Positions 1 through 64,000 of a stretch of 64,000 nucleotides of DNA are shown here, in pieces. The notes under the pieces were generated by a model, which saw nothing but the letters and a program-made list of their open reading frames with translations, had not been told where the DNA came from and ran no database searches. The stretch covers positions 2,992 to 66,991 of the forward strand of contig CAKPKR010000003.1 of the NCBI GenBank assembly GCA_934167465.1, read 5' to 3'. How positions within the stretch are numbered: position 1 is the stretch's first letter; each line of letters opens with the position of its first letter. Both the position numbers and the translations under genes were made by a program. The DNA comes from an uncultured Bacilli bacterium (GTDB lineage Bacteria > Bacillota_I > Bacilli_A > RF39 > UBA660).

Positions 1-1
1 T

Positions 2-241
2 CCAAAATTAAAAGATATGAAATTTCAAATAGTTGGAACAAAAGTAACAAACGGAAAAGACATAAAAGAACTTGAAAAAAATAAAAAAATATGTATAATA
101 ATGGGAAATGAAGGAAATGGAATAAGCAATGAAATCCTTAATTTATGTGATGACTATATATATATAAAAATGAATAATAATTGTGAAAGTTTGAATGTAG
201 GAGTTGCTACATCAATCATACTTTATGAAATGGATAAATAG
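2..241 (+). CDS. SpoU/TrmH-family RNA 2'-O-methyltransferase, C-terminal fragment; the gene starts upstream of the window
   Basis: The open frame runs off the 5' edge of the window. GNEGNGIS and SLNVGVATSIILYE match SpoU motifs 2 and 3. Confidence 0.55.
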   Translation, partial: PKLKDMKFQIVGTKVTNGKDIKELEKNKKICIIMGNEGNGISNEILNLCDDYIYIKMNNNCESLNVGVATSIILYEMDK

Positions 242-249
242 GTGAAAAC

Positions 250-726
250 ATGATTTATATTGGAAAATTAGTAAACACTCATGGTATAAAAGGAGAAGTA
301 AAAATTATATCAGATATTGATTATAAAAAAGAAGTATTTAAAAAAGGAAATCATTTATATGTAAATGATGATAAATTAACTATAAATAATTATAGAACTC
401 ATAAAAATTTTGATATGGTGATATTTGAAGAAATAACAGATATAAATGAAGCTTTAAAATATAAAAATTGTAATGTTTATATAGACAAAAATGAAATTAA
501 AAATATTACATTAAATGAAGAATTAATAGGCTATGATGTTTATAGTAATAGATATATAGGAAAAGTTAGTAAATTAATGAAAAATAAAAAATATGATATT
601 TTAGTAATAGAAAACAATGAAAAAGAATATTTAGTTCCTAATATTAAAGAATTTGTAATAAAAATTGATTCAGAAAATAAAAAAATAATAATAAATGAAA
701 TAGAAGGTTTAATAAATGAAAATTGA
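250..726 (+). CDS. rimM: 16S rRNA processing protein RimM
   Basis: The N-terminal LVNTHGIKGEVKI (GxHGxxGE) motif is present. A Shine-Dalgarno sequence, AGGTGA, precedes the ATG. The gene overlaps trmD as in the conserved rimM-trmD arrangement. Confidence 0.8.
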   Translation: MIYIGKLVNTHGIKGEVKIISDIDYKKEVFKKGNHLYVNDDKLTINNYRTHKNFDMVIFEEITDINEALKYKNCNVYIDKNEIKNITLNEELIGYDVYSNRYIGKVSKLMKNKKYDILVIENNEKEYLVPNIKEFVIKIDSENKKIIINEIEGLINEN

Positions 727-1384
727 TGTTTTAACACTTTTTCCAGATATGTATACTGGAATAATTAATGAATCAATTATATCTAGAGCAGTCAAAAATA
801 AATTAGTTGAAATAAATATTCACAATTTTAGGGAATATTCAAAAGAAAAAAACAAAAAAGTTGATGACTATGGTTTTGGTGGAGGGAAAGGTATGGTATT
901 AATGCCTCAACCTATATATGATGCTATTAATGCTTTAAAAACAAAAGATACATTAGTAATAATGATGACACCACAAGGTAAACCTTATAATCAAAAAAAA
1001 GCATATGAGCTTAGTAAATATAAGCACATAATTATTTTGTGTGGACACTATGAAGGATTTGATGAAAGAATAAGAAATTTTGTGGATTTAGAAATAAGTA
1101 TTGGTGACTATGTATTAACAGGTGGTGAAATTCCTAGTATGGTGTTAATAGATAGCATTACAAGATTAATACCAGGTGTAATAGAGCAAGAATCACATAT
1201 AGAAGACTCATTTAATAACAATCTATTAGACTATCCAGTTTACACAAAACCAACTGATTTTAATGGAATGAAAGTTCCTGATGTATTATTATCAGGTCAC
1301 CATGAAAACATAAAAAAATGGCGATTAGAACAAAGCATCAAAAAAACCAAAGAACGAAGACCAGATTTACTAGAAAAGAGTTGA
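716..1384 (+). CDS. trmD: tRNA (guanine37-N1)-methyltransferase TrmD
   Basis: IDVLTLFPDM and the SPOUT-fold motifs are present. The gene ends at a TGA stop, which shows that TGA is not read as Trp here. Confidence 0.9.
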   Translation: MKIDVLTLFPDMYTGIINESIISRAVKNKLVEINIHNFREYSKEKNKKVDDYGFGGGKGMVLMPQPIYDAINALKTKDTLVIMMTPQGKPYNQKKAYELSKYKHIIILCGHYEGFDERIRNFVDLEISIGDYVLTGGEIPSMVLIDSITRLIPGVIEQESHIEDSFNNNLLDYPVYTKPTDFNGMKVPDVLLSGHHENIKKWRLEQSIKKTKERRPDLLEKS

Positions 1385-1388
1385 TATT

Positions 1389-1832
1389 ATGAAAAATTAT
1401 ATGGTTGCTAAAAGTAATTATAAAGGTGAAATAGTATTTGTAAATTATGAAAAATTGGATGGTTATAAAATCAGTCCTAAAAATATTAAAACACCTGGTA
1501 TAAGTGTAAAAAGCTTAATTATAGTTAAACCATCATTTATTGAAAAAGTATTAAAAAGAAAATTACAAAGAAAATTGGAATATTATCTTAAATATTTAAT
1601 TGAAATAAATGATGATGATTCAACTGACTTTAGAGAAGCTCTTAACGATATTGAGAGATTCAAGGAAATCATTAAATATAAATATCAAAAATATTTAGAT
1701 GATAAATATATAAATTTATTACTAAAAAAAATAACACTTATTCAAAAAGAAATAAAAGAAAAAATTATCTATAAAGAATTTAATAAAAATGAAGAAAATG
1801 AATACGAAGAAGTAAGACATAGAAGTAGATGA
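1389..1832 (+). CDS. hypothetical Lys/Glu-rich protein
   Basis: The ORF begins 4 nt after trmD. I found no recognisable motif. Confidence 0.3.
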   Translation: MKNYMVAKSNYKGEIVFVNYEKLDGYKISPKNIKTPGISVKSLIIVKPSFIEKVLKRKLQRKLEYYLKYLIEINDDDSTDFREALNDIERFKEIIKYKYQKYLDDKYINLLLKKITLIQKEIKEKIIYKEFNKNEENEYEEVRHRSR

Positions 1833-1868
1833 TTTGATAAAAAAATATAATAATTATCAGGGGACATT

Positions 1869-2639
1869 ATGAAAGAAAAAACTAAATATAAAATATTAAA
1901 AACTGAAATAGCAACTTTAATTATAATTGCTTTCTTAAATGTTGATATTAATTTAAAAACATATAATGATATAAAAAAAGAAACAATTGAATTTGAAAAC
2001 AACAATGATGATATAATTAAACTTTATAATGAATATATAAAAATTCTAGCAAACTATTATAAAAATAATTATGATAATGTATTCAATATTTCAGAATCAT
2101 TTCATTTAATGTATATAAATAACTTATTATCTTATGGTGATGGTTTCTTTGAAAATGGAAAACCAGATTTAGATATTACTAAATATGGTGGAATTGACGT
2201 TGTAAATGGTAAAGGTGTTTGCAGAAATGTAAATTGTTGCTTTACCGATATCTTAAAATCAATTGGTTTTGATTGTGGAAATGTATATGGTACTATTAAT
2301 TATAAAAATAATGTAGAAATAATTCCAAATCACGTTTTAACATGGGTTAACATTGATGAATATATATATCTATTAGATCCATACAATAATTTTATTTTTA
2401 AAAAAAATAAATTATTTTATTCTTCTAGTGAAGGAGCGACATTCGTACCTAGTTTGTTAACAACTAAAAAAATGAATGAAAAAATTAATTTAAAAGTATT
2501 TTTTTATGAAAAAAATGACTCTGAAATATATGTTGAAAGAATAAATATAGAACAATTAATAAATTCTAAAAAATTTGAAGAACAAAATTTAGAAGAACTA
2601 GAAAAACAAATAGTTTTAAAGTTAAATACTTTACAATAA
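1869..2639 (+). CDS. transglutaminase-like cysteine protease superfamily protein
   Basis: The Cys-His-Asp arrangement GKGVCRN ... NHVLTWVN ... LLDPYN resembles a transglutaminase-like core. Confidence 0.4.
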   Translation: MKEKTKYKILKTEIATLIIIAFLNVDINLKTYNDIKKETIEFENNNDDIIKLYNEYIKILANYYKNNYDNVFNISESFHLMYINNLLSYGDGFFENGKPDLDITKYGGIDVVNGKGVCRNVNCCFTDILKSIGFDCGNVYGTINYKNNVEIIPNHVLTWVNIDEYIYLLDPYNNFIFKKNKLFYSSSEGATFVPSLLTTKKMNEKINLKVFFYEKNDSEIYVERINIEQLINSKKFEEQNLEELEKQIVLKLNTLQ

Positions 2640-2732
2640 TATAAAAATATGTTAAAATGATTAAGTTGTGATCCGCTTTTCATAAAATTAATGATTATGA
2701 TCATATTAAAACAAAAGAAAGGACGTGCGAGA

Positions 2733-3077
2733 ATGAATTTAGTTGAAAAAATAACTAAAAGTCAAATAAGAACAGACCTTCCAGAATTTAGAGTTGGAGA
2801 TACTATTAAAGTAGGTTACAAAATTAAAGAAGGTAACAAAGAAAGAATCCAAGATTTTGAAGGAATTGTTATTACAATTAAAAAAAGAGGAGTTGGAAGA
2901 AACTTTATAGTTAGAAAACTTTCTCAAGGAATTGGTGTTGAAAGAACATTTGCTATGAATTCACCAAAAATTGATTCAATAACAGTAATTAGAAAAGGTA
3001 AAGTTCGTCAAGCTAGACTTGGATATTTAAGAGATTTAGTTAGTCAACCAAAAATTAAAGAAAGAAGAGATAAATAA
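2733..3077 (+). CDS. rplS: 50S ribosomal protein L19
   Basis: MNLVEKITKSQIRTDLPEFRVGDTIKV matches the L19 N-terminus. The start was moved to the internal ATG. Confidence 0.9.
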   Translation: MNLVEKITKSQIRTDLPEFRVGDTIKVGYKIKEGNKERIQDFEGIVITIKKRGVGRNFIVRKLSQGIGVERTFAMNSPKIDSITVIRKGKVRQARLGYLRDLVSQPKIKERRDK

Positions 3078-3117
3078 TCTCTTTTTATTTTTAAATAAAA
3101 GTAGTATAATTAAATAG

Positions 3118-3612
3118 GTGAATATTATGAATAAAATAAAAGAATTAGTACCATATATAGTAATAACAATGATTGTAATATTAATTAGAATGTTTATCAT
3201 ATCTCCAGTTAGAGTAGATGGAACATCAATGTATCCAACACTATCAAACAATGAATTTTTATTATTGAGTAAATATGATCAATCATATGATAGATTTGAT
3301 ATTGTAGTTTTAAAATATAGAAATGAACGATTAGTAAAAAGAATAATTGGTTTACCAGGTGAAACTGTAGAATATAAAAATAATACATTATATATAAATG
3401 GAAAAGAAATGGAAGAACCATTTATTAATACAAACACTGATGATTTTAATTTGAATGAATTAGGTTATGATAAAATACCTGAAAACTATTATTTTGTCGT
3501 AGGAGATAATCGTGGTTCATCATTAGATAGTAGAATGATAGGACTAATAAATAAAAAAGATTTACAAGGAACAATAAAACTAAGTATAACAGGGTTTAAG
3601 TTTGTAAAATAA
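3118..3612 (+). CDS. lepB: signal peptidase I
   Basis: A transmembrane segment is followed by VDGTSMYPTL, the catalytic Ser box. KRIIGLPGETV and GDNRGSSLDSR are also present. Confidence 0.85.
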   Translation: MNIMNKIKELVPYIVITMIVILIRMFIISPVRVDGTSMYPTLSNNEFLLLSKYDQSYDRFDIVVLKYRNERLVKRIIGLPGETVEYKNNTLYINGKEMEEPFINTNTDDFNLNELGYDKIPENYYFVVGDNRGSSLDSRMIGLINKKDLQGTIKLSITGFKFVK

Positions 3613-3742
3613 ATGTACATTAATAAAAATCACTTGCATATTATAATAATATAGTGTATATTATATATGTACTTATTTTTGGACAAATGAGTCTCCGACT
3701 TTTGCCTAGAAATATGCGAATTTAATGAAAGGAGAAAATAAA

Positions 3743-4012
3743 ATGGCATTAAGTAAAGAAATTAAAGAAAAAATTGTAAAAGAATATGCTAGAAGTGAAG
3801 GTGACACTGGTTCAGCTGAAGTTCAAATAGCAATCTTAACACAAGAAATCAAAGATTTAACTGAACATTTAAAAGAACATCAACATGACTTCCATTCAAG
3901 AAGAGGACTTCTTAAAAAAGTTGGTCAAAGAAGAAGTATGTTACAATACTTATACAAAACTGATGTTACTCGTTATAGAGACTTAATTAAAAAATTAGGT
4001 TTAAGAAAATAA
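3743..4012 (+). CDS. rpsO: 30S ribosomal protein S15
   Basis: The S15 sequence is 89 aa. A Shine-Dalgarno sequence, AAAGGAG, lies upstream of the internal ATG. Confidence 0.9.
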
Positions 4013-4048
4013 TTGAAAATAGTAGGCACTCTTTTTTGAGTGTCTTTT
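4013..4048 (+). terminator. rpsO terminator and pnp leader hairpin
   Basis: GGCACTC-tttttt-GAGTGTC is followed by a T-run between rpsO and pnp. Confidence 0.4.
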
Positions 4049-4066
4049 ATATATGAGGAGGTAAAT

Positions 4067-6205
4067 ATGAAAAAAATATTTGAATTAGATTTTAGGGGAA
4101 GAAAATTAGTAGTAGAACATGGAGAACTTGCCAAACAAGCTCATGGTGCTGTTTTAGTAAGATATGGAGATACAGTTATACTATCAACAGCAGTAGTATC
4201 TAAAAATGCGAATATTCTATCAGACTTTTTCCCATTAATGGTACTATATCAAGAAAAATTATACTCAGTTGGTAAAATACCAGGTGGATTTATAAAAAGA
4301 GAAGGTCGTCCAACAGATGCTGCAACTTTAGCAGCTCGTATGATAGATAGACCTATGAGACCAATGTTTCCAAGTGATTTCAGAAATGAGGTTCAAGTGG
4401 TAAACACAGTATTATCAGTAGATAATGATTATTCACCAGAACTTACTGCTATGTTTGGATCAAGTTTATGTACAAGCATATCAAAAATACCATTTGATGG
4501 ACCAATAGCTGGTGTAAAAGTAGGTAGAATTGATGGCGAATTTATTATCAATCCAACTCCAGATCAACTAGAGGTATCTGATATTGACTTAACAGTTGCA
4601 GGAACTAAATATGCTATAAATATGGTTGAAGCTGGTTCTAAAGAAGTATCAGAAGAAGATATGTTAGAAGCATTAATGTTTGGTCATGAAGCAGTTAAAG
4701 AGTTATGTGAGTTCCAAGAAAAAATCATCGATGAAATTGGTGAAGAAAAAATGGAATATGAAAAACTAGAAATAGAAGATAGTTTAAGAAATGAAATATA
4801 TGAACTTGCTGCTTCTAAATTAGATAAAGCAATGCGTATTAAAGAAAAATTAGAAAAATATGCAGCAATAGATGCTGTAAAAGAAGAAGTTGTAAATAAA
4901 TACACAGAAGAAAATTCTGAATTAGAAAAAGATGACTTAAATATTTTAATTACTAAAGTTAAATTAGTATTAGAATCCATCGAATATGATATATTTAGAT
5001 CAATAACAGTTAATGAAAAAACAAGATCTGATGGTAGAAGTATGACCGAAATAAGACCATTATCAACAGATATAGATTTACTTCCTAGAACTCATGGTAG
5101 TGCTTTATTTACAAGAGGTGAAACTCAAGCGTTAGCTGTAACAACTTTAGGTGCATTAAATGAATATCAAGCCTTAGATGGAATTAGTTTAGAAGCCGAA
5201 AAACATTTTATGTTACATTATAATTTCCCTCAATTTTCAGTTGGGGAAACTGGTAGATATGGTTCACCAGGTAGAAGAGAAATAGGTCATGGTGCTTTAG
5301 GAGAAAGATGTTTAAAACAAGTAATGCCTTCTGAAGATGAATTCCCATATACAGTAAGAGTTGTATCAGAAATATTAGAATCTAATGGTTCAAGTAGTCA
5401 AGCAACAATATGTGCTGGATGTATGAGTTTAATGGCAGCAGGTGTTCCGATTAAAGCTCCAGTTGCTGGAATTGCTATGGGATTAATCACATCTAAAGAT
5501 GAAAAAGAATATACAATATTAACTGATATTCAAGGTATGGAAGACCACTTAGGTGATATGGACTTCAAAGTAGGAGGAACAAGAAAAGGTATTTGTTCAT
5601 TACAAATGGATATCAAAATTAAAGGAATAACAAAAGAAATTTTAAGAGAAGCTTTAGCGCAAGCTAAACAAGCTCGTATGGAAATATTAGATGTAATGGA
5701 AGTACAAATAGCTGAACCTCGTAAAGAAGTTTCTAAATATGCACCAAAAACAATGATATTTACAATTGATCCAAACAAAATCAAAGATGTTATTGGTAGA
5801 GGTGGAGAAACAATCACTAAGATAATTTGCGATGCTTCTAATGTAAATACAGTTACTGATGTAAATGCTGTTAAAGTTGATTTAGCTGATGATGGTAAAG
5901 TTACTATTTATCATACTGATAAAGAAATAATTGAAAAAACAGCAGAAATGATTAAATCAATTGTTAGAGAAGTAGAAGATAATGTTATTTATAAAGGTAA
6001 AGTAGTTAAAGTAGAAGAATTTGGTTGTTTTGTAGAATTGTGGCCTGGATGTGAAGGATTAGTTCATGTTTCTCAGTTAGCAAACGAAAGAGTAGAAAAA
6101 CCAAGTGATTTAGTTAAAGTTGGCGATGAAATTTTAGTTAAATCATTAGGATATGATAAAAAAGGAAGATTGAATCTTTCAAGAAAAGAAGCATTAAAAG
6201 GATAA
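4067..6205 (+). CDS. pnp: polynucleotide phosphorylase
   Basis: Two RNase PH domains, a KH domain and an S1 domain are present. The start was moved to the ATG after the Shine-Dalgarno sequence GAGGAGG. Confidence 0.95.
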
Positions 6206-6226
6206 TATATCCTTTTTCTTTACATT
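6196..6226 (+). terminator. rho-independent terminator after pnp
   Basis: AAGGATAatatATCCTT is followed by a T-run. Confidence 0.5.
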
Positions 6227-6266
6227 TTTATAGATTTTAATTATAATAATGGCATAGAGGTGCAGT

Positions 6267-7382
6267 ATGAAAAAAAGATACTTGTTTTTAATAATTTTTA
6301 TAATAATATTGTTGATACCTATAATAGTTATCAATATACCAAAAAAAGAAATAAAACCAATTGTTACTAATAATACTAATAGTTTTATCAAGAAAAATAT
6401 TAAGCTAAATTCTAATGATGACATTAATGTTAATGATTTTATTATTGATTTAAAACATAGTACTAATAGTTTATTTAATAATAATTTAGATGTATTTAAA
6501 GATTGGAAATTAAAAATTACTGATTGTTTTAATAATGAAGTTAAATTAACAACTATTTATCTAGATGAAAGTAATTCAGTTATTTCTAAAGAAGAGGCAA
6601 TTATAAATGATGAATTAAAAGAAGGTATAAAAGAAAAAAATATTTTACCTAAATCAGGAAAATATAATGTTCAAATAACTAATAATAAAAATAAATTTAA
6701 TACAACAATTACAATTATTGATAATGAAAAACCAATTTTAAAACTAAAAGAAATAACTATTAAAGAAGGAGAAGAAGTTAATATTAATTCATTTATAGAA
6801 AGTTGTACGGATAATAGTTATAGTTGTTCCAATTTAAAATTAACTAATTATGAAAAATTACCAACTGAAATTGGTGAATATGAATTAGAATTTGTAATTC
6901 AAGATATAAATGGAAATATAAGTGACCCTGTTAAGACAAAATTTAAAATTGAAAGTAAATATTCTTATACACCTAGTTACTCAAATGATAACTATACCCC
7001 AGCTCAAAATTCTTATGATAGAAGTAATCCAATAGTTAATAAAGCTCTTTCATTAGTAGGTTCATCTGGACTTTGTAGTGAGATAGCAGAAGCATCAATA
7101 AATACTATTGGTAAAACAGCTTGGTTAGAAGAAAATTTTGGAGGAATTACACTTCATTCTTTAACACCAGAAAATTTCCTAAAAATAGGCTATGAAGTTG
7201 GAATTAATTCAGTTCAACCTGGTGATATTTTATATTATGCAAATGGTGGCTTCGGTAGTTCACATGTTGCTATATATATTGGTAATGGTAATGCAGTTCA
7301 TGGTAATTTTAATGGAATAACTGTTATCTATTCAATGTATGTTCCAGGTGCATCTAATCCTAGAGTAATTAGAATAAATTAA
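6267..7382 (+). CDS. secreted NlpC/P60-family (CHAP-like) cell-wall hydrolase
   Basis: The protein has a signal anchor. The C-terminus has a Cys (SGLCSEIA) ... His (SSHVAIYIGNGNAVHG) arrangement typical of NlpC/P60. Confidence 0.5.
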   Translation: MKKRYLFLIIFIIILLIPIIVINIPKKEIKPIVTNNTNSFIKKNIKLNSNDDINVNDFIIDLKHSTNSLFNNNLDVFKDWKLKITDCFNNEVKLTTIYLDESNSVISKEEAIINDELKEGIKEKNILPKSGKYNVQITNNKNKFNTTITIIDNEKPILKLKEITIKEGEEVNINSFIESCTDNSYSCSNLKLTNYEKLPTEIGEYELEFVIQDINGNISDPVKTKFKIESKYSYTPSYSNDNYTPAQNSYDRSNPIVNKALSLVGSSGLCSEIAEASINTIGKTAWLEENFGGITLHSLTPENFLKIGYEVGINSVQPGDILYYANGGFGSSHVAIYIGNGNAVHGNFNGITVIYSMYVPGASNPRVIRIN

Positions 7383-7394
7383 AAAAATTATTTA

Positions 7395-7428
7395 AATCGA
7401 CATATTTTAATATGTCTTTTTTTTTATA
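7395..7428 (+). terminator. rho-independent terminator
   Basis: CGACATATtttaATATGTC is followed by T9. Confidence 0.5.
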
Positions 7429-7445
7429 ATAAAAATGGTGATAAT

Positions 7446-8228
7446 ATGAAAATATATTTAGATATGATATTTATGCTTAATTTTTGTTTTGATTTTATAT
7501 TATTATTAAGTGTATCAATCGTATTAAGAAGAAATATTAGTATTAAAAGATTACTGTTAGGCTCCACTTTAGGTGGATTAAGCATATTTGTATTATTTAT
7601 GAAAATAAATAGTTTTGAGCTTTTTTTGATTAAATTTGTAATTAGTTTGTTGATGTTACTAGTAACATTTAAATATAAAGATTTAAAATATACATTAAGA
7701 AATTTAGGATTTCTATACATTAACAGTATTCTTTTGGGTGGATTCTTATATTTTTTAAACATCCAGTTCTCGTACAAACAAGAAGGGTTAGTATTCTATC
7801 ACAATGGATTATCAATTAATTTTATATTTTTAATCATAATTTCACCAATAATAATATATATTTATATAAGACAAGCTAAGTCTTTGAAAAATACTTACTC
7901 TTTATATCATAAAGTAAATATATATTTTAATAATAAGGTATATAAAGTAAATGGATTTTTAGATACCGGAAACAAACTAAAAGATCCAATTACAAATAAG
8001 CCAGTAATAATATTAAAAGATAATATAATAAAAAATATAAATGATTATTATCTAATTCCATATACAACAATAAAAGAAAATGGATTAATAAAATGTATAA
8101 AAGTAGACAAAATTGAAATTAGTGATGTTGGTATTAAAGAAAATGTATTAGTTGGATTTATAAAAAATTTAAAAATGGAAGGAATAGATTGTATTTTAAA
8201 TACAACTATAATGGAGGGAAAATGTTAA
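7446..8228 (+). CDS. spoIIGA: sporulation sigma-E processing peptidase SpoIIGA
   Basis: Several transmembrane helices are followed by FLDTGNKLKDPITNKPVIIL, an aspartic protease DTG motif in a SpoIIGA-like context. The gene sits directly upstream of the pro-sigma-E gene. Confidence 0.75.
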   Translation: MKIYLDMIFMLNFCFDFILLLSVSIVLRRNISIKRLLLGSTLGGLSIFVLFMKINSFELFLIKFVISLLMLLVTFKYKDLKYTLRNLGFLYINSILLGGFLYFLNIQFSYKQEGLVFYHNGLSINFIFLIIISPIIIYIYIRQAKSLKNTYSLYHKVNIYFNNKVYKVNGFLDTGNKLKDPITNKPVIILKDNIIKNINDYYLIPYTTIKENGLIKCIKVDKIEISDVGIKENVLVGFIKNLKMEGIDCILNTTIMEGKC

Positions 8229-8914
8229 AGAAATTATTATATAAAATATTAAGATATTTTAGAGATGAGAATAATATGTTTTTTATTGGTAGTACAGATA
8301 AACTGCCAGAACCACTTTCAAAAGAAGATGAAGTTTATTATGTAACAAAATCTATGGATGGTGATGAATATGCCAGAAGTAAATTAATAGAACATAATTT
8401 AAGATTAGTTGTTTTCTTATCTAAAAAATATGAAAATACAGGAGTTGATTTAGAAGATTTAGTAAGTATTGGAACAATAGGTTTAATAAAAGGTGTAAAT
8501 ACATATAAATTAGATAAAAATATTAAGTTAGCAACTTATGCCTCTCGTTGTATAGATAATGAAATATTAATGTTCTTAAGAAAGAATAAAAAAAGAAGAA
8601 CTGAAATTTCTTTTGAGGATAGTTTGAGTTATGATTCAGAAGGGAATGAATTACATTTAGAAGATATACTTGGAACTGAACCTGATATAGTAACAAAAGG
8701 AATTGAAAAAGAAAATGAAAAAAAATTATTAAGTATGGAAATTAGTAAATTGAATGCTAGAGACAAACAGATAATGACTTTGAGATATGGATTAAATAAT
8801 AATGAAGAAATGACTCAAAAAGATGTGGCAAATGTTTTAGGAATAAGTCAAAGTTATATTTCGAGAATTGAAAAAAAGGTTATTAGAAAATTAAAAGGTT
8901 TGATCAAAATGTAA
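8222..8914 (+). CDS. sigE: sporulation sigma factor SigE (pro-sigma-E)
   Basis: NLRLVVFLSKKYENTGVDLEDLVSIGTIGLIKGVNTY, KLATYASRCIDNEILMFLR and QKDVANVLGISQSYISRIEK match Bacillus SigE almost residue for residue. The gene is adjacent to spoIIGA. Confidence 0.85.
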   Translation: MLKKLLYKILRYFRDENNMFFIGSTDKLPEPLSKEDEVYYVTKSMDGDEYARSKLIEHNLRLVVFLSKKYENTGVDLEDLVSIGTIGLIKGVNTYKLDKNIKLATYASRCIDNEILMFLRKNKKRRTEISFEDSLSYDSEGNELHLEDILGTEPDIVTKGIEKENEKKLLSMEISKLNARDKQIMTLRYGLNNNEEMTQKDVANVLGISQSYISRIEKKVIRKLKGLIKM

Positions 8915-9047
8915 GTAAGTAATTCCTTTTTTTGTATTGTTTTTTTTAATGTTTATAATAATAAAAAGATGTAAATAAAAAAATGATGTCTTGCAATATG
9001 TAATATATTTATTATATAATAAAATAGAAAGGTAGTAGTGAAGTAGT
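8915..9047 (+). promoter_or_regulatory. shared promoter and leader module, copy 1 (TTGCAA-18-TATAAT plus conserved 5' UTR ATAGAAAGGTAGTAGTGAAGTAGT-ATG)
   Basis: A module of about 130 bp recurs almost identically upstream of the genes at 9048, 10055 and 49682. The -35 is at 8991-8996 and the -10 at 9015-9020. Confidence 0.55.
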
Positions 9048-9917
9048 ATGAAAAAAATGTTAAGAAGCAGAATTTTTTTGGTAATAGTAACATTAATAAT
9101 AGGAATAAGTGGAACATTATATGCAGCAAACTCATATAACGCAAATGCTATTGTTTATAATTCAAGTGATGGAACAAGTAAAAATGTAAATGAAGCTTTG
9201 AATGATTTATATACAAAAAGTAAAAAAGAATATTATGTAAATGGATTAGTAGCATATTATAATCCTGTAACAGGATCAAAATGTAAAGTAAGCGAAGCAA
9301 CATCAAATACAAATAGCAAAGGAACATATACAGAGGTAAAAACAGGATGTATGAAATGGTATATTTTTAAAGAAGATTTTGATAATTATACAATGATATT
9401 AGATCACAATACTACTGCAAGAATAAAATGGAATGATAATAATGTAAATGTATCTTATGAAAATAGCAATATTAAAGCCGAAGTAGATAAGTTAGTAAGT
9501 GTCTCAAAATGGAAAAATACTCCTAGATTAATTACAGCAAATGAATTATCCAAAATAACAAATAATTCAACTTTTAATGATTCAGTTGAAAATAATTGGT
9601 ATTTTTTTGATAGTAATAGTCATAATCAAACTGCTACATCAAAGGGTGCAAGCACTTATTCTTGGCTATATGATTATACATCTTCTTGTTCAAGTTGGGG
9701 ATGTAATGTGGAAGATAATAATTATTATACTGGCGTTGGTACATCAGGAACTGGTTATTTTTATGGATATTGGACATCAACAACAAGGGGAACAGCTGGT
9801 GCTGGATATGCTGTTTGGGATGTTTTCCATCATGGTAATTTAGATGGTGGTGATGCTAATTATGATGCACGTGGTATTCGCCCAGTTATAACAATTTCAA
9901 AAACAATATTAAAATAA
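9048..9917 (+). CDS. variable secreted protein family member A0 (conserved N-terminal module plus DUF1566/Lcl-C-like C-terminus)
   Basis: The N-terminal 60 aa are shared with the genes at 32462, 33087, 33715, 41108, 42438, 52511 and 61881. The C-terminus, YWTSTT...AVWDVFHHGNL...ARGIRPV, fits the DUF1566 / FGE-fold ending. Confidence 0.6.
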   Translation: MKKMLRSRIFLVIVTLIIGISGTLYAANSYNANAIVYNSSDGTSKNVNEALNDLYTKSKKEYYVNGLVAYYNPVTGSKCKVSEATSNTNSKGTYTEVKTGCMKWYIFKEDFDNYTMILDHNTTARIKWNDNNVNVSYENSNIKAEVDKLVSVSKWKNTPRLITANELSKITNNSTFNDSVENNWYFFDSNSHNQTATSKGASTYSWLYDYTSSCSSWGCNVEDNNYYTGVGTSGTGYFYGYWTSTTRGTAGAGYAVWDVFHHGNLDGGDANYDARGIRPVITISKTILK

Positions 9918-10054
9918 GGAAGTAATTCCTTTTTTTGTATTCTTTTTCTAATAATAGTTATACTAATAAAAAAAGATGTAAATAAAAAAATATTGTCTTG
10001 CAAAAAGTAATACAATTAATGTATAATTGAATAGAAAGGTAGTAGTGAAGTAGT
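9918..10054 (+). promoter_or_regulatory. shared promoter and leader module, copy 2
   Basis: Same module. TTGCAA is at 9998-10003 and TATAAT at 10022-10027. A small AGGAA-gtaa-TTCCT-T7 terminator lies at its 5' end. Confidence 0.55.
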
Positions 10055-11698
10055 ATGAAAAAAGGATTTACATTAATAGAATTATTGGCAGTAATAGTGA
10101 TATTGGCAGTAATAGCATTAATCGCAACACCAATAATATTAAATGTAATAGAAGAATCAAAAAAGGGAGCCGCTGAACAATCAGTAATCGGATATGTAAA
10201 CGGAATAGAGAATAATGTTTTAGTATCAGAATTGGATAATAGTTCTATAGAAGATGGAAGTTACAATATAAATGAAATAGAAGTAGAAGTAAAAGGAAAT
10301 AAACCTGATAGTGGGAATATAACAATAGAAAAAGGAATAGTAGTAGATGCAGTAATGTGTATGAGTGGATATAAAGTAATATATTCAAATAGTAAAGCGG
10401 AAGTCCAAGGAAAATGTGAAGGAAATCTAGTATATAGTGAAGGTATTTTAAATGGAACAGATCCAGTATTAGGTGAAAATATGATACCAGTAACAATAGA
10501 AAAAGATGGAACAGTAAAATATGCAGATATAAATAAGAAATGGTATAGTTATGGAAATAAAGAATGGGCAAATGCAGTAATATTAAATACAAGTAATAGT
10601 TATAATGTAGGAGATATAATACCAGAAAGTGAAATAGAATCATATTTTGTGTGGATACCAAGATATAGATATAAATTATTTAATGTAGATAATACAAGTA
10701 AAGATTCAAAAACATATACAAATTATAAAGATATACCAAGTAAAGCAGAGGAAATAGAAATAGTATTTGAAAATAAAGAAACAAAAATAAGTAACGGAAA
10801 TAAAAATGGTGAATATTTAATGCATCCAGCTTTTACATCATTTGAAAGTAATGGAATGTGGGTAGGAAAATTTGAAACAGGATATAAAGGAGCAACAACT
10901 ACTTCAACAGCTCAAGTAAACTCAAATGATTCTACAAAAGTAATAGTTAAACCAAACGTTTATAGTTGGAGAAGTATAACAGTAGGAAATATCTTTTTAA
11001 CAAGTTATAATTATAAAAGAGATTTGGATTCACATATGATGAAGAATACCGAATGGGGAGCAGTAGCATATCTTTCACATTCAAAATATGGAATAAATAG
11101 TGAAGTAAGAATAAATAATAATAGTGCACATATAACAGGTTATGCAAAGACTGAACAACCAACTTGTGGTTGGACAAATAGTAATGAAGAATGTAATAAG
11201 TTTGAAAGTACGGCTTTAAATCAAGATGGAACATATACAAAAAGATATAATACCGAAATTGGATATTTAGCAAGTACAACAGGAAATATAACCGGAATCT
11301 ATGATATGAGTGGCGGATCTAATGAATATATGGCAGCCTATATGGCAGGACAACTAGGAAATAGTGGACTAATACCAACCGATTATGATTCAAAATATTT
11401 TAATGTATATAATTCATCAAGTACAGTAACAAGTTATCAATATCGCATCTTAGGAGATGCAACTGGAGAAATGGGACCATTTACAAATTTAAAATCAAGT
11501 GGAAGTGATGGAGACAAAACCTCATATGCATCAAGTTGGTATGCCGACCGTTCGAACTTTGTTGACTCTGGTAGCCCTTGGTTCAACCGAGGCGGCGATT
11601 ACGGCCATGGTGTAGTTGCAGGTCAGTTCAACTTCCTTAGGAGCCCGGGTGGTACTTACAGTTACGTTGGCTTCCGCCTAGTTTTAACACCTCAATAA
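10055..11698 (+). CDS. type IV prepilin-like N-terminus fused to an FGE-sulfatase/DUF1566-like domain protein (paralog B1)
   Basis: MKKGFTLIELLAVIVIL is a class III prepilin signal: G then F, with E at +5. The middle and C-terminal parts, TEWGAVAYL, GIYDMSGGSNEY, RGG...VGFRLV, resemble the FGE-sulfatase fold. Confidence 0.6.
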   Translation: MKKGFTLIELLAVIVILAVIALIATPIILNVIEESKKGAAEQSVIGYVNGIENNVLVSELDNSSIEDGSYNINEIEVEVKGNKPDSGNITIEKGIVVDAVMCMSGYKVIYSNSKAEVQGKCEGNLVYSEGILNGTDPVLGENMIPVTIEKDGTVKYADINKKWYSYGNKEWANAVILNTSNSYNVGDIIPESEIESYFVWIPRYRYKLFNVDNTSKDSKTYTNYKDIPSKAEEIEIVFENKETKISNGNKNGEYLMHPAFTSFESNGMWVGKFETGYKGATTTSTAQVNSNDSTKVIVKPNVYSWRSITVGNIFLTSYNYKRDLDSHMMKNTEWGAVAYLSHSKYGINSEVRINNNSAHITGYAKTEQPTCGWTNSNEECNKFESTALNQDGTYTKRYNTEIGYLASTTGNITGIYDMSGGSNEYMAAYMAGQLGNSGLIPTDYDSKYFNVYNSSSTVTSYQYRILGDATGEMGPFTNLKSSGSDGDKTSYASSWYADRSNFVDSGSPWFNRGGDYGHGVVAGQFNFLRSPGGTYSYVGFRLVLTPQ

Positions 11699-11730
11699 AA
11701 ATAATGTTTAAACATTGTTTTTTTCTATAA
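11699..11730 (+). terminator. rho-independent terminator
   Basis: AATGTTTAAACATT is followed by T7. Confidence 0.55.
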
Positions 11731-11889
11731 ATTTAAAAATTATCAACATTTATTTTTAAATTATATTTAATAAATTTGTCGAAATTTATATGTTAAAAAG
11801 TGAATGAAAAAAAGCAAAAATGTAGTAAAATATAAAGCGATATATTTAATTGGTGTTGGTGCATTCCTCCATTATGAGGAGGTGGTATT

Positions 11890-11967
11890 ATGTCTAAAAG
11901 AGAAATTTCCTTTTTCATTATAATACTTCTATTATTTTTTATAATAATTACTTTATTATATAGATAA
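11890..11967 (+). CDS. 25-aa hydrophobic peptide MSKREISFFIIILLLFFIIITLLYR (candidate type I toxin)
   Basis: A strong Shine-Dalgarno sequence, GGAGGTGG, lies inside a CCTCC...GGAGG hairpin. The ORF is conserved in three copies. Confidence 0.5.
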   Translation: MSKREISFFIIILLLFFIIITLLYR

Positions 11968-12082
11968 TAAAATAAGCACTATCACAGGGGGTAGTGCTTT
12001 CTAAATACAATTTGGAATGTATCTAACTCTATCAACAATTAGATATATCCTTTTTTTATTGTATGAGTAATAACTCATCTAT
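11968..12082 (-). ncRNA. predicted antisense sRNA (candidate antitoxin)
   Basis: A minus-strand promoter, TTGAAA-17-TAATAT, is at 12115-12087. The transcript would terminate at the hairpin AGCACTATC...GTAGTGCT plus a T-run, reading in the minus orientation. Confidence 0.4.
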
Positions 12083-12220
12083 ATACATATTAACATTTTT
12101 AAAATATTTTTTCAATAATATTTTAAAATAATTTATAAATGAAATTTTTTATAATTTAATAAGAAATATTGATATATGTTTTTCATCCATTTTATGGTAA
12201 AATAATAATTGGTGGTAAGA

Positions 12221-14758
12221 ATGAATATAAATGATGTAGATATGAATAAAGTATCTCCAATGATGAAACAATATATAGAAATAAAAAAACAAAATCCTGA
12301 TATAGTAATTTTCTTTAGACTAGGGGATTTCTATGAAATGTTTTTTGAAGATGCAATTAAAGTATCTCATGAATTAGAATTAACTTTAACAGGAAAAAAT
12401 GCTGGTTTGGAAGAAAAAATTCCAATGTGTGGAATACCTCATCATGCAGCAAATCTATATATAGAGAAATTAGTTGATTTAGGATATAAAATAGGAATAT
12501 GTGAGCAATTAGAAGATCCTAAAAACGCTAAAGGAATAGTTAAAAGAGATTTAATTCAAATAATAAGTAAAGGGACAATAATAAATGATGAATCATTAAT
12601 TGCAAATGAAAATAACTATATAGCAAGTATAAATGATTTTAATCACGCCTTTGTAGTTACATACGCTGATATATCAACAGGAGAAATATATGCTGTCGTA
12701 CTAGAACATAATATAACAAATCTTGTATCATATGTAGTATCATTAGGAATAAAAGAAGTGATAATGTCTAATAAATTAGATAAAACTATTATGTCATTAT
12801 TGAAAAACCAATTTAAAATAACAGTAACTATAACAGATGAAATAGAAGATTTAGATATATATAAATATATATATGAAGATATAATTGATATGCGTTACAT
12901 TGAAAGTGTAAAATACTTATTAACATATATCAATAACACTCAAAAAAGAAGTTTATCTCATTTACAAAAATTACAAATAAAAGAAAATAAAAACTACCTA
13001 AAAATGGATATTCATACCAAAAGAAACCTAGAATTAACTGAGACATTAAGATTAAAACAAAGAAATTATTCATTAATATGGTTATTAGATAAAACTAAAA
13101 CAGCAATGGGATCAAGAATGCTTAAAAATATGATTGAAAATCCAATTTTAGATAAAAACGAATTAAATAAAAGGTATGATGTAATAGATACATTATTAAA
13201 AGAATTTATATTAAAAGACGATCTAAACAAATTACTATTTGAAGTATATGATTTAGAAAGACTAAGTGGAAGAGTAGCATTCGGAAATGCTAATGCTAAA
13301 GATCTACTACAACTTAAAAATTCTTTAAAAGTATTACCTGATATTAAAGAAATCTTAACAAAAATAAAATTCTATAAAAATATTGAACCATTAAATGATT
13401 TATATGAATTATTAGAAAAAGGAATATATGAAAATCCACCATTATCCATAAAAGAAGGATATATAATTAAAGATGGATATAGTAAAGAATTAGATGAATT
13501 AAAAGATTTGAGAAAAGGTGGAAAAGACTTTGTTGCTAAATTCGAAAGTGAAGAAAAAGAAAGAACCGGAATTAAAAATTTAAGAGTTGGATATAATCGT
13601 GTATTTGGATATTATATTGAAGTATCAAAAGGTAATTCTAATCTAATAAAAGAAGAATATGGTTATGAAAGAAGACAAACTTTAGCAAACTGTGAAAGAT
13701 ATATAAGTCCAATTCTAAAAGAAAAAGAATCATTAATATTAAATGCTGAAGAAAAAATAATTGATTTAGAATATGATTTATTTATAGAAATAAGAGAAAA
13801 AGTAAAAAAATACATTCCTGAATTACAAGAAATTTCAAAAGTAATAAGTGAAATAGATGTATTGCAATCATTCTCAACAGTAGCTGAAGAAAATAATTTT
13901 ATAAGACCAACATTAATTGATGAAAGAATAATAGAACTAAAAGAAAATAGACATCCAGTAGTTGAAAAAGTAATAAATGGCGAATATGTAGCTAATGATA
14001 TTATAATGAATGAAAAAACAGACATATTATTAATAACAGGACCTAATATGGCTGGTAAATCAACATATATGCGCCAGTTAGCAATTACAATAATTATGGC
14101 TCAAATAGGTTCATTTGTACCTGCTAAAGCAGCAAAAATGCCTATCTTTGATGCAATCTATACAAGAATTGGAGCTAGTGATGACTTAGTCTCAGGTGAA
14201 TCGACATTTATGGTTGAAATGAATGAAGCTAATAGGGCAATAACTAATGCTACTAAAAATAGTTTAATTTTATTTGATGAATTAGGTAGAGGTACAGCTA
14301 CATTTGATGGTATGGCTTTAGCTCAATCAATAATAGAATATATAAGCACAAACATTAAGTGCAAGACATTATTTTCAACTCATTATCACGAATTAACAGA
14401 TTTGGAAGATACATTACCAGACTTAAGAAATGTTCATGTAAGTGCTGTTGAAAGTGAAGGAAAAGTTACATTTTTACATAAAATTAAAGAAGGAAGTATT
14501 GATAAAAGTTATGGTATCCATGTTGCTAAATTAGCAAATTTACCTGACTCTTTAATCAAAAGAGCTGGTGAGATTTTAAAAGTATATGAAAATAAAGAAC
14601 AAAAAAGAGATGTTATTATTCAGCAAACTTTAAACTTTGATGAACCCGTTTCAAAAGAAAGTGAAATTGAAAAAGAATTAAAATCATTAGATGTTTTATC
14701 TTTAACACCAATAGAAGCAATGAATACCCTTTATAATTTAAAAAATAAAATTAAGTAG
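12221..14758 (+). CDS. mutS: DNA mismatch repair protein MutS
   Basis: The N-terminal mismatch-binding motif, the Walker A motif GPNMAGKSTYMRQ, and the typical overall length are present. Confidence 0.95.
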   Translation: MNINDVDMNKVSPMMKQYIEIKKQNPDIVIFFRLGDFYEMFFEDAIKVSHELELTLTGKNAGLEEKIPMCGIPHHAANLYIEKLVDLGYKIGICEQLEDPKNAKGIVKRDLIQIISKGTIINDESLIANENNYIASINDFNHAFVVTYADISTGEIYAVVLEHNITNLVSYVVSLGIKEVIMSNKLDKTIMSLLKNQFKITVTITDEIEDLDIYKYIYEDIIDMRYIESVKYLLTYINNTQKRSLSHLQKLQIKENKNYLKMDIHTKRNLELTETLRLKQRNYSLIWLLDKTKTAMGSRMLKNMIENPILDKNELNKRYDVIDTLLKEFILKDDLNKLLFEVYDLERLSGRVAFGNANAKDLLQLKNSLKVLPDIKEILTKIKFYKNIEPLNDLYELLEKGIYENPPLSIKEGYIIKDGYSKELDELKDLRKGGKDFVAKFESEEKERTGIKNLRVGYNRVFGYYIEVSKGNSNLIKEEYGYERRQTLANCERYISPILKEKESLILNAEEKIIDLEYDLFIEIREKVKKYIPELQEISKVISEIDVLQSFSTVAEENNFIRPTLIDERIIELKENRHPVVEKVINGEYVANDIIMNEKTDILLITGPNMAGKSTYMRQLAITIIMAQIGSFVPAKAAKMPIFDAIYTRIGASDDLVSGESTFMVEMNEANRAITNATKNSLILFDELGRGTATFDGMALAQSIIEYISTNIKCKTLFSTHYHELTDLEDTLPDLRNVHVSAVESEGKVTFLHKIKEGSIDKSYGIHVAKLANLPDSLIKRAGEILKVYENKEQKRDVIIQQTLNFDEPVSKESEIEKELKSLDVLSLTPIEAMNTLYNLKNKIK

Positions 14759-14766
14759 GTGAAAAT

Positions 14767-15390
14767 ATGATAATTGAAAGAAAAAATATGTATAATATGT
14801 CGGATTGTTATAAATTTAAATATTTATTTAAGTTACAAAATGCAACTATTGAATTTTTTCAAGGAAGTAATCAAGATTTAATATTTGCAGCTAGAAGTCA
14901 AGATAAAAAAATAATTATGGAAATTAATAATACTGAATTAAATATCAACAAAGAAGAATATTTATTATATAATTCAATTGATAAATTATATAATGAAATA
15001 GTTATAAATAGATGTATGAGTAAACATAATTATGAATGCAAAAAAAATGGAAAACCTGAATATTTTTATACACCATATGGATATTTTGACTTGGTCAATG
15101 ATGAAATAATAAATTGGAAAAGTGATGCTCCAGCTTATGAAGATGGTACAGAATCTGGTGAACGTATATATAATTATTTAAATATATTTAAAGATAAATA
15201 TATAGATAAATATATAATAGAATTTATAAATAATACATCTAAACAATTTTTTTGTATTGAATTTAATACAAGTAGAAGTAGATATGGAAGATTTGTTTAT
15301 CCTTTTTGTCAATTAATAAGAGATTTAGAAGAAATAACTAATTCCAATCGTTTAGTAGATACAAATAAAACATTAACTAAAAGAAAGTAG
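14767..15390 (+). CDS. hypothetical protein
   Basis: The ORF begins 9 nt after mutS. I found no recognisable motif. Confidence 0.3.
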   Translation: MIIERKNMYNMSDCYKFKYLFKLQNATIEFFQGSNQDLIFAARSQDKKIIMEINNTELNINKEEYLLYNSIDKLYNEIVINRCMSKHNYECKKNGKPEYFYTPYGYFDLVNDEIINWKSDAPAYEDGTESGERIYNYLNIFKDKYIDKYIIEFINNTSKQFFCIEFNTSRSRYGRFVYPFCQLIRDLEEITNSNRLVDTNKTLTKRK

Positions 15391-15397
15391 GTAAAAG

Positions 15398-15784
15398 ATG
15401 TTACTTAAAAAGAATAAATGGTGGATATATTTATTACTTAATATAATAACACTCGGTTTAATTAATTTTGTAATGGCCGAGATGATGGAATTATATGATA
15501 AAAATGCTTGGTATACCAAAAGAATTTATTGGTTTTCAGCAGCTATTTGCTTTATTTTTCCAGTAATTTTAATGTTCATTATATTTTTGATTCAAATAAG
15601 TGTTAAAGTAGCGCATTCCTTAAATGTAGATGGTGATAAAATATATGATAATGTTTATGCATGGATATTATGTTTAATTATTCCTATTTTTGGATGGATA
15701 ATGCTAATAGTTATGTATTTATATATAAATGTATTTTCAGCAGTTGCTATTTATAATGGTAATGGAGAAAAATATTTATTATGA
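15398..15784 (+). CDS. hypothetical membrane protein
   Basis: The ORF has 3-4 predicted transmembrane segments. Confidence 0.35.
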   Translation: MLLKKNKWWIYLLLNIITLGLINFVMAEMMELYDKNAWYTKRIYWFSAAICFIFPVILMFIIFLIQISVKVAHSLNVDGDKIYDNVYAWILCLIIPIFGWIMLIVMYLYINVFSAVAIYNGNGEKYLL

Positions 15785-16602
15785 TAAGCTTAGTAATAAT
15801 GGCTGCTGGTCTTGGCTCTAGGTATAAAAATGGAATAAAACAATTAGAGAAAGTTGGACCAAACAATGAAACCATAATGGAATATTCGGTAATGAGTGCG
15901 AAAAAATCTGGAATTGAAGAAGTAATATTTATACTAAGAAAAGATATATTTACTGAATTTAAAGAAGTAATTGGAAATAAAATAGAAAAAATAATTAAAA
16001 CAAGATATGTTTTTCAAGAAGTAGACAAAATACCAAATGAATTTAAGAGTGATAAAAGAATCAAACCCTGGGGAACAGGACATGCCATATTAATGTTAGA
16101 AGAAATGAATAATCCATTTATTGTTATAAATGCCGATGATTATTATGGTGATGAAGGTTTTAAAAATCTATATAATTTTCTAACAAATGTAAATAATAAT
16201 AGTTATAATTATTGTATGTCAGGGTTTATTTTAAAAAATACTTTATCAGATAATGGTGGAGTATCTAGAGGTATTTGTAAAGTCTCTAATGGTTACTTAG
16301 AAGAAATAACTGAAACTTACAATATAACTACTAATAGTAATATTAATATGAATTCTATAGTATCAATGAATATGTGGGGATTTACACCAACAATATTAAA
16401 AGAATTAAAAATAAAATTTGATGAGTTTTTAAAACAAAATAATGAAGACTTGTCTAAGGAATTTTTATTACCAAACATAATTGATGAACTGATTAAAACT
16501 AAAAAAATAACAGTAAAAGTATTAGTCACCAATGATAAATGGTATGGAATAACATATAGTGAAGATTTAAAAAAAATAAAAGATCATTTTAAAAATATCT
16601 AA
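15781..16602 (+). CDS. sugar-nucleotide nucleotidyltransferase-like protein
   Basis: The N-terminus IMAAGLGSRY (GxGxR) matches the NTP_transferase fold. Confidence 0.5.
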   Translation: MISLVIMAAGLGSRYKNGIKQLEKVGPNNETIMEYSVMSAKKSGIEEVIFILRKDIFTEFKEVIGNKIEKIIKTRYVFQEVDKIPNEFKSDKRIKPWGTGHAILMLEEMNNPFIVINADDYYGDEGFKNLYNFLTNVNNNSYNYCMSGFILKNTLSDNGGVSRGICKVSNGYLEEITETYNITTNSNINMNSIVSMNMWGFTPTILKELKIKFDEFLKQNNEDLSKEFLLPNIIDELIKTKKITVKVLVTNDKWYGITYSEDLKKIKDHFKNI

Positions 16603-16685
16603 ATTAATAGATATTTTTTCTATATGCACTTTAAATATAATAAAAAAATTGATATAATACATATAAGAATAAGAAGGGTGACAGT

Positions 16686-18098
16686 ATGAAAAAAACAAAA
16701 ATAATAGGAACTATTGGACCTGCTAGTAAAGATGAAAATGTATTAAAAGAATTAATTATTAATGGACTTGATATAGTAAGAATAAACATGACACATGCTG
16801 ATCATAAATTTGTCCAAGAAATAGTTAATAAAGTTAAAAATATTAATAAAGAATTAAATAAACATACATCAATTATGATTGATTTAAAAGGACCAGACAT
16901 AACTGTTGACGATTTTGAAGGTGGCAGTGCATATCTTAATAAAGGTGATAAAGTAAGAATATATGATGATTATATTTTAGGAGATGCGACTAAATTCTCT
17001 GTAAGTTATCCTAACTTTGTAAAAGATGTAAAAACAAATACTATCATTAAATTGAATGATGGATTAATTGAACTATATGTTTTAGAAAAAGGAGTAGATT
17101 ATTTACTTTGTCAAGTTAATGTTGGAGGTTTTATTGAAAACAATAAAGGTGTTAATGTAATTGATACTAAATTGAATATTCCTTTTTTAAGTCCTAAAGA
17201 TATTGATGATATTAAATTTGCAGATAAAATTGATGCTGATTATTTAGGATTATCTTTTGTTTCCAATCATGAAGATGTATTAGATGTAAATGATTTATTA
17301 ATTAATTTAAAAAATGATCATTTAAGTATCATATCTAAAATAGAAACAGAAGCTTCACTAGAAGATTTAGATGAGATAATTAAATGTAGTGATGGAATAA
17401 TGGTAGCTCGTGGAGATTTGGGCGTAGAAATTCCGCTAGAAAGAGTTCCAGGAATTCAAAAAAGAATATTAACAAAATGTCATATTGAAGGTAAATTAAG
17501 TATAGTAGCTACAGAAATGTTGTCTACGATGGAAAATACAATTAGACCAACTAGAGCAGAAGTTGGTGATGTTGCGAACTCTATTTTAGAGGGAACAGAT
17601 GCAGTATTATTATCAAGTGAAACAGCTATAGGTAATTATCCTATAGAAACTTTAGAAACAATGGTAAAAATAATTGAACAAGCAGAAACGGAAGTTAATT
17701 ATTATGATTTTCTAGATCGAACAATGAGAACTGAAAAACAAGATATTACCAGTTCAATTGCTTATAATGTTGTTGAAAGTTCTGAACGTTTAAAAGCAAA
17801 GTTTATTGTTACACCAACAATGAGTGGTTATACTGCTAAAAAAATTAGTAGATTCAGACCATATTGTCCAATTGTCGCTTTATCTCCAGATGAAGAAGTA
17901 GTAAAAAATTTAAGTATGTATTATGGAATAATTCCTATATTAATAGGTGACGTTAAAACATTTGATAAAATGATGGCAAAAGCAAGAGATGAAGTAATAA
18001 AATTAGGACTACAAGAAAATGATAAATTTATTATTACTGGTGGTTATCCGTTTAATGAAGTTAAACATACTAATTTTATGAAAATAGAAGAAATATAA
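16686..18098 (+). CDS. pyk: pyruvate kinase
   Basis: KIIGTIGPAS, MVARGDLGVEIP and the expected length are present. Confidence 0.9.
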   Translation: MKKTKIIGTIGPASKDENVLKELIINGLDIVRINMTHADHKFVQEIVNKVKNINKELNKHTSIMIDLKGPDITVDDFEGGSAYLNKGDKVRIYDDYILGDATKFSVSYPNFVKDVKTNTIIKLNDGLIELYVLEKGVDYLLCQVNVGGFIENNKGVNVIDTKLNIPFLSPKDIDDIKFADKIDADYLGLSFVSNHEDVLDVNDLLINLKNDHLSIISKIETEASLEDLDEIIKCSDGIMVARGDLGVEIPLERVPGIQKRILTKCHIEGKLSIVATEMLSTMENTIRPTRAEVGDVANSILEGTDAVLLSSETAIGNYPIETLETMVKIIEQAETEVNYYDFLDRTMRTEKQDITSSIAYNVVESSERLKAKFIVTPTMSGYTAKKISRFRPYCPIVALSPDEEVVKNLSMYYGIIPILIGDVKTFDKMMAKARDEVIKLGLQENDKFIITGGYPFNEVKHTNFMKIEEI

Positions 18099-18111
18099 AG
18101 TGGGTGAAAAA

Positions 18112-20520
18112 ATGTATAATTTAGGTAAACAATTTGATTTTGATTATGAACAAGCAAAAGCTAATCCTAAAAATATAGTTCAAGGAAATAAATATAGATT
18201 TACTATTTTAACTGAAAGACTAATTAGAATGGAATATAATGAAAATGGTGTTTTTGAAGATAGACCTACTAAATTAGTTTGGTATCGAAATATGGATAAA
18301 GTTGACTATAAATTAAAAGAAGATGAAAAATATCTTGAAATTGAAACAAGTTATTTTAGATTAACATATAAGAAAGAAAGACCTTTCAAAGGTAGTTGGA
18401 TTAATTCAATGGGAAATTTGAAAGTTGAATTATTAAACTCAGATAGAATATGGTACTATGGCCATCCAGAAGTTAGGAATTATGGTGCTCCTAGTACATC
18501 ATTAGATGATAATAATGGAAAATTAAAATTAAAAAAAGGATTATATTCTGTAGATGGTTTCGCAAGTATCGACAATTCAAATGATTCAATATTTATGCCA
18601 AATGGAACAGTTGAAGAAAGAGTTGAAACTGGATTAGATATATATTTATTTATGTATTTAAAAGATTTCGCATTATGTCTAAAAGATTATTTTGGTATTA
18701 CTGGAAGTCCTGCTTTAATTCCTAGATATGCTTTAGGAAATTGGTGGAGTAGGAACTTAGAATATAATGATAAAACATTAAGTGAATTAGTTAATAGTTT
18801 TGAAGAAAATAAGATACCATTATCTGTTGTTTTATTAGATAAAGATTGGCATATAAGAGAATACAATGGCAAAAAATATGAAACTGGATTTACTTGGAAT
18901 GATAGACTATTTGTTAATCCTAAAAAAATGATTGAATATCTACATCGAAAAGGTGTTAGAATTGGTTTGAATGTTGATCCATTAGAAGGAATTTTGCCTT
19001 ATGAAGAAAGATTCAATACTTTAACTAATTATTTGGATAAAAATGAAAACGGAGTTATACCATTTAATGTATTTAATCCTAAAACAATAGATGCTTATTT
19101 AAAAATTTTAATTCATCCATTAGATGAACAAGAAGTTGATTTCTATTGGATAAACTATGAAGAAAAGAAAAAATTAAATGAATTATTTTTACTTGATCAT
19201 TATCATTTTAATGATATGAAAAGAGATTATAAAAGGAGGCCAATGGTATTAACTAGAAATCATTTAATCGCACCTCATAGATATCCAGTATTATATTCTG
19301 GTAAAACAATTGTAAGTTGGGATACACTAAAAATGATTCCATATCATAATGCCAGTGCTACTAATATTGGTGTAAGCTTTTGGAGCCATGATATAGGTGG
19401 TTATTATAAAGGAACTGAAGATAATGAATTATACACTAGATATGTTCAATTAGGGGTATTTTCTCCAATCTTAAAATTTGGTAGTGATGAAGGAAAATAT
19501 TATAAGAGGGAACCTTGGAAATGGGGAATTAAAACCTATAGTATTGTAAGAGATTATTTACAACTTAGACATAGATTAATACCATATATGTATGCCGAAA
19601 GTTATAAATATCACGAATATGGTATGCCTCTTATAATGCCTATTTATTATAAATATCCTGAAATGTATGATGATGCTAACTATAGAAATGGATATTACTT
19701 TGGAACAGAATTATTTGTATCTCCAATTATTAATAAAAAAGATTATATAATGAATAGATCAATTCATAAATTTTTCCTACCTGATGGTGTATGGTATGAT
19801 TATGTTACTGGTAAGAAATTCCCTGGCGGTAAAAATTATGTTTCATTTTTTAAAGACGAAGATTATCCTGTATTTGCCAAAGCCGGTTCAATTATAACTT
19901 TAGGTGATAATGAAAATATTAATGATACAACACCACCTAAAAATTTAGAAATTCAAATTTTTCCAGGTAGAAGCAATACTTATAATTTGTATGAAGATGA
20001 TGGTGTTAGTGATCTACATAGGAAAGACTTCTATTTGTTAACGTCAATTGATTATAATTATATGCCTAATAATTATACAGTTATTGTTAGACCTCTGACT
20101 GGTAAAACAGGTATAGTTCCAGAAACTAGAAATTATAAATTTGTGTTTAGAAATACTAAAAAGGCTAATGATGTTATTGTTTATTTTAATGATACACCAA
20201 TAGATGCTAAAGGATATGTTGAAAAAAATAATTTTGTTGTTGAAGTCAATGATGTTTCAACAATTGGACAATTAACAATCAATTGTAAAGGAAAAGATAT
20301 TGAAATTGATGCTGTTAGATTAATCAATGATGATATTGAATCAATCATATCAGACTTACAAATTGAAACTAGTATGAAACAAATGATTGATGAAGTATTA
20401 TTTAGTGATTTATCAATTAAAAAGAAAAGAATTGGTATCAGAAAATTAAGTAGAAAAGGTTTAGAACACAAATTTGTTAAATTATTCTTAAAATTATTAG
20501 AATATGTTGAACAAGTATAA
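18112..20520 (+). CDS. glycoside hydrolase family 31 (alpha-glucosidase/xylosidase-like)
   Basis: Signatures WIDMNE-like, DKDWH and FWSHDIGGY are present. The protein is about 800 aa. Confidence 0.65.
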   Translation: MYNLGKQFDFDYEQAKANPKNIVQGNKYRFTILTERLIRMEYNENGVFEDRPTKLVWYRNMDKVDYKLKEDEKYLEIETSYFRLTYKKERPFKGSWINSMGNLKVELLNSDRIWYYGHPEVRNYGAPSTSLDDNNGKLKLKKGLYSVDGFASIDNSNDSIFMPNGTVEERVETGLDIYLFMYLKDFALCLKDYFGITGSPALIPRYALGNWWSRNLEYNDKTLSELVNSFEENKIPLSVVLLDKDWHIREYNGKKYETGFTWNDRLFVNPKKMIEYLHRKGVRIGLNVDPLEGILPYEERFNTLTNYLDKNENGVIPFNVFNPKTIDAYLKILIHPLDEQEVDFYWINYEEKKKLNELFLLDHYHFNDMKRDYKRRPMVLTRNHLIAPHRYPVLYSGKTIVSWDTLKMIPYHNASATNIGVSFWSHDIGGYYKGTEDNELYTRYVQLGVFSPILKFGSDEGKYYKREPWKWGIKTYSIVRDYLQLRHRLIPYMYAESYKYHEYGMPLIMPIYYKYPEMYDDANYRNGYYFGTELFVSPIINKKDYIMNRSIHKFFLPDGVWYDYVTGKKFPGGKNYVSFFKDEDYPVFAKAGSIITLGDNENINDTTPPKNLEIQIFPGRSNTYNLYEDDGVSDLHRKDFYLLTSIDYNYMPNNYTVIVRPLTGKTGIVPETRNYKFVFRNTKKANDVIVYFNDTPIDAKGYVEKNNFVVEVNDVSTIGQLTINCKGKDIEIDAVRLINDDIESIISDLQIETSMKQMIDEVLFSDLSIKKKRIGIRKLSRKGLEHKFVKLFLKLLEYVEQV

Positions 20521-20556
20521 AATCTTATGTTAGATGAACATAAGATTTTTTCTTAA
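20521..20556 (+). terminator. rho-independent terminator
   Basis: AATCTTATG-9nt-CATAAGATT is followed by T6. Confidence 0.55.
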
Positions 20557-20634
20557 ATAAAATTGATTTTTTTCTATTAATCGACTTATTAATTAATTTT
20601 TTATGCATATAATAATCTTTGAAAGGAGAAGAAT

Positions 20635-22914
20635 ATGTTTGCAAATTTTGAAGAGGAGTCACGAGTAATATTAGTAGCCGCAAAAAAAGAAATGCAAGAA
20701 CTAAAACATCCTTATATTGGAAGTGAACATATGCTACTTGCAATCTTAAATAATGATAATGATGTTTCAAAAAAATTAAAAGAATATAATATAGATTATA
20801 AAGGCTTTAAAAAAGAAGTAATAAATATAGTAGGTATTGGTGCAAAAGAAAATGACCTTTTTTTATATACTCCATTACTTAAAAGGGTAATAGAAAATGC
20901 CATAATTGATAGTAAAGAATTTAATTCTGGAGAAGTTTCTATAAGTAATTTATTTGCTAGTTTATTAGAAGAAGGTGAGGGTGTAGCCCTTAGAATTTTA
21001 CTTAGTATGAATGTTGATTTAGATGAATTATATAGTGAATTTAATTATAATTTAACGACAAAAAAGAAGAAAAAAAATAAAAAACTTATAATTGAAGAAA
21101 TGGGTGAAAACTTAGTAGAAAAAGCTTCTTATTTAGATCCTGTGATTGGAAGAGAAAAAGAAGTAAAAAGATTAATTGAAATTTTATCAAGAAGAACTAA
21201 AAATAATCCTATTCTAATAGGAAATGCAGGAGTAGGTAAAACAGCAATTGTTGAAGAACTTTCTAGAATGATTGCGAATAATACTGTACCTATAAACTTA
21301 AGAAATAAAAAAATAATAAGCTTAGATATGGCTAGTACTGTAGCTGGAACAAAATATCGAGGTGAATTTGAAGAAAGATTAAAAAAAATCATTAAAGAAG
21401 TTGAAGATAATGATGATATAATCTTATTTATTGATGAAATTCATACATTAGTAGGTGCTGGCGGAGCAGAAGGAGCTATTGATGCATCTAATATTTTTAA
21501 ACCCGCTTTAGCGCGTAATAAACTAAGATGTATTGGAGCTACAACAATTGATGAATATAAAAAGTATATTGAACAAGATAGTGCTTTAGAAAGAAGATTT
21601 CAAAAAATTATAATTAATGAACCAAATAAAAATGAAGTGAAAAATATTTTAAACAACATTAAGCCTATATATGAAAAATATCATAATGTAATAATATCTA
21701 ATGAAATAATTGATATGATTGTTGATTTAACAAGTAAATATATATTTGGAAGATTTGAACCTGATAGATCAATTGATATTTTAGATGAAGTATGTGCGAA
21801 GGTAAGTTTGAAAGAAAATAAGAATTTAAAAAAATATTTAAATCTTAAAAAAGAATATGAAAAAATTAACAATGAAAAACATAAGGCTATCATTAATAAT
21901 GAATATAATAAAGCTTTAGAAATAAAAGATTATGAAAATAATGTTATTGATAAAATAAATAAAATGGAATTAAAACTATATGAAAAAAACAGTAATAATG
22001 TTGAAAAAATAGATGTTGCTGAGGTAATTGCTGCTAAATCTAATATGCCAATATATGAGGTAATAAAAGATGATAAGAAGATTATTAAAGAATTAGAAAA
22101 GAGTCTAAATAATGGAATTATTGGTCAAGATAATGCTTTAAGAGAAGTAATGAAAATAGCTAAAAAAATAAAATTAGGTTATACTGATAATAAGTGTTAT
22201 TCAATGTTATTTGTAGGGCCATCAGGAGTTGGTAAAACTCTTTTAGCTAATATGTTTGGTAAAAATATGAATATGAATGTTATTAAATTGGATATGTCAG
22301 AATATATAGAAGAACATAGTGTTAGTAAAATAATAGGTTCGCCTCCAGGATATGTTGGATATAAAGAATCAAATACTATTTTAGATGAAATAAGAGATAA
22401 TCCTAATACACTATTGATTTTAGATGAAATTGAAAAAGCTCATCCGAATGTAATAAATTTATTTCTCCAAGTTTTAGATGATGGGAAATTAAAAGATAGT
22501 ACTGGTAAGATAGTTCGTTTTGATAATTCAATTATAATAATGACTTCTAATGTTGGAATATATGATAATAATATGGGCTTTGTTTTAAACAAAGAAAATA
22601 TGACAAAATTAAAGGATTCTTTTTCACCACAATTTATAAATAGGATAAATAATATTATATATTTTAATAAATTAAATGAAGAGGCAATTTCTAAAATAGT
22701 TGATATAAAATTAAATGAAATTAAAAATAAATACGAAATTAAATTAAATAAAAATATTAAAAATGAAGTAATAGAATTATCTGACTTTAAAGAATTTGGC
22801 GCTAGAAAAATAGAAAAAATTATTAAAGATAGATTAGAAAATCAAATTATCGACAAATTAATTATGAATGAATTTCCAAATATTACTACCTTAAAAGAAG
22901 AAAGTATTGTTTAA
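20635..22914 (+). CDS. clpC: ClpC-like AAA+ chaperone ATPase
   Basis: Clp_N repeats, two Walker A boxes (GNAGVGKTA and GPSGVGKT), and the ClpB D2-small domain are present. Confidence 0.7.
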   Translation: MFANFEEESRVILVAAKKEMQELKHPYIGSEHMLLAILNNDNDVSKKLKEYNIDYKGFKKEVINIVGIGAKENDLFLYTPLLKRVIENAIIDSKEFNSGEVSISNLFASLLEEGEGVALRILLSMNVDLDELYSEFNYNLTTKKKKKNKKLIIEEMGENLVEKASYLDPVIGREKEVKRLIEILSRRTKNNPILIGNAGVGKTAIVEELSRMIANNTVPINLRNKKIISLDMASTVAGTKYRGEFEERLKKIIKEVEDNDDIILFIDEIHTLVGAGGAEGAIDASNIFKPALARNKLRCIGATTIDEYKKYIEQDSALERRFQKIIINEPNKNEVKNILNNIKPIYEKYHNVIISNEIIDMIVDLTSKYIFGRFEPDRSIDILDEVCAKVSLKENKNLKKYLNLKKEYEKINNEKHKAIINNEYNKALEIKDYENNVIDKINKMELKLYEKNSNNVEKIDVAEVIAAKSNMPIYEVIKDDKKIIKELEKSLNNGIIGQDNALREVMKIAKKIKLGYTDNKCYSMLFVGPSGVGKTLLANMFGKNMNMNVIKLDMSEYIEEHSVSKIIGSPPGYVGYKESNTILDEIRDNPNTLLILDEIEKAHPNVINLFLQVLDDGKLKDSTGKIVRFDNSIIIMTSNVGIYDNNMGFVLNKENMTKLKDSFSPQFINRINNIIYFNKLNEEAISKIVDIKLNEIKNKYEIKLNKNIKNEVIELSDFKEFGARKIEKIIKDRLENQIIDKLIMNEFPNITTLKEESIV

Positions 22915-23045
22915 ATAATACTTTTTTTTGTCGGAATTTGTATGTTAAAAAATGGATAAACAAAAACTAAAATGTAGTAGAATATAAAGCGATATATTTA
23001 ATTGGTGTTAGTGCATTCCTTCTAGAATAAGAAGGCGGTGATATT

Positions 23046-23123
23046 ATGACAAAAAGAGAAATATCTTTATTTTTAATAATAATTCTATTATTTGTTATAA
23101 TTTTTATTTTATTATATAAATAA
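23046..23123 (+). CDS. 25-aa hydrophobic peptide MTKREISLFLIIILLFVIIFILLYK (candidate type I toxin)
   Basis: The Shine-Dalgarno sequence AGAAGGCGGTG is sequestered in the hairpin CCTTCT-agaata-AGAAGG. Confidence 0.5.
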   Translation: MTKREISLFLIIILLFVIIFILLYK

Positions 23124-23236
23124 AAAAATGCACTATCACAGGGGGATAGTACTAACTAAAAAACCATTTAGGAATGTATCTAATTTTTAGAACAATTAGA
23201 TATATCCTTTTTTAATTATATGGGCATTACTTATCT
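23122..23236 (-). ncRNA. predicted antisense sRNA (candidate antitoxin)
   Basis: The minus-strand promoter has TTGAAA at 23271-23266, a 17-nt spacer and TATTAT at 23248-23243. A terminator hairpin at 23130-23152 is followed by an A-run on the plus strand. Confidence 0.4.
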
Positions 23237-23336
23237 ATATACATAATAACATTTTAAAAATATTTTTTCAATAATTTTATGTAATTTACGAATATAAACA
23301 AAATAGACTTTTTAACAAAAATTTGATACAATTTTA

Positions 23337-23978
23337 TTGGTGATTAATGTGAGATTAAAATATGTAAAAGGCGCTAGTGAAAAGATTGAAAAATCTCCTT
23401 ATGTAATTTTAAATCCTAGTGATTATAAAGGTAAATATAATGAACTATTTAACAATAATAATCCAATTTATATAGAAATAGGTATGGGTAAAGGAACATT
23501 TATATATGAAAATGCTTTAAAATATCCTAATATTAATTTTATTGGAATAGAAAAATATGATAGTGTAATGGTAAGAGCAATTGAAAAAGTAGAAAAAGAA
23601 GAAATAAATAATTTAAAATTTATTAGAATAGATGCTAGAAAAATAGAAGAAATATTTGATAAAGAAATAGATAGAATTTATTTAAATTTTTCTGATCCTT
23701 GGCCAAAAGTAAGACACGATAAAAGAAGATTAAGTAGTCCTAATTTTTTAGAAAAATATGATAATATATTCAAAAAAGAAAAAAGGATTATTATGAAAAC
23801 TGATAATAGAAAATTATTTGAATTTTCCATTATATCTTTTACAAATTATGGCTATAAAATAAATGATATTTCATTGGATTTACATAATGATGATATAAAA
23901 GACAATATTGAAACCGAGTATGAAAAGAAATTCTCATCAATGGGATACCCTATTTATAAAATTGATGTATCTAAATAA
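23337..23978 (+). CDS. trmB: tRNA (guanine46-N7)-methyltransferase TrmB
   Basis: IEIGMGKGTF is a SAM-binding motif. FSDPWPKVRHDKRRL is also present. Confidence 0.8.
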   Translation: MVINVRLKYVKGASEKIEKSPYVILNPSDYKGKYNELFNNNNPIYIEIGMGKGTFIYENALKYPNINFIGIEKYDSVMVRAIEKVEKEEINNLKFIRIDARKIEEIFDKEIDRIYLNFSDPWPKVRHDKRRLSSPNFLEKYDNIFKKEKRIIMKTDNRKLFEFSIISFTNYGYKINDISLDLHNDDIKDNIETEYEKKFSSMGYPIYKIDVSK

Positions 23979-24062
23979 GTAGACATTTGTTGGACACTTA
24001 TTTAGAAAAAAAGTAGTCTAATTTTAATATTTTTGATATAATTAGAATAAGAGTGGTGATAT

Positions 24063-24656
24063 ATGAAAAAATTAGCTATTCTATTTATGATATTATTACT
24101 TACAGGATGTACAGTAGTAAGAATAGATACAAAAAGTATCGATAACATTACAAATGTAATTTTATCTAAAGAAAACAATATTTTTAATAGAGTTGGAAAA
24201 GGTTATAAATATTATATTCCTAGAGGTGTTTCTTACATTGATACAACTGAACTAAATGATAAATTATATTCAAATGGAGTTTATTACTATTTATATGTTG
24301 ATGCTGTAAGTTATTATTATAAAACAAAAACAGAATATAAAGAAAACAAAGAATTATATTATTCTAAAAAAATAATGGGAGCGAAAGATGGTTATTTAGA
24401 AATTACAAAAAAAGAAAATGATTATTATATCGTATTTGTTTACAACTATGCCAAAATAGAAGCTAAAGTAAGTAAAGATAAAATAGAAGAAGTAGTGTTG
24501 AATGCAAGTTATATTTTATCTACTGTAAAGTTTAATGATAATATAGTTGGATTAATGTTAGATAATGATTATTTTACAAATAAAGAAGAACAATATGATG
24601 TCTTTAGTAAAAAAAATGAGAATAATAATTTCTTAATTGATGAGGAAGAAAAATAG
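24063..24656 (+). CDS. lipoprotein, hypothetical
   Basis: The signal peptide carries the lipobox LLTGC. Confidence 0.5.
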   Translation: MKKLAILFMILLLTGCTVVRIDTKSIDNITNVILSKENNIFNRVGKGYKYYIPRGVSYIDTTELNDKLYSNGVYYYLYVDAVSYYYKTKTEYKENKELYYSKKIMGAKDGYLEITKKENDYYIVFVYNYAKIEAKVSKDKIEEVVLNASYILSTVKFNDNIVGLMLDNDYFTNKEEQYDVFSKKNENNNFLIDEEEK

Positions 24657-24666
24657 AGGTGGATAT

Positions 24667-25611
24667 ATGAAACTATTTGATAAAGTAAAAAATCTATTTA
24701 CAGAAGAAGTAGAAGAAGAACCAGTAGTAAAAAAAGAAGTAAGACATGTTGAGGTAACAGCTCCTACTAGAGTTGAGAGAGAACCTGAAATAGTAGAAGA
24801 AAAAGAAGAAAAAAAAGAAGAAAAATTTGTGTTCTTTTCAGATGATGATTTTAAAGACTTAGAAAGACCAAAACCTAAAAAAGAAGAACCAAAACCTGAA
24901 AAAAAAGAAGAACCAAAACCATATCGTGGAGCTGCTTTTACTCAAATTGTTGAAGAAAAGAAACCATTTAAACCTTCACCAATTATTTCTCCTGTTTATG
25001 GTGTTTTAGATAAAAATTATTCGAAAGATGAAGTCGTAACTAAGAAAGTTACCCGTTCATATTCTTATGATAATAAAAAATTATCAGTAGATGATATTAG
25101 AAATAAAGCTTATGGAACAGTAGAAGATGATATTAAAGATGAGTTATTAGGCAACATTCAATTTGAAAAGAAGGAAGAACCTATTGTTAATGATATTGAC
25201 ATATTTCAAGAATTAGAAAAATATGAAGAATTGGATAAATTAGAAAAAAAAGTAAATGATAATAAAGATAATAATATTGATGATTTATTTGATGAGTTAG
25301 ATAATAAAAAAGTAGAGATACTAGATGAACTTGATAATAAAAAAGATGAAATATTAGATGAATTATCTAGCAAAAAAGATGACATAATAATAAATGATGA
25401 TGGTTTAGATGATGAAACTTTAGAATTATCAAAACAATTAGAAACACAAAGAAGAAAATTAGATGAATTAAATGACTTCTTAGAAGATAATGAAGAAGAA
25501 CCAGAAGAATTAGATTTTGAATTAGAAGAAAAAAAATCTGATGATGAACTAAACGAAAGTGAATTGTTTGATTTAATTGACTCTATGTACGAAAAAAAGG
25601 ATGATGAATAA
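24667..25611 (+). CDS. highly acidic Glu/Lys/Asp-rich repeat protein
   Basis: The sequence is low-complexity, with internal repeats DELDNKKVEILDELDNKKDEILDEL. Confidence 0.4.
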   Translation: MKLFDKVKNLFTEEVEEEPVVKKEVRHVEVTAPTRVEREPEIVEEKEEKKEEKFVFFSDDDFKDLERPKPKKEEPKPEKKEEPKPYRGAAFTQIVEEKKPFKPSPIISPVYGVLDKNYSKDEVVTKKVTRSYSYDNKKLSVDDIRNKAYGTVEDDIKDELLGNIQFEKKEEPIVNDIDIFQELEKYEELDKLEKKVNDNKDNNIDDLFDELDNKKVEILDELDNKKDEILDELSSKKDDIIINDDGLDDETLELSKQLETQRRKLDELNDFLEDNEEEPEELDFELEEKKSDDELNESELFDLIDSMYEKKDDE

Positions 25612-25892
25612 TGAATGAAGTTTTTCCTATCATATTATATATATTAGGGAGCATATTATTAGTAGTACTTATTATTTTAGTTATTAAAATAATGATTACA
25701 TTAAATAAGGTTGATAAAGCAATAGAAGACTACAATGATAAATCAAGTAAACTTAATGGTTTATTTGATATTATTGATAGTACAACTGATACTATATCTT
25801 CTATAGGTGATAAAGTTATTAGTTCTATTATTAGTGGAATAACAGCTTTAATTACTAGGAAAAGAAAAAAGGAGGAACAAGAAGATGAGTAA
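25611..25892 (+). CDS. small membrane protein (DUF948/YtxG-like)
   Basis: An N-terminal transmembrane segment is followed by a coiled region. The ORF overlaps the next gene. Confidence 0.35.
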   Translation: MNEVFPIILYILGSILLVVLIILVIKIMITLNKVDKAIEDYNDKSSKLNGLFDIIDSTTDTISSIGDKVISSIISGITALITRKRKKEEQEDE

Positions 25893-26292
25893 AGAAAAAA
25901 AAGGATTAGGTAAATTATTTGCAGGAATTGCTATTGGTGCTGGACTTGGAGTTTTGTTTGCACCTAAGAAAGGTTCTGAAACAAGAAAGGATTTAATGAA
26001 TAAATTTGAAGAATTAAAATTAAAAGCTAAAGATATTGATATTGATGAAGTAAGAGATAATATTGATGAAAAAATAGAAAATCTTAAAGCTGAATTAGCT
26101 GATTTAGATAAAGAAAAAGTTTTAAAAATTGCTAAAAAGAAAGCTGGACAAATTAGAGATATGGCTGAAGAATTAGTTGATTATGCCGTTGAAAAAGGAA
26201 CTCCAGTATTAGAAAAAGCTGCAACAGCTGCTAGAAACAAAGCAATTGATGTTACTAAAGAAATTTTAGAAAAATTAGAAAAAGAAAAATAG
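25885..26292 (+). CDS. YtxH-like protein
   Basis: GKLFAGIAIGAGLGVLFAPKKGSETRKDL matches the YtxH N-terminus. Confidence 0.5.
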   Translation: MSKEKKGLGKLFAGIAIGAGLGVLFAPKKGSETRKDLMNKFEELKLKAKDIDIDEVRDNIDEKIENLKAELADLDKEKVLKIAKKKAGQIRDMAEELVDYAVEKGTPVLEKAATAARNKAIDVTKEILEKLEKEK

Positions 26293-26321
26293 TCTATACA
26301 AAAGTATAGATTTTTTTGTAA
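26293..26321 (+). terminator. rho-independent terminator
   Basis: TCTATAC-aaaag-TATAGA is followed by T7. Confidence 0.5.
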
Positions 26322-26506
26322 AATTTTAGTAAAAAATGAATCTATAGATAGTTAAGTTAGAGATTTAAACTTTATTTAATAAAAGTGTTAATTTTATTAA
26401 ATAAACATATAATTAATAGTATTAAATACAAATCATAATTAAATGTAAATATTTTCTTTACAAATAAGTATTATTATTATACAATTAAACTAGAAGGAGG
26501 GTTGTT

Positions 26507-27190
26507 ATGAAAAATAAAATATGGGGATTAGTACTAATTGCAATAGGACTTATTTTTGGATTAAATGCATTAGAGATAACAAATATTGATATTTTCTTTG
26601 ATGGTTGGTGGACCTTATTTATAATAGTTCCATGTTTCATTGGTCTAATTACAGAAAGGGAAAAAACAGGAAATTTAATTGGATTATTAGTTGGTATTTC
26701 TTTATTATTAGGTTGTTTAGATATTTTAGAATTTGAAACAATTGGAAAATTAATATTTCCAGTAATATTAGTTATTATTGGATTATCAATTTTATTCAAA
26801 GATACTATCACTAGAGAAGTAACAAAAGAAATAGATAGGTTAAATGATAAAAGAGAAAAAGAAAATGAGTATTGTTCTACATTTAGTTCTCAAACAATAA
26901 ACATTGATGATGAATTTAAAGGCTGTGATTTAACAACAGTATTTGGTGGAATGAAATTTGATTTAAGTGAAGCTAAAATAAATGAAGACGTTGTTATAAA
27001 TGCAACAGCAGTATTTGGTGGAATTACAATTAATGCTCCTAAAGGCGCAAAAATAAAAGTAAAATCTAATTCAATCTTTGGTGGAGTTACAAATAAAAGT
27101 ACCGCTAATGATGGAAGTATTGTTTATGTAAATTGTTTTTGTTTGTTTGGAGGAGTAGAAATTTATGACTCAAACTCAAAAAATAATTAA
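26507..27190 (+). CDS. LiaF-like membrane protein (DUF2154-type C-terminal domain)
   Basis: An N-terminal transmembrane region is followed by repeated FGG(I/V)T motifs. Confidence 0.4.
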   Translation: MKNKIWGLVLIAIGLIFGLNALEITNIDIFFDGWWTLFIIVPCFIGLITEREKTGNLIGLLVGISLLLGCLDILEFETIGKLIFPVILVIIGLSILFKDTITREVTKEIDRLNDKREKENEYCSTFSSQTINIDDEFKGCDLTTVFGGMKFDLSEAKINEDVVINATAVFGGITINAPKGAKIKVKSNSIFGGVTNKSTANDGSIVYVNCFCLFGGVEIYDSNSKNN

Positions 27191-27965
27191 ATACTTTGCA
27201 ATAGCCTTAGCTTTTTTAATTATATTTAGTATTTTTAGTTCAATATTTGGGTTTATAAATACATTAACTATGAAAAAAGAAAAGGATAGAAAAATAGAAT
27301 CGATATTTAATTCTGATTATGCAAATGTAGCTTATTTAGATATTGATGTTAAAGCTGTAGATTTAGTTATAAAAACTGGTAATAATTTAATAGTGGAAAC
27401 AAATAATAAGTATATCAATTGTAAACAAAATAGCAATAAATTAATTATTAAAGAAAGAAAACATAGTAGTTGGAGCAAAAATAATAATAAACTAATAATT
27501 ACAATACCTGAAAATATTGAATTTGATGCCTTTAGACTAGATGCTGGAGCTGGAAAAATAGATATAGATCAAATAAATTCTAAAAAAACCGATATTAATT
27601 TAGACACTGGAAAAGCTACTATTAATGTTCTTAATGCTACTGATAAATTAAAATTAGATACAGGTGTCGGAAAGCTAGAAATTTTAAATGGAATAATTAA
27701 TAATTTAGATTTAGATATGGGTGTTGGAAAAGTTTCAATCAATTCTAAATTAGTTGGTAAAAGTAAAATTGAAGCTGGAATTGGTACTTTAAGAATTAAT
27801 CTATTAGATAAAAAAGACAATTATTCGATTGAAGTTAGTAAAGGATTAGGAACAATAAGTTTAAATGAAAAAAAATTAAACGAAGGTACTTATGGAAATA
27901 GTTCTAATGAAATAAATATTGATGGTGGCATTGGAAATATAGATATTACAACTACTGAGAGATGA
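27165..27965 (+). CDS. DUF4097-like putative beta-helix adhesin domain protein
   Basis: Repeats D(T/M)GVGK(L/V)xI(N/L)N are present. The gene overlaps the preceding LiaF-like gene. Confidence 0.4.
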   Translation: MTQTQKIIKYFAIALAFLIIFSIFSSIFGFINTLTMKKEKDRKIESIFNSDYANVAYLDIDVKAVDLVIKTGNNLIVETNNKYINCKQNSNKLIIKERKHSSWSKNNNKLIITIPENIEFDAFRLDAGAGKIDIDQINSKKTDINLDTGKATINVLNATDKLKLDTGVGKLEILNGIINNLDLDMGVGKVSINSKLVGKSKIEAGIGTLRINLLDKKDNYSIEVSKGLGTISLNEKKLNEGTYGNSSNEINIDGGIGNIDITTTER

Positions 27966-28025
27966 TAATTCTCATCTTTTTTTTATTGTTTTTTAATGCT
28001 ATAATCAATATAAGGAGTAGGTTAT

Positions 28026-28523
28026 ATGATGATTATATATTATATAGTGTCAATACTATCAATTTTTTTATTTGTAATAAGTATTCAATTTAAAGATAAA
28101 AAGGATATATTACTAATTCAAACTTTTGCATCTATGTGCTACTTCATAGCTTATTTGATATTAGGATCACATAGTGGATGTGCTATCGAATTGATTGAAC
28201 AAACAAAAGATATAGTATTTTATAGGTATGAAAAAAAGAAGAAAGAAATTTCTATAATATTATTAATAATATTTGTAAGTTCTTTAATTATAGCTTCAAT
28301 TATTACGTATGATGGTTTTTATTCTTTAATGCCACTAATCATAAATTTACTGTATTTTGTATCTTCATATTTTAAAAATCCAAAATATATGAGAATAACA
28401 ATGTTATTATGTGGTTTCTTATGGATATATTTTAATTTTAAAGTTGGTGCTTATATTATAATAATTGGTAATATATTAGAAATTATCTCTGCTATTATTT
28501 CATTAGTGAGGTATAAGAAATAA
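28026..28523 (+). CDS. hypothetical membrane protein
   Basis: The ORF has 4-5 transmembrane segments. Confidence 0.3.
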   Translation: MMIIYYIVSILSIFLFVISIQFKDKKDILLIQTFASMCYFIAYLILGSHSGCAIELIEQTKDIVFYRYEKKKKEISIILLIIFVSSLIIASIITYDGFYSLMPLIINLLYFVSSYFKNPKYMRITMLLCGFLWIYFNFKVGAYIIIIGNILEIISAIISLVRYKK

Positions 28524-28524
28524 T

Positions 28525-28887
28525 ATGGAAAATAATATTGAACAATTATTGGATTCTTTAGCAACATCTAAATTTAGATCTTCATTCCATCTAAATTCTA
28601 AAATGAAGGACTATGTAATGGAAAAAGGATTAAATAAAATTAAATTGGATGCAATTGATTTAATAAAAAAAAGAGTAGAACCAGAAAATCCAAATAATGA
28701 TGGTAAACAAACACCTATGAAACAAGTACATCCGGTTTTTATAGCACAACATGCTACTGGGTGTTGTTGTAGAGGTTGTTTAGAGAAAATTCACCATATA
28801 AAAAAAGGACATAAACTTTCTAACAAAGAAATTGATTATATTGTAAATGTAATAATGCTGTGGATTCAAAGAGAAATAAAAAAATAG
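28525..28887 (+). CDS. DUF4186-like Cys-rich protein
   Basis: The ATGCCCRGCLEKIHHI motif is present. Confidence 0.35.
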   Translation: MENNIEQLLDSLATSKFRSSFHLNSKMKDYVMEKGLNKIKLDAIDLIKKRVEPENPNNDGKQTPMKQVHPVFIAQHATGCCCRGCLEKIHHIKKGHKLSNKEIDYIVNVIMLWIQREIKK

Positions 28888-29076
28888 TACTAGTACTAAA
28901 ATTTGAGTAAATTATAAAGAATTAAAGTTTCATTATAGATTTAGTGAGTTAAATACAAAACATTGTTACAAATGGAAGTAAATATGTTTTTTTACTGTAA
29001 TAATAGTTTTAAAGTCAGATATGTTAACTTGCAATAATCTTAAATTTATAGTATTATTGTTATTAGGTGATAAAAA

Positions 29077-29391
29077 ATGGAATATATACAATATTTAATA
29101 ATAATTGTTGTCGCTCTTTTAATAGCTTTTGCAATTATAAAATCAAAGAAAAAAGATTTCAAAATGGATGTGAACAAATTAGTTACTTATTTAGGTGGGA
29201 AAGACAATATTTTAGAGTATGAATTTTCTAAATCAAGATTCATTGTTACTTTAAAAAATGTCGACATAGTTAATAAAGAAGGAATCCAAAAAATGGGGGC
29301 TCAAGGTATAGTTGAAATAGATAATCAATTAAAAATTATAATTGGTGAAGAAGCAAAACAATTAAAAAAATATATAGATGAATTAAAATAA
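29077..29391 (+). CDS. membrane-anchored PTS EIIB-like domain protein (lacks the phospho-Cys)
   Basis: LGGKDNI...GAQGIVEIDNQLKIIIG resembles the EIIB fold without the catalytic Cys. Confidence 0.3.
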   Translation: MEYIQYLIIIVVALLIAFAIIKSKKKDFKMDVNKLVTYLGGKDNILEYEFSKSRFIVTLKNVDIVNKEGIQKMGAQGIVEIDNQLKIIIGEEAKQLKKYIDELK

Positions 29392-29445
29392 GCATTGAAA
29401 AATGCTTTTTTTCGACAAAAAATGACATAAATAAATTGTATAATT

Positions 29446-30654
29446 TTGTCGGAAGGTGATATATTGAATTTATTTGAAATAGTAGTTTTGGATGTTTCAT
29501 TAATTGTATTTCCGATATTGTGTTATATAGTGTATTTATTTTTTGCTAAAACTTTTAATCAACAAAGAAGTGAATTAATTTTAGATGTAGCATTAATATC
29601 ATCGGTTTACTTATCTTTAAAATATGGTTTTACTTCATGTCATGGAATTCCTTTAATTTTGTTTGATGTACCTTTTGTAATAGCTTGTATTAGAAAAAGA
29701 CATTTCAGTATGATAGCAATTTTAATTTTATTAATTTACTATTATAATGAAGAATATTCAATTAATTTATTATTTTTATTAATTAGTTATATGATATATA
29801 TTTTAAACATTTTTAAATCTAAAAAAATTGATTTTATAAGTATTTCATTAATTTTACGAAGTGTAATTTTCTATAGTTTATATATTAATAAAAATAATAT
29901 TGGAATTTTAATGGTTGTAATAATTATATTTTACATAATAACTAAATTTTTAATTAGTTTATTTAAAAATACAGAATCTATTTTTTCGCTATATAAATCT
30001 CTTCAAAATTTTGAAGAAGATAAAGAATCAAAAGAATCTTTATTCAAAATAACTCATGAAATTAAAAATCCAATAGCGGTGGTAAAAGGCTATTTAGATA
30101 TGTATGATATTAATAATATTGAACATTCAAATAAATATATTCCAATCATTAAAGAGGAAATAAATCGAGTTTTAATGTTATTAGAAGATTTCCTTAGTAT
30201 AACAAAAATTAAAGTTGAAAAAGAAGAAATGGATTTAGGATTTCTTTTAGAGGATATAAAAAATAATTTTGTTTTAATTCTAAAAAGTAAAAATATAAAA
30301 TTAATTTGTAATGATATAGATGAATTATATATTGAAGCAGATTATAATAGATTGAAACAAGTGCTTGTTAATTTGATTAAAAATAGCGTAGAATCAATTG
30401 AAAAAAATGGTACTATAAAATTATATATTTCTAATTCTAAAAATAAAGTAAAAATAATAATTGAAGATACAGGTATGGGAATGACTGAAGAGGAATTAAA
30501 ACAAATTAAAAATGCATTTTTTACAACAAAACAAAATGGTACTGGATTAGGAACATATTTATCAAATGAAATAATTAAAGCACATAATGGATTTATGAAA
30601 TACCATTCAAAAAAAAATAAGGGAACAAAAGTTGTTATTACAATTCCAAAATAA
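29446..30654 (+). CDS. orphan sensor histidine kinase
   Basis: About six transmembrane segments are followed by a HisKA box ITHEIKNPIAV and HATPase N/G boxes. The start is a TTG at 29446 or 29464. There is no adjacent response regulator. Confidence 0.6.
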   Translation: MSEGDILNLFEIVVLDVSLIVFPILCYIVYLFFAKTFNQQRSELILDVALISSVYLSLKYGFTSCHGIPLILFDVPFVIACIRKRHFSMIAILILLIYYYNEEYSINLLFLLISYMIYILNIFKSKKIDFISISLILRSVIFYSLYINKNNIGILMVVIIIFYIITKFLISLFKNTESIFSLYKSLQNFEEDKESKESLFKITHEIKNPIAVVKGYLDMYDINNIEHSNKYIPIIKEEINRVLMLLEDFLSITKIKVEKEEMDLGFLLEDIKNNFVLILKSKNIKLICNDIDELYIEADYNRLKQVLVNLIKNSVESIEKNGTIKLYISNSKNKVKIIIEDTGMGMTEEELKQIKNAFFTTKQNGTGLGTYLSNEIIKAHNGFMKYHSKKNKGTKVVITIPK

Positions 30655-30686
30655 AAAGGATATTATTTAATATCCATTATAACAGG
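30655..30686. terminator. bidirectional terminator between the histidine kinase gene and rnjA
   Basis: The palindrome GGATAT-tattta-ATATCC is flanked by A and T runs. Confidence 0.45.
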
Positions 30687-32333
30687 TAGAATAATAGGTT
30701 TTCTTCCTGTTTTTTCATATGCATAATTTGATAAAACATTTAAAACATCAGTTTTGATATCAGAAAAGTTATTATTTTTAGTTAATTTTTCTAATATTGT
30801 TTTTTTAGCTAAACTTTCGATTGATTTTAGTAATTCTTCATTTTCATTTACTTGAACAAATCCTCTAGTTGTTATATTAACTTTACCTAATAATTCAGAT
30901 TTTTTCATGTTAATATTTGCTATTACAACAATAATTCCGTCGTTAGCCATAACTTTTCGATCTCTTATAACAGCTGATCCAATATCACCAATTCTATTTC
31001 CATCTACATATGTATCACCAGCAGGAATTTTTCCTGCTTTTTTAATTTTTCCTTTTTTTATGGATAAAACATCTCCATTTTCAAGGATAAATGTATTTTG
31101 TTTAGGTATACCACAATCAATAGCAATATCAGCATGTTTTTTTAACATTCTATATTCACCATGAAATGGCATAATATAAGTTGGGTTTATAAGTCTAATC
31201 ATTAATTTTAATTCTTCTTCATAAGCATGTCCAGAAGTATGAACATCAGATAAAGATGTATTAGTATATACTTTAACACCTTTTAAATATAATTTATTTA
31301 TTGTTCTTGATATACTTAATGCATTACCTGGAATAGCAGAAGAAGAGAACACTACTACATCACTATCGGGTCTTAGTGTGATATATTTGTGACTTCCGTC
31401 AGCAATTCTTGATAAAGCCGCTAAAGGTTCTCCTTGACTACCAGTACATAATAAACATACTTTGCTAGGAGGTAATTTATTGGCTTCCTCAGCAGAAATA
31501 AATATTTCTTTATTTTTAATATAGCCACCTTGAATAGAAATTTCAATATTATTTTCCATACTTCTACCAAATGTAGTTATTTTTCTACCAGTTTTTTTAC
31601 AATTATCAACTATATGTTTTAATCTATATATATTTGAAGCAAATGTGGCAATGATAACTCTACCTTTTTCTTTTTTTAATATTTCATATAAAGCATCATC
31701 AACTTTTGATTCACTTTTACTCATCCCTTCATTTAAAGCATTAGTACTATCACTTAGTAATAGTGTAACACCTCTTTTACCAATTTCAGCCATTTTATGT
31801 AAATTAGCCATTGGTCCTATAGGCGTTAAATCAAATTTAAAATCTCCCGTAGTTACTATTCTACCATTTGGGGTAGTAATACAAAATCCGTGTGAATCTG
31901 GTATAGAGTGTGTTGTTCTAAAGAATTCAACTTCTATATTTTTAAATTTTACTTTAGTTTTTTCGTTGTAAATAATTAAATTTTTATATTGAATATTTCT
32001 ATCTTCTAATTTTTTTCTTATTAAACCAACGGCTTGATTTGGAGCATATATATAAGGTATATTAATCGTTTGTAATAAAAATGGTATTGCTCCTATATGA
32101 TCCTCGTGTCCGTGTGTTATAAATAAAGCTTTAATTTTATTTTCGTTTTTCTTAAGGAAAGTAACATCTGGTATTATATAATCAATACCTAATTGTTCTC
32201 CCTCAGGAAAAGTCATACCCGCATCTGTAATAATTATTTCATTTCCATGCATTACACAATACATGTTTTTTCCGACTTCACCCAAACCTCCTAAAGCAAA
32301 TACTTTAGTGTCTGTGTCATCAAAAAATTTCAT
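30663..32333 (-). CDS. rnjA: ribonuclease J
   Basis: The metallo-beta-lactamase motif HGHEDHIGA, a beta-CASP domain and the RNase J C-terminal domain are present, in 556 aa. Confidence 0.9.
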   Translation of the reverse strand: MKFFDDTDTKVFALGGLGEVGKNMYCVMHGNEIIITDAGMTFPEGEQLGIDYIIPDVTFLKKNENKIKALFITHGHEDHIGAIPFLLQTINIPYIYAPNQAVGLIRKKLEDRNIQYKNLIIYNEKTKVKFKNIEVEFFRTTHSIPDSHGFCITTPNGRIVTTGDFKFDLTPIGPMANLHKMAEIGKRGVTLLLSDSTNALNEGMSKSESKVDDALYEILKKEKGRVIIATFASNIYRLKHIVDNCKKTGRKITTFGRSMENNIEISIQGGYIKNKEIFISAEEANKLPPSKVCLLCTGSQGEPLAALSRIADGSHKYITLRPDSDVVVFSSSAIPGNALSISRTINKLYLKGVKVYTNTSLSDVHTSGHAYEEELKLMIRLINPTYIMPFHGEYRMLKKHADIAIDCGIPKQNTFILENGDVLSIKKGKIKKAGKIPAGDTYVDGNRIGDIGSAVIRDRKVMANDGIIVVIANINMKKSELLGKVNITTRGFVQVNENEELLKSIESLAKKTILEKLTKNNNFSDIKTDVLNVLSNYAYEKTGRKPIILPVIMDIK

Positions 32334-32407
32334 AAAAACTCCTTTCTTTAATAAAATAACTCAACTTCATAATTATATACTTTTTTTTAAAATTTGACAA
32401 GTTCACC

Positions 32408-32438
32408 TTGACAAAAACGTCTGGGGGGGGGGTATGAT
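32408..32438 (+). promoter_or_regulatory. poly-G promoter of A1: TTGACA, spacer with G10 at 32423-32432, TATGAT
   Basis: The spacer is 19 nt. The homopolymer lies exactly between the -35 and the -10. Confidence 0.7.
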
Positions 32439-32461
32439 ATTGATAGAAAGTAGGAATCTAG

Positions 32462-32917
32462 ATGAAAAAAGTAATAAAAAATAGAATGTTTTTGGTGATT
32501 ATAATAACTATCATAGTTACTAGTGTAAGTGTATATGCCGCAACCACATATAAAGCAACAGATGTAATATATAAAGCAAGTGATGGAACAAGTATGAATG
32601 TAAATGATGCTTTAAATGAATTATATAATAAAAGTAATAATACAGGATATCCTGATATTAAAATTTATTATGATTCAGGTTGGGGTGGTGGTACTTGTCA
32701 AGCATTTGCTAATTTTAATATACCTAAAGGGTATAATTATTTAGAAGTAATACCACCATATGTTAGTTCTGAACATAGTTCATCTATGGAAGGAAAAATA
32801 ATTTCTCTTAATCAAAAGATTAATGTTTCGGAAAAAGATAGTGTACGAGTAAATGTATATAATGAAGCTACTAGTGGAGCTTGTAGAGCAAATGGTACTA
32901 TTGTACTTAGTCATTAA
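32462..32917 (+). CDS. variable secreted protein family member A1
   Basis: The conserved N-terminus MKKVIKNRMFLVII...YAATTYKATDVIYKASDGTSMNVNDALNELYNK is followed by a variable C-terminus. Confidence 0.65.
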   Translation: MKKVIKNRMFLVIIITIIVTSVSVYAATTYKATDVIYKASDGTSMNVNDALNELYNKSNNTGYPDIKIYYDSGWGGGTCQAFANFNIPKGYNYLEVIPPYVSSEHSSSMEGKIISLNQKINVSEKDSVRVNVYNEATSGACRANGTIVLSH

Positions 32918-32924
32918 TTTTATA

Positions 32925-32975
32925 ACTATATTTCAATTATTATTATTATTATGAATAAAGGTTTTTAGAACCTTT
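32925..32975 (+). terminator. terminator after A1
   Basis: AAAGGTTtttagAACCTTT is followed by a T-run. An (ATT)5 microsatellite lies just upstream. Confidence 0.5.
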
Positions 32976-33032
32976 TTAAATTTTATTATTATTTTTTATA
33001 TAAAGTTTTTTTCACAATTTTTTGAAAATTTC

Positions 33033-33063
33033 TTGACTTTTACGTCTGGGGGGGGGGTATGAT
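33033..33063 (+). promoter_or_regulatory. poly-G promoter of A2: TTGACT, spacer with G10 at 33048-33057, TATGAT
   Basis: The spacer is 19 nt. Confidence 0.7.
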
Positions 33064-33086
33064 ATATCTAGAAAGTAGGAATCTAG

Positions 33087-33551
33087 ATGAAAAAAATAAT
33101 GAAAAGTAGAATATTTTTAGTAATTATAATAACTATCATAGTTGCTAGCGTAAGTGTATATGCCGCAACCACATATAAAGCAACAGATGTAATATATAAA
33201 GCAAGTGATGGAACAAGTATGAATGTAAATGATGCTTTAAATGAATTATATAATAAAAGTAATAATACAGGATATCCTGATATTACAATGTATCTTGATT
33301 CAGGTTATGTAGCAGCAGCTAATTGTGCAACCTCTGTTACTATTGATATACCTGATGGTTATAATTATTTAACTGTAACAACTACTGGTAATGTTTCACA
33401 AACTAAGATAGCAATGGATAGCACATATGTTACTTCTGGAGAGAAATATGATGTTTCAGAGAAAAATAGTATATTAATAAAAATTATACATTATAAAAAT
33501 TCTAGTGGTACGTATTCTAGAGCAATGGGAACTATTGTACTCAGTCATTAA
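33087..33551 (+). CDS. variable secreted protein family member A2
   Basis: A tandem paralog of A1 and A3. Confidence 0.65.
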   Translation: MKKIMKSRIFLVIIITIIVASVSVYAATTYKATDVIYKASDGTSMNVNDALNELYNKSNNTGYPDITMYLDSGYVAAANCATSVTIDIPDGYNYLTVTTTGNVSQTKIAMDSTYVTSGEKYDVSEKNSILIKIIHYKNSSGTYSRAMGTIVLSH

Positions 33552-33661
33552 TTTTTAGCTATATTTCAATTATTATTATTATGAATAAAGGTTTCTAGAA
33601 CCTTTTTAAATTTTATTATTACTTTTTATAAAATTTTTTTTTATAAATTTTTGAAAATTTC

Positions 33662-33691
33662 TTGACTTTTACGTCTGGGGGGGGGTATGAT
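33662..33691 (+). promoter_or_regulatory. poly-G promoter of A3: TTGACT, spacer with G9 at 33677-33685, TATGAT
   Basis: The spacer is 18 nt. Confidence 0.7.
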
Positions 33692-33714
33692 ATATCTAGA
33701 AAGTAGGAATCTAG

Positions 33715-34173
33715 ATGAAAAAAGTAATAAAAAATAGAATGTTTTTGGTGATTATAATAACTATCATAGTTACTAGTGTAAGTGTATATGCCGCAACCAC
33801 ATATAAAGCAACAGATGTAATATATAAAGCAAGTGATGGAACAAGTATGAATGTAAATGATGCTTTAAATGAATTATATAATAAAAGTAATAATACAGGA
33901 TATCCTAATATTACAATGTACCTTGATTCAGGTTATGTAGCAGCAGCTAATTGTTCTGATTCCATTACTATTGATATACCTGATGGGTATAATTATTTAA
34001 CTGTAACAATTAATTATCCATCTATTGATACAATAAAGATGGATGGAACAATTATTACTTCTGGAGAAAAATATAATGTTTCTGAAAAAGAAAAAGTATT
34101 AATAAGTGTATCACAAATAAATACGGGTGGAACTTATGTTAGAGCAAAAGGAACTATTGTTCTTACTCGTTAA
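33715..34173 (+). CDS. variable secreted protein family member A3
   Basis: A tandem paralog. Its C-terminus is GTIVLTR. Confidence 0.65.
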   Translation: MKKVIKNRMFLVIIITIIVTSVSVYAATTYKATDVIYKASDGTSMNVNDALNELYNKSNNTGYPNITMYLDSGYVAAANCSDSITIDIPDGYNYLTVTINYPSIDTIKMDGTIITSGEKYNVSEKEKVLISVSQINTGGTYVRAKGTIVLTR

Positions 34174-34352
34174 TTTTCTTCTAATTTTAGTATTAAATAA
34201 TAACTGATAGTTTTTAAAAATTTTGATTACCATTATAATGTGTTTACTAATTGCATTTTTAATAAACGATAAATTAATTATTATAAGAAATAAAGGTTTA
34301 TGAACCTTTTTTTTATAAAAAAAATATAGTATAATTAATAAAGGTGATTAAA

Positions 34353-35654
34353 ATGTTTGAAAGTTTAGGCGATAGATTAGAATCAGCCGTAAATAAAATA
34401 AAAGGCTATGGGAAGATAACAGAAGAAAATATTACAGAAGTAACTAGAGAAATTAGATTAGCGCTTCTTGAAGCAGATGTTAATTATGTAGTTGTAAAAG
34501 AATTTATATCAAGTGTTAAAGAAAAAGCTTTAGGTGAGGAAGTTACTAAAAGCTTAAAACCTGGAGAAGTGTTTGTCAAAATTTTGAAGGATGAATTAGT
34601 TGAATTATTAGGTGGAGAGAAAAAAGATTTAAATCTAAATGGTAATCCAGCAATATTAATGTTAGTTGGTTTACAAGGTAGTGGTAAAACTACAACAATT
34701 GGTAAACTTGCAAATATGCTAAGAAAGAAACATAAAAAAAATCCATTGTTAGTTGCTTGTGACATTTATAGACCGGCTGCAATTGATCAATTAAAACAAT
34801 TAGGAAAAGAATTAAATATTGAGGTATATAGTGAAGGTACTAATAATCCAGTAGAAATAGCTGCAAATGCTATAAAATATGCTAAAGAAAACAAATTTGA
34901 TTATGTTTTAATAGATACAGCAGGTAGACTTCATATAGATGAAGAATTAATGAATGAACTAATAAATATTAAAAAATCAGTAAATCCAAATGAAATTTTG
35001 TTGGTTATTGATAGCATGATGGGACAAGATGCAATTAATGTAATAACAGGATTTAATGATAAATTACCATTAACAGGAGCTATTTTAACTAAGTTAGATG
35101 GAGATACAAGAGGAGGAGCGGCTTTATCAATTAGACATTTAACTAATATTCCGATTAAATTTATAGGTGTTTCAGAGAAATTAGATGGACTAGAAGAATT
35201 CTATCCGGAAAGAATGGCTACACGTATTTTGGGAATGGGAGATATTATGTCAATGATAGAAAAAGCAGAATCTGTTATTGATGAAAAAGAAGCTCTTGAT
35301 TTAGCAAGAAAAATGGAAAAAGGAAAATTTGATTTAGAAGATTTTTTAAAACAAATGGAACAAATAAAAAAATTAGGACCTTTAGAAAATTTAATTAAAA
35401 TGATACCAGGCGCTAAAAAAATGGGATTAAATAATGTTAAAATAAATCCTAAAGATATGGCTCATATAGAAGCAATAATAAAATCAATGACATCTTATGA
35501 AAGGAAAAACCCAGATATTTTAAAGGCAAGTAGAAAAATAAGAATTGCTAAAGGTAGTGGTAGAAGTGTTGAAGAAGTTAATAGACTTTTAAAACAATTT
35601 GAAGAAATGAAAAAAATGATGAAACTTATGAAAAATGGAAAAATGCCTTTTTAA
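34353..35654 (+). CDS. ffh: signal recognition particle protein Ffh
   Basis: The NG domain has GLQGSGKTTT and DTAGR. The M domain is Met-rich. Confidence 0.95.
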   Translation: MFESLGDRLESAVNKIKGYGKITEENITEVTREIRLALLEADVNYVVVKEFISSVKEKALGEEVTKSLKPGEVFVKILKDELVELLGGEKKDLNLNGNPAILMLVGLQGSGKTTTIGKLANMLRKKHKKNPLLVACDIYRPAAIDQLKQLGKELNIEVYSEGTNNPVEIAANAIKYAKENKFDYVLIDTAGRLHIDEELMNELINIKKSVNPNEILLVIDSMMGQDAINVITGFNDKLPLTGAILTKLDGDTRGGAALSIRHLTNIPIKFIGVSEKLDGLEEFYPERMATRILGMGDIMSMIEKAESVIDEKEALDLARKMEKGKFDLEDFLKQMEQIKKLGPLENLIKMIPGAKKMGLNNVKINPKDMAHIEAIIKSMTSYERKNPDILKASRKIRIAKGSGRSVEEVNRLLKQFEEMKKMMKLMKNGKMPF

Positions 35655-35729
35655 TGAAAAAATATGACAATTATCATATTCATATTTATACCTAGTACAT
35701 AAGATAAACTAGGTAAGGAGGAATCAGTG

Positions 35730-36002
35730 ATGTTTTGTAATAGAAACTGTTGCCGACAAGGATTCGGAATGAATCAAAATATGATGCAACCAATGTTGGA
35801 AAATCAAGTTGTTGAACCAACAATTACAAAATGTGTTGAACAAGAATTCTATCATGAAGTACCACATGTTTGTCCAATACATACGCATACAATAAATAAA
35901 CATATTTATAAACATACTTATACTCCACAATTCTCTTGTTCAGAAGAATGTCAAGTTGTAAATATGGATTGTGGTAAATGTTCTGGATTTGTAGGACAAT
36001 AA
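35730..36002 (+). CDS. CotD-like Cys/His-rich spore coat protein
   Basis: VVEPTITKCVEQEFYHEVPHVCPIHTHTINKHIYKHTYTP resembles the CotD family. The Shine-Dalgarno sequence is AAGGAGG. Confidence 0.5.
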   Translation: MFCNRNCCRQGFGMNQNMMQPMLENQVVEPTITKCVEQEFYHEVPHVCPIHTHTINKHIYKHTYTPQFSCSEECQVVNMDCGKCSGFVGQ

Positions 36003-36036
36003 AATCAAGTTTAAACTTGATTTTTTTTTGAAACAT
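36003..36036 (+). terminator. rho-independent terminator
   Basis: AATCAAGTttaaACTTGATT is followed by T9. Confidence 0.55.
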
Positions 36037-36121
36037 CATTAAATGGCTATATTTAAAAATAATTTAAACTTTACTAAATAAAAAAAATAATGTAAAATAT
36101 AATTTATTGGAGGCATAAAAT

Positions 36122-36838
36122 ATGGGAAGAGCTTATGAAGTAAGAAAAGCAAGCATTCAAAAAACAGGTGCTGCAAGAGGTAAAATTTATACAATGTATG
36201 CTAAAGAAATATACCAAGCGGCAAAAAATGGAGGAACAGAACCATCTAGTAATGCTACATTAAAAAGATTATTAGATAGAGCAAAAAAAGAACAAGTACC
36301 AAGTGATATTATTAAAAGAGCAATTGATAAAGTAAATAGTGGAGTTGATGAAAACTATCAACAAACTGTATATGAAATGTTTGGACCAGCTGGGGCAACA
36401 TTAGTAATAGAATGTTTAACTGATAATTTAAATAGAACAGTTAGTGAACTTAGAGCAGTAGTAAATAAATGCCATATAAAGATGGGTGCTATGGGAAGTG
36501 TTTTATTTAATTATGATCATTTATGTGTAGTTGGATTTAAAGGTTTAACAGAAGAAGAAACAATGGAAGCATTAATTGAAAATGGCGCTGATTTTATTGA
36601 TATGGAAAATGATGATAATAGTATTATTGTTTATGGTAATCCACAAGATTTATATCAAATAAAAGAAGCTATTTCAACTAAATTACCTGATGTTGAATTT
36701 GATATTGATGAAATAACATATATGGCTAAAGAAAAAATTAATATATCAGGTGATGATTTAGTTATTTTTGAAAGAGTATTATCAATGTTAGATGATGTTG
36801 AAGATGTTCAAAATGTATATCATAATGTAAATTTATAA
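36122..36838 (+). CDS. yebC: YebC/PmpR-family transcriptional regulator
   Basis: MGRAYEVRKASIQKTGAARGK and the overall profile match the YebC family. Confidence 0.9.
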   Translation: MGRAYEVRKASIQKTGAARGKIYTMYAKEIYQAAKNGGTEPSSNATLKRLLDRAKKEQVPSDIIKRAIDKVNSGVDENYQQTVYEMFGPAGATLVIECLTDNLNRTVSELRAVVNKCHIKMGAMGSVLFNYDHLCVVGFKGLTEEETMEALIENGADFIDMENDDNSIIVYGNPQDLYQIKEAISTKLPDVEFDIDEITYMAKEKINISGDDLVIFERVLSMLDDVEDVQNVYHNVNL

Positions 36839-36871
36839 TGTTGTATTATATTTTTTTAGAAAGGAAAAAAT

Positions 36872-37486
36872 ATGCAATATAAAAATAATGATGAAATAAG
36901 AGAATACTTTAAATTGTTAAGAAAAGGACATACGGAATATAGAGAAAAGATAATAGTTAATTATTTAGATTTAGTTTATTCAATTATTAATGAGATGAAG
37001 TTAAATGATGATTTTTTTTCTGATGGATGTATAGGACTTATTAAAGCTGTTGATAGTTATGATACTAATAAAGATGTTAAATTTATAACTTATGCTACAA
37101 AATGTATTAGAAATTATATTATAACAGAATTGAGAAATAATTCTGAAAATGTTAAAACATTTAGTTTAAATGATGCTATAAATGTTAATAATGATGGTGA
37201 TAGTACTACAATAGAAGATACACTATATGATGAAGAATATGATGTATTAAATAACTATTTATTAAAAGAAGAATATGATGAATTGAGACTAATATTATCA
37301 AATTTAAATGAAAAAGAGTTGACAATAATCAATTTATATTATGGCTTTAATTGTGAACGATTAACGCAAAAGGAAATTGCAATTATTTTTAATACTAGTA
37401 GTGCTAATATTTCTAGACTAATAAAAAAAATTGAAGATAAATTAAGAATTCAATATAAAAATAAAATATTGACTAAACACAAATAA
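36872..37486 (+). CDS. sigma-70 family sigma factor, group 3 (SigF/SigG/FliA-like)
   Basis: Region 2, GCIGLIKAVDSYDTNKDVKFITYATKCIRNYI, and a region 4 helix-turn-helix, LTQKEIAIIFNTSSANISRL, are present. Confidence 0.6.
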   Translation: MQYKNNDEIREYFKLLRKGHTEYREKIIVNYLDLVYSIINEMKLNDDFFSDGCIGLIKAVDSYDTNKDVKFITYATKCIRNYIITELRNNSENVKTFSLNDAINVNNDGDSTTIEDTLYDEEYDVLNNYLLKEEYDELRLILSNLNEKELTIINLYYGFNCERLTQKEIAIIFNTSSANISRLIKKIEDKLRIQYKNKILTKHK

Positions 37487-37499
37487 AGTATTAATATAT

Positions 37500-37620
37500 A
37501 ATTATAGATGTGTTGACGGACTGGAAACCCTGAGCAATATAAAAAGAGCTGATTCTTCTAGAATAAGTAAGGTGGAACCGCGGGTTAGACTCGTCCTTAC
37601 ATTTTCTAGAAGTTTTTTTG
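37500..37620 (+). promoter_or_regulatory. T-box riboswitch leader (Gly) upstream of LOG-glyQS
   Basis: The T-box sequence AAGGTGGAACCGCGGG is at 37569-37584. A terminator, CTTCTAGAA...TTCTAGAAG plus T7, can compete with an antiterminator. Confidence 0.7.
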
Positions 37621-37636
37621 AAAATTGGGAGGTACT

Positions 37637-38203
37637 ATGAATGTATTAATATTGTCTTCTTCAAGAGAAGAAATTGATCCATATTATAAAAGTATAGCTA
37701 GAAGCATATCAAGTTTTTTAGCAAAATCTGAATGTGATTTAGTATTTGGTGCAGCATCTTCTTCAATGATGGGAATTTGTTATGAAGAATTTGTTAAAAA
37801 TAATAGAAATGTTTATTCTTTTACAACAAAAAAACATATAGATGATTTAAAGAAATTAGACAAAAGTGAACATTATATAAGAGAGACAACTTTTGATTTG
37901 AAAAAAGATATGTTTTTCAATAGTGATTTTATTGTTTGTTTACCTGGTGGCGTTGGAACAATATCAGAATTATTAACCTATATAGAAGAAAAAAGATCAA
38001 ACGATAGCAATAAACCGATAATAGTTTATGATGAAAATAATTTTTATGATAAGATTATTGAATCATTAAAAGAATTGGTAAATGAAGGATTTGTTTCAGA
38101 AGATATATTTGATATGTTTAAGATAATTAAAAATCCAAATGATTTTAAAAATGAATATTATGAAATAAAATATAATTATTTAAGTAAAGGGAGAGTGAAA
38201 TAA
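37637..38203 (+). CDS. LOG-family protein (lysine-decarboxylase-like / nucleotide 5'-monophosphate nucleosidase fold)
   Basis: [10 protein letters not shown] matches the PGGxGTxxE motif. Its stop codon overlaps the glyQS start codon. Confidence 0.7.
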
Positions 38204-39573
38204 TGGGAAAATTAACAATGGATAAATTAGTAAATATTTGTAAACAATATGGTTTTATATTCCAAGGGAGTGAAATTTATGGTGGTTTAGCAAATACCTG
38301 GGATTATGGTCCACTTGGTGCGGAACTAAAAAGTAATATTAAAAAAGCATGGTTAAAGAAATTTATTCAAGAAGATCCAAATAATGTAGGACTAGATAGT
38401 GCGATATTAATGAATCCTAAAACATGGGAAGCAAGTGGTCATATAAGTACTTTTTCAGATCCTTTAATTGATTGTAAAAATTGTAAAACAAGACACAGAG
38501 CTGATAAGTTAGTAGAAGATACTGGCATTGAAGCAGGTTCAATGAATGATGAAGAATTAATGAAATATATTTATGAACATAATATTGTATGTCCAAATTG
38601 TGGTAAATTAGATTATACAGATATTAGAAAATTTAATTTAATGTTTAAAACTTTTCAAGGGGTTACTGAAGATTCAAAAAGTACAATTTATTTAAGACCA
38701 GAAACAGCTCAAGGTATATTTGCTGATTTCTTAAATGTTCAAAGAAGTATGCGTTTAAAAGTACCTTTTGGAATTGGTCAAGCAGGTAAAAGTTTTAGGA
38801 ATGAAATAACTCCAGGTAACTTTATTTTTAGAGTAAGAGAGTTTGAACAAATGGAACTAGAATTTTTCTGTAAACCAGGTACGGAATTAGAATGGTTTAA
38901 ATATTATAAAGATTATTGTAAAAATTTCTTATTATCTTTAGGAATTAAAGAAGAAAATTTAAGACTAAGAGACCATTCAAAAGAAGAATTATGTTTCTAT
39001 AGTAATGCAACAACAGATATTGAATACAAATTTCCGTTTGGTTGGGGAGAACTTTGGGGAATAGCAAGTAGAACTGATTATGATTTAAAACAACATCAAA
39101 AGTTTTCAGGAGTTTCAATGGAATATTTAGATCCTGAAACAAATGAAAAATATATCCCTTATGTAATTGAACCTAGCTTAGGAGTGGAAAGAACAGTATT
39201 AACAGTATTGTCAAATGCTTATGAGGTTGAAGAATTAGAAAATGGTGAGGAAAGAGAAGTAATGAAATTTCATCCATTTTTAGCACCTTATAAGGTGGCA
39301 GTATTACCACTAATTAAAAAATATCATACTGATAAAGCTATGAATGTTTATAAAAATTTGAGTAAGCATTTTATGGTTTCATATGATGAATCAGGTAATA
39401 TTGGTAAAAGATACAGAAGACAAGATATTATGGGAACGCCATATGTTATAACTATTGATGATGAAACTTTAAATAATAATACAGTAACAATTAGAAATAG
39501 AGATACAATGAAACAAATCACTATATCATTAGATGATGTAGTTGACTATATAACAAAGAAAACAGAATTTTAA
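38203..39573 (+). CDS. glyQS: glycine--tRNA ligase (single-chain GlyQS type)
   Basis: Class II motifs are present, with Zn-binding [11 protein letters not shown]...CPNCG. The protein is 456 aa. Confidence 0.95.
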
Positions 39574-39591
39574 AAATTCTGTTTTTTTTTC
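39560..39591 (+). terminator. rho-independent terminator after glyQS
   Basis: ACAGAATTTTaaAAATTCTGT is followed by T9. Confidence 0.55.
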
Positions 39592-39666
39592 TAAAAATCG
39601 TTTGCTTTTATAAATATATGTGGTAAAATTATTTATAGAGTTAGAGTATCGCTAGGAGGAAAAAAA

Positions 39667-40077
39667 GTGGGAATATTAAAGAAAATTTTATCGAATGATG
39701 AAGATATATTAACTGATAACATATCAGGTGACGAGTACTATGATTTAAAACCAGAAGAAGCATTAAAGGAAAATGATGGTAGTACTAAAATGATACTATT
39801 AGAACCACGTGCTTATTCTGAGGCACAACAAATTGCCGATCATTTAAAAATGAGAAATACAGTTGTTGTTAATTTAAAAAGAGTAACAAGTGATCAAGCA
39901 AAAAGAATAATAGATTTTTTAGCAGGAACTATCTATGCTATAAGTGGTGATTTACAAAAAATCGGTGGTGGAATATTCTTATGTACACCAAATAACATAA
40001 ACATTCAGGGGAAAATAACTGAGGAAACTCAAGGAAAAGACATTCATGATAATGATGATATCAATATTGAATGGTAA
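39667..40077 (+). CDS. sepF: cell division protein SepF
   Basis: The protein has a GTG start. [32 protein letters not shown] matches the SepF core. Confidence 0.8.
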
Positions 40078-40115
40078 AAAAATACGCTATTAAATAGCTT
40101 TATGAGGTGAATGGT

Positions 40116-40574
40116 ATGGAAAAATTTAGCCGTACAATGAGAGGATACGATCCAGAGGAAGTTAATAACTTTTTGGATAAAGTAATTAACCAAGTTGAAA
40201 CAATGGTTAATGAAATGAATGAAAAAGATAAAAAAATTAAAGAATTACAATCTTTTGAAATTGAAAATAAGGCTTTAAAAGAAAAACTTCTTCAATATGA
40301 ACGTATGGAAGGAACACTTAATAAAGCAATAATAATGGCTGAAAAAACAAGTGAGCAAATTAAAGTTAATGCTCATAATGAAGCTGAAACTATTTTAGAA
40401 GATGCCAAAAGAAACGCTAACAGAATTGTTAATGAAGCATTACTTAGAGCCGAAAAAGCTGAAAATGAAGCAAATTTATTAAGAAGAAATACTACTATAT
40501 TTAAAAAAAGAGTAAAAGAAATAGTTGATGCTCAATCTGAAATGGTAGATGAATTAGATAAAATAGAATTATAA
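40116..40574 (+). CDS. divIVA: DivIVA-domain protein
   Basis: FSRTMRGYDPEEVNNFLDKV is the DivIVA N-terminal motif. A coiled coil is present. Confidence 0.75.
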   Translation: MEKFSRTMRGYDPEEVNNFLDKVINQVETMVNEMNEKDKKIKELQSFEIENKALKEKLLQYERMEGTLNKAIIMAEKTSEQIKVNAHNEAETILEDAKRNANRIVNEALLRAEKAENEANLLRRNTTIFKKRVKEIVDAQSEMVDELDKIEL

Positions 40575-40775
40575 TTCTATTTTTTTTTATATATTAGGAA
40601 AGTGCTTCCAAATTTTAAAAAAAAATATATGTTCTATTAAAAAAACTTTCTAAATTTTTGTCAGAATTTGTATGTAAAAAAAAAGATGAAAATAATAAAA
40701 AATATAGTAGAATATAAATCGATATATTTAATTGGTGTTAGTGCATTCCTTCTAGAATAAGAAGGTGGTGATTTT

Positions 40776-40853
40776 ATGACAAAAAGAGAAATATCTTTAT
40801 TCTTAATAATAATTCTATTATTTGTTATAATTTTTACTTTATTATATAAATAA
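40776..40853 (+). CDS. 25-aa hydrophobic peptide MTKREISLFLIIILLFVIIFTLLYK (candidate type I toxin)
   Basis: The Shine-Dalgarno sequence AGAAGGTGGTG lies in the hairpin CCTTCT-agaata-AGAAGG. Confidence 0.5.
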   Translation: MTKREISLFLIIILLFVIIFTLLYK

Positions 40854-40967
40854 AAAAATTGCACTATCACAGGGGGGATAGTGCATTCGCAAAACAAATT
40901 AGGAATGTATCTAACTCTTTAGACAATTAGATATATCCTTTTTTATTGTATGAGCAATAACTCATCT
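40854..40967 (-). ncRNA. predicted antisense sRNA (candidate antitoxin)
   Basis: The minus-strand promoter has TTGAAA at 41002-40997, a 17-nt spacer and TACTAT at 40979-40974. It terminates at the hairpin GCACTATC-acaggggg-GATAGTGC at 40861-40884. Confidence 0.4.
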
Positions 40968-41053
40968 GTATACATAGTAACATTTTAAAAATATTTTTTC
41001 AATAATATTATAAAATAAATTGCAAAATTTTAAAACGCGAACAAAATTTCTGC

Positions 41054-41083
41054 TTGACTTTTACGTCTGGGGGGGGGTATGAT
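41054..41083 (+). promoter_or_regulatory. poly-G promoter of A4: TTGACT, spacer with G9 at 41069-41077, TATGAT
   Basis: The spacer is 18 nt. The conserved upstream box is ACGCGAACAAAATTTCTGC. Confidence 0.7.
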
Positions 41084-41107
41084 AGTATTGGAAAGTAGGA
41101 ATTTATA

Positions 41108-41992
41108 ATGAAAAAAATAATGAAAAGCAGAATATTTTTAGTAATAATTACAATGATTATATGTATAAGTGGAACTTTATATGCAGCGGTCACATATAAA
41201 GCAACAGATGTAGTATATAATGCCAATGATGGAACAAGTAAAAATGTAAGTGAGGCTTTAAATGAATTGTATGAAAATTGTTCTATTACAAAAATATATC
41301 CAAAAGTAACAATAACTACAGAAGCAGATACTGTTATAGGCCAGACAGTAATTGCAACATTAATCAAAGATAAAGATGGAAATTCTCCTAAAGAAGAATA
41401 TGTAGTGAAGGGTACATTAACTAATAGTACAACTTTAGTGTTAAAAAAAATAGGAACTTATAAAATTACAGCAAGTTCTTCTGATGGATTAGAAAATTAT
41501 AGCGATGAAATAACTGTTCAATACGATAATGTATATAATATTAATTATACTGTAAAAAAATATCTTTTTAATAATAGTGATGTAACTGCAGTAACTGGAG
41601 GTTGGGGAGTGATGTGGGAGGCATCTGGTGGTACACCTGGAGCTTCAACGTCTGGTGGTACTGTTAATTCGACATTGTATTTAACTTCTGGATCATCGGG
41701 TAAAAAAGATATGTATGCGAAAAATTCAATTGATTTAACAGGATGGAAAAGAATTGTTATAGTATGTACATATTATAATAATTTAAATAATGGATGGGCA
41801 GGACTTCATTTATATCAACCTGGAGGTTATTGGAGTAAAGATGCTAAATTAGTTGTTGGAGATTTAGGAGCTTTTTCAGTTGGAACATTTACTTATGATA
41901 TTTCTAGTTCTAAATACCAAAAAGAAGTTAGATTTGCATTATTAGCGGCTAGAGTTGAATGGAAAATATCTAAAATATATTTAGAAAAATAA
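41108..41992 (+). CDS. variable secreted protein family member A4 (294 aa)
   Basis: The family N-terminus is followed by a long unique C-terminal region. Confidence 0.65.
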   Translation: MKKIMKSRIFLVIITMIICISGTLYAAVTYKATDVVYNANDGTSKNVSEALNELYENCSITKIYPKVTITTEADTVIGQTVIATLIKDKDGNSPKEEYVVKGTLTNSTTLVLKKIGTYKITASSSDGLENYSDEITVQYDNVYNINYTVKKYLFNNSDVTAVTGGWGVMWEASGGTPGASTSGGTVNSTLYLTSGSSGKKDMYAKNSIDLTGWKRIVIVCTYYNNLNNGWAGLHLYQPGGYWSKDAKLVVGDLGAFSVGTFTYDISSSKYQKEVRFALLAARVEWKISKIYLEK

Positions 41993-42384
41993 ATTTAATA
42001 GTAATTGTTTTTTAGATAAAAGAACCATCAATTTCAAAAATAGCAATTCTATTATAATAACTATGACAAATAAGATCAGAAGAATTACAACAAGGACAAA
42101 AAAATTGGTAATTATTACCATTATCATATAAATTTAATAAATCGTTAAAATTAGTACTGCATTTTTAAGAATTTAATATTATCATAACAATGTCGAAAGA
42201 CAAAGGAAGAAAAAGAAGACAAAACAAAAATCGTGGTGTAGTCTTCTTTTTTTATTGTTTTAAGACTCTTTCTGATAAATTTGCACATTATTTTATACTA
42301 TTTAATAAACTTTTACAAAATAATTTGCGAAAACATTGTATATATTAATTCGACAAAATTTACAAATACGAACAAAATTTCTGC

Positions 42385-42414
42385 TTGATTTTTACGCCTG
42401 GGGGGGGGTATAAT
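42385..42414 (+). promoter_or_regulatory. poly-G promoter of A5: TTGATT, spacer with G9 at 42400-42408, TATAAT
   Basis: The spacer is 18 nt. It has the same upstream box as A4 and A7. Confidence 0.7.
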
Positions 42415-42437
42415 CTAAGTAGGATAGGTGTTTATAG

Positions 42438-42926
42438 ATGAAAAAAATAATAAAAAGCAGAATATTTTTAGTAATAATTACAATGATTATATGTATAAGT
42501 GGAACATTATATGCCGCATCAACATACAAAGCAAGTGATGTAGTATATAACGCAAGTGATGGTACATCAACCAATGTTGAAAGTGCTTTAAATGATTTAT
42601 ATAATAAAACAAAAGAATATAGTAATAATTTTTTTCCATTTAATGTAAATTATGTATATAATAATTATATTGGTTCAACAAATAAAATAACATTTACTAC
42701 TACAATAGAAACAGGAAATATAGATATAACAAAATATAAAATAGTTGGTGGAACAACAAGAGTAGAACCATGGCTAAATACTCAAGGAAAATATATTGAT
42801 ACAACAAGTTCAATAATTAGTTGCAAAGAAGGTATTACGACTATAGAAATAACAGTAACAATTGATGCGGCATCTAGTCTAGCAGGACCCGTTAACTATA
42901 GCGGTGCAATATATAGAATTGAATAA
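42438..42926 (+). CDS. variable secreted protein family member A5 (162 aa)
   Basis: The family N-terminus is present. Confidence 0.65.
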   Translation: MKKIIKSRIFLVIITMIICISGTLYAASTYKASDVVYNASDGTSTNVESALNDLYNKTKEYSNNFFPFNVNYVYNNYIGSTNKITFTTTIETGNIDITKYKIVGGTTRVEPWLNTQGKYIDTTSSIISCKEGITTIEITVTIDAASSLAGPVNYSGAIYRIE

Positions 42927-42976
42927 ATTATAATTTTGTTCTTGCAATAGCATAAAATATATTATATAATTGTTTT

Positions 42977-43190
42977 TAGAAAGCAAGTGCGAAAGACGAG
43001 ATTTATTTAATTATTTAAAAAGAGAGTTCCTGTTTGGTGAAAAGGAATAAATAAACTTAAATCTAGATCACTTTCAAGTTGTGTTTTATGGATAAGATAA
43101 AAACGGTAACGCGTTATAGTTTTGAGTATAAATTAAGGTGGTACCACGTAAATCACGTCCTTATAATTAGGATGTGTTTTTTTAAATTTT
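42977..43190 (+). promoter_or_regulatory. T-box riboswitch leader (Ile) of ileS
   Basis: A TTGCAA-17-TATAAT promoter is at 42942-42970. A stem I AGAGAG element is present. The T-box AATTAAGGTGGTACCACG is at 43131-43148. A terminator is followed by T7. Confidence 0.7.
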
Positions 43191-43205
43191 AAAGAGGTGA
43201 AAAAA

Positions 43206-46200
43206 ATGAAAAAATTTGGAGAATTAGAAAAAGGTAAAGTTAGTGAAAATGAATTAAAAATATTAGAACAATTCAAAAAAAATGACACATTTAATAAATC
43301 AATTGAAAATAGAAAAGAAAGTGAAAATTTTGTATTTTATGATGGTCCAGCAACAGCAAATGGGATGCCTGGAATCCATCATATGTTAGCAAAACTTTTA
43401 AAAGACACAGTATGTAAATACAAAACAATGCAAGGATATAGAGTACTTAGAAAAATTGGCTGGGATACTCATGGATTACCAGTAGAAGTACAAGTAGAAA
43501 AAGAACTTGGATTTGAAGGAAAAACAGACATTGAAAAATATGGAATAAAAGAATTCAATCAAAAATGTCGTGAATCTGTTTGGAAAAATGAAGCAGCCTT
43601 CAAAGATTTTACAGAAAAAATGGGACAATTTATTGACTTGGAACATCCTTATATAACATATGATAATAATTATATTGAAACAGAATGGTGGATATTAAAA
43701 GAATTCTTTAATAAAGGATTAATTTATGATGGACTTAAAATATTACCATATTGTCCTAGATGTGGAACAGGATTGGCATCACATGAAGTAGCACAAGGCT
43801 ATAAAGAAATATCAGTAAATACAGTAACAGTTCCTTTTAAATTAAAAGATGAAGATACTTACCTTTTAGTATGGACAACAACACCTTGGACGTTGTTAGC
43901 AAACGTTGCAGCTTGTGTAAATCCAAATGAAGAATATGTAAAATGTAATTCAAAGGGTTATAATTTTATAGTAGCTAAAAAGCTAGCAAACAAAGTACTT
44001 GGTGACGAATACGAAATAGTAGAAACATATAAAGGAAAAGACTTAGAATATAAAGAATATGAACAATTACTTCCAATCTTAAAAGTAAATAAGAAAGCGT
44101 TTTATATAACATGTGCCGACTATGTAACTATGGAAGATGGTACAGGTATTGTTCATATTGCCCCAGCTTTTGGTCAAGATGACTATGAAGTAGGTTTAAA
44201 ATATGATTTACCAGTCTTAAACCCAGTGGACGAACAAGGAAAATATACAAGTGGACCTTGGGAAGGAAGATTTGTATTAGATACTGATTTAGAAATAGAA
44301 ATAATTAAATATTTAGCTTCAAATGACAAACTATTTAAAAAACAAAAAATGGAACATAATTATCCACATTGTTGGAGATGTGGAACACCACTTCTATATT
44401 ATTCAAAACCAAGTTTATATATAAAAGTAACAGATTTTAAAGATAAAATAATTGAAGCTAATAAAAAAGTAAATTGGTATCCAGATTATGTTGGAGAAAA
44501 AAGATTTGGAAATTGGCTTGAAAATATGAATGATTGGGCTATTTCAAGAAATAGATATTGGGGAACACCAATTCCATTATGGAGATGTTCTTGTGGACAT
44601 AATCATATGGTTGGTTCAAGAAAAGAATTAGCAGAATTAGCAATTGAAGATATAACAGAAGAAATAGAATTACATCGACCATATGTAGATGACATTCATA
44701 TCAAATGTAGTGAATGTGGCAAACCAATGACTAGGGTAACAGATGTAATGGATTGTTGGTTTGATTCTGGTTCAATGCCATTTGCTCAATACCATTATCC
44801 ATTTGAAAATAAAGAATTATTTGAATCACAATTCCCAGCTGATTTCATTTGTGAAGGTATTGATCAAACAAGAGGTTGGTTTTATTCATTAATTGTAATA
44901 TCAACTTTTCTAAAAGGATGTGCTCCATATAAAAATGTCTTAGTAAATGATTTAGTATTGGATAAATTTGGTGGTAAAATGCATAAATCAAAAGGTAATT
45001 CAGTATCACCGTTTGCTACAATTGAAAACTATGGTGCTGATGCTACTCGTTGGTATATGTTATCAGCTTCACCAGTATGGACACCACTTAAATTTGATGA
45101 AGATGGAATAAAAGAAGTAATTTCTAAATTTTTCAACACTTTAAAAAATACTTATACTTTCTTTAGTATGTATGCTAATACCGATGAAGTAGATCCAAGA
45201 ACATTTAAAGTTGAATATAATGATTTAGAAGAAATAGATAAATGGTTAATTTCAAAATATAATAAATTAGTTAAAAATGTAACTAATAGTATGGAAGAAT
45301 ATGATTTGAATAAATCAGTTAAATTAATAAGTAATTTTGTTAGTGAAGACTTATCAAATTGGTATATCAGAAGAAACAGAAGAAGATTTTGGTCTAGTGA
45401 GTTAGATACTAGTAAAAAAGCTGTATATCAAACAACATATGAAATATTAATGGGAGTGTGTAAACTAATGGCTCCTATGGCTCCATTTATATCAGAAGAA
45501 ATTTATAACAAATTAACAGATAAATCAGTTCATTTAGCTGATTATCCAAAATGTGATGATTCAAAAATAAATGAATTAATTGAATCTAGAATGGACTTAA
45601 TAAGAGATTTAATTTCTTTAGGTAGAAATGTTAGAGAAGAAACAAAGATAAAAGTTAGACAACCAATTAGTGAAGTACTAATAGATGCTAAAAACGAGGA
45701 ATTAATAAGTGACTTAGTAACTTTAATTGAAGAAGAATTAAATGTTAAAAAGGTTACATTTATTAAAGATGTAAGCAATTATATGGAATTCATGGTTAAA
45801 CCAAACTTTAAAGTGGCTGGACCTATATTTGGACCTAATATAAAAGAATATAGTAGTAAATTAAATGAGCTAAGTATGGATGAAATTGCTAAATTACAAA
45901 ATGGTGAAACTATTAAATTAGATGTTAATAATAATAGTTATGATATAAATAGTGAATTAGTTGATATTAGAGTATCCTCTAAAGAAGGATTTAACGTTGC
46001 TACACTAAATGATAATTTTATTATTCTAGATACAAATTTAACAAAAGACTTAATTTTAGAAGGTATAGCAAGAGAAATGATTTCTAAAGTTCAAAATATC
46101 AGAAAAGAAAATGATTATAATATAATTGATAGAATTAATTTATATTATAAAGGTGATGAAGAAGTAGATGAAGCTGTTAATAAATTTGATGAATTTATTA

Positions 46201-46301
46201 AGAAAGAAACTTTAGCAATCAATATATCAGTAAAAGAAGGTATTAATAATTCATATGATTTAAATGGTCATGAAGTATTTATAGAAACAGAAAAGAGATA
46301 A
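43206..46301 (+). CDS. ileS: isoleucine--tRNA ligase (long, about 1030-aa form)
   Basis: The HIGH-like motif PGIHHM, the KMSKS motif KMHKS, the editing domain and C-terminal Zn-binding Cys pairs are present. Confidence 0.95.
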   Translation: MKKFGELEKGKVSENELKILEQFKKNDTFNKSIENRKESENFVFYDGPATANGMPGIHHMLAKLLKDTVCKYKTMQGYRVLRKIGWDTHGLPVEVQVEKELGFEGKTDIEKYGIKEFNQKCRESVWKNEAAFKDFTEKMGQFIDLEHPYITYDNNYIETEWWILKEFFNKGLIYDGLKILPYCPRCGTGLASHEVAQGYKEISVNTVTVPFKLKDEDTYLLVWTTTPWTLLANVAACVNPNEEYVKCNSKGYNFIVAKKLANKVLGDEYEIVETYKGKDLEYKEYEQLLPILKVNKKAFYITCADYVTMEDGTGIVHIAPAFGQDDYEVGLKYDLPVLNPVDEQGKYTSGPWEGRFVLDTDLEIEIIKYLASNDKLFKKQKMEHNYPHCWRCGTPLLYYSKPSLYIKVTDFKDKIIEANKKVNWYPDYVGEKRFGNWLENMNDWAISRNRYWGTPIPLWRCSCGHNHMVGSRKELAELAIEDITEEIELHRPYVDDIHIKCSECGKPMTRVTDVMDCWFDSGSMPFAQYHYPFENKELFESQFPADFICEGIDQTRGWFYSLIVISTFLKGCAPYKNVLVNDLVLDKFGGKMHKSKGNSVSPFATIENYGADATRWYMLSASPVWTPLKFDEDGIKEVISKFFNTLKNTYTFFSMYANTDEVDPRTFKVEYNDLEEIDKWLISKYNKLVKNVTNSMEEYDLNKSVKLISNFVSEDLSNWYIRRNRRRFWSSELDTSKKAVYQTTYEILMGVCKLMAPMAPFISEEIYNKLTDKSVHLADYPKCDDSKINELIESRMDLIRDLISLGRNVREETKIKVRQPISEVLIDAKNEELISDLVTLIEEELNVKKVTFIKDVSNYMEFMVKPNFKVAGPIFGPNIKEYSSKLNELSMDEIAKLQNGETIKLDVNNNSYDINSELVDIRVSSKEGFNVATLNDNFIILDTNLTKDLILEGIAREMISKVQNIRKENDYNIIDRINLYYKGDEEVDEAVNKFDEFIKKETLAINISVKEGINNSYDLNGHEVFIETEKR

Positions 46302-46318
46302 AATTTATCTCTTTTTTT
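46290..46318. terminator. bidirectional terminator
   Basis: AGAGATAAaatTTATCTCT is followed by T7. Confidence 0.5.
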
Positions 46319-46880
46319 CTAAATTATTAAATAGTTCAGGATTTTTATAATACAATTCTAATATTTTATTAATAATCAAAGTTGGATATTTACATTCATA
46401 AAAACTACATAATTCTTTAATATTAAAAGAATCTATATCTAATATATAATTTTTATCTATTTTAGAAATTTGTTTCTTTCTTTCAATTTCACTTTTTAAT
46501 TCAAGAATACTATCTTTACTTATATTACAAGTAATTAAACTATTAATAAAATTTTCATTTTCAGGAAAAATAAAATTGTTTATAAAAATTTGCTTTTGAA
46601 GTGATGAATTAAATGATAATTTTCTTCTATGACTTGTAGATGGTAGTGAATTCATATCACTCATGAAAGAAGTTGTTCTACTAGAAAAAGTTTTATATGA
46701 ATTAATTAATTCTAAACTTTTTTTATATAAAAATAGTGACTTATCGTATTTTATATTACCACAAATTTGTCTTTCTTTTAAAGAACAATATATTATTAAT
46801 TCATATTTTTTATCATCAATGTTATTTGTTTTAAAACTATCATCATTGTACGAAAATACATTTTTAATATTTATTTGCAT
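46305..46880 (-). CDS. hypothetical protein
   Basis: The ORF is convergent with ileS. I found no recognisable motif. Confidence 0.35.
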   Translation of the reverse strand: MQINIKNVFSYNDDSFKTNNIDDKKYELIIYCSLKERQICGNIKYDKSLFLYKKSLELINSYKTFSSRTTSFMSDMNSLPSTSHRRKLSFNSSLQKQIFINNFIFPENENFINSLITCNISKDSILELKSEIERKKQISKIDKNYILDIDSFNIKELCSFYECKYPTLIINKILELYYKNPELFNNLEKKR

Positions 46881-46966
46881 TATAAATCACCTATAAAGAT
46901 TATATAATAGTTTTTATTCGATTGCAATTAAATTACAATTAATGTATAATCTTTAAAGGGAAGTGA

Positions 46967-48094
<1,128 letters not shown>

Positions 48095-48111
48095 TTACTA
48101 TGGAGGTTTAA

Positions 48112-48318
48112 ATGAAAGATTTAGAATATCAAGAAGTATTTAAAAAAACAGTGTTAAAGGAAGATATAGAACATGTAATTAAAGCTGTAAAAGAGGTACA
48201 TAATGAATATTCTGGATGGGAAATTGGCGAACCTATGATAATCCCTATTGATGAAAAAAGTGTTCAAATTCAAATACCATTAAAAAAATATTCAAAGGAA
48301 AGAACTAGATGTTTCTAG
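48112..48318 (+). CDS. small hypothetical protein
   Basis: The ORF has a Shine-Dalgarno sequence, GGAGG. Confidence 0.35.
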   Translation: MKDLEYQEVFKKTVLKEDIEHVIKAVKEVHNEYSGWEIGEPMIIPIDEKSVQIQIPLKKYSKERTRCF

Positions 48319-48677
48319 TTCTTTTTGTTTATACCTATCATACTTCCTAGAATAGTTGAAGTAATTAAAATTATGTAATAAAAAACTAATTTCAAATCAA
48401 ATTTTTGTTGTAATACTAGTAAATCAAAAATTATTAAAATAAAGGAAATTATTAAACCAAATTTTAATCCTTCTAACCATCCTTTTTTTGAACTTTTTTT
48501 GCCTATCAATAATCCACCAATAAAATAAGTAATTATGATAATTAAAATCTTAAAGATTGATAATGTCCCTTTACTAAAAATATCAAAATAATTTAGAGTT
48601 GTTAAAATTAAACTAGATATAAAAATAATACCCAACATAATTAGAAAAATAATACCAATATTTTTTAAATATTTCAT
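48315..48677 (-). CDS. hypothetical membrane protein
   Basis: The ORF has four transmembrane segments. Confidence 0.35.
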   Translation of the reverse strand: MKYLKNIGIIFLIMLGIIFISSLILTTLNYFDIFSKGTLSIFKILIIIITYFIGGLLIGKKSSKKGWLEGLKFGLIISFILIIFDLLVLQQKFDLKLVFYYIILITSTILGSMIGINKKN

Positions 48678-48740
48678 AAAATCACCTAATAAATAATATG
48701 AAATGTATAAATAATTATTCTTTTAACATAATGATAACAG

Positions 48741-49379
48741 GTGATATTTATGTATATAGCATTGGCTTTAAAAACTGCAATTCTTTATTTTTTTATTGTT
48801 TTGGCATACCGAATTATGGGTAAAAAAGAAGTAGGAGAATTAAGTATAATAGATTTAATTGTTACTATTTTAATAGCTGAATTAGCAGCTATTTGTATTG
48901 AAAAAGATAAATCTTCTATAATGGTTTCAATAGTTCCAATTACTATTTTAGTTATAATTCAAGTTGGTATAAGTTTTATTTCATTAAAAAATGAAAGTAT
49001 TAGAAATTTTATTGATGGAAAACCAAGTGTGATTATTAAAGATGGTGTTGTTAATTTTAGTGTAATGACAAAATTAAGATATAGTTTAGATGATTTACTT
49101 TCGCAATTAAGAGAAAAAGGAGTTAAAAATATAGATGAAGTTGATTATGCTATATTAGAAAATAGTGGTAATTTATCAATTTTCAAAAATACAAAAGATT
49201 ATCCGTTACCATTAATTTTGGATGGTAAAGTAGATTATGGTGTTTTAAAGGAAATAAAGAAAGATGAGAAATGGTTAAATGCTTTGATAAAAGAAAATAA
49301 TATAAACATCGAAAATATTTTTTATGCCTTCTATACCAAAAATAAAACTTATGTTATAAAAAAAGATGAAGTTTTATAA
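48741..49379 (+). CDS. DUF421 (YetF-like) membrane protein
   Basis: YRIMGKKEVGELSIIDLIVTILIAELAA is typical of DUF421. Confidence 0.6.
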   Translation: MIFMYIALALKTAILYFFIVLAYRIMGKKEVGELSIIDLIVTILIAELAAICIEKDKSSIMVSIVPITILVIIQVGISFISLKNESIRNFIDGKPSVIIKDGVVNFSVMTKLRYSLDDLLSQLREKGVKNIDEVDYAILENSGNLSIFKNTKDYPLPLILDGKVDYGVLKEIKKDEKWLNALIKENNINIENIFYAFYTKNKTYVIKKDEVL

Positions 49380-49544
49380 TTTATCATATAATGGAATTAG
49401 TTTGAATTTGAACTTAAAAAAGTTTCTAAAAACGCGATGGATGTATCAGAAATTGAAGTGTTAAACAAATTTTTGGAATAGTTGTAAAAGAAGTATTAAA
49501 ATAAGTAAGACTACATCAGGTACTAATGAAGTTATAGTTTTAAG

Positions 49545-49681
49545 TAGTTTTGACTACTTTTTTCTGTATTGTTTTTTTTATAATGTTTATAATAATAAAA
49601 AGATGTAAATAAGAAAATATTGTCTTGCAATACGTAATACGTTTATTATATAATAAGATAGAAAGGTAGTAGTGAAGTAGT
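49545..49681 (+). promoter_or_regulatory. shared promoter and leader module, copy 3
   Basis: A terminator, AGTAGT-tttg-ACTACT-T6, is followed by TTGCAA at 49625-49630, an 18-nt spacer, TATAAT at 49649-49654, and the 5' UTR identical to the copies at 9024 and 10031. Confidence 0.55.
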
Positions 49682-51328
49682 ATGAAAAAACAAGGATTTA
49701 CACTTATTGAGTTGTTAGCAGTTATCGTAATATTAGCTGTGATAGCTTTAATCGCAACACCAATAATCTTAAATGTAATTGAAGATTCAAAAAAGGGAGC
49801 AGCCGAACAATCAGTAATCGGATATATAAATGGAATAGAAAATAGTGTATTAGTATCAGAATTAGATAATAATTCATTAGATGATGGAAGTTATAATATA
49901 AATGAATTAAATGTCGAAGTAAAAGGAAATAAACCAAGTAGTGGTAATGTAACATTAGAAAATGGAATAGTAGTAGATGCTGTAATTTGTATGAATGGAT
50001 ATAGAATAAATTATGCAAATAGTAAAGCTGAAGTCCAAGGAAAATGTGATGAAGCATTAGTATATAGTGAAGGTATTTTAAATGGAACAGATCCCGTATT
50101 AGGTGACAATATGATACCAGTCACAATTGAAAAAGATGGAACAGTAAAGTATGCTGATATAAACAAAAAATGGTATAGTTATAGAAATAAAGAATGGGCA
50201 AATGCAGTAATATTAAATACAAGTAATACTTACAAAGTAGGAGATATAATACCAGAAAGTGAAATTGAATCATATTTTGTATGGATACCTAGATATAAAT
50301 ATAAATTATTTAATGTAGATAATACAAGTAAAGATTCAAAGACATATACAATATATACAGATGTACCAAGTAAAGCAGAGGAAATAGAAATAATATTTGA
50401 AAATAAAGAAACAAAAGAAAGTATAGGAACAAAGAATGGAGAATATTTAACCCACCCAGCCTTCACATCATTTGAAAGTAATGGAATGTGGGTAGGAAAG
50501 TTTGAAACAGGCTATAAAGGAGCAACTTCAACTACTTCAGCTCAAGTAAATAGTAATGATTTAAGTAAAGTAATAGTTAAACCTAATGTATATAGTTGGC
50601 GAAATATAACTATAAATAATATATTCTTAACAAGTTATAATTATAAAAGAAATTTAGATTCACATATGATGAAGAATACCGAATGGGGAGCAGTAGCATA
50701 CCTATCACATTCAAAATATGGAATTAATAATGATATAAGAATAAATAATAATAGTGCATATATAACAGGATATGCCAAGACAGAACAACCAACATGTGGA
50801 TATACAAATAGCAATGAAAATTGTAATAGATTTGAAAGTACATCATTAAATCAAGATGGGACATATACCAAGAGATATAATACGGAAATAGGCTATTTAG
50901 CTAGTACAACCGGAAATATTACGGGAATCTATGATATGAGTGGTGGGTCACATGAATATGTAGCAGCATATATGGCAGGAAACTTAGGAAGTAGTGGAAT
51001 AACACCAACCGATTATGATTCAAAATACTTTAATGTATATAATGCATCAAGTACACAAACAAGTTATCAATATCGAATTTTAGGAGATGCAACTGGCGAA
51101 ATGGGACCATTTACAAATTTAAAATCAACTGGGAGCAATGGTGTTAAGACAGCATATGTTTCAAGTTGGTACGCTTCCGACGCGAATTTCGTTGACTCTT
51201 CTTACCCTTGGTTCATTCGTGGCATCCATTTCATCGGTGGTGTACTTGCAGGTCAGTTCAACTTCGCTAGGAACACAGGAACTAATAATGGTTATATTGG
51301 TTTCCGTTTAGTTTTAACACCACAATAA
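49682..51328 (+). CDS. type IV prepilin-like N-terminus fused to an FGE-sulfatase/DUF1566-like domain protein (paralog B2)
   Basis: MKKQGFTLIELLAVIVIL is a prepilin signal. The protein is collinear with B1 throughout. The last 150 nt are GC-rich. Confidence 0.6.
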   Translation: MKKQGFTLIELLAVIVILAVIALIATPIILNVIEDSKKGAAEQSVIGYINGIENSVLVSELDNNSLDDGSYNINELNVEVKGNKPSSGNVTLENGIVVDAVICMNGYRINYANSKAEVQGKCDEALVYSEGILNGTDPVLGDNMIPVTIEKDGTVKYADINKKWYSYRNKEWANAVILNTSNTYKVGDIIPESEIESYFVWIPRYKYKLFNVDNTSKDSKTYTIYTDVPSKAEEIEIIFENKETKESIGTKNGEYLTHPAFTSFESNGMWVGKFETGYKGATSTTSAQVNSNDLSKVIVKPNVYSWRNITINNIFLTSYNYKRNLDSHMMKNTEWGAVAYLSHSKYGINNDIRINNNSAYITGYAKTEQPTCGYTNSNENCNRFESTSLNQDGTYTKRYNTEIGYLASTTGNITGIYDMSGGSHEYVAAYMAGNLGSSGITPTDYDSKYFNVYNASSTQTSYQYRILGDATGEMGPFTNLKSTGSNGVKTAYVSSWYASDANFVDSSYPWFIRGIHFIGGVLAGQFNFARNTGTNNGYIGFRLVLTPQ

Positions 51329-51362
51329 AGCAATGTTTAAAAAACATTGTTTTTTTCTAAAA
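51329..51362 (+). terminator. rho-independent terminator
   Basis: AATGTTTAAAAAACATT is followed by T7. Confidence 0.55.
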
Positions 51363-51508
51363 CTACTAATTTTCTTAGAAACAATAAAAAACTACCTTCA
51401 ATTTTAAAAATTGACTAGATTAATTTTAAAAATTGACTTATAAAATAACAAAATTGGTCATTTTACATTATAAAAAATAAATGATATTCTTTCTTCACCG
51501 GAGGAGGA

Positions 51509-52381
51509 ATGCTTATGCAAATAGAAAAAAATACATTCTATACTTGTAAATATGATAGACCATTCAAAGAAATATTTTTAAATGAACAAAATAAACATTT
51601 ATTAAAAGGATTATTAGAAACAATACTAAAAACAGAAATTGATAAAATAGAACTAAAGCCAAGCGAATTAAATAGTAATAATATAAATATAAAAAGAAAA
51701 TATTTAGATGCATTAATATATGTAAAAGGTAAAAAAATAGGAATAGAAGTAAATTCAAATGCTGAAGAAAATTATTTAAGACCAAGAAATGCATCATTTA
51801 TATTTAATATATATTCATCACATACATTAGTAAGTGAAACATATGATGAAAAAACCGATATAATTCAAATTAATTTATCATATAACTTAAAAGATAAAAA
51901 GAATATAAGAATATATAAATTAAGAGATGAAGAAGGAAAAGAATATATTGAAAATTTATATATTTACGAAATAAATATGGATTACTATAGGAAACTATGG
52001 TACAATAAAAAAGAAGAAGTAAAAGAAGCAAAATATCTAGTAATGTTAGATTTAGAAGAAAAAGAATTAAAGGAATTTGCAAAAAACGATAGAGAGGTGA
52101 ATGAATATATGGAAAAATTGGAGAATTTAAATAGTAATCCAGAATTTTACCAATATATGACACACGAAGAAGATGAAAGAAAGATACACAACTCTATGAT
52201 GTATGAAGCAGAGCAAAAAGGTCTAGAAAAAGGTATAGAACAAGGTTTAGAACAAGGAATTGAAGAAGGAAAAAATGCCGAAAAAATAGCTACAGCGACA
52301 AACTTTAAAAATCTTGGCATAGATATTGAAACTATATCAAAAGCAACTGGTCTATCAAAAGAAGAAATAGAAAAATTATAA
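51509..52381 (+). CDS. Rpn/YhgA-family PD-(D/E)XK recombination-promoting nuclease (putative transposase)
   Basis: The N-terminus YDRPFKEIFLNEQNKH...DALIYVKGKKIGIEV is present. The characteristic C-terminal tail has KGLEKGIEQGLEQGIEEG repeats plus IATATNFKNLGIDIETISKATGLSKEEIEKL. Confidence 0.6.
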   Translation: MLMQIEKNTFYTCKYDRPFKEIFLNEQNKHLLKGLLETILKTEIDKIELKPSELNSNNINIKRKYLDALIYVKGKKIGIEVNSNAEENYLRPRNASFIFNIYSSHTLVSETYDEKTDIIQINLSYNLKDKKNIRIYKLRDEEGKEYIENLYIYEINMDYYRKLWYNKKEEVKEAKYLVMLDLEEKELKEFAKNDREVNEYMEKLENLNSNPEFYQYMTHEEDERKIHNSMMYEAEQKGLEKGIEQGLEQGIEEGKNAEKIATATNFKNLGIDIETISKATGLSKEEIEKL

Positions 52382-52455
52382 TAAACTTCATTTTAAATAA
52401 TGAAGTTTTGTATCTATTAATTTGACAAAAATCATAATACGAACAAAAATTCTAC

Positions 52456-52487
52456 TTGACTTTTACGTCTGGGGGGGGGGGTATGAT
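52456..52487 (+). promoter_or_regulatory. poly-G promoter of A6: TTGACT, spacer with G11 at 52471-52481, TATGAT
   Basis: The spacer is 20 nt. This is the longest tract in the window. Confidence 0.7.
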
Positions 52488-52510
52488 AGTAATGGAAAGT
52501 AGGAATCTAG

Positions 52511-53122
52511 ATGAAAAAAGTAATAAAAAGTAGAATATTTTTAGTAATAATTACGATGATTATATGTATAAGCGGAACATTATATGCAGCTAATACATAT
52601 AAAGCATCAGATGTAGTATATAATACCAGTGATGGAACAAGTAAAAATGTAAGTGAAGTCTTAAACGAGTTATATGATAAATCAAATAACAATTCTGATT
52701 TAGAATTAATATATGATGCAATGGTTTCTAAAGGAGTAACACCATCTAGTAAAAAGATAGATGATATTATAATGGCAATCAAAACAAAGATGGGAGTTTC
52801 AACTCATATAGCATCTGTTAGATTTGCAAATAGAGCCACTAATAGTTCTTCATATACAAGGGGTAGAATGTATTTATATGACTCTAGTGGGACAGTACTA
52901 TCATCTAGTTGGGCAGAAGGATCAGGAGAATCAACAATTTATGGTGAGGATGTTAGAGTCAGTTCTGGTACAATTTTATATGCTGGTTTTTCATCAGCAT
53001 CTGATAAAAATACAAGAGGAATATTGCAGCTTGTTGTTGATGGAAATGTGGTAACATCTGTATTTGTTGAAACAAGCAAAGGAACGTCAAATACTAATAA
53101 AATTACAGTTTTGGATTCTTAA
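52511..53122 (+). CDS. variable secreted protein family member A6 (203 aa)
   Basis: The family N-terminus is present. Confidence 0.65.
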   Translation: MKKVIKSRIFLVIITMIICISGTLYAANTYKASDVVYNTSDGTSKNVSEVLNELYDKSNNNSDLELIYDAMVSKGVTPSSKKIDDIIMAIKTKMGVSTHIASVRFANRATNSSSYTRGRMYLYDSSGTVLSSSWAEGSGESTIYGEDVRVSSGTILYAGFSSASDKNTRGILQLVVDGNVVTSVFVETSKGTSNTNKITVLDS

Positions 53123-53191
53123 AATACTAATTATATTAGTATTTCTTTTCTTTAAATAGAAAATATGATATATTGTATAAGAGGTGATTAT

Positions 53192-53917
53192 GTGGTAGTA
53201 CTTATAACAGGTGGCGCTAAAAATATTGGAAGAAGTATTGCTTTAGAATTTGCTAAAAACGGATATGATGTTGTTATAAATTATAATAGTAGTGAAATGG
53301 AAGCAATTGAACTTAAGGAATTACTAGAAAAAACATATAACATTAGTGCTCTGATAATTAAATGTGATATAAGTAATGAAATAGAAGTAAAAAATATGAT
53401 CAATAAAATAGTTTCAAAATATTCAAAAATAGATGTTTTAGTTAATAATGCTGCTATTGAAATAAATAGTGAATTTGAAGAAAAAACAAAAGAAACATTT
53501 AATAAAGTTTTATCTACTAATTTAGTTGGTACTTTTTTAGTTAGCAAATATGCTAGTTTTTATATGGAAAAAGGATATATTATAAATATATCAAGTAATA
53601 ATGCTATAAATAAGAATGATCCAAATACATTGGAATATGATGCATCAAAAGCTGGTATAATTTCTTTAACACATAATCTCGCTAAAAAACTTTCACCAAA
53701 TATAAATGTAAACTGTATTGCTCCAGGTTGGGTTGAAACAAATGAAATAAAAGAACTAGACAAATCACTAGATAATAAATTTATAGAAGAAGAAAGTAAG
53801 AAAATTTTAAAAAGAAGATTTGCTAAAGAAGAAGAAATAGCATCTCTAACTTATTATTTAACAACTAATAATTACATAAATGATACTGTAATAACTATAG
53901 ATGGAGGTAGTATCTAA
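53192..53917 (+). CDS. short-chain dehydrogenase/reductase (FabG-like)
   Basis: TGGAKNIGRS, NNAAI and the YxxxK motif YDASKAG are present. The protein has a GTG start. Confidence 0.75.
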   Translation: MVVLITGGAKNIGRSIALEFAKNGYDVVINYNSSEMEAIELKELLEKTYNISALIIKCDISNEIEVKNMINKIVSKYSKIDVLVNNAAIEINSEFEEKTKETFNKVLSTNLVGTFLVSKYASFYMEKGYIINISSNNAINKNDPNTLEYDASKAGIISLTHNLAKKLSPNINVNCIAPGWVETNEIKELDKSLDNKFIEEESKKILKRRFAKEEEIASLTYYLTTNNYINDTVITIDGGSI

Positions 53918-55137
53918 TGAACGTACAAGAAAAAGAAATAGAAATAAGAGAAGAATTAAAAAAAATAGATGATATATGTCTATTTAATAGCAAAAAAGTA
54001 TTAGAATCTTTCAAAAAGAACAATTTATCTGAGATCCATTTTAATAGTACGACTGGGTATGGATATAATGATTCAGGTAGGGAAACAATTGAGAAAATAT
54101 ATAGTGATATCTTTAAAGCAGAAGATGCTTTAGTAAGAAGTCAATTTATTTCAGGCTCACATGCTTTAACTGTAACTCTTTTTGGACTATTAAGACCTAA
54201 TGACACATTACTTTCAATTTCAGGACTTCCTTATGATACTTTACATGAGGTTATTGGAATTAAAGAAAATAAAAGTTCATTAAAATCATTTGGAATAAAC
54301 TATGAACAAATTGACTTAATTGACAATGATTTTGATTACAAACAAATTGAAAAAAAATTAAAAGAAAAAAAGATTAAACTAATTGAAATTCAAAGATCAA
54401 AAGGATACTCAACTAGAAAAAGTATTACTATTGATAAATTAGAAAAAATAATTAATTTCATAAAAAATATTGATAAAGAAGTAATAATTATGATTGATAA
54501 TTGTTATTGTGAATTTGTTAATACTAAAGAGCCAATAGAAATAGGTGCGGATATAGCAGTTGGTTCATTAATAAAAAATTTAGGAGCAGGAATTGCTCCA
54601 AATGGTGCTTATGTAGTTGGTAGAAAAGATTTAATTGAATTAGTTAGTGAAAGATTAAATTTACCTGGTGAAGGAAAAGAAGTTGGACCAACTTTAGGAA
54701 TAAACAAATTAATTTTACAAGGGTTATATATGGCTCCAAGTGTAGTTTCAGCTTCACTTAAAACAGCTGTATTAACTAGCAAAGTAATGAATGAATTGGG
54801 ATATGACGTAGAACCAAAATATAATGAAGAAAGAGCCGACATTGTGCAAAGTATAATATTTCACAATAAAGAAGATTTAATTAAATATGTGGAAGGAATT
54901 CAATTAGGATCAGCTGTAGATTCTAATGCGATTCCAATTCCAGTTGATATGCCAGGGTATGATGATCAAGTTATAATGGCATCAGGATCATTTACTCAAG
55001 GCTCTTCAATTGAACTCTCTTGCGATGGACCAATCAGAGAACCTTTTATAGCATATCAACAAGGTGGTTTAACTTATGAATATGGAAAATTAGGTTTACA
55101 ATGCGCTGTAAATAGAATTCTTGAATATAAAAAATAA
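53917..55137 (+). CDS. methionine gamma-lyase-family / aluminium-resistance (YnbB-like) PLP-fold protein
   Basis: The overall profile is GYGYNDSGRE...SGSHAL...LI(E/Q)..KG.S. Confidence 0.5.
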   Translation: MNVQEKEIEIREELKKIDDICLFNSKKVLESFKKNNLSEIHFNSTTGYGYNDSGRETIEKIYSDIFKAEDALVRSQFISGSHALTVTLFGLLRPNDTLLSISGLPYDTLHEVIGIKENKSSLKSFGINYEQIDLIDNDFDYKQIEKKLKEKKIKLIEIQRSKGYSTRKSITIDKLEKIINFIKNIDKEVIIMIDNCYCEFVNTKEPIEIGADIAVGSLIKNLGAGIAPNGAYVVGRKDLIELVSERLNLPGEGKEVGPTLGINKLILQGLYMAPSVVSASLKTAVLTSKVMNELGYDVEPKYNEERADIVQSIIFHNKEDLIKYVEGIQLGSAVDSNAIPIPVDMPGYDDQVIMASGSFTQGSSIELSCDGPIREPFIAYQQGGLTYEYGKLGLQCAVNRILEYKK

Positions 55138-55166
55138 TTGTGATATACTAAATAATAGGTGATAGT

Positions 55167-55715
55167 ATGGAAAGAAAAAACAATGAATTTATGTTATGGA
55201 TTGTAATTTGTACAATAATTGGATTATTTATTTGGCAAATGCCTAATATTGAAAGATTAATATTTGGTAGAGCTAAAAAAGATAAAACGAAAACAGAAGA
55301 AAAAACAGAAGAAAAAAAAGATGAAATTGTAAAAAGCGGTCGAATTACTTGTGGTATGACAGGTAACAATGAAGAAACAGTTGAGTATCAAATATCATAT
55401 ACTGACTCAAAATTAACAAAAGTAACAGAAATAATTTCAGCAGTTTATGAAACAAATTCAGATGAATATAAAAAGGCTTTAGAAATTTGTAATAATACTG
55501 AAAGTAAATATGCTAATCATGATGGATTTACTGCAACTTGTACAAATGATTATTCTGTATTTGAAACAAAGCGTATTTATGATTTGAAAAAATTTAAAGA
55601 ATTTACCATTGATAATAATAATGAAACTGAGATTGTATCTATAGATGTTAGATATAATGAGGATATAGATTCAGTTATAAAAAAATATCAAGAAAAAGGT
55701 GCTACATGTAAATAA
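55167..55715 (+). CDS. hypothetical secreted protein
   Basis: The ORF has an N-terminal signal anchor. Confidence 0.35.
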   Translation: MERKNNEFMLWIVICTIIGLFIWQMPNIERLIFGRAKKDKTKTEEKTEEKKDEIVKSGRITCGMTGNNEETVEYQISYTDSKLTKVTEIISAVYETNSDEYKKALEICNNTESKYANHDGFTATCTNDYSVFETKRIYDLKKFKEFTIDNNNETEIVSIDVRYNEDIDSVIKKYQEKGATCK

Positions 55716-55805
55716 AATTGATATATAAATATCAATTTTTTCTATTCAAAGTTTGACATTAATAAATGATGATGCTATACTCTATAAACAGGGGAGTAAT
55801 GTAAT

Positions 55806-56252
55806 ATGGAAGTAAAAAGATTAAGATTAAAATTAATTAAAGGAGTTAATTCAGAAGGTGAAATTGTTTATAGTGAACCTTATGATTTAGCAGAAAAAAT
55901 GGATATAAGTTTATTACAAAAAATTTTAAAAGAAAAAATTTTTTTCCCAGGATTTGTTTTGGAAAGAAGTTATTTTGAAAAAAATGATTATAATAATGAA
56001 TATGGAGAAAATGAATTTCATCCTATACTTGAAGTTGTATATGCAATAGATTATATAGATTCTTTTAAGTTTTTTGATGATGTTTTTTTCAAAACTAAAT
56101 ATCATATAGTTAAAGATAGCATTTTAGAAGTTAGAAATTACTTAAAAGAAATTTTAATTAATAGTAAGTATGGTATTGATGATACATTAGAATATGTTGT
56201 AGAAAGACTAGAATGTAGTCAAAAAAGAAAAATATTAAAAAAAGTAAAATAA
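55806..56252 (+). CDS. hypothetical protein
   Basis: I found no recognisable motif. Confidence 0.3.
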   Translation: MEVKRLRLKLIKGVNSEGEIVYSEPYDLAEKMDISLLQKILKEKIFFPGFVLERSYFEKNDYNNEYGENEFHPILEVVYAIDYIDSFKFFDDVFFKTKYHIVKDSILEVRNYLKEILINSKYGIDDTLEYVVERLECSQKRKILKKVK

Positions 56253-56269
56253 TTACTATTAATAAGGTA

Positions 56270-56440
56270 TTGACAAGCATATATTATTATTGTATAATCA
56301 TTAAGAAATCAAAAAAAGGAAAGAAGTGTATCCACACTCACCTGAATGCAATTAGCGTTAGGTAAAATGCCAATTATTTTAATATAGTTAGCTATTAGTG
56401 GATACATTTGTGTATTCACTTTTTTATGGAGGTGTCAGGT
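56270..56440 (+). promoter_or_regulatory. infC-rpmI-rplT promoter and L20-type autoregulatory leader
   Basis: TTGACA is at 56270-56275. After a 17-nt spacer, TGTATAAT is an extended -10. Alternative pairings GTGTATCCAC versus GTGGATACA...GTATTCAC plus T6 give an antiterminator and terminator logic. Confidence 0.5.
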
Positions 56441-56968
56441 ATCGCAAAGGAAAAAGAATTGTATATTAATGAAAAAATACGTGCTAAAGAAGTAATGGTA
56501 ATCGGTCCTAAAGGAGAACAATTAGGAATCAAACCAATAGCTGATGCATTAACATTAGCAAGTTATGCTGGATTTGATTTAGTTATGATAAATAATAATG
56601 GTGCAACACCTGTTTGTAAAATTATGGATTATAATAAATTCAAATACGAAAATAAGAAAAAACAAAAAGAAAATATAAAAAAACAAAGAGAAAGCAATTT
56701 AGAAGTAAAAGAATATAGATTATCAGTAACTATTGATGTCCATGATTTTAATACACGTATTAAAAATTCATCAAAATACTTAGAAAAAGGTCATAAAGTT
56801 AAGATTTCAATTAAATTTAAAGGTAGAGAAATGGCTCACCCAGAATTAGGTAGAGAGGTATTAGAAAGATTTGCTAAAGAGGTAGAATCTTTAGCTACTC
56901 CAGAATCTTCTCCTAAAATGGAAGGAAGATTTATGACTATGATGCTTATACCAAATAAAGAAAAATAG
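56408..56968 (+). CDS. infC: translation initiation factor IF-3
   Basis: INEKIRAKEVMVIGPKGEQLG is the IF3 N-terminal domain. The true start is probably a non-ATG codon (ATC/ATT) a few codons downstream of the Shine-Dalgarno sequence GGAGGTG at about 56430. Confidence 0.8.
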   Translation: MCIHFFMEVSGIAKEKELYINEKIRAKEVMVIGPKGEQLGIKPIADALTLASYAGFDLVMINNNGATPVCKIMDYNKFKYENKKKQKENIKKQRESNLEVKEYRLSVTIDVHDFNTRIKNSSKYLEKGHKVKISIKFKGREMAHPELGREVLERFAKEVESLATPESSPKMEGRFMTMMLIPNKEK

Positions 56969-56979
56969 GAGGAATTAAT

Positions 56980-57168
56980 ATGCCAAAACAAAAAACACAT
57001 AAAGGAATGGCTAAGGTTTGCAAAGTTAGACCTGGTGGAACAATCAAGATAGGAAAACCTGGAACAAGACATAACACAGGTAAAAAAAGCTCATTATCAA
57101 ATAGAGCTGGTAGAAAAGGTAACGGATTAACTCAATCTGATTACAAAAGAATTAAAGATTTTATATAG
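56980..57168 (+). CDS. rpmI: 50S ribosomal protein L35
   Basis: MPKQKTHKGMAKVCKVRPGG matches L35. Confidence 0.9.
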   Translation: MPKQKTHKGMAKVCKVRPGGTIKIGKPGTRHNTGKKSSLSNRAGRKGNGLTQSDYKRIKDFI

Positions 57169-57183
57169 AAAGTAGGGATTTAA

Positions 57184-57714
57184 ATGCCAAGAGTTAAAGG
57201 TGGAACAATACATCGTGCAAGACGTGCAAAAGTTATGAAAGCTGCCAAAGGTTATTTTGGAAGTAAACATAGATTATACAAAACAGCTAAAGAACAAGTA
57301 ATGCATTCATTATCTTATTCATATAGAGATAGAAGACAAAAGAAAAGAGATTTTAGAAAATTATGGATTACAAGAATTAATGCTGCTTGTAGAATGAATG
57401 ATATTAGTTATTCAAAATTTATAAATGGTTTATCAAAAGCAGGAGTTGATATCAACAGAAAAATGTTGTCAGAAATAGCAATTGATAATCCAGCTGCATT
57501 TACTGAATTAGTTAAAGTAGCAAATGAAGGTTTGTCTGGAAAAACAGTTAAAGAAGAGCCAAAAAAAGAAACAACAAAAAAAGCTGTTAAAGAAGAAGTT
57601 AAGGAAGATTTATCTAAATTAACAGTTGCTGAATTAAAAAAACTAGCTGCTTCAAAAAAAATTGAAGGTGCTTCAACAATGAAAAAAGCCGAATTATTAG
57701 AAGCTTTAAAATAA
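57184..57714 (+). CDS. rplT: 50S ribosomal protein L20 with a C-terminal Lys/Glu-rich, Rho_N-like extension
   Basis: The first 118 aa are a typical L20. An extra 58 aa end in [29 protein letters not shown]. Confidence 0.85.
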
Positions 57715-57765
57715 TCATTAATTGATTATTTTTTTTAACTATTATATAATTTTAATGGTGATAAC

Positions 57766-58245
57766 ATGGAAATATTTGAAAATATGATTGTAAGAAATTT
57801 TGATAAGGAATCCGATAAAAATATTTTGGATGAAATAAATGGAAAATCGAAATCTAATATGATTCATCAAATAGAAGAAAGATTATTAACAAGTAGAAAA
57901 GTTGAATCTTTAGAATTTGATAATGCTTATTTAATAGATATTGCTAATAAAACAGTCGCTTATATATTTTTATCAGGAAAATCAAAACAAGTTATTTATT
58001 TTGAATGTTTGGTTTTAAAAGATTATCGAAATAAAGGAGTTGGTAAATATATTTTAGAAAATATGAGCGAATATATATTAAGAAATAATACCGACTTAAA
58101 AGAAATAAAATTAAGTATCGATAGAAGTAATATTGCTAGTATGAGAACTGCTGAATCTGTGGGATATGTATGTGATAGTGATTATACTAATGAAAAATTA
58201 GATTTTATAATGGATAATCCATATTACGTGAAATATAAAAAATAA
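57766..58245 (+). CDS. GNAT-family N-acetyltransferase
   Basis: VLKDYRNKGVGKYILE is a GNAT motif A. Confidence 0.6.
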   Translation: MEIFENMIVRNFDKESDKNILDEINGKSKSNMIHQIEERLLTSRKVESLEFDNAYLIDIANKTVAYIFLSGKSKQVIYFECLVLKDYRNKGVGKYILENMSEYILRNNTDLKEIKLSIDRSNIASMRTAESVGYVCDSDYTNEKLDFIMDNPYYVKYKK

Positions 58246-58310
58246 AAATTTGACAAATTTTTATTTTTTAATATAATAATTAAAAATTATAGATTTTGGA
58301 GGAATGAAAG

Positions 58311-59135
58311 ATGTTGGAATTACAGGAAAATATTAGAGAAGTAAAAAGTCAGTATGATAAAAACAAAAATAACTGTAATAAAATAGAACAATTAGATTAT
58401 ATGAGAAGTTTAATTAAATTGTATCATAATTTTGAATGTAAAAAAACTTATGAAGAAATGATGAGAGAATATAAAGTAAGATACATTTACAATGAATCAA
58501 AAGTTGAAGGAAATATTACACCAGAAGAACAACTTGGTATAGGTGTTGTATACGATTATATCCAAAAATTTGATTTTGAAAAAGATTATTTTAATGTTTT
58601 CACAACTTCACTTTTAATTCATCAAAAATTATATTCTAAATGTTTTTACAAAGAATTTGGAGGTAAACTGAGAACTGAATCAGTGTATTTAAAAAATTCT
58701 AATATTGAAATAATGGAACCTTTAGCTGCTCAAAAGTATTTCAATTCATTTATTAGCAAAAGTGAAGAAGTATTTATTCCTCTTGATGAAAATGATATTT
58801 TAGGTTATATTGAAAAATGTATTAAATTAACAACGGACTTAATAAAAGTTCAACCATTTCAAGATGGTAATAAAAGAACTTTTAGGTCATTATTAAATTT
58901 ATTATTAAAAAAAGCAACATTACCACCAATATATATTAATATTAATCACAGGGTAGAATATAAGAAATATTTAATGGATGCAATTTTGAATGATGAATAT
59001 TCAGGTATTTATGAATTTTACTATAATAGAATTGAAGAAGCAATATTTGAATTAGATTTATATAATAGAGAAATAGAAGAAGAAGTTAAAACTTATCGTT
59101 TATTAAGAGATATTAAAAATATAAGCAAATATTAA
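58311..59135 (+). CDS. Fic/Doc-family protein with a degenerate active-site motif
   Basis: VQPFQDGNKRTFR aligns to HPFx(D/E)GNGRxxR with H changed to Q and G changed to K. Confidence 0.6.
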   Translation: MLELQENIREVKSQYDKNKNNCNKIEQLDYMRSLIKLYHNFECKKTYEEMMREYKVRYIYNESKVEGNITPEEQLGIGVVYDYIQKFDFEKDYFNVFTTSLLIHQKLYSKCFYKEFGGKLRTESVYLKNSNIEIMEPLAAQKYFNSFISKSEEVFIPLDENDILGYIEKCIKLTTDLIKVQPFQDGNKRTFRSLLNLLLKKATLPPIYININHRVEYKKYLMDAILNDEYSGIYEFYYNRIEEAIFELDLYNREIEEEVKTYRLLRDIKNISKY

Positions 59136-59180
59136 CTTTATTTTTAAAAGATAATTTGGTATAATACCATAGGTGATAGT

Positions 59181-59396
59181 ATGATAAGTTTTTTAGAATT
59201 ATTTTTAGGTAAAAGCGCGAAATGGTTAATTTTATTTATAATAGGGACCATTTTAGGATATTTTTTACTTAAAATAGCAGATAAAAAATTACCTAGAAAA
59301 ATATATAATATAATTTACTTTATTGTTTATGCTATATTGGGAATATTTTTAATATTATTTTTTGTAGAATTAATAATAAGAGTGTTTACAATTTAA
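59181..59396 (+). CDS. small membrane protein
   Basis: The ORF has two transmembrane segments. Confidence 0.3.
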   Translation: MISFLELFLGKSAKWLILFIIGTILGYFLLKIADKKLPRKIYNIIYFIVYAILGIFLILFFVELIIRVFTI

Positions 59397-59450
59397 GGAA
59401 AAACTTTGTGTTTTTTCTTTTTTTTTGTTATAATGAAAAAGGTGGTAAAT

Positions 59451-61358
59451 ATGAAAAACTACGATGAAAGTTCAATAAAAATTCTAGAGGGACTAGAAGC
59501 CGTAAGAAAAAGACCAGGTATGTATATTGGTTCAACCGATAAAAGAGGTTTACATCATTTAATCTGGGAAATTGTCGATAATGGTGTCGATGAAGTAATA
59601 AATGGTTATGGTAAAAAAATTAAGATTTCAATTAATCAAGATGAATCAATTACAGTAGAAGACGAAGGAAGAGGTGTTCCAGTTGGAATGCATTCTAGTG
59701 GAATGTCTACTCCTGAAGTAATTTATACAGTATTACATGCTGGTGGTAAATTTGAAACTGGTGGATATAAAGTATCTGGAGGATTGCACGGAGTTGGTGC
59801 TTCAGTCGTAAATGCTCTATCTAGTTGGATGGAAGTTTATATTAAAAGAGATGGGTATGAACATTTTATTAGATTTAAAGATGGTGGTAAATTAGATATA
59901 CCATTAAAGAAATTAGAAAAAACTAATAAAACGGGGACTAAAGTAACATTTATGCCTGATCCTACAATATTTTCTACAACGCATTTTTCATTTACAACGA
60001 TTTGTGAGAGAATGCAAGAGTGTGCTTTTTTACTTAAAGGGTTAACAATCGAAGTATATGATATACCTGATGATAAAAAAGAGGTATACCATTATGAAAA
60101 TGGTTTAGAAGCATTTGTAGATTATTTAAATGAAGACAAAAATTCATTACATAAAACTGTTCATTTTGAAGGAATGAAAGAAAAAATAAATGTTGAAATA
60201 GCATTTCAATATACTGATTCATATTCAGAAAATATAATTTCATTTGTCAATAATGTTAAAACAAATGATGGTGGAACACATGAAGTTGGATTTAAAACAG
60301 CAATAACAAGAGTATTTAATGATTATGCTAAAAACAATGGTTTTCTAAAAGCAAAAGATAAAACTTTTGAAGGAGCCGATACTAGAGAGGGACTAACTGC
60401 TATTATAAGTTTACAAATACCAGAAGATTTATTACAATTTGAAGGTCAAACTAAGGGTAAACTAGGGACACCACTTGCTCGTAATGTTGTTGATAATATA
60501 GTAGCTGAAAAATTACAATTTTTCTTAGAAGAAAATAAAGAAGTAGCAACTAATATTTTAAATAAGATGGTTAAAAGTAAAAATGTTAGAGAAGCTGCTC
60601 GAAAAGCAAGAGATGAAGCTCGAAATGGAAAATCAAAAAACAAAAAAGAACAAGCTTTGTCTGGTAAATTATCACCTGCACAAAGTAAAGATGCTACTAA
60701 AAATGAATTGTTCTTAGTCGAAGGAGATTCAGCTGGTGGTTCAGCTAAACTTGGTAGGGATAAAAAATATCAAGCGATTTTACCATTAAGAGGTAAAGTT
60801 TTAAATACTGAAAAAGTTAGAATGGAAGAAATATTCAAAAACGAAGAAATTAATACAATGATTCACACAATAGGAGCTGGAGTTGGAACTGATTTCGATG
60901 TTAAAGATTGTAATTATGATAAAGTAATTATAATGACCGATGCCGATGATGATGGTGCTCATATTCAAATACTATTAATTACTTTCTTTTATAGATACAT
61001 GAAACCATTAATAGAGGCTGGGAAACTATATATAGCCATGCCTCCATTGTATAAAATTTCGTCTGGTAAAGAAGAATATTATGCTTGGACTGAAGAAGAT
61101 AGAAAAGAAATACTAGAAAAATTCAAAAATAAAACATCTAATACACAAAGATATAAAGGACTTGGTGAAATGGATGCTATCCAATTAAGAGAAACAACAA
61201 TGGATCCTGAAAAAAGAAGTTTAATTAAAGTAAGTATTAATGATGGGGCTTTAGCCGAAAAAAGAGTAAGTATTTTAATGGGAGATAAAGTAGAACCAAG
61301 AAAAGAATGGATAGAAGAAAATGTTGATTTTACTTTACAAGATAATTATATAAAATAG
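59451..61358 (+). CDS. parE: DNA topoisomerase IV subunit B (type IIA topoisomerase B subunit)
   Basis: The GHKL ATPase, TOPRIM motifs EGDSAGG and PLRGK, and the C-terminal domain are present. It is called ParE rather than GyrB because the downstream partner is ParC-like. Confidence 0.8.
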   Translation: MKNYDESSIKILEGLEAVRKRPGMYIGSTDKRGLHHLIWEIVDNGVDEVINGYGKKIKISINQDESITVEDEGRGVPVGMHSSGMSTPEVIYTVLHAGGKFETGGYKVSGGLHGVGASVVNALSSWMEVYIKRDGYEHFIRFKDGGKLDIPLKKLEKTNKTGTKVTFMPDPTIFSTTHFSFTTICERMQECAFLLKGLTIEVYDIPDDKKEVYHYENGLEAFVDYLNEDKNSLHKTVHFEGMKEKINVEIAFQYTDSYSENIISFVNNVKTNDGGTHEVGFKTAITRVFNDYAKNNGFLKAKDKTFEGADTREGLTAIISLQIPEDLLQFEGQTKGKLGTPLARNVVDNIVAEKLQFFLEENKEVATNILNKMVKSKNVREAARKARDEARNGKSKNKKEQALSGKLSPAQSKDATKNELFLVEGDSAGGSAKLGRDKKYQAILPLRGKVLNTEKVRMEEIFKNEEINTMIHTIGAGVGTDFDVKDCNYDKVIIMTDADDDGAHIQILLITFFYRYMKPLIEAGKLYIAMPPLYKISSGKEEYYAWTEEDRKEILEKFKNKTSNTQRYKGLGEMDAIQLRETTMDPEKRSLIKVSINDGALAEKRVSILMGDKVEPRKEWIEENVDFTLQDNYIK

Positions 61359-61383
61359 GATTTTTTTAAATCCTTTTTTGTTT
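61359..61383 (+). terminator. rho-independent terminator after parE
   Basis: AGGATTTttttAAATCCT is followed by T6. Confidence 0.55.
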
Positions 61384-61437
61384 ATTATGAAATTTTTACA
61401 AAATTATCAAGAATTATTTTGTTTTTGTTCTAAATAA

Positions 61438-61790
61438 TATGTCGGAATTCGTATGTAAAAAATTAGATAAGAAAAATTAAAAATATGGTAGAATATTAAT
61501 CGATATATTTAATTGGTGTTAGTGCATTCCTTCTATAATAAGAAGGAGAGGTGGTCGTTATGAAAGAAAGAGAAAAACTCTATTCTTAATAATCTTCCTA
61601 CTATTATTTATAGTAATTATATTACTTTATAAATAAAAAAATGCACTATCACAGGGGGATAGTGCTTTCAAAACTTTTGGAATGTATCTAACTCTGAACA
61701 ATTAGATATATCCTTTTTTATTGTATGAGTAATAACTCATCTATATACATAGTAACATTTTAAAAAAATTTTTCAATAATATTATAAAAT
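61438..61790. repeat. type I toxin-antitoxin-like repeat, copy 4, with a disrupted peptide frame
   Basis: It has the same unit structure. The ATG at 61560 gives only MKEREKLYS before a stop. The LIIFLLLFIVIILLYK tail is in another frame. Confidence 0.65.
61560..61636 (+). pseudogene. frameshifted remnant of the 25-aa peptide gene
   Basis: See the repeat feature above. The hairpins and the antisense promoter, TTGAAA at 61776-61771, are retained. Confidence 0.5.
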
Positions 61791-61827
61791 AAATTGCAAG
61801 AATTTAAAACGCGAACAAAATTTCTGC

Positions 61828-61858
61828 TTGATTTTTACGCCTGGGGGGGGGGTATAAT
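61828..61858 (+). promoter_or_regulatory. poly-G promoter of A7: TTGATT, spacer with G10 at 61843-61852, TATAAT
   Basis: The spacer is 19 nt. It has the same upstream box, ACGCGAACAAAATTTCTGC. Confidence 0.7.
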
Positions 61859-61880
61859 CTAAGTAGGATAGGTGTTATAA

Positions 61881-62597
61881 ATGAAAAAAATAATAAAAAA
61901 TAAAATAATTTTAATAGTAATATTATGTATAATAAGTTGTGGTATAGGAGTATATGCTGCAACAACATATAAAGCAAGTGATATAGTATATAACGCAAGT
62001 GACGGAACAAGTATAAATGTAAATGATGCTTTAAATGATATTTATACAATCAAAACACAAGGTAATGCAACAGAAAATGATATTTTGAATGGAAAAACAG
62101 CTGTCGTAAAAGGAAAAATGATAACTGGTACATTTAAAAATAATTTTACCTTTGAAACAATAGAAAACCCGGTTGGTACATCTATTATGGATTATAATGA
62201 GAAAAGAAAAGATAAATATTTGACTTTTACACTAGGTGAAAGGTTAAGTTACAATGATACTAATTATTCTGATTATATGTGTTATATTTATCCTATAGAT
62301 TTAACTAATGTTTCAACACTCATCTTGTATCAATGGAATTATATATCGATGCATTTTACAGTAGCAATTTCATTATTTGATACTCCATTATATTCTAGGC
62401 AAGAAATAATAGATAATGCATTTGCAACGTGGACATATTCGACATCAGGTAGTAAAAAGGCATCTAATTACAATATTAAAGAAATTGATGTAAGAAATGT
62501 AACTGGTAAGAAGTATATCAATATTGCAGTTGTTAGTAAGAATAATTCTTCTGATGAATATTATATGCTTACTAAAAATATAATATCGTTTAATTAA
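61881..62597 (+). CDS. variable secreted protein family member A7 (238 aa)
   Basis: It is the most diverged family N-terminus: MKKIIKNKIILIVIL...YAATTYKASDIVYNASDGTSINVNDALNDIY. Confidence 0.6.
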   Translation: MKKIIKNKIILIVILCIISCGIGVYAATTYKASDIVYNASDGTSINVNDALNDIYTIKTQGNATENDILNGKTAVVKGKMITGTFKNNFTFETIENPVGTSIMDYNEKRKDKYLTFTLGERLSYNDTNYSDYMCYIYPIDLTNVSTLILYQWNYISMHFTVAISLFDTPLYSRQEIIDNAFATWTYSTSGSKKASNYNIKEIDVRNVTGKKYINIAVVSKNNSSDEYYMLTKNIISFN

Positions 62598-62674
62598 AAA
62601 AATAAAATTATGACATTTTTCGACAAATTATTTATTTCCTAATGCATATAATATATAAGTATTGGAGGAATTAT

Positions 62675-63046
62675 ATGTGTTTAGAAGAAACAATGTTTTA
62701 TAAAATAAAATTTATTGATGAAAATAAAGTTGTAATAAAAGAAAATATATTAGATAAAATAGAATATAATAATAGTCAAAGTACGCTACTTTTAATTTTA
62801 GTTAAATATTTATTGGATGATACAGAATATGTATGCGAAGAATATAATTCTTTAAAAAAATTTATTGATATAACACCACAAAAAAATACACCAACAAACT
62901 TGGTTGATATTTTAGGAATAATAAAAATTTTTATAAATAAAGTATGCCCAGGAACAATAGAAGAGGAAAAATTATTAAGTAAGCTACAACTTTATGATGA
63001 TATCATTAATCAAGAAGGAAAGACTTTAACATTTGCTTTGGCTTAA
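62675..63046 (+). CDS. hypothetical protein
   Basis: A Shine-Dalgarno sequence, GGAGGAA, is present. There are no motifs. Confidence 0.3.
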
Positions 63047-63086
63047 ATTCTTTGCATTACTTCTTTTTTTTTGGTATAATTAACTA

Positions 63087-64000
63087 TGGTGAGATTATGA
63101 ATGTATTAAACAAAATATATGATTATGCTCTAGAAGAAATAATGGGAGATAGATTCGGAAGATATTCAAAATCTATTATTCAAGATAGAGCGCTTCCAGA
63201 TATTAGAGATGGTTTAAAACCGGTTCAAAGAAGAATATTATACGCAATGTATAGAGATAGAAATACTAGTGATAAACCATATAAAAAATCAGCTACGGCT
63301 GTAGGAAATATAATGGGACATTATCATCCCCATGGTGACTCATCAATCTATGATGCAATGGTTAGATTGAGTCAATGGTGGAAACAAAATACTCCATATA
63401 TAGATATGCATGGTAATAATGGTTCCATTGATGGTGATGGAGCAGCGGCAATGCGTTATACTGAATCTAGATTATCAAAAATTTCTATGGAATTATTAAA
63501 AGATATCGATAAAGACACAGTTGATATGGTATGGAATTTTGATGATACCTTAAAAGAACCTGTTGTTTTACCCGCTAAATTTCCAAATTTATTAGTAAAT
63601 GGATCAAATGGTATTAGTGCAGGATATGCAACAAATATTCCAACCCATAACTTAGTAGAAGTAATAGATGCAACCATAAAAAGAATAGACAGTCCAAATT
63701 GTAGATTAGATTCTATTTTAGAAATAGTAAAAGGTCCAGATTTTCCAACTGGTGGAATAGTTGAAGGAAAAAAAGGAATAATTGACGCTTTTACAACAGG
63801 TAGAGGTAAAGTAATAGTTAAAGCAAAAACTGAATTTGTAAAAGACAAAGGTAAGAATACTATTTTAGTAACAGAAATACCTTTTGAAGTTAATAAAGCT
63901 TTACTAGTAAAAAAAATAGATGAAATTAGAATTGACAAAAAAATTGAAGGAATAGTTGAAGTATTAGATGAATCAAATTTTGAAGAACCAACTAGAATAG
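63087..64000 (+). CDS. parC: DNA topoisomerase IV subunit A, N-terminal part; continues beyond the window
   Basis: [35 protein letters not shown] and [19 protein letters not shown] are present. The gene has its own extended -10 promoter, TGGTATAAT, at 63062-63070. It is not in the ORF track because no stop codon falls in the window. Confidence 0.8.

Follow-up and report, generated by a model that had tools for sequence, protein, structure and literature searches.

Sequence comparison supports the view that the gene lying 3′ of sigE at this locus, here called A0 (positions 9048-9917), joins the N-terminal module of one family to the promoter and leader of another, the pilin-like genes pil1 and pil2. 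We think it probable that A0 encodes an exported lectin-like protein whose gene was uncoupled from the poly-G promoter of its family and placed behind a fixed pilin-type promoter and leader. On this account the product would be an exported surface or secreted protein in which a 58-residue Sec-type signal plus conserved handle precedes ~225 residues forming a putative binding domain, enlarged C-type-lectin-like and of the Lcl-C/IgA-peptidase-NTD kind. In this species and its closest relative, transcription would start from a fixed sigma-A-type promoter (TTGCAA-18-TATAAT) with a ~20-nt leader native to pilin genes. The family promoter, by comparison, carries a run of G9-11 in its spacer, slippage of which should switch expression on and off. 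Cassettes bounded by terminator, promoter block and start codon would be exchanged by homologous recombination or gene conversion. With a fixed pilin-type promoter in place of the poly-G one, A0 should escape on/off switching and be co-expressed with pil1 and pil2.

The window (the whole 64-kb stretch of DNA analyzed) has a GC content of 25.3%. Around A0 the gene order is pnp, an NlpC/P60 protein gene, spoIIGA, a sigma factor gene best matching SigE, A0, pil1 and mutS (Table 1). The spoIIGA-sigE pair named in a first-pass annotation of this DNA was confirmed by the PF03419 match of the protease and by SigE being the top NCBIfam model for the sigma factor (NF006158, 319.8 bits against a cut-off of 339). 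The SigE protein is 67-83% identical to its counterparts in metagenome-assembled genomes (MAGs) of human, rabbit and ruminant gut origin, which carry the labels uncultured Bacilli, 'Tenericutes' or Mollicutes. The further window genes examined have housekeeping roles (ileS-like, tgt, pyruvate kinase, ffh and others). The variable surface-protein genes all lie on the + strand; their neighbors being housekeeping genes, they sit as single insertions between core genes. No pilus-assembly genes were found in the 64 kb, and Rfam and tRNA scans of the window returned no matches.

Table 1. Positions of the A0 locus, the promoter/leader block copies and related genes in the window
Feature	Position	Strand	Evidence or remarks
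spoIIGA (pro-sigma-E protease)	7446..8228	+	PF03419 Peptidase_U4, E 2.2e-48
sigE-like sporulation sigma factor	8189..8914	+	3′ of spoIIGA; stop codon abuts block copy 1
Block copy 1, before A0	8915..9047	+	Alignment of copies, 27-mer search, promoter scan
A0 N-terminal family module, aa 1-58	9048..9221	+	21 invariant columns across 8 paralogs; profile matches
A0 C-terminal domain, aa ~63-289	9234..9917	+	Predicted enlarged C-type-lectin-like, Lcl_C/IgAse-NTD kind; Cys79, Cys101, Cys214 and Cys219 conserved
Block copy 2, before pil1	9918..10054	+	Starts with hairpin AAGGAAGTAATTCCTT and T-run right after the A0 stop codon
pil1, modular type IV pilin with ~420-aa FGE/CLec-type C-domain	10055..11698	+	Prepilin motif KKGFTLIE
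pil1 variable-region-like 3′ end	11500..11690	+	A 0.19 against 0.45 in gene body; GC up to 0.55
Three tandem family paralogs with poly-G promoters (32408, 33033, 33662)	32408..34173	+	
Two family paralogs with poly-G promoters (41054, 42385)	41054..42926	+	
Block copy 3, before pil2	49545..49681	+	Alignment of copies, 27-mer search
pil2, pil1 paralog	49682..51328	+	84% aa identity; variable-region-like 3′ end, ~51130-51320, diverges most
Family paralog with G11 promoter	52456..53122	+	
Family paralog with G10 promoter	61828..62597	+	

The promoter/leader block

The first-pass annotation had described a promoter and leader block common to A0 and the two pilin-like genes, and this description was accurate. 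The block, of ~135 bp, occurs three times in the 64-kb window and nowhere else in it, before A0, pil1 and pil2, with a mean column identity of 89% on alignment. In a core of ~98 nt, pairwise identity is 86-93%, the A0 copy sharing 93% with the pil2 copy and 86% with the pil1 copy. The 3′ end of the block is a 27-mer, ATAGAAAGGTAGTAGTGAAGTAGTATG, that comprises the leader and the ATG. It is identical in all three copies and has exactly three matches in 64 kb even when three mismatches are allowed, against a shuffle expectation of 0.00; the shared leader sequence is GAAAGGTAGTAGTGAAGTAGTATG. Ahead of A0, a weak hairpin and T-run (8915-8945) are followed by a conserved upstream element, AAAAAGATGTAAATAA, the -35 hexamer TTGCAA (8991-8996), an 18-nt spacer, the -10 hexamer TATAAT (9015-9020) and the invariant leader (9024-9047). 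The upstream stretch was likewise said to be common to all copies; this holds for A0 and pil1, which alone carry the hairpin/T-run part GTAATTCCTTTTTTT, but not for pil2, whose copy has a different hairpin (AAGTAGT..ACTACTT) ahead of the T-run. The part of the block kept in other genomes is a core of ~95-100 nt, from ATAATAAT..AAAAAGATGTAAATAA to the ATG.

The promoter proposed for A0, TTGCAA-18-TATAAT, is present at 8991-9020. Together with its counterpart before pil1 (9998-10027), it gave the two top sigma-70-like matches in the interval 8700-12300, agreeing with the consensus at 10 of 12 hexamer positions. Promoter-like sites in this AT-rich interval were not above chance (32 found, 29 expected), so that the promoter call rests on conservation and not on pattern. 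When six block copies from four genomes are compared, the two hexamers and the leader show no change, whereas six spacer positions plus 3-4 nt after the -10 vary; this promoter-typical conservation, with invariant hexamers and a variable spacer, extends to 6-8 copies from different genomes. Having hexamers that are 18 nt apart, within the 16-18 nt of sigma-70 promoters, and conserved among copies, the block contains a predicted sigma-A-type promoter, presumably active at A0. Transcripts of the spoIIGA-sigE operon may nevertheless run on into A0, since a terminator scan found nothing and the hairpin that separates them is a weak, AT-rich one.

Occurrences outside the window indicate where the block belongs. 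In three more metagenome contigs a pil2 homolog (83% identical) has the same core and an unchanged leader in front of it; there the locus is elsewhere in the chromosome, 3′ of two ABC-transporter genes. In another collection the block precedes two genes with a pilin N-terminus, one pil2-like and the other a pilin fused to an A0-type domain. Beyond the window the leader was found only before pilin-N-terminus genes (L085-87, L101 and L102; five metagenome contigs), so that the block belongs natively to the 5′ region of modular pilin genes. These comparisons support the first-pass view that it is specific to particular gene families and not a generic promoter, within the DNA available, which for this genome is 64 kb.

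The A0 protein and the poly-G family

A0 does begin, as had been recognized, with a family N-terminus: its first ~58 residues are common to the ORFs at 32462, 33087, 33715, 41108, 42438, 52511 and 61881. Across the eight sequences there are 21 invariant columns; in this module the paralogs are 53-72% identical to A0 in amino acids, and 70-75% identical in nucleotides over 192 nt. The module reads as a Sec-type signal (MKK..R, a hydrophobic core and YA/A, where the slash marks the probable cleavage site) followed by a conserved mature N-terminus of ~30 residues (..Y.A..VY..SDGTS.NV..LN.LY). A profile of the module matched at least 1052 cluster representatives. These are small proteins in which the match invariably covers residues 1-57 and the remainder is diverse and mostly unannotated. 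A phage tail-fiber or spike origin of the mature part (..V.Y..SDGTS.NV..ALNELY) was considered and discarded, one paralog giving a weak Phage_spike_2 match (E = 0.073) and PHROGs giving no support.

All seven paralogs have a promoter of the form TTGA(C/T)-N9-G(9-11)-TAT(G/A)AT, while no poly-G tract is present upstream of A0, again in agreement with the first-pass annotation. The spacers of the paralog promoters are 18-20 nt long, varying with the length of the G-tract, so that slippage in the tract should change promoter strength and might thereby switch the paralogs on and off (phase variation). A literature search on phase variation in RF39-type gut Bacilli returned nothing relevant.

A homology search with A0 recovered at least 1891 proteins. 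The homologs most similar over the full length carry the same N-module; in many others a type IV prepilin N-terminus (PF07963) is fused to the same ~225-residue C-domain (at least 18 of 57 sampled A0-domain homologs), and one homolog carries the C-domain twice. The prepilin motif (G-F-T-L-I-E, or GFxxxE) is absent from A0, which is therefore not a pilin. Two of the domain's cysteines are invariant and two nearly invariant among homologs, which would fit an extracellular domain.

The C-terminus had been likened to the DUF1566/Lcl-C lectin fold. Profile searches gave this no support: A0 matched neither Lcl_C/DUF1566 (PF07603) nor FGE-sulfatase (PF03781) even at E ≤ 1, had no significant profile match to lectin families, and its C-domain had none in Pfam, NCBIfam or PHROGs. 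At the level of profile HMMs this is the outcome that the first-pass annotation itself had named as refuting its proposal. Of the 57 homologs, six touched Lcl_C (best 5.8e-4) and two DUF6273, all below threshold; one of them, P0029, scored 15.2 bits against Lcl_C, for which the Pfam gathering score is 34.9 bits. Foldseek of A0 against the PDB likewise returned nothing significant. The predicted structure of the domain, on the other hand, agrees with the fold of the solved Lcl C-terminal domain and with the CTLD core fold. The likeness to the Lcl-C kind thus stands as one of predicted structure, and ligand binding by A0 is putative. The first-pass annotation had also put A0 in the same fold superfamily as the C-termini of the pilin-like proteins. 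In sequence, the C-domains of A0 and pil1 are unrelated (hhalign probability 3%), and direct homology of the two was rejected.

Exchange of cassettes and the origin of A0

A cassette has been replaced at one orthologous locus, where two genomes are 95.5% identical through ABC-transporter genes as far as the terminator and then differ in promoter and N-module, one having the pilin promoter and pilin N-module and the other poly-G and the family N-module; the two become homologous again (72%) in the pil1-type C-domain. Exchange on a smaller scale is seen in sample L100, in which six SNPs within 17 nt turn the spacer and -10 of the A0 block into the exact sequence of the pil1 block 1 kb downstream, which is a tract of gene conversion from one block to the other within a natural population. 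Across the lineage, the pil1-type domain was found with pilin, family and TasA-like N-termini, and both C-domain types were found with either N-module (pilin or family), which supports reassortment of N-modules and C-domains. Relatedly, distant A0-type genes with the family N-module have poly-G promoters (L092/P0003, L093/P0013 and L081/P0029, with 59%, 56% and 50% domain identity to A0); one such gene has a plain promoter (L084) and another lies in an operon behind a small pilin gene (L088). Together, the locus swap, the poly-G A0-types and the conversion tract bear out the first-pass proposal that promoters and N-modules are reassorted between families.

At A0 itself, the sigE-pil1 intergenic block is present on both sides of the gene and the coding-sequence junction is the shared start ATGAAAAAA. 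A junction at this point, with the block repeated before pil1, points to homologous recombination or gene conversion between cassettes. The closest A0 homolog, P0002 (84% identical in the domain), has a diverged pilin-type -10 and leader; because it shares the pilin-type leader, the A0 arrangement predates the split of the two lineages and is no accident of assembly. The exact A0 protein was found on 19 contigs from several samples, and the order sigE-A0-pil1 was the same in six of six places examined, from six sample assemblies. Contigs that were long enough also included pnp upstream or the start of mutS downstream, and 0-7 mismatches were counted along stretches of at most 3.3 kb.

The direction of the swap, and with it the origin of A0, is less certain because domain identities overlap, pilin-fused domains being up to 57% identical to A0 and family-N relatives 56-60%. 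Instead of the promoter, the N-module might have moved, the pilin module (~130 aa) of a pilin-promoter A0-type gene being replaced by the 58-aa family signal; the promoter would have stayed and the protein changed from pilus-displayed to Sec-exported. A possible parent is the L101 gene, which combines the exact leader and a pilin N-terminus with an A0-type domain, but its domain is no more than 40% identical to A0. The frequency of pilin fusions among A0-domain homologs, and the closeness of some to A0, would also suit such a history, as would the genes found 3′ of sigE in relatives (in L008 and L011 one with a C-domain of pil1 type, in L046 one whose sole match is to the pilin N-terminus), which suggest that pilin-type genes are old residents there. 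We nevertheless regard movement of the N-module as unlikely: after P0002, the three nearest domain relatives of known promoter are the family-N genes with poly-G promoters listed above, and the intergenic block, duplicated so as to flank A0, is better explained by insertion of an ORF together with a block than by an internal module swap. Placement of a family gene behind the pilin-type block is thus the reading that we prefer.

The first-pass annotation had also placed A0 where sigG is expected after sigE, a claim for which the comparison of relatives offers little. No SigG-like gene is present in the 64-kb window, whose other sigma factor (36872-37486) is a divergent SigK/E-like protein. In relatives, a second sigma factor near sigE best matches SigG. 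It lies directly 3′ of sigE in L004 and L010 only; in many others it is 2-6 kb from sigE, with uppS and membrane proteins between, and in the remainder it is inverted or absent. As the region 3′ of sigE is variable and holds pil1-related genes in relatives, the site is a variable junction with a pil1-type gene as old resident, and A0 is therefore a newcomer between sigE and pil1, not a replacement of sigG. A link to sporulation, whereby A0 would be transcribed with, or would replace, the third gene of spoIIGA-sigE-sigG, for instance as a spore-surface lectin, and the block would be incidental, is accordingly very improbable. The spacing allows it, A0 beginning 133 bp 3′ of sigE on the same strand with a weak hairpin alone between, and so do the two cases of sigE-sigG adjacency and the lack of sigG in the window. 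But most relatives have housekeeping genes or a pil1-type gene after sigE, A0-type genes elsewhere occupy unrelated places (e.g., before secE-nusG or after nrdG), and the block hexamers resemble those of sigma-A, not the B. subtilis sigma-E/G/K consensus sequences.

The pilin-like genes are DGR-type variable proteins, a point missed in the first-pass annotation, with the full set of DGR features found only in a related MAG, L089. Both pil1 and pil2 have the PF07963 prepilin motif (1.5e-6 and 2.1e-7). Neither matched FGE-sulfatase (PF03781) at E ≤ 1; 14 of 45 pil1 homologs gave weak matches (best 0.0019). At their 3′ ends GC rises to 0.55 and 0.48, the sole strong peaks in a window that averages 0.25, and adenine is depleted (0.19-0.21 against 0.45). 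Compared with each other, these ends show the codon pattern typical of adenine mutagenesis (GGC/ATC, GAT/CAT, TAC/TTC), and they differ at non-adenine positions too. In L089, a 58%-identical pil homolog is followed by a 160-nt template repeat (TR), bAvd and a reverse transcriptase (RT); 14 of the 15 mismatches between variable region (VR) and TR are at TR adenines, and the DGR is part of an element that also carries serine recombinases and of which one contig has two copies. The 64-kb window contains no TR, Avd or RT. A search of JGI metagenomes with a degenerate VR/TR pattern, for an active DGR in this species, gave no matches, and a scan of 80 sigE loci for A-biased repeats found no TR/VR pair. 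Given the window's lack of DGR components, a pil1 VR identical in four samples and the non-adenine differences, pil1 and pil2 look like either DGR targets of the past that have become fixed or targets on which an element in another part of the genome still acts, though rarely.

That A0 itself is a DGR target, with its C-terminal W.V...G.L......G(I/V)RPV as a variable region rewritten by a retroelement elsewhere in the genome, was rejected as scarcely credible: DUF1566-type domains are known to serve as DGR scaffolds, A0 has few adenines toward its 3′ end (0.24-0.28 at 9678-9857, against 0.46), its C-terminal region is the most variable part among distant homologs and A0-type genes lie directly 3′ of the DGR reverse transcriptase in L089, but this segment differs by one residue between A0 and P0002 whereas the whole proteins differ by 21%, the exact protein recurs on the 19 contigs, no template repeat for A0-type ends was found in L088-L090 or the window, and the window has no RT or Avd homolog.

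A broader generalization can be offered tentatively, namely that these bacteria have a surface toolkit of interchangeable promoters, N-terminal display modules and C-type-lectin-superfamily heads, recombined at conserved joints. The promoters would be slip-strand poly-G or fixed pilin-type; the display modules a Sec-signal 'handle', a type IV pilin or a TasA-like signal; the heads Lcl-C-like or DGR-diversified FGE-like domains; and the joints the terminator/promoter block and the shared ATGAAAAAA start. If so, one and the same head could be secreted or carried by a pilus, and its expression could be either switchable or locked on. A0 would then be a locked-on recombinant, kept because constant expression of the lectin is useful, and block-to-block gene conversion would be still ongoing in natural populations.

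Significance and known systems

Almost nothing is known of the surface biology of this uncultured, reduced-genome gut lineage. The A0-domain and N-module groups counted above, and at least 7992 homologs of the pil1 domain, constitute large uncharacterized families of lectin-like surface proteins for which Pfam has no model. They are varied at three levels, by homopolymer promoters, by modular recombination and, in relatives, by DGR hypermutation. A0 amounts to a natural experiment, with a non-switching promoter here and poly-G in relatives, so that the costs and benefits of phase variation become testable.

The predicted fold of the A0 domain is like that of the C-terminal domain of Legionella pneumophila Lcl (PF07603, PDB 8Q4E). 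The A0 domain is, however, about twice as large, has no collagen-like stalk, follows a different N-terminus and lacks an Lcl_C profile match; binding of glycosaminoglycans, or of another ligand, is putative. With the N-terminal domain of the Thomasclavelia ramosa IgA peptidase (PDB 9QA6), A0 shares 12% identity. That domain is part of a large sortase-anchored metallopeptidase and has a structural zinc site, whereas A0 is a stand-alone domain behind a signal module; structure prediction suggests that A0 is a compact relative of this functionally unexplained gut protein domain.

Promoter phase variation through homopolymers is established for the poly-A tracts of Mycoplasma hyorhinis vlp genes and for the poly-G/C tracts between -35 and -10 of Neisseria porA and opc. 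The seven A0 paralogs are similar in having a G9-11 run in the promoter spacer and in encoding surface proteins whose signal region is conserved and whose bodies vary. Switching in these paralogs is a prediction, and A0, lacking the tract, would be the non-switching exception. Mycoplasmas also shuffle promoter and signal-peptide cassettes at expression sites (M. pulmonis vsa, M. bovis vsp). As there, a conserved 5′ cassette of promoter, leader and signal is recombined onto alternative gene bodies; unlike there, no invertase or inversion sites were seen, the genes lie on one strand, each with its own promoter, and exchange looks like evolutionary homologous recombination or gene conversion, not programmed switching.

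Streptococcus sanguinis PilB and PilC are modular type IV pilins, and pil1, pil2 and the pilin-fused A0-types resemble them in grafting a binding module onto a prepilin N-terminus. In the present proteins the graft is a CLec/FGE-type or Lcl-C-type module, and A0 itself is no pilin. The DGR proteins TaqVP, TvpA and Mtd have the CLec/FGE fold; A0, in a window without TR, Avd or RT, is not a target of this kind. The ingredients (homopolymer promoters, modular pilins, CLec-fold DGR targets and cassette recombination) are thus known and the families uncharacterized. The mechanism at A0 is ordinary, recombination among surface-protein cassettes in an uncharacterized family; what is unusual is that promoter types, display modules and lectin heads combine freely within one lineage.

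Sequence exchange between pilin-type and family genes

In one metagenome sample carrying the A0 locus (L100), the promoter block of A0, the lectin-like protein gene that has the family N-terminus but no poly-G, differs by six clustered SNPs (corresponding to window 9026-9042). These make its spacer and -10 region identical to those of the block of pil1, the pilin-like gene 1 kb downstream; the cluster marks gene conversion within a natural population. N-terminal modules also vary: in the pil1 homologs P0128, P0131 and P0140, a third module, MKKRSAIIVAIVFMMIGFAAVSTSLIINGNTKVSEN..., is joined to the pil1-type domain, a fusion seen in many metagenome proteins. Its sequence is reminiscent of TasA/camelysin-type signals.

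In the related MAG (L089), the promoter-like region of the DGR target pilin gene (9930-9975) contains a G8 run (TTGAAA-ATTC-G8-TATGTTATTAT), so that homopolymer tracts combine with pilin-type genes too.

Positions and properties of the features discussed
Feature	Position	Properties
Intergenic element, ~350 bp, four copies	window 11770-12140, 22925-23295, 40655-41026, 61436-61801	78% column identity
Three tandem family paralogs	window 32408-34173	period 625-628 bp
Sigma factor, 204 aa	window 36872-37486	distant SigK/SigE relative, 115 bits, far below cut-offs
PD-(D/E)XK nuclease 'transposase' family ORF	window 51509-52381	PF12784, 1.7e-10
VR-like 3' ends of pilin-like genes	window 11500-11690 (pil1), 51130-51320 (pil2)	adenine-depleted GC spikes
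DGR-carrying element, related MAG	L089 7533-13908; L090 7533-16346	with large serine recombinases

Family paralogs, a repeated element and neighboring genes

The three tandem family paralogs each carry a separate poly-G promoter (tracts of G10, G10 and G9) and a separate terminator. Another paralog (41108-41992) holds the window's third GC spike (41561-41721; GC 0.48), which codes for a Gly/Ser/Thr-rich stretch (GGWGVMWEASGGTPGASTSGGTVNS).

Two of the four intergenic element copies lie immediately upstream of poly-G promoters. The element has a hairpin at its 5' end, two more hairpins downstream, and a very short conserved ORF that encodes a hydrophobic peptide (e.g., 11891-11968, MSKREISFFIIILLLFFIIITLLYR). 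The 5' hairpin would mask the ribosome-binding site, and the element resembles a type I toxin-antitoxin module; Rfam gave no match for it.

The sigma factor gene adjoins a gene of the YebC family. The 64-kb window yielded no SigG or SigF and no clear SigK. The PF12784 ORF is positioned after the second pilin-like gene, pil2, and before the next poly-G family gene.

DGR-like ends of the pilin-like genes

The GC spikes that end pil1 and pil2 have the look of DGR variable regions (VRs). In L089, a homolog with 58% identity is accompanied by bAvd and a reverse transcriptase (RT), and has a verified pair of VR (11495-11654) and template repeat (TR; 11794-11953) in which 14 of 15 mismatches fall on TR adenines. 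Neither a TR nor an RT was found in the 64-kb window, and the VR of pil1 is identical across four samples. Contigs of two independent assemblies (L096 and L097) end at window positions 11510 and 11375, at or just before the VR-like segment of pil1—breaks that could reflect chance or heterogeneity within the sample.

The DGR element is present in two copies on a single 215-kb contig of the related MAG, one of them with a Mob_Pre relaxase. Between TR and Avd, the element carries a 121-aa MutS_I-domain ORF, whereas the gene 3' of pil1 in the window is a full-length mutS.

Follow-up and report, generated by a model that had tools for sequence, protein, structure and literature searches.

Type IV pili rank among the commonest surface machines of bacteria, and where their binding specificity comes from is a question still under study. 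Diversity-generating retroelements (DGRs) are, to our knowledge, the sole prokaryotic system for targeted protein hypermutation, and as far as we know they have so far been linked to phage tail fibres, lipoproteins and the tips of Bacteroides type V pili. We take IPR012902 to be the pilin N-methylation motif, IPR005532 the FGE-sulfatase domain and IPR011460 the Lcl/DUF1566 domain. Pilins of large size are not the anomaly for which the first-pass annotation of the present locus had taken them, since modular pilins are a described class, and their survey lists the IPR012902-IPR005532 architecture for 8 proteins and also holds the IPR012902-IPR011460 architecture (PMC8179133). Streptococcus sanguinis PilB, with a vWA module, and PilC, with a lectin module, are such modular type IV pilins (Raynaud et al. 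2021, PMC8179133; PMC9934059). Among DGR variable proteins, TaqVP has been described as having the FGE-subtype C-lectin fold (PMC6328139), and one survey lists a 'GspG-type pilin' among the less common domains in which a variable region is found (PMC11661182). Our literature search found no paper joining DGRs with 'type IV pilin' or 'prepilin'.

Here we analysed a 64-kb stretch of DNA, referred to as the window, from an uncultured gut bacterium that is very AT-rich. It carries two paralogous genes for modular type IV prepilins on the + strand, B1 (10055..11698, 547 aa) and B2 (49682..51328, 548 aa). Both open reading frames, their paralogy and their distance of 39 kb (39.6 kb by our count) agreed with the first-pass annotation, while its identity figure of ~80% was revised to 84% (461/546, full length and gap-free). 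We consider it likely that B1 and B2 are modular type IV pilins with a DGR-type hypervariable C-lectin tip, and that they are remote or former DGR targets. Like S. sanguinis PilB and PilC, they consist of a small class III pilin module, a short linker and a bulky module with probable display at the tip, in a monoderm host. Unlike those proteins, they carry a TaqVP-like DGR variable domain as their module, which goes unrecognised by Pfam, their effector is shared with non-pilin carriers and has a hypervariable C-terminus, and they are encoded by orphan genes with their own promoters outside a pil locus. The DGR variable proteins TaqVP (5VF4), TvpA (2Y3C) and Mtd (1YU0) have the FGE-subtype C-lectin fold that is predicted for B1 and B2. 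However, TaqVP and TvpA consist of a single domain and Mtd forms a phage tail-fibre tip, whereas the domain of B1 and B2 rides on a type IV pilin, in a window without an accompanying template repeat or reverse transcriptase. The DGR type V pili of Bacteroides share with B1 and B2 a gut host and a pilus subunit with a C-terminal C-lectin head holding DGR-diversified residues, and also the Msl (MutS-like) and Avd accessory genes, which are found in the cassette of B1 and B2 homologues. The two pilus systems are nevertheless unrelated, type V pili using lipoprotein export and strand exchange and type IV pili relying on a class III signal and on the packing of alpha-1 helices, and the hosts are Bacteroidota in one case and low-GC Bacilli in the other. 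The Legionella Lcl C-terminal domain, DUF1566 (8Q4E), has the same broad C-type-lectin-like superfold. On this reading, B1 and B2 bring together modular pilins and DGR targets, each of them known before.

B1 and B2 begin with a true class III (prepilin) signal that belongs to a full pilin module, in line with the prepilin-peptidase substrate recognised at first pass. The B1 leader peptide is MKKG (10055..10066, +) and that of B2 is MKKQG; both N-termini (B1, MKKGFTLIELLAVIVILAVIALIATPIILNVIE; B2, MKKQGFTLIELLAVIVILAVIALIATPIILNVIE) have Gly at -1, Phe at +1 and Glu at +5. The hallmarks of class III are thereby present in MKK(Q)G and the FTLIELLAVIVILAVIALIATP that follows it, namely a short basic leader, Gly(-1), a hydrophobic +1 residue and Glu at +5, and a hydrophobic stretch of ~20 residues comes after the leader. 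In B1, the predicted cut lies behind Gly4, so that Phe5 would become the N-methylated +1 residue, with Glu9 at +5. The PF07963 N_methyl profile scored 28.0 bits for B1 and 30.6 for B2 (gathering cut-off 21.2) and TIGR02532 scored 32.5 and 31.9 (cut-off 16.3). Pfam and NCBIfam scans of the two proteins gave nothing beyond this N-methyl motif, and phmmer and profile searches of PDB sequences gave pilins only. The mature pilin module of B1, Phe5-Cys121 (10067..10417, +), is built from an alpha-1 helix and a beta-sheet and has the pair Cys102...Cys121 at its C-terminal end, and that of B2 extends to Cys122 (49682-50047, +, with the leader). In the AF2 model (pLDDT 85.9, pTM 0.83), residues 7-60 form a helix and residues 68-120 a sheet. 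B1 and B2 are predicted to have the pilin fold, in which a long alpha-1 helix packs against an antiparallel beta-sheet. The C-terminal effector module covers residues ~125-547 in B1 (10427..11695, +) and starts at ~50057 (+) in B2. The architecture is that of a modular pilin, with pilin residues 1-121 followed by a 420-residue C-lectin module that is also found on non-pilin carriers. Across 90 prepilin-type members of the family, P22 and positions 6-21 were near-invariant; these members had been picked by a GFTL-x-E pattern that covers part of the conserved positions, so the motif positions themselves are not independent evidence. In a motif scan, B1 and B2 were the sole open reading frames of at least 60 aa in the window to match the prepilin (GFTLIE-type) motif.

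We then looked at pilus machinery. Genes resembling pilB, pilC, pilD or comG were not found in the 64-kb window, as the first-pass annotation had also reported, when all open reading frames of at least 110 aa were read, GspE Walker A and A24 GGGDxKL boxes were scanned for, and tblastn was run with hand-written T2SSE and A24 consensus fragments. A prepilin peptidase and a platform protein were observed in related contigs only: L102 and L103 carry a T2SSF platform gene together with A24_N_bact and Peptidase_A24 beside a homologous pilin. This stand-alone pilin of 163 aa was 54% identical to the B1 module over residues 2-121, both cysteines included. No assembly ATPase (T2SSE) was seen in the window or in the related contigs, and in a motif and tblastn search for T2SSE and A24 over 1.4 Mb of loci, the only finds were a Tad-like cluster (L053) and false positives from ABC transporters. 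Two small-pilin loci that were checked had no pilus machinery. Orphan pilin genes scattered through the genome are usual in the source lineage.

Each of the two genes has its own upstream cassette. A promoter-like TTGCAA-18 nt-TATAAT element lies before B1 (9998..10027, +) within a cassette of ~110 nt, and an identical element precedes B2 (49625..49654, +); the cassette is nearly identical at B1, B2 and a neighbouring gene. A hairpin, an AT-rich palindrome around ATGTTTAAACAT followed by a T run (11701..11724, +), begins 3 nt past the B1 stop and is probably the B1 terminator, judging from the letters alone; a consensus terminator scan, in which at least 3 G-C pairs are required, did not call it. 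The neighbouring gene (9048..9917, +) encodes a 289-aa secreted protein with a signal peptide, a conserved motif of ~27 aa and a DUF6273/DUF1566-like C-lectin domain. In other genomes this C-domain occurs as a fusion with a prepilin or as an insert within a B1-like pilin (P0100), and the ~27-aa motif is common to the C-terminus of the operon pilin and the module-2 proteins. The 3' end of the gene is moderately GC-rich (0.43), and no template-repeat-like copy that would mark it as a further DGR target was found in any locus examined.

B1 and B2 might instead be membrane-anchored surface proteins and no pilus subunits, their prepilin-like N-terminus serving as a cleavable or uncleaved signal anchor, one of several interchangeable modules. 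The same C-domain also follows at least two further kinds of N-terminus (MKK..IGFAAVST.. and MKK..SGTLYAA..), which would suit such an arrangement, as would the separate promoter cassette of each gene and the lack of pilus machinery found nearby. We nevertheless regard it as rather unlikely: an entire pilin fold is predicted, beyond a hydrophobic segment, and the module resembles, down to both cysteines, a pilin encoded beside PilC- and PilD-like genes in relatives. Furthermore, L6, L7, A8 and P22 are near-invariant in the 90 GFTL-x-E-selected members, and the isolation of the two genes is the habit of orphan pilin genes in this lineage.

Structure prediction and fold search assigned the C-terminal ~420 residues to the FGE-type C-lectin fold, with matches that include PvdO, TvpA, pFGE, Mtd and EgtB. 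On the predicted structure, the C-terminal module shares its scaffold with DGR variable proteins, among them TaqVP, TvpA and Mtd. The FGE-like domain proposed in the first-pass annotation was thus upheld as a fold, and the motifs quoted there are all present (KNTEWGAVAYL, GIYDMSGGSNEY and RGG...VGFRLVLTPQ), but Pfam FGE-sulfatase (PF03781) gave no match to B1 or B2 at E <= 1. Nor did DUF1566, which had been proposed as well; the DUF1566/Lcl C-terminal domain (PF07603) was neither a sequence match nor a close structural match. Homologues gave sub-threshold FGE-sulfatase matches (E 0.005-0.025, 14.7-16.9 bits against a cut-off of 23.3). What had been missed at first pass is that the domain is in the DGR variable protein family and that both genes end in a variable-region-like segment. 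The B1/B2-type family comprises >2,000 clusters at 50% identity, with many copies per genome, in abundant uncultured Bacilli of the human and animal gut; it was not found in IMG/VR. Surface ligand binding is the best functional reading of the module, which retains the adhesin or lectin role suggested before, and by analogy with solved variable proteins the ~45 residues at the C-terminus may form the ligand-binding surface.

The variable-region-like segment of B1, Tyr496-Thr545 (11540..11689, +), has a conserved GGCTTCCGCCT element at its 3' end, and its variable codons span about residues 498-538. In B2 the segment (51170..51319, +) is more AT-drifted and the 3' element is GGTTTCCGTTT. The final ~150 nt of the genes have a GC content of 52.7% (B1) and 46.7% (B2) against 25.3%, and are the richest 150-nt stretches in the 64 kb. 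GC3 in the segments was 0.47 for B1 and 0.38 for B2 compared to 0.11-0.13 in the gene bodies, and the A fraction was 0.19 and 0.23 compared to ~0.45. The segments consist of GC-rich, A-poor NNC/NNT codons, in which B1 and B2 differ mainly at codon positions 1 and 2. Between the two genes, the variable region shows 20 nonsynonymous codon changes next to 8 synonymous ones, whereas the body has 64 and 92, respectively (Fisher p = 0.0027). When compared with the template repeat of L008, the nearest one known, B1 had mismatches at 16 of 40 A positions and 11 of 110 non-A positions (p = 7e-5), and B2 showed an A-site mismatch bias with p = 0.02. This adenine bias against a heterologous template repeat is indirect, because B1 and B2 keep non-adenine mismatches to it (11 and 21, respectively), and the bias of B2 is weak. 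B2 looks more decayed than B1. The exact B1 protein was present on 11 contigs, all exact copies having the variable region of B1, as does the nearest B1 variant, P0001; there is therefore no sign of ongoing B1 diversification. B1 occurs in Hadza and other gut metagenomes (ERZ27287094 and ERZ4561110, for instance), and one 113-kb contig in NCBI/ENA encodes both exact proteins. In a sister clade, P0006 and P0287 were 99.0% identical in the body (489/494) and 64.3% identical in the variable region (27/42).

Full-length homologues, including the prepilin form L011, adjoin complete cassettes of template repeat, Msl, Avd and reverse transcriptase. At L011 we found the target, the template repeat, MutS_I (E 4.8e-8), bAvd (E 6e-24) and RVT_1 (E 2e-16), and reverse transcriptase, Avd and Msl were also present at L012, L022, L024, L051, L062 and L064. 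The order in relatives is target, template repeat 200-350 nt downstream, and then the Msl, Avd and reverse transcriptase genes. A DGR reverse transcriptase with Avd lay beside homologues at 7 of the 76 loci of the genome scan, and again at the template-repeat loci of the metagenome scan. In cognate pairs, all mismatches fell on template A: 21 in L011 (0/92 at non-A), 12 in L022 (0/108), 16 in L024 (0/105) and 6 in L035 (0/92); L012 and L051 likewise have a cognate template repeat with adenine-only mismatches. A remote target, L006, lies on another contig of the same MAG as its template repeat and has 8 mismatches at A and 2/102 at non-A. Most paralogues in DGR-bearing MAGs have 25-45% non-A mismatches and so are not current targets.

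We searched for the partner of B1 and B2. A blastn search with word size 7 for a third variable-region copy, that is, a template repeat, in the window returned B1 and B2 alone, and tblastn with relatives' proteins found no reverse transcriptase, Avd or Msl in the 64 kb. Neither a template repeat nor a gene for reverse transcriptase or Avd turned up in flanks taken from sibling assemblies, ~10 kb before the window start and ~10 kb downstream of the gene at 61881-62597. Upstream lie housekeeping genes and further module-2 paralogues, downstream parC, a sigma factor, hisS and aspS, with no DGR or pilus genes on either side. In JGI metagenomes the pattern CCTTGGTTCAACCGAGGCGGCAATTAC had 0 matches, and GGTCAGTTCAACTTCAATAGGAAC matched at 10 template-repeat loci; these were without exception of L012 type and, at 19-23 non-A mismatches to B1, not cognate to it; the pattern scan of viral contigs gave 0 matches. 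P0004, a B2-like pilin on a contig of 21.9 kb, has no template repeat downstream. All three contigs in the P0004 comparison break in a PD-(D/E)XK gene, the same as downstream of B2.

These data also bear on whether a retroelement is needed at all. A static pilus-tip lectin or adhesin with an FGE/DUF1566-like domain, its C-terminal differences arising by point mutation and diversifying selection, would agree with the window free of template repeat and reverse transcriptase, with the invariance of the B1 variable region among assemblies and with the modular pilins carrying IPR005532 or IPR011460 modules that are already catalogued. We judge this unlikely, as local point mutation in a genome of 25% GC can hardly account for an island of 47-53% GC with GC3 of 0.38-0.47 inside gene bodies of GC3 0.11-0.13. 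Moreover, homologues, the prepilin form among them, are true targets of DGRs and mismatch their template repeats at adenines alone, the mismatches of B1 to a heterologous template repeat are enriched at adenines, and near-identical bodies occur with very different variable regions. A surface-displayed enzyme, for instance a formylglycine-generating or sulfoxide-synthase-type oxidase, is highly improbable, because residues 495-547 (RGG...GFRLV), whose motifs the first-pass annotation had compared with those of FGE, read without a single cysteine in B1 and B2 and so seem to lack the catalytic cysteine pair that FGE has in its C-terminal active-site segment, Pfam FGE-sulfatase does not match, and FGE activity was judged unlikely for TaqVP-like proteins (PMC6328139).

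For modular pilins with a DGR-type tip, the likely reading, we infer cleavage, filament incorporation, tip location and a ligand as follows. A prepilin peptidase would cut the leader (MKK or MKKQ, then Gly) and methylate Phe+1, and the 117-residue pilin module would enter a type IV filament via its hydrophobic alpha-1 helix. The filament tip is the probable position of B1 and B2, because their cargo is bulky. Their binding sites would have been written by mutagenic retrohoming, giving two specificities on the same body. With neither a template repeat nor a reverse transcriptase in the 64 kb and with a fixed B1 variable region, the two genes would be remote, rarely rewritten targets of a DGR elsewhere in the genome, or former targets that are now frozen.

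A wider possibility, which we put forward tentatively, is that surface recognition in low-GC gut Bacilli is combinatorial and partly retroelement-driven, with one Msl-Avd-reverse transcriptase DGR per genome rewriting the tips of dispersed paralogues in trans, pilus-tip subunits included, and with B1 and B2 as live remote targets. The carriers would then be a type IV pilin, a signal peptide with the 27-aa motif and a third signal type, and the C-lectin effectors on them would be TaqVP-like or DUF6273-like. The 27-aa motif could act as a docking tag through which cargo other than pilins is brought to the same filament.

The large DGR surveys state that remote or orphan targets are undetectable by them (PMC8144416), and such targets may be numerous. 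A GC-rich, A-poor 3' island in an AT-rich genome may offer a simple flag for DGR targets whose retroelement is off the contig. If B1 and B2 are what we propose, DGR-driven adhesin evolution would reach a second, unrelated pilus system and monoderm bacteria; and if surface recognition in these Bacilli is indeed combinatorial, their type IV pili would have an antibody-like, programmable tip.

Both open reading frames lie on the forward strand where the first-pass annotation had placed them, B1 at 10055-11698 (547 aa) and B2 at 49682-51328 (548 aa), and their proteins are 84% identical over the full length without gaps. Both N-termini begin MKK(Q)GFTLIELLAVIVILAVIALIATPIILNVIE, and the prepilin signal read there earlier was borne out, with Pfam N_methyl scores of 28.0 (B1) and 30.6 bits (B2) against a cut-off of 21.2; the curated cut-off of TIGR02532 was exceeded as well. 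The window is ordinary chromosome with a GC content of 25% and almost all genes on one strand. B1 is flanked by spoIIGA-sigE on one side and mutS on the other, with the gene of a 289-aa secreted protein (9048-9917) ahead of it. B2 is preceded by tgt and two small membrane-protein ORFs and is directly followed by a PD-(D/E)XK nuclease-family transposase gene (51509-52381; PF12784, E 1.7e-10), which is probably a multicopy element. In three other assemblies this gene is likewise found after P0004, a B2-like pilin, and there each contig breaks off within it. We found that an upstream region of about 110 nt was nearly identical among the neighbour (8928-9047), B1 (9935-10054) and B2 (49562-49681), with TTGCAA-18-TATAAT and the same ribosome-binding stretch, which suggests common regulation of the three genes and an upstream cassette duplicated together with them.

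The C-terminal part had been described as an FGE-sulfatase/DUF1566-like domain. Neither Pfam family matched B1 or B2 at E <= 1, although FGE-sulfatase matches below threshold appeared in some homologues. The structure of B1 was then modelled with AlphaFold2 from a 60-sequence alignment (mean pLDDT 85.9, pTM 0.83), and the model predicted a pilin module (helix 7-60, sheet 68-120) and a large second domain. The top fold match was TaqVP, a variable protein of a diversity-generating retroelement (DGR) from a Thermus aquaticus prophage (5vf4_A, score 18.1, 239 aligned residues, 21% identity), followed by PvdO (5hha_B, 11.2), the Treponema denticola DGR variable protein TvpA (2y3c_A, 11.0), CarF (5aoh_B, 10.5), PorK (9mzu_A, 10.2), pFGE (1y4j_B, 10.1), the Bordetella phage DGR variable protein Mtd (1yu0_A, 9.9) and EgtB (4x8b_A, 9.3). 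In the predicted structure, the nearest relatives of the second domain are DGR variable proteins and not enzymes. The C-lectin fold of TaqVP is assigned by its authors to the FGE subtype (PMC6328139), and therefore the earlier motif-level guess was right on the fold, while sequence models gave it no match. Reading of the sequence revealed no cysteine in residues 495-547, the stretch with the FGE-like RGG...GFRLV motifs.

Comparison of the two genes revealed where they differ. Nucleotide divergence was about 11% over most of the gene and rose to about 29% across gene nt 1441-1620, beyond which the final 27 nt were conserved again. The divergent stretches (B1 11540-11689, B2 51170-51319) are the top-GC 150 nt of the whole window (52.7% and 46.7%, respectively, against 25.3% overall). 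GC3 of the last 55 codons was 0.47 in B1 and 0.38 in B2, compared with 0.11-0.13 in the gene bodies, and the A fraction of the last 165 nt was 0.19 and 0.23, compared with about 0.45. The differences in the variable stretch fall at first and second positions of NNC/NNT codons. Over the 45 codons of this stretch, 20 differences were nonsynonymous and 8 synonymous; the remaining 495 codons had 64 and 92, respectively (Fisher p = 0.0027). Such a pattern would be expected from adenine-specific errors while copying the AAC/AAT codons of a template repeat. Against the closest template repeat, the heterologous one of a relative's locus, L008, mismatches affected 16 of the 40 adenine sites and 11 of the 110 remaining sites for B1 (p = 7e-5); the corresponding counts for B2 were 15 and 21 (p = 0.02). 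Third positions of B2 have drifted towards A/T, and the conserved 3′ element GGCTTCCGCCT reads GGTTTCCGTTT in B2; we read B2 as the older or more decayed copy.

B1 and B2 belong to a very large protein family of the DGR-target type. A word-index search counted 7,994 of 8,000 scored candidates as family members, a profile run against representatives clustered at 50% identity matched 2,104 clusters (E <= 1e-30), and a scan of species-representative genomes found at least 587 copies. Record titles were nearly all uncultured Bacilli, Tenericutes, Erysipelotrichaceae or Firmicutes MAGs, three being named otherwise, and single MAGs held many copies (CATNCE01 at least 12 loci, CAKPSO01 at least 9). 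In several relatives' loci the final ~140 nt of the gene are partly repeated 200-350 nt downstream of it, and the mismatches between this repeat and the gene end were adenine-specific: 21 at template A and 0/92 at non-A in L011, 12 and 0/108 in L022, 16 and 0/105 in L024, 6 and 0/92 in L035, 15 and 2 in L012, and 15 and 1 in L051. The L011 repeat is followed by genes for a protein with MutS domain I (PF01624, E 4.8e-8), for bAvd (PF22296, E 6.4e-24) and for a reverse transcriptase of 350 aa that has a YMDD motif (RVT_1, E 2.1e-16). These three genes recur in L012, L022, L024, L051, L062 and L064, and this Msl-Avd-RT cassette type is already known from Bacteroides. The L011 target is a 551-aa prepilin-type homologue with 51% identity to B1 residues 1-547. 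At L008 the target is a 755-aa prepilin with an extra Ig-like domain, and the locus also has a template repeat and the remnant of a reverse transcriptase. One MAG has a remote target, the L006 gene, which lies on a separate contig from the L035 template repeat and differs from it at 8 adenines and only 2/102 non-adenine sites. Most paralogues in DGR-bearing MAGs have 25-45% non-adenine mismatches and are therefore not current targets. A single contig of MAG CAKOPW01 (L036, 1336-7268) carries five family members in tandem, repeating about every 1.4 kb, and 0/5 were cognate to that MAG's template repeat.

No third repeat copy and no reverse transcriptase, Avd or Msl gene is present in the 64-kb window, the flanks recovered via sibling assemblies held no template repeat or any of these genes, and pattern scans of metagenomes and viruses found no cognate template repeat. 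The missing retroelement limits the headline DGR claim for the window. The exact B1 protein was found on 11 contigs, and its nearest variant has an identical variable region; there is therefore no sign of present rewriting. In a sister clade (82-84% identity to B1), variable regions were decoupled from gene bodies: the homologues P0006 and P0287 share 489/494 body residues and only 27/42 of the variable region, while P0002 and P0279 share 91.7% of the body and 41/42 variable residues. Based on these sequence comparisons, we conclude that the ends of B1 and B2 were probably shaped by mutagenic retrohoming, and that the two genes are either remote, rarely rewritten targets or else frozen former targets.

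The same C-lectin domain stands behind at least three N-termini, namely the prepilin, MKK..IGFAAVST.., and MKK..SGTLYAA with a TYKASDVVY..NV..ALNELY module, the last also being found on eight further small proteins of the window. P0100 joins prepilin, DUF6273-like and C-lectin domains within one chain, and L004 has two pilin-gene types adjacent. In a sibling strain the sigE-mutS slot is occupied by one prepilin of 340 aa with a neighbour-type domain (40% identity), and this slot holds differing modular surface genes among sibling strains. The C-domain of the neighbour (9048-9917) has a DUF6273/DUF1566-like C-lectin fold, and other loci have it joined to a prepilin (forms of 340-390 aa) or placed between pilin and C-lectin modules (L090 18803-19825, L004 11840-12949, P0100). 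The neighbour's 3′ end is moderately GC-rich (0.43), and no template repeat was found for it. At L101 (8001-9010), an N_methyl ORF of 103 aa is directly followed by one of 211 aa with homology to the DUF6273-like domain, and the pair may represent a modular pilin gene that has been split or frameshifted; tgt on that contig has 81% nucleotide identity to that of the window.

ORF reading, a motif scan and tblastn with approximate consensus fragments agreed with the first-pass annotation in finding no pilus assembly gene in the 64 kb. Orphan pilin genes amid housekeeping genes are common in the lineage, and thus the lack of nearby machinery is normal here. Many stand-alone pilins of 120-180 aa are 50-60% identical to the B1/B2 pilin module. 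On the related contigs L102 and L103 (22% GC), a pilin 54% identical to B1 residues 2-121, both cysteines included, is immediately preceded by a 255-aa prepilin peptidase (A24_N_bact E 2e-33, Peptidase_A24 E 2e-16) and a T2SSF platform protein (E 8e-53), with no T2SSE ATPase seen within 10 kb. L098, whose sample also yielded an exact-B1 contig, encodes a giant N_methyl protein, a small pilin, comEA and comEC. The giant N_methyl proteins of L098/L099 (4808-9463; 1,032 and 1,551 aa) carry many Ig/fn3-like repeats, adjoin the small pilin and vary in length between two assemblies of one locus; comEA and comEC follow about 9 kb further downstream. At L053 (14115-20538), a family member is followed by a cluster of an ORF of 248 aa with a sortase-like LITC motif, a protein of 998 aa, an ORF of 280 aa judged CpaB-like by eye and a fragment of a T2SSE-type ATPase (tblastn E 9e-11); we take this cluster to be a putative Tad-like pilus locus, not the one that GFTLIE prepilins would use.

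The window also encodes a family in which a signal peptide and a ~27-aa motif (TYKASDVVYNASDGTS.NV..ALNELY) precede unrelated C-terminal domains (9048-9917, 32462-32917, 33087-33551, 33715-34173, 41108-41992, 42438-42926, 52511-53122 and 61881-62597). The motif also terminates the stand-alone pilin beside the prepilin peptidase in L102/L103 (...SNVSFTPSDSSWNVNTVEEALNYLYEN) and may serve as a common tag for docking or assembly. A promoter-like cassette of TTGAC/TT, 9 nt, poly-G (G9-G11) and TATGAT/TATAAT precedes each of seven paralogous genes for small secreted proteins, with tracts at 32423-32432, 33048-33057, 33677-33685, 41069-41077, 42400-42408, 52471-52481 and 61843-61852 ahead of gene starts at 32462, 33087, 33715, 41108, 42438, 52511 and 61881, respectively. 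The 64 kb have no other run of eight or more G (19 overlapping matches, compared with 0.12 expected), and tract length varies at orthologous loci of other assemblies (G8 versus G10, G9 versus G10), which looks like slipped-strand phase variation of promoter spacing.

We take IPR012902 to be the pilin N-methylation motif, IPR005532 FGE-sulfatase and IPR011460 Lcl/DUF1566. Modular type IV pilins are an established class, and a survey lists the architectures IPR012902-IPR005532 and IPR012902-IPR011460 (PMC8179133). The FGE-type C-lectin fold is likewise established among DGR variable proteins, and DGR diversification has been reported for Bacteroides type V pilus tip adhesins. We found no paper in the searchable literature linking a DGR to type IV pilins or prepilins; one article mentions a GspG-type pilin domain in passing among rare domains holding variable regions (PMC11661182), and the largest DGR survey declares remote targets invisible to its method (PMC8144416). 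Collectively, B1 and B2 combine two kinds of protein that are already known, modular type IV pilins and DGR variable proteins.

Follow-up and report, generated by a model that had tools for sequence, protein, structure and literature searches.

Two prepilin-type genes with GC-rich 3′ ends

The window, which here means the whole stretch of 64 kb that was analysed, contains two pilin-like paralogous genes, B1 and B2, located 40 kb apart. Their features are given below with the terms variable region (VR) and template repeat (TR) of the diversity-generating retroelements (DGRs), which are known reverse-transcriptase systems that rewrite the binding tip of a protein.

10055..11698, + strand: B1, an ORF for a prepilin-type protein of 547 amino acids that ends in a C-type-lectin-fold domain like those of DGR variable proteins
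10055..10130, + strand: prepilin N-terminal cleavage/methylation motif and start of the hydrophobic helix of B1, MKKGFTLIELLAVIVILAVIALIAT
11540..11698, + strand: probable VR of B1, GC-rich, aligning to the TRs of related DGR cassettes and ending with the stop codon
11608..11635, + strand: invariant scaffold stretch common to B1 and B2, GGTGTA-N-TTGCAGGTCAGTTCAACTTC, which includes an 18-mer reported in an earlier note on this DNA
11666..11689, + strand: GC-rich 3′ end of the B1 VR, GTTGGCTTCCGCCTAGTTTTAACA, at the position of a homing (IMH-like) element, a putative function
11697..11729, + strand: AT-rich hairpin and T-run straight after the B1 stop, intrinsic-terminator-like (-6.9 kcal/mol, z -3.46)
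49682..51328, + strand: B2, encoding a 548-amino-acid paralog of B1 of identical architecture
51170..51328, + strand: probable VR of B2, partly decayed towards host composition
51327..51360, + strand: AT-rich hairpin and T-run straight after the B2 stop, terminator-like (-9.2 kcal/mol, z -3.78)
51364..51789, + strand: locus-marking region downstream of B2, 91% identical to L009 426-1

The prepilin motif was recognized by TIGR02532 (32.5 bits, cutoff 16.3) and by PF07963 N_methyl (28 and 30.6 bits, cutoff 21.2), and a profile built from the family was matched by the N-terminal helix of type IV pilins with PDB structures. In the AlphaFold model of B1 (pLDDT 83, pTM 0.84), residues 7-61 form a helix. 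The closest structure to the model in the PDB was the Thermus aquaticus DGR variable protein TaqVP, 5VF4 (E 2.7e-9, probability 1.0). Other C-type-lectin-fold DGR variable proteins are Mtd from a Bordetella phage and TvpA from Treponema. B1 and TaqVP have in common a VR in the last ~50 residues and a conserved scaffold ending in GFRLV. Nonetheless, they share only ~16% identity, and the TM-scores are low (0.28 by query length, 0.38 by target length) because B1 has additional domains; the type-IV-pilin-like N-terminal helix and the beta-rich middle domain of B1 are lacking in TaqVP. An FGE-sulfatase profile gave weak matches in 27 of 82 family members. The model and the 5VF4 match place the VR, the last 52 codons of the ORF, inside the C-type-lectin (FGE-sulfatase-like) fold, and the stretch that it encodes is predicted to be the ligand-binding face of this domain. 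To judge from the pilin-like helix, the protein would presumably be exposed at the cell surface or carried by a pilus. No prepilin peptidase and no assembly ATPase or platform genes were seen among the scanned ORFs of the window or in the flanks. Homologs of B1 gave more than 7,900 database matches, mostly from MAGs of uncultured Bacilli. The C-termini of 120 of them have the scaffold SWYxxxSxFVxSSxPWFxRGGxxxxGVLAGQFxFxRxTGxxxxxxGFRLVL in common, and the positions between its fixed residues are scrambled.

Composition and codon usage of the 3′ ends

The earlier note had described GC-rich ends with atypical codons in both pilin-like genes. The ends are real and lie about where the note had placed them. 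The last 156 nt of B1 in frame (11540-11695) have a GC content of 0.519 and a GC3 of 0.481, compared to 0.291 and 0.115 upstream; the equivalent values for B2 (51170-51325) are 0.429 and 0.385, compared to 0.292 and 0.131. B2 falls slightly under the 45-50% GC estimated for the ends, and the 25% GC attributed to the genes must be raised to the 29% measured upstream of both ends. When B1 was scanned in 150-nt windows, GC peaked at 0.52 (11500-11649) and stayed between 0.22 and 0.35 elsewhere in the gene. GC was also computed for every 172-nt window across the 64 kb (mean 0.253, sd 0.051), and the two highest peaks are the two ends, 0.523 at 11510 and 0.448 at 51129.

The same peptides were then re-encoded with the codon usage of the window (14,242 codons, GC3 0.108) in 20,000 simulations. 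The expected GC content was 0.368 ± 0.014 for the B1 end (z = 10.7) and 0.323 ± 0.014 for that of B2 (z = 7.7), and the observed values were reached in none of the 20,000 simulations. These results ruled out amino acid composition or chance as the source of the GC spike. The atypical codon usage was also confirmed: 24 of the 52 codons of the B1 VR have a within-family frequency below 10% in the host, compared to 41 of 494 upstream, and the rare codons include GGC, AAC, TAC, GAC, AGC, CAG, CCG, and CGC. The adenine fraction is 0.19 in the B1 VR and 0.45 upstream of it. The upstream part of the lectin-fold domain in the B1 and B2 genes was seen to have host composition.

A similar break is present in homologs, where GC3 over the last 156 nt reaches 0.52 (L004) and 0.58 (L009), compared to 0.12-0.13 in the upstream sequences; the GC3 of the L001 VR is 0.25. 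The note had considered that the ends would be a local accident if homologs encoded the same residues with AT-rich codons and no nucleotide identity, and the opposite was observed, since GC-rich codons and conserved nucleotides are kept. A comparison between species of codon identity at conserved residues in the VR and upstream was uninformative because the AT codon bias keeps the upstream identity high too.

Comparison of B1 and B2

The alignment of B1 and B2 has a mean column identity of 92%, and 12.6% of the aligned upstream nucleotides differ. Similarity between the two genes is lowest over the last 160 nt. The differences at codon positions 1, 2, and 3 number 38, 31, and 118 upstream and 17, 13, and 13 in the VR, where positions 1 and 2 are over-represented (Fisher p = 1.3e-4). 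Exact 18- to 28-mers are nevertheless common to both ends. One of them is the 18-mer of the earlier note, GCAGGTCAGTTCAACTTC, which occurs exactly twice, at 11618 and 51248 (0.01 matches expected by chance), and a second oligomer that the note had listed, GAGCCCGGGTGG, is indeed present in B1. TRs of other species have kept the shared scaffold stretch, in the form TTGC-N-GGTCAGTTCAAYTTC. In B2 the Gly-Gly of the scaffold has been replaced (RGIHFIGG).

DGR cassettes beside homologs

MAG GCA_028694645.1 encodes P0012, a protein 58% identical to B1. Downstream of the P0012 gene, its 3′ end is repeated over 160 nt with 91% identity, and MutS_I-like, bAvd, and RVT_1 genes come next, in that order. 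Cassette parts, i.e., a small MutS-domain-I-like ORF (MSL), Avd, a reverse transcriptase (RT), and a TR immediately following the VR, were found at loci L004, L005, L007, L012, L022, and L025. The Avd of the homolog cassette matches NCBIfam DGR-Avd NF033474 with 82.8 bits (cutoff 80), and the RT includes the motifs IGNYTSQ and YMDD. In five cognate VR/TR pairs, 78-94% of the mismatches are located at TR adenines (p 8e-4 to 7e-11). The VR and the TR of L004, L007, L009, and L010 are identical through GG(C/T)T(C/T)CCGCCT(C/T)GTT and diverge a few bases before or after the stop codon. A 13-bp GC-rich hairpin (-27 kcal/mol, z -4.5) is located ~35 nt after the VR stop in L004. Inspection by eye shows a GC-rich hairpin downstream of the L009 VR too. 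A GC-rich hairpin like that of L004 is absent after B1 and B2, where only the AT-rich terminator-like hairpins were found; the one following B1 (11697..11729) was under the GC criterion of the terminator scan. In L004 and L005, serine recombinases flank the whole DGR unit.

Not all of these cassettes are complete. L009, a locus of a sister lineage that is orthologous to B2 and the closest cassette-bearing relative found, includes the VR, the TR, and a deletion remnant that fuses the start of MSL to the tail of RT, the latter identified by tblastn as a C-terminal remnant. The VR-TR pair and the MSL/RT remnant sit between the target gene and a sequence like that downstream of B2. The start of MSL is also fused to the RT tail in P0142 and P0145, and RT genes are split or absent in L007, L010, and L025-L029. 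A search with the L009 RT remnant recovered only C-terminal RT gene fragments, six of which open at or near the YMDD motif; tracing two RT fragments led to the interrupted RT genes of L027-L029, none of them from the species of the window. The decay of the cassette can be followed across the loci, which range from intact through RT-split and deletion remnant to absent.

Correspondence between the TRs and the ends of B1 and B2

Pairwise identities among six TRs, each taken from a different MAG, are in the range 85-97%, and all six can be aligned with the B1 and B2 ends over their full length. The TRs carry 12 AAY codons, and these are located where B1 and B2 differ, in agreement with the divergence that the earlier note had seen between the shared oligomers. 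Compared with the L009 TR, B1 has mismatches at 16 of 40 TR adenines and at 11 of 110 other positions (p 7e-5), and comparison of B2 with the TRs gave mismatches at 15 of 40 TR adenines and 21 of 110 other positions. The B1 codons that changed with respect to the AAY codons of the TR are CGT, GAT, CAT, and CTT in place of AAT, and AGC, GGC, and TAC in place of AAC. When the columns were classified as always-A or never-A on the basis of the six TRs, all of other species since none cognate to B1 and B2 was found, these two genes differed at 18 of the 33 always-A columns and at 20 of the 104 never-A columns (p 2e-4). The latter proportion, 19%, is at least equal to the 12.6% found upstream. B2 and its L030 ortholog differ at 17 of 33 always-A columns and at 16 of 104 never-A columns.

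The mismatch of B1 and B2 to the foreign TRs outside adenines is 10-26%; that of B1 is close to the divergence between TRs of different species (3-15%), and that of B2 is higher. B1 has four states at never-A columns that are absent from the six TRs, and two of these changes are GC-to-AT. In B2 there are 13 such states, 11 of them GC to AT, and the B2 ortholog in L001 has 13 GC-to-AT changes at never-A columns. The GC-rich end of the VR, GGCTTCCGCC, is kept in B1 and eroded in B2 (GGTTTCCGTT).

Search for the retroelement and for VR variation

A third copy of the VR or a TR was not found in the 64-kb window, either with the 18-mer allowing up to three mismatches or by blastn (word size 7) with both 3′ ends. 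Likewise, tblastn searches of the window for RT, Avd, and MSL with L004 queries produced nothing better than E = 0.37, and Pfam scans of 28 window ORFs returned housekeeping genes or no match, with no RT or Avd. No TR, Avd, RT, or MSL was present in the 10-kb flanks of related contigs. The intergenic regions downstream of B1 and B2 had no cassette remnants, merely unrelated repeated intergenic segments. A generic pattern detected five loci in the JGI metagenomes, all from other species and two of them with cassettes, with no cognate TR, and eight loci in the GTDB genomes, none from the window's own genome. The lineage-specific pattern TTGGYTTCCGYYTAGTTTTAACA had no match in the JGI metagenomes or in the viral collection, where three patterns in all were without a match.

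The exact B1 protein was found on 10 contigs, its VR recurs unchanged in the three other members of its 90% cluster, and members of the B2 cluster have only two point changes, a stasis seen at the level of a limited number of assembled contigs. In related clusters, VR alleles are common to proteins that differ at 3-7% of the upstream residues.

Proposed mechanism and alternative explanations

These results indicated that the GC-rich 3′ ends of B1 and B2 are very probably DGR variable regions. According to this model, a cassette adjoining the target gene would have consisted of the TR, the MSL gene, Avd, and the RT. The TR would be transcribed and reverse-transcribed with random bases placed opposite the template adenines, and the cDNA would replace the last ~150 nt of the target gene, with the GC-rich 3′ end as the anchor; a homing (IMH-like) role of this end, at 11666..11689 in B1, is suggested by its position, at which the VR/TR homology of cassette-bearing relatives stops. 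The invariant scaffold residues would be coded largely without adenine (TTC, GGC, CGC, TCG, CCT, TGG), and the 12 diversified positions would be the template AAY codons, varying at codon positions 1 and 2. Since such a VR is overwritten by template-derived cDNA, its nucleotide sequence would reflect the template instead of the codon usage of the host, and a template sequence in a host with a GC3 of 0.11 would result in a GC spike, rare codons, exact shared oligomers, and scrambled codons between them. The preference of the template for C and G is described but not explained by this mechanism, as adenine avoidance would equally permit T-rich codons. In our view, the two VRs are today likely to be orphaned and no longer changing (frozen). 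B2 would have lost its template earlier and be decaying towards AT, and B1 would have been written more recently than B2.

The earlier note had proposed a conversion target, an imported C-terminal cassette, or an RNA element. The first two come close in spirit to a templated, conversion-like cassette replacement, but not in their specific forms. An exchange by recombination or gene conversion, either from one paralog to the other or involving silent cassettes, on the model of Neisseria pilE/pilS or a shufflon, is compatible with the exact 18- to 28-mers shared by paralogs 40 kb apart and with the sister-strain paralogs, which look homogenised upstream and have distinct VRs (P0006 and P0139 differ by 1% upstream and by 29% in the VR). 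This explanation is nonetheless very improbable: the genes resemble each other least in the last 160 nt, the opposite of what a recent conversion tract would show; the never-A columns differ at least as much as the upstream sequence; the shared oligomers are conserved family-wide, even in the non-coding TRs of other species; the window has no other partial copies or inverted repeats of the region; and no recombinase gene adjoins either copy, those of L004 and L005 being at the borders of an entire DGR unit. There is also little room for an ordinary horizontal import of a C-terminal cassette from a GC-richer donor, unameliorated and with no retroelement involved. The foreign composition is limited to the gene end and B2 is ameliorating, as an import would have it, but the composition break occurs at the same codon across many MAG homologs and coincides with a VR/TR repeat beside Avd and RT, the differences among copies concentrate at template adenines, and within the same lectin-fold domain, the part upstream of the VR is host-like in composition. 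It is also very improbable that the 3′ part of the mRNA forms a structured RNA or holds a cis-regulatory element. Nucleotide conservation does exceed the needs of the protein; however, the folding z-scores of B1 and B2 were +0.46 and +0.40, and 130 and 124 of 200 dinucleotide shuffles, respectively, folded at least equally well, no Rfam family reached the threshold anywhere in the window, and the variation tracks template adenines and codon positions 1 and 2 instead of paired columns.

A more serious alternative, although in our judgment still an unlikely one, is that B1 and possibly B2 are live remote targets, rewritten in trans, mainly B1, by an intact DGR located elsewhere in the genome. 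Cellular targets more than 100 kb away from the RT have been documented (PMC5758913). The B1 VR is almost pristine, with its four never-A states outside the six TRs, a GC3 of 0.48 in a host of 0.11, an intact GC-rich 3′ end, and a 10% non-adenine mismatch to the nearest TR that is within the between-species TR divergence. Against this possibility, the exact B1 protein is found on 10 contigs with one VR in all cluster members, and the related clusters have VR alleles common to proteins that are 3-7% different upstream. Furthermore, the 19% difference between B1 and B2 at never-A columns, compared to 12.6% upstream, indicates that they are not being reset from one template. The lineage-specific pattern was unmatched in the viral and JGI metagenome collections, the L009 cassette is a deletion remnant, and the RT is split or missing in L007, L010, and L025-L029.

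Relation to known systems and significance

Variation of pilin C-termini by DNA rearrangement is known from the PilV shufflon of R64 and from pilE/pilS conversion in Neisseria. The variation at the ends of B1 and B2, read as DGR variable regions, is likewise on the exposed C-terminal part of a type IV pilin-like protein; in contrast, it tracks template adenines, and neither invertible segments nor silent cassettes nor a neighbouring recombinase are present. The cassettes with MSL and Avd have the DGR architecture D (target, TR, MSL, avd, RT) (Wu et al. 2018, Nucleic Acids Res 46:11, PMC5758913). The homolog loci share all of its parts, an RT with IGxxxSQ and YMDD, and adenine-specific VR/TR mismatches, whereas in the window only the VRs remain and TR, MSL, Avd, and RT are missing within 64 kb. 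Remote or non-adjacent DGR targets were found in Treponema denticola and Legionella (summarised in PMC5758913), and B1 and B2 are similar to them in being VR genes at core chromosomal loci far from any RT. In those bacteria, however, the cognate TR is in the same genome and the differences are adenine-only, while for B1 and B2 none is known and the VRs appear static. The type V pilus adhesins of Bacteroides are diversified by DGRs (bioRxiv 10.1101/2024.11.15.621889). As in the B1/B2 family, the DGR acts on the tip of a pilus-associated surface protein of gut bacteria, although the B1/B2 proteins are type IV/pseudopilin-like and belong to the phylum Bacillota. A secretion-pathway G-type ('GspG-type') pilin domain was mentioned in passing among the rare VR-bearing domains in a 2024 survey (PMC11661182). 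No dedicated description of the B1/B2 pilin-like family, with its >7,900 matches, was found in the literature.

B1 and B2 would be a new example of a known mechanism, which accounts for a conspicuous composition anomaly. In very AT-rich genomes, DGR VRs stand out as short adenine-poor GC islands at the ends of genes, even after loss of the retroelement. Such islands could reveal orphaned or remote DGR targets that are missed by RT-centred pipelines. The analysis further marks a large group of pilin-like, lectin-tipped surface proteins of uncultured gut Bacilli as DGR targets, with relevance for the attachment of these bacteria to hosts, food particles, or other cells. More tentatively, B1 and B2 may represent a very large and essentially undescribed family of type-IV-pilin-like proteins with a lectin tip written by MSL/Avd-type DGRs, i.e., hypervariable pilus or pseudopilus adhesins, in which repeated loss of the cassette leaves a frozen VR at core loci, with B1 perhaps served in trans. 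If this reading is correct, the GC island would be a sequence-only marker of present or past DGR targets in AT-rich genomes.

Results

B1 and B2, the two paralogous pilin-like genes of the window, differ sharply in composition between their 3′ ends and the rest of the gene.

10055-11698 (+): B1, 547 aa, prepilin-type N-terminal methylation motif
49682-51328 (+): B2, 548 aa, prepilin-type N-terminal methylation motif
11540-11695: last 52 sense codons of B1, GC 0.519, GC3 0.481 (upstream GC 0.291, GC3 0.115)
51170-51325: last 52 sense codons of B2, GC 0.429, GC3 0.385 (upstream GC 0.292, GC3 0.131)

The earlier note had reported a GC spike with atypical codons at both ends, and the anomaly is real. 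In a 150-nt sliding window, GC was 0.52 at 11500-11649 compared with 0.22-0.35 elsewhere in B1, and the two ends are the top two GC peaks in the entire 64 kb. When the end peptides were re-encoded using the codon frequencies of the window itself (GC3 0.108), the predicted GC was 0.368 for B1 and 0.323 for B2; the observed excess (z = 10.7 and 7.7, respectively) therefore stems from which codons are used and not from amino acid composition. Codons with a host within-family frequency below 10% account for 24/52 in the B1 end and 41/494 upstream, and adenine in B1 falls from 0.45 upstream to 0.19 in the 3′ stretch, where the AT skew becomes negative.

The mean column identity given by the alignment tool is 92% over both genes, and 12.6% of aligned nucleotides differ upstream. 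Divergence is sharp in the last ~160 nt, where differences fall mainly at codon positions 1 and 2 (17/13/13 at positions 1/2/3), whereas those upstream fall mainly at position 3 (38/31/118; p = 1.3e-4). The same note had described an exact 18-mer shared amid diverged sequence; indeed, GCAGGTCAGTTCAACTTC occurs exactly twice in the window. A conserved gene with a scrambled 3′ end, in which position 1 and 2 changes lie between invariant oligomers, is the signature of the variable region (VR) of a diversity-generating retroelement (DGR).

The B1 family is very large, with at least 7,994 homologs at E <= 0.001 among 8,000 candidates scored; the named matches come from uncultured Bacilli MAGs. In 120 homologs, the C-terminus keeps a fixed scaffold, SWYxxxSxFVxSSxPWFxRGGxxxxGVLAGQFxFxRxTGxxxxxxGFRLVL, interspersed with hypervariable positions. 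In the AlphaFold model of B1 (pLDDT 83, pTM 0.84), a long helix at the N-terminus is followed by a middle domain rich in beta structure and then by the C-terminal domain. Nothing in the PDB matched this model significantly apart from three chains of 5VF4, the DGR variable protein of Thermus aquaticus (best E 2.7e-9, probability 1.0). The family sequence profile matched pilin N-terminal helices and, faintly, 5VF4; 27/82 family members gave weak FGE-sulfatase matches. Going by the N-terminal motif only, a lectin tip would be displayed on a pilus or pseudopilus. Short pilin-like genes (330-340 aa) were found in other strains (L030 2512-3504, L016 18337-19359; proteins P0023 and P0133). In the 330-aa form, the pilin N-terminus is fused straight to the lectin domain, residues ~42-259 being absent and the VR full; in L016, a 340-aa N_methyl gene stands at the B1 locus, flanked by sigE and mutS.

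Complete DGR cassettes lie beside homologs. P0012 (MAG GCA_028694645.1) is 58% identical to B1, and its gene is followed by a 160-nt repeat that is 91% identical to the gene's 3′ end, the template repeat (TR). Beyond it are a 121-aa MutS-domain-I-like (MSL) ORF, a bAvd gene whose product exceeds the NCBIfam DGR-Avd cutoff, and an RVT_1 reverse transcriptase (RT) with IGNYTSQ and YMDD motifs. More VR/TR pairs came from scanning GTDB genomes for GTTGACTCTNNTNNCCCTTGGTTCA and from a second scan, of JGI metagenomes; they lie in cassettes that are intact or RT-split (L007, L012, L022, L025) or decayed (L009, L010, L026). Template adenines account for 78-94% of the mismatches between VR and TR in five cognate pairs. 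Thus, in relatives the TR stands beside MSL, Avd and RT, with VR/TR differences specific to adenine. The gene order, MSL accessory plus Avd, is that of "architecture D" (Wu et al. 2018, PMC5758913).

The RT genes of L007, L025, L027, L028 and L029 are interrupted, each giving a two-piece tblastn match, and those of L027-L029 were split into two ORFs by gene callers; these could be pseudogenisation or assembly errors. One 215-kb contig (L004 and L005; GCA_028694645.1, JAQVKM010000001.1) has two copies, in differing surroundings, of an entire unit made up of a serine recombinase gene, a 142-aa ORF, the pilin-like target gene and a cassette of TR, MSL, Avd and RT. This duplication suggests that the DGR travels with its target inside a mobile or duplicated unit.

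Six TRs, each from a different MAG and 85-97% identical to one another, give gapless alignments with the ends of both genes, running from TAY GCN (11540 in B1, 51170 in B2) to just short of the stop. AAY codons number 11-12 of 47-50 per TR (12/50 in 4/6) and hold most TR adenines. The deviant codons of B1 coincide with them (AAT to CGT, GAT, CAT or CTT; AAC to AGC, GGC or TAC), and the shared 18-mer falls within scaffold that is also kept in these non-coding TRs of other species. Differences are concentrated at template adenines.

Table. Columns that differ, by template state (never-A: no A in any of the six TRs)
B1 vs B2: A in all six TRs, 18/33; never-A, 20/104; p = 2e-4
B2 vs L030 ortholog: A in all six TRs, 17/33; never-A, 16/104

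The window itself holds no TR, MSL, Avd or RT, nor do the 10-kb flanks of related contigs. Neither RT nor Avd was found among 28 further window ORFs, which gave only housekeeping genes or no match, and no remnant of a cassette was seen in the intergenic regions 3′ of B1 and B2. In L009, a sister lineage with 91% identity to the DNA immediately downstream of B2, a VR, a TR and a 140-aa ORF (P0142; L009 442-864 (-); 119 aa from the second ATG) lie between the target gene and this downstream-like DNA. P0142 joins the first ~14 MSL residues to the C-terminal ~105 RT residues and is a deletion remnant; the B2 locus therefore very probably once had its own cassette. A protein of another lineage, P0145, is 64% identical to P0142 with apparently the same junction, so the fusion could date far back and is perhaps maintained.

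Identical copies of the B1 protein are encoded on 10 contigs, its 90% cluster has three further members, all with the same VR, and B2 cluster members are two ordinary point changes apart. Related clusters include identical VRs on proteins with 3-7% upstream residue differences and distinct VRs on proteins 1% apart, the latter most likely paralogs whose upstream parts have been homogenised. These comparisons suggest that the B1 and B2 VRs are now static. In cluster 5 (P0006, P0139, P0140, P0141), P0139 differs from P0006 by 1% upstream but at 29% of VR positions, and P0140 is 3.2% away from P0006 upstream and has the same VR. Such a pattern resembles concerted evolution in which paralogs within a genome share their upstream parts and each locus keeps a stable VR of its own.

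Never-A columns carry states absent from all six TRs: 4 in B1 (2 GC to AT), 13 in B2 (11 GC to AT) and 15 in the homologous locus L001 (13 GC to AT). VR GC3 falls from 0.52-0.58 with a cassette present to 0.48 (B1), 0.385 (B2) and 0.25 (L001). Both trends support decay. B1 and B2 differ at 19% of never-A columns, at least the upstream level (12.6%); thus, no shared template has overwritten both since their divergence.

Several features adjoin the two genes. AT-rich hairpins with T-runs, which look like terminators, directly follow both stop codons. Segment 11732-12134, after B1, is 80% identical to one in L019 (9515-9915) and L021, upstream of a homolog of window ORF 61881-62597; 51329-51466, the first ~140 nt after B2, recurs as a 92% repeat 3′ of an unrelated 134-aa gene in L016 and L018. 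Both look like repeated intergenic modules. Directly 3′ of B2 is a PD-(D/E)XK nuclease-family transposase-like gene (51509-52381 (+); PF12784, E 1.7e-10); the C-terminal part of a homolog starts L019, and L009 has only the first ~270 nt of the gene. Seven paralogous small-protein genes (+; 9048-9917, 32462-32917, 33087-33551, 33715-34173, 41108-41992, 42438-42926, 52511-53122) have an N-terminus of ~60 aa in common, MKKxxKxRxFLVI...YAAxTYKAxDVxYxxxDGTSxNVxxALNELY, and C-termini that are unrelated; their products are probably secreted. One adjoins B1 upstream and another lies just beyond B2 and its nuclease-family neighbor. The three scanned (9048, 41108, 52511) had no above-cutoff Pfam match.

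Discussion

DGRs copy TR RNA into cDNA by reverse transcription that misincorporates bases opposite adenines; this cDNA then takes the place of the VR, with the GC-rich 3′ end as anchor. Scaffold residues would be specified by adenine-poor codons and diversified residues by AAY in the template. The VRs of B1 and B2 would carry template nucleotides and therefore, at a host GC3 of 0.11, form an adenine-poor GC island rich in rare codons such as TTC, GGC, CGC, TCG, CCG, CAG and AAC. Inheritance from a template would fit all the data, although it gives no reason for the template's preference for C or G rather than T at sites free of adenine.

The explanations offered in the earlier note fared less well. 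Gene conversion between B1 and B2 is contradicted, since the last ~160 nt are their least similar part and the oligomers they share occur family-wide. A structured RNA is not supported by folding (z = +0.46 for B1, +0.40 for B2) or by any Rfam match. Import of a C-terminal cassette by plain horizontal transfer could bring in foreign codons but leaves unexplained both the adenine pattern and the TRs co-located in relatives. Less probably, B1 and B2 are served by a remote, still active DGR elsewhere in the genome; remote targets are documented (Wu et al. 2018, PMC5758913). No cognate TR was found in viral or JGI collections.

The GC-rich ends of B1 and B2 are thus explained by a known mechanism: the genes are DGR targets of the MSL/Avd type built on a pilin-like scaffold, and locally they are orphans, with no cassette in the window. 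DGR-diversified type V pilus adhesins of Bacteroides have been described (bioRxiv 10.1101/2024.11.15.621889), and within the searchable text of the literature a VR-bearing "GspG-type pilin" domain is mentioned merely in passing (PMC11661182). The interest of the present case is modest and lies in the large size of the family and in the visible stages of cassette decay.

Follow-up and report, generated by a model that had tools for sequence, protein, structure and literature searches.

What kind of element is a unit of about 365 bp that occurs four times in 64,000 nt of bacterial DNA (the whole stretch analysed, hereafter the window), always between genes and always in the same orientation on the plus strand? 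As judged from its sequence and its predicted RNA folds, it is probably a chromosomal type I toxin–antitoxin-like module with the 3′-overlapping convergent design of bsrG/SR4. The preliminary description of this locus had already likened the arrangement to txpA/RatA and bsrG/SR4. The convergent, 3′-overlapping geometry is borne out, whereas sequence homology to TxpA, BsrG or Fst is absent; the likeness is therefore one of design, and points to a new family rather than to a further member of a known one. A previously undescribed family of 3′-overlapping type I toxin–antitoxin modules is a credible reading of these sequences.

The window has a G+C content of 25%, and its plus strand carries nearly all of its genes, among them those for PNPase (a 721-aa protein), mutS, a clpC-like gene, trmB, divIVA and a gyrB/parE-like gene. 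By exact-protein look-up, human-gut metagenome assemblies, the Hadza among them, hold exact matches to a protein of the window. The nearest public genome is the metagenome-assembled genome (MAG) CAKOTA01, and sporulation genes are present in relatives. The host is a very AT-rich, probably spore-forming gut lineage of Bacilli.

The four units span positions 11775–12138, 22927–23292, 40657–41026 and 61438–61800 (nhmmer E = 1e-89 to 1e-105; for copy 1, 1e-89 to 4e-99). Repeat finding (families D3, D7 and D10), alignment and nhmmer agree with the four plus-strand copies first reported, and the length of the repeated unit is corrected from 350 to about 365 bp; a profile built from the four units found no further match within the window. 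A 19-nt block at the 5′ edge of the unit has four occurrences against 0.03 expected, and the conserved block TTTGTCGGAATTTGTATGT, located at about −63 to −45 from the toxin promoter, is confined to the units. By-eye inspection of this upstream conserved block gave no convincing match to a LexA (Cheo) box. Copy 1 is flanked by a prepilin-like gene and mutS (Pfam), and copy 2 by a clpC-like and a trmB-like gene. Copy 3 lies 3′ of divIVA, which has a terminator of its own, and immediately 5′ of a gene with a poly-G promoter, while copy 4 lies 3′ of the gyrB/parE-like gene and 5′ of another poly-G promoter gene. Every unit of the window is located 3′ of a plus-strand gene, two of them immediately 5′ of poly-G promoters, and where a unit adjoins such a promoter the divergent −35 boxes overlap.

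The plus strand of each unit contains a very short reading frame, which was compared across 17 full copies from at least four related genomes. It encodes MSKREISFFIIILLLFFIIITLLYR in copy 1 (11890–11967), MTKREISLFLIIILLFVIIFILLYK in copy 2 (23046–23123) and MTKREISLFLIIILLFVIIFTLLYK in copy 3 (40776–40853). The peptide first quoted for copy 1 belongs to copy 2. A 25-aa frame had been attributed to every unit; this applies to three of the four window copies and fails for copy 4, whose frameshift had been overlooked. There, the region 61560–61636 contains an A5 run, against A6 in the intact relatives L013, L005 and L018, the frame ends early (MKEREKLYS, then a stop) and the hydrophobic part continues in the +1 frame; the copy is either a pseudogene or the product of a homopolymer error in the assembly.

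All 16 intact copies (16 of the 17 full ones) have exactly 25 codons. Their start codon is ATG, or GTG in a tandem array described below, and is preceded at 5–8 nt by a Shine–Dalgarno (SD)-like GGAGGTG, GGCGGTG or GGTGGTG. The reading frame is free of indels among the intact copies, in contrast to the adjoining spacers, which have many. Over codons 2–25, the variable columns number 15, 9 and 20 at the first, second and third codon positions, so that third positions vary most and second positions are the most conserved, and the synonymous share of pairwise codon differences is 36% against 21% expected. The encoded peptides follow the pattern M-x-x-R-E-x-x, a core of 17–18 residues of L, I, F or V and a C-terminal (Y/F)(K/R); the charged head and single hydrophobic helix recognized at the outset are kept in 16 of the 17 full copies, and the divergent peptides of L034 and L038 retain both length and pattern. 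The peptides carry no annotation. Six variants matched no toxin family of Pfam or NCBIfam at E up to 10, and ten variants had no exact match among 15 billion proteins. Weak matches to a SNARE and to the pheromone inhibitor Ipd were discarded as spurious.

Promoters can be recognized on both strands. That of the minus strand, initially described as near-consensus, has the form TTGAnn-17-TGnTAnnAT in 17 of 17 full copies, with a spacer of 16 nt in one of them, and lies 60–70 bp beyond the mRNA terminator, as first proposed. In the window it reads TTGAAA followed by TAATAT, TATTAT or TACTAT, with the TG extension; its −35 and −10 boxes are found at 12115–12110 and 12092–12087 in copy 1, within 23271–23243 in copy 2 (TTGAAA-17-TATTAT), at 41002–40997 and 40979–40974 (TACTAT) in copy 3, and at 61776–61771 and 61754–61749 (TACTAT, 16-nt spacer) in copy 4. 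All four bases occur after the TG, and L016, L034 and L038 have spacers unrelated to the rest. Since the −35 box, the TG and the −10 box are kept despite this freedom of the spacer, conservation acts on the promoter elements themselves. Between the −10 box and a 6-bp hairpin, 8 nt are found that read GTATA[TC]AG. The plus-strand promoter is weaker: aTGAaA or ATAAAA, 16 nt and then TAGAAT, TAAAAT or TATAAT, with a TG extension in 5 of 17 copies. The −10 box TAGAAT of the preliminary description is confirmed, and the window copies show either this or TAAAAT, the latter in copy 1 (11826–11831). GATATAT begins 6–7 nt past the plus-strand −10 box and should therefore be the 5′ end of the mRNA. A weak toxin promoter combined with a strong antitoxin promoter is the usual layout of type I loci.

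Two overlapping transcripts are predicted from these promoters. The toxin mRNAs would occupy 11838–12057 in copy 1 (from folding and pairing probabilities), about 22990–23213 in copy 2, about 40720–40944 in copy 3 and about 61501–61719 in copy 4; some 220–227 nt are predicted in place of the roughly 250 nt first proposed, the range given for all predictions being 214–227 nt. The antisense (antitoxin) RNAs, for which about 110 nt had been anticipated, are predicted to be 103–116 nt long with three hairpins and a U-run, at 11968–12080, 23122–23236, 40853–40967 and 61635–61742 of the minus strand. Each is perfectly complementary to about 85–90 nt of the mRNA 3′ UTR, from hairpin 1 to the mRNA terminator. 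The folds of three antisense RNAs are alike and more stable than shuffled sequences (z = −4.0 to −6.1; −4.0 for copy 1, −5.5 for the three hairpins of copy 3), as is that of the copy 2 mRNA (−55.3 kcal/mol, z = −5.9). In T1TAdb, type I systems are defined by an mRNA of 150–400 nt, a peptide of 20–60 aa that is usually hydrophobic and an antisense RNA of 60–200 nt (PMC8594479). The predicted mRNA, the 25-aa peptide with its hydrophobic helix in 16 of 17 copies and the predicted RNA complementary to the mRNA 3′ UTR all fall within these limits.

Four local helices organize the transcripts. The SD sequence lies in a hairpin of 5–7 bp (11866–11882 in copy 1), and the occlusion proposed for it is upheld, with CCTTCT/AGAAGG as stem and CCTCC/GGAGG in copy 1. 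Hairpin 1 follows the reading frame at 11976–11997, 23130–23152, 40861–40884 and 61643–61665. It had been given as GCACTATC..GATAGTGC and is indeed present, the perfect form being that of copy 3 while the 3′ arm of copy 1 is one base short. The mRNA terminator, GGAATGTATCTAA..TTAGATATATCC followed by T6–7, is located at 12014–12057, 23171–23213, 40902–40944 and 61679–61719. It was described correctly and forms in span-limited folding, yet the consensus scan did not call it because of its loop of 10–12 nt and a bulge. The fourth helix is the 5′ hairpin of the antisense RNA (12078–12063, minus strand, in copy 1). The antisense RNA ends in the reverse of hairpin 1 and a U-run, as had been stated for the minus-strand terminator, and the scan called that of copy 2 (23152–23130, with T7).

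In a 17-sequence alignment (A3), 96% of the cells in these four helices are paired. Compensatory double changes affect one pair of the SD hairpin, one pair of hairpin 1 (A–U to G–C in L038) and two pairs of the antisense 5′ hairpin (L034 and L038), while the whole of hairpin 1 is replaced in L034 by an unrelated perfect hairpin, CTAACGCTTA..TAAGCGTTAG. In the mRNA terminator, 10 of 12 pairs never vary, and covariation speaks neither for nor against it. As the family is shallow, these pair counts are supportive rather than decisive, and relatedness alone can exceed the shuffle control for covariation. Wobble pairs add a distinction between the strands: the closing pair (pair 6) of the antisense 5′ hairpin is C·A on the plus strand and U·G on the minus strand in five copies, and a G·U pair of the terminator is valid on the plus strand only. 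This asymmetry assigns the antisense 5′ hairpin and the mRNA terminator to their respective strands. The RNA hairpins are better conserved than the reading frame.

A further feature had escaped the preliminary description. The 5′ end of the mRNA, GATATATTTAATTG (11839–11852 in copy 1), is complementary to the 3′ arm of its own terminator, CAATTAGATATATC, and the next block of the 5′ UTR, TTAGTGCA, is complementary to the 5′ arm of hairpin 1. The first of these helices has 14 bp with one G·U pair, replaced by G–C in L034, L038 and L018. In minimum-free-energy and partition-function folding, its pairing probability is at least 0.95 in 17 of 17 copies, and the clamped fold is 10.6–16.9 kcal/mol more stable than the best local fold, defined by pairs that span at most 70 nt with the terminator hairpin retained. 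The duplex of 5′ UTR and 3′ UTR reaches −34 to −41.5 kcal/mol (z = −3.9 to −5.4). Covariation is silent on the first clamp helix because 12 of its 14 pairs never vary. The sole informative change concerns the second helix: in L034 both partners differ and stay complementary in a shifted register, the 5′ UTR having changed together with hairpin 1 (AGCGTTAG vs CTAACGCT). Since the clamp competes with the terminator hairpin, kinetic trapping of the RNA may keep it from forming.

The effect of the antisense RNA on this structure was modelled by blocking the 3′ UTR. The paired fraction of the mRNA 5′ end then falls from about 1.0 to 0.2–0.6. The SD sequence, which is paired at 0.5–0.86 in the full-length fold, stays paired with hardly any change in accessibility, a result that lends no support to translational control by the antisense RNA, and in copies of the copy 2 type its pairing rises from 0.49 to 0.71. 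Between the antisense RNA and the 5′ UTR, pairing is not stronger than that of shuffled sequences (z = +0.8 to −2.3), and for this reason a trans-acting contact there, of the kind known from par or SprA1, was rejected. The unit has a single G/C-rich run in the main group of copies, namely the hairpin 1 loop ACAGGGGG. Opposite it, the antisense terminator carries CCCCCUGU in its loop, from which we infer a kissing site.

The search of relatives suggested at the outset, carried out with nhmmer and pattern scans, yielded 15 copies beyond the window: 13 full or partial ones in two related gut MAGs and one metagenome, and two divergent ones in relatives. A 20-mer from the 5′ UTR was used as query against 185,579 genomes and recovered true copies in CAKOTA and CAZXOH, two MAGs that serve as species representatives. 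The former has at least eight copies, three of them in tandem with a period of 350 bp (L016), and the latter at least five; tandem arrays are common among type I loci. Matches of the 20-mer in Fischerella (L006) and Lachnospiraceae (L014) lie inside genes and are due to chance. In a metagenome scan, two contigs matched a two-block pattern of the 3′ UTR. The neighbourhoods of GH31 and PNPase orthologues in relatives were also scanned with nhmmer, which revealed the divergent copies L034 (95 bits) and L038 (182 bits; L039 is identical). No unit was found in about 130 kb of more distant loci (L035–L037 and L040–L044; GH31 identity at most 80% or PNPase identity 92–97%), and the family is therefore narrow or fast-diverging. 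Among close relatives the sites of the unit differ, being occupied in some and empty in others. Two scans of viral contigs gave chance matches only, and blastn against plasmid and phage collections gave nothing meaningful.

These distributions bear on what else the unit might be. It could encode a benign small membrane protein, such as a regulator or a subunit of a complex, whose expression is tuned by a cis-antisense RNA with no toxin involved. Such a protein would account equally well for the coding and antisense signatures, and it is in keeping with the failure of the peptide to match any toxin family. However, many paralogues per genome (at least eight and at least five in the two MAGs), tandem arrays and presence or absence among close relatives are typical of type I loci and unusual for housekeeping functions. 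The layered repression by a weak promoter, a locked SD sequence, a clamp and a strong antisense promoter is the hallmark of an unwanted product, and one copy is frameshifted. A benign role thus appears unlikely.

Still less probable is a non-coding BOX/RUP/REP-type repeat with the role of a bidirectional terminator or insulator, one that might shield downstream phase-variable promoters, with the reading frame as an AT-rich by-product. The placement of all copies after plus-strand genes, with two just 5′ of poly-G promoters, would suit this role, as would hairpins that outdo the reading frame in conservation. Hydrophobic frames with runs of I, L and F also arise easily in AT-rich genomes, such DNA readily yielding them. 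A by-product would nevertheless hardly keep an invariant, indel-free length, a start codon preserved even through a change from ATG to GTG, a strong SD sequence 5–8 nt upstream, second codon positions as the most conserved ones and an excess of synonymous differences. The unit also keeps its own promoters on both strands, and a terminator is already in place behind an upstream gene such as divIVA. A MITE or the end of a larger mobile element, the latter raised as an alternative in the preliminary description, would explain a multicopy unit with variable sites and a conserved 14-bp inverted repeat (GATATATTTAATTG/CAATTAGATATATC) as its terminal repeat, but is rejected as highly improbable because this repeat is internal, with about 65 bp of conserved unit on its upstream side and about 75 bp on its downstream side, and because no target-site duplication is seen at the four window borders, the flanks are unrelated housekeeping genes without a transposase, and phage and plasmid collections hold no match.

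For the toxin–antitoxin-like module, the following course of events can be proposed. The weak plus-strand promoter (aTGAaA-16-TAGAAT) would produce an mRNA of about 220 nt whose SD sequence is held in a hairpin and which would encode a single-helix membrane peptide of 25 residues, while the stronger, extended −10 promoter of the minus strand would produce an RNA of 103–116 nt directed against the mRNA 3′ UTR. According to the thermodynamics of the predicted folds, once the mRNA is released its first 14 nt would pair with the 3′ arm of the terminator and the stretch that follows in the 5′ UTR with the 5′ arm of hairpin 1, closing the mRNA from 5′ to 3′ with the SD sequence still sequestered. 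If bsrG/SR4 and txpA/RatA are a guide, the abundant antisense RNA would bind the 3′ UTR, possibly first at the complementary G5/C5 loops. The long duplex would be a substrate for RNase III and would expel the mRNA 5′ end from the clamp, and the bound mRNA would be degraded and left untranslated. If the antisense RNA then dropped, the stable clamped mRNA would eventually be translated and the peptide would be expected to damage the membrane.

A bolder reading, which we put forward only tentatively and consider doubtful as a whole, joins these features. One segment of the 3′ UTR could serve at once as mRNA terminator, as dock for the 5′ end and as target of the antitoxin, which might act mainly by outcompeting the 5′ end for the terminator arm, unlocking a protective clamp rather than only creating an RNase III site. 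At the poly-G promoters, the overlapping divergent −35 boxes could further link transcription of the antitoxin with the phase state of the adjacent surface-protein gene.

Type I systems easily escape detection, since their peptides are too short for the thresholds of gene calling and the sequences of their RNAs drift rapidly. The families known so far stem from cultured Proteobacteria, Firmicutes and Tenericutes (PMC12390103). If the proposed reading is true, an unannotated type I family would be gained from an uncultured, AT-rich gut lineage of Bacilli, with a toxin candidate that, at 25 aa, is among the shortest. With at least eight copies in one related MAG and an unusually clean RNA architecture, the family would offer a second, unrelated system in which to test whether a 3′ antisense RNA releases a bsrG-type clamp, and such modules would be recognizable from raw sequence alone. 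The practical yield would be modest: a seed alignment for Rfam or T1TAdb and a compact peptide/RNA pair for synthetic regulation.

Comparison with known systems helps to place the units. A scan of the whole window against Rfam at gathering score gave no match, and for a single unit searched with E up to 10 only noise appeared. The full-length mRNAs of hok and aapA1 are locked by long-distance pairing of their 5′ and 3′ ends with the SD sequence sequestered, and their antisense RNAs act at the 5′ side (PMC5416894). The lock, the SD sequestration and the layered post-transcriptional control of hok/Sok and aapA1/IsoA1 resemble those predicted for the units. In contrast, their antisense RNAs lie within the mRNA and overlap its 5′ or initiation region, whereas that of the units starts from a promoter beyond the mRNA terminator and would target the 3′ partner of the clamp. 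Activation of the former requires trimming of the mRNA 3′ end.

The Gram-positive par (Fst/RNAII) and SprA1/SprA1as systems share with the units a convergent, 3′-overlapping arrangement and a sequestered SD sequence. The complementarity on which they rely lies at the 5′ region of the toxin mRNA rather than in the overlap (PMC8594479). In the units, by contrast, pairing between antisense RNA and 5′ UTR is at the level of shuffled sequences, and the two terminators are separate rather than shared. In txpA/RatA and yonT/SR6, the antisense RNA overlaps the 3′ end of the mRNA and the duplex is sensitive to RNase III (PMC3531473, PMC5848175). The same overlap is found in the units, for which RNase III sensitivity of the duplex would follow by analogy; the toxins of those systems, however, have 58–59 aa and are unrelated in sequence to the unit peptide. 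In the BsrE-G-H, TxpA and YonT families the antisense RNA also overlaps the toxin ORF (T1TAdb, PMC8594479), whereas in the units its tail ends at the stop codon region.

Of all these systems, bsrG/SR4 is, by analogy of design, the closest functional analogue. Probing of bsrG mRNA has shown nt 1–35 paired with nt 232–262 (helix P1) and the SD sequence in a 4-bp helix; upon binding of SR4 at the 3′ end, after a first contact from loop to loop, nt 1–33 become single-stranded and the SD helix is extended to 8 bp (PMC3834814). The units differ from bsrG/SR4 in several respects: they lack sequence similarity, their peptide has 25 aa instead of the 38 aa of BsrG, and their antisense RNA of about 110 nt is shorter than SR4 (183 nt). 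Their overlap takes in the 3′ UTR and reaches no further than the stop codon region, leaving the ORF free, and it is the 3′ arm of the terminator itself, not a segment upstream of it, to which their mRNA 5′ end is predicted to pair. bsrG sits in a prophage-like region, whereas the units are chromosomal and multicopy, and prophage genes were not seen around those of the window. What is shared is the design. As in bsrG/SR4, and also in bsrE/SR5 and bsrH, a toxin mRNA and an antisense RNA are predicted to be convergent and to overlap at their 3′ ends, and the candidate toxin is a small single-helix peptide. The mRNA is structured, in the units by prediction only, with its 5′ end paired to a 3′ segment and the SD sequence in a short helix; the antisense RNA is a series of independent stem-loops closed by a terminator; and its binding at the 3′ end, which frees the 5′ end of bsrG mRNA, is predicted to do the same in the units.

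Each of the four window copies of the unit, a type I toxin-antitoxin-like cassette of about 365 bp that encodes a 25-aa peptide on the plus strand and a predicted convergent antisense RNA on the minus strand, carries a 19-nt block (TTTGTCGGAATTTGTATGT) that is conserved and occupies roughly positions -63 to -45 relative to the toxin promoter. The block is exclusive to the units and lies at 11775-11793, 22927-22945, 40657-40675 and 61438-61456 in copies 1 to 4, respectively. It could serve as an UP element or as a regulator binding site, and no convincing LexA box was found within it.

Two copies in the window are irregular. In copy 4, the ORF is disrupted at an A5 run (61573-61577) that is A6 in its orthologues and paralogues; the shortened run would reflect either a pseudogene or a homopolymer assembly error, and slippage is conceivable. 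The 5' hairpin of the copy 2 antisense RNA (23220-23234) carries two transitions, which can pair as G.U on the plus strand and leave A.C mismatches on the minus strand, a wobble asymmetry that runs against the trend of the other copies. These transitions may destabilise the predicted antisense RNA. A different arrangement is found in a related metagenome-assembled genome (locus L016, CAKOTA010000006.1, 5785-6849), in which three units are placed head-to-tail with a period of 350 bp. The ORFs of all three start with GTG, and their antisense promoters have a spacer that bears no relation to the one in the dispersed copies.

The gene order near conserved genes, among them PNPase, mutS and GH31, varies even among relatives whose proteins are 93-94% identical. 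In this lineage, large proteins that bear an N-terminal methylation motif of the prepilin type (N_methyl) occur often and vary (10055-11698 in the window; loci L035, L036 and L041 in relatives), and they often adjoin the variable cassettes.

Against a background of 25% G+C, the window contains seven poly-G tracts of G9-G11 (32423-32432, 33048-33057, 33677-33685, 41069-41077, 42400-42408, 52471-52481 and 61843-61852), every one of which is flanked by a -35 element TTGAC(T/A) and a -10 element TATGAT or TATAAT with an 18-20 nt spacer. About 30 nt downstream of the tracts lie small paralogous ORFs with a conserved N-terminal region and no Pfam match; three of the seven genes form a tandem array at 32.4-34.2 kb. 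At the places where a unit adjoins a poly-G promoter gene (40997-41084 and 61771-61858), the unit and the promoter region were duplicated jointly, as repeat D5 (93% identity) shows. At the divergent unit copy L038, the minus-strand antisense -35 (TTGATT) overlaps the plus-strand poly-G promoter -35 (TTGACA) within 6985-7020; these predicted promoters are divergent and back-to-back, and might influence each other. The poly-G tracts with their flanking elements look like promoters that vary in phase by slipped-strand mispairing and serve a family of surface or secreted proteins.
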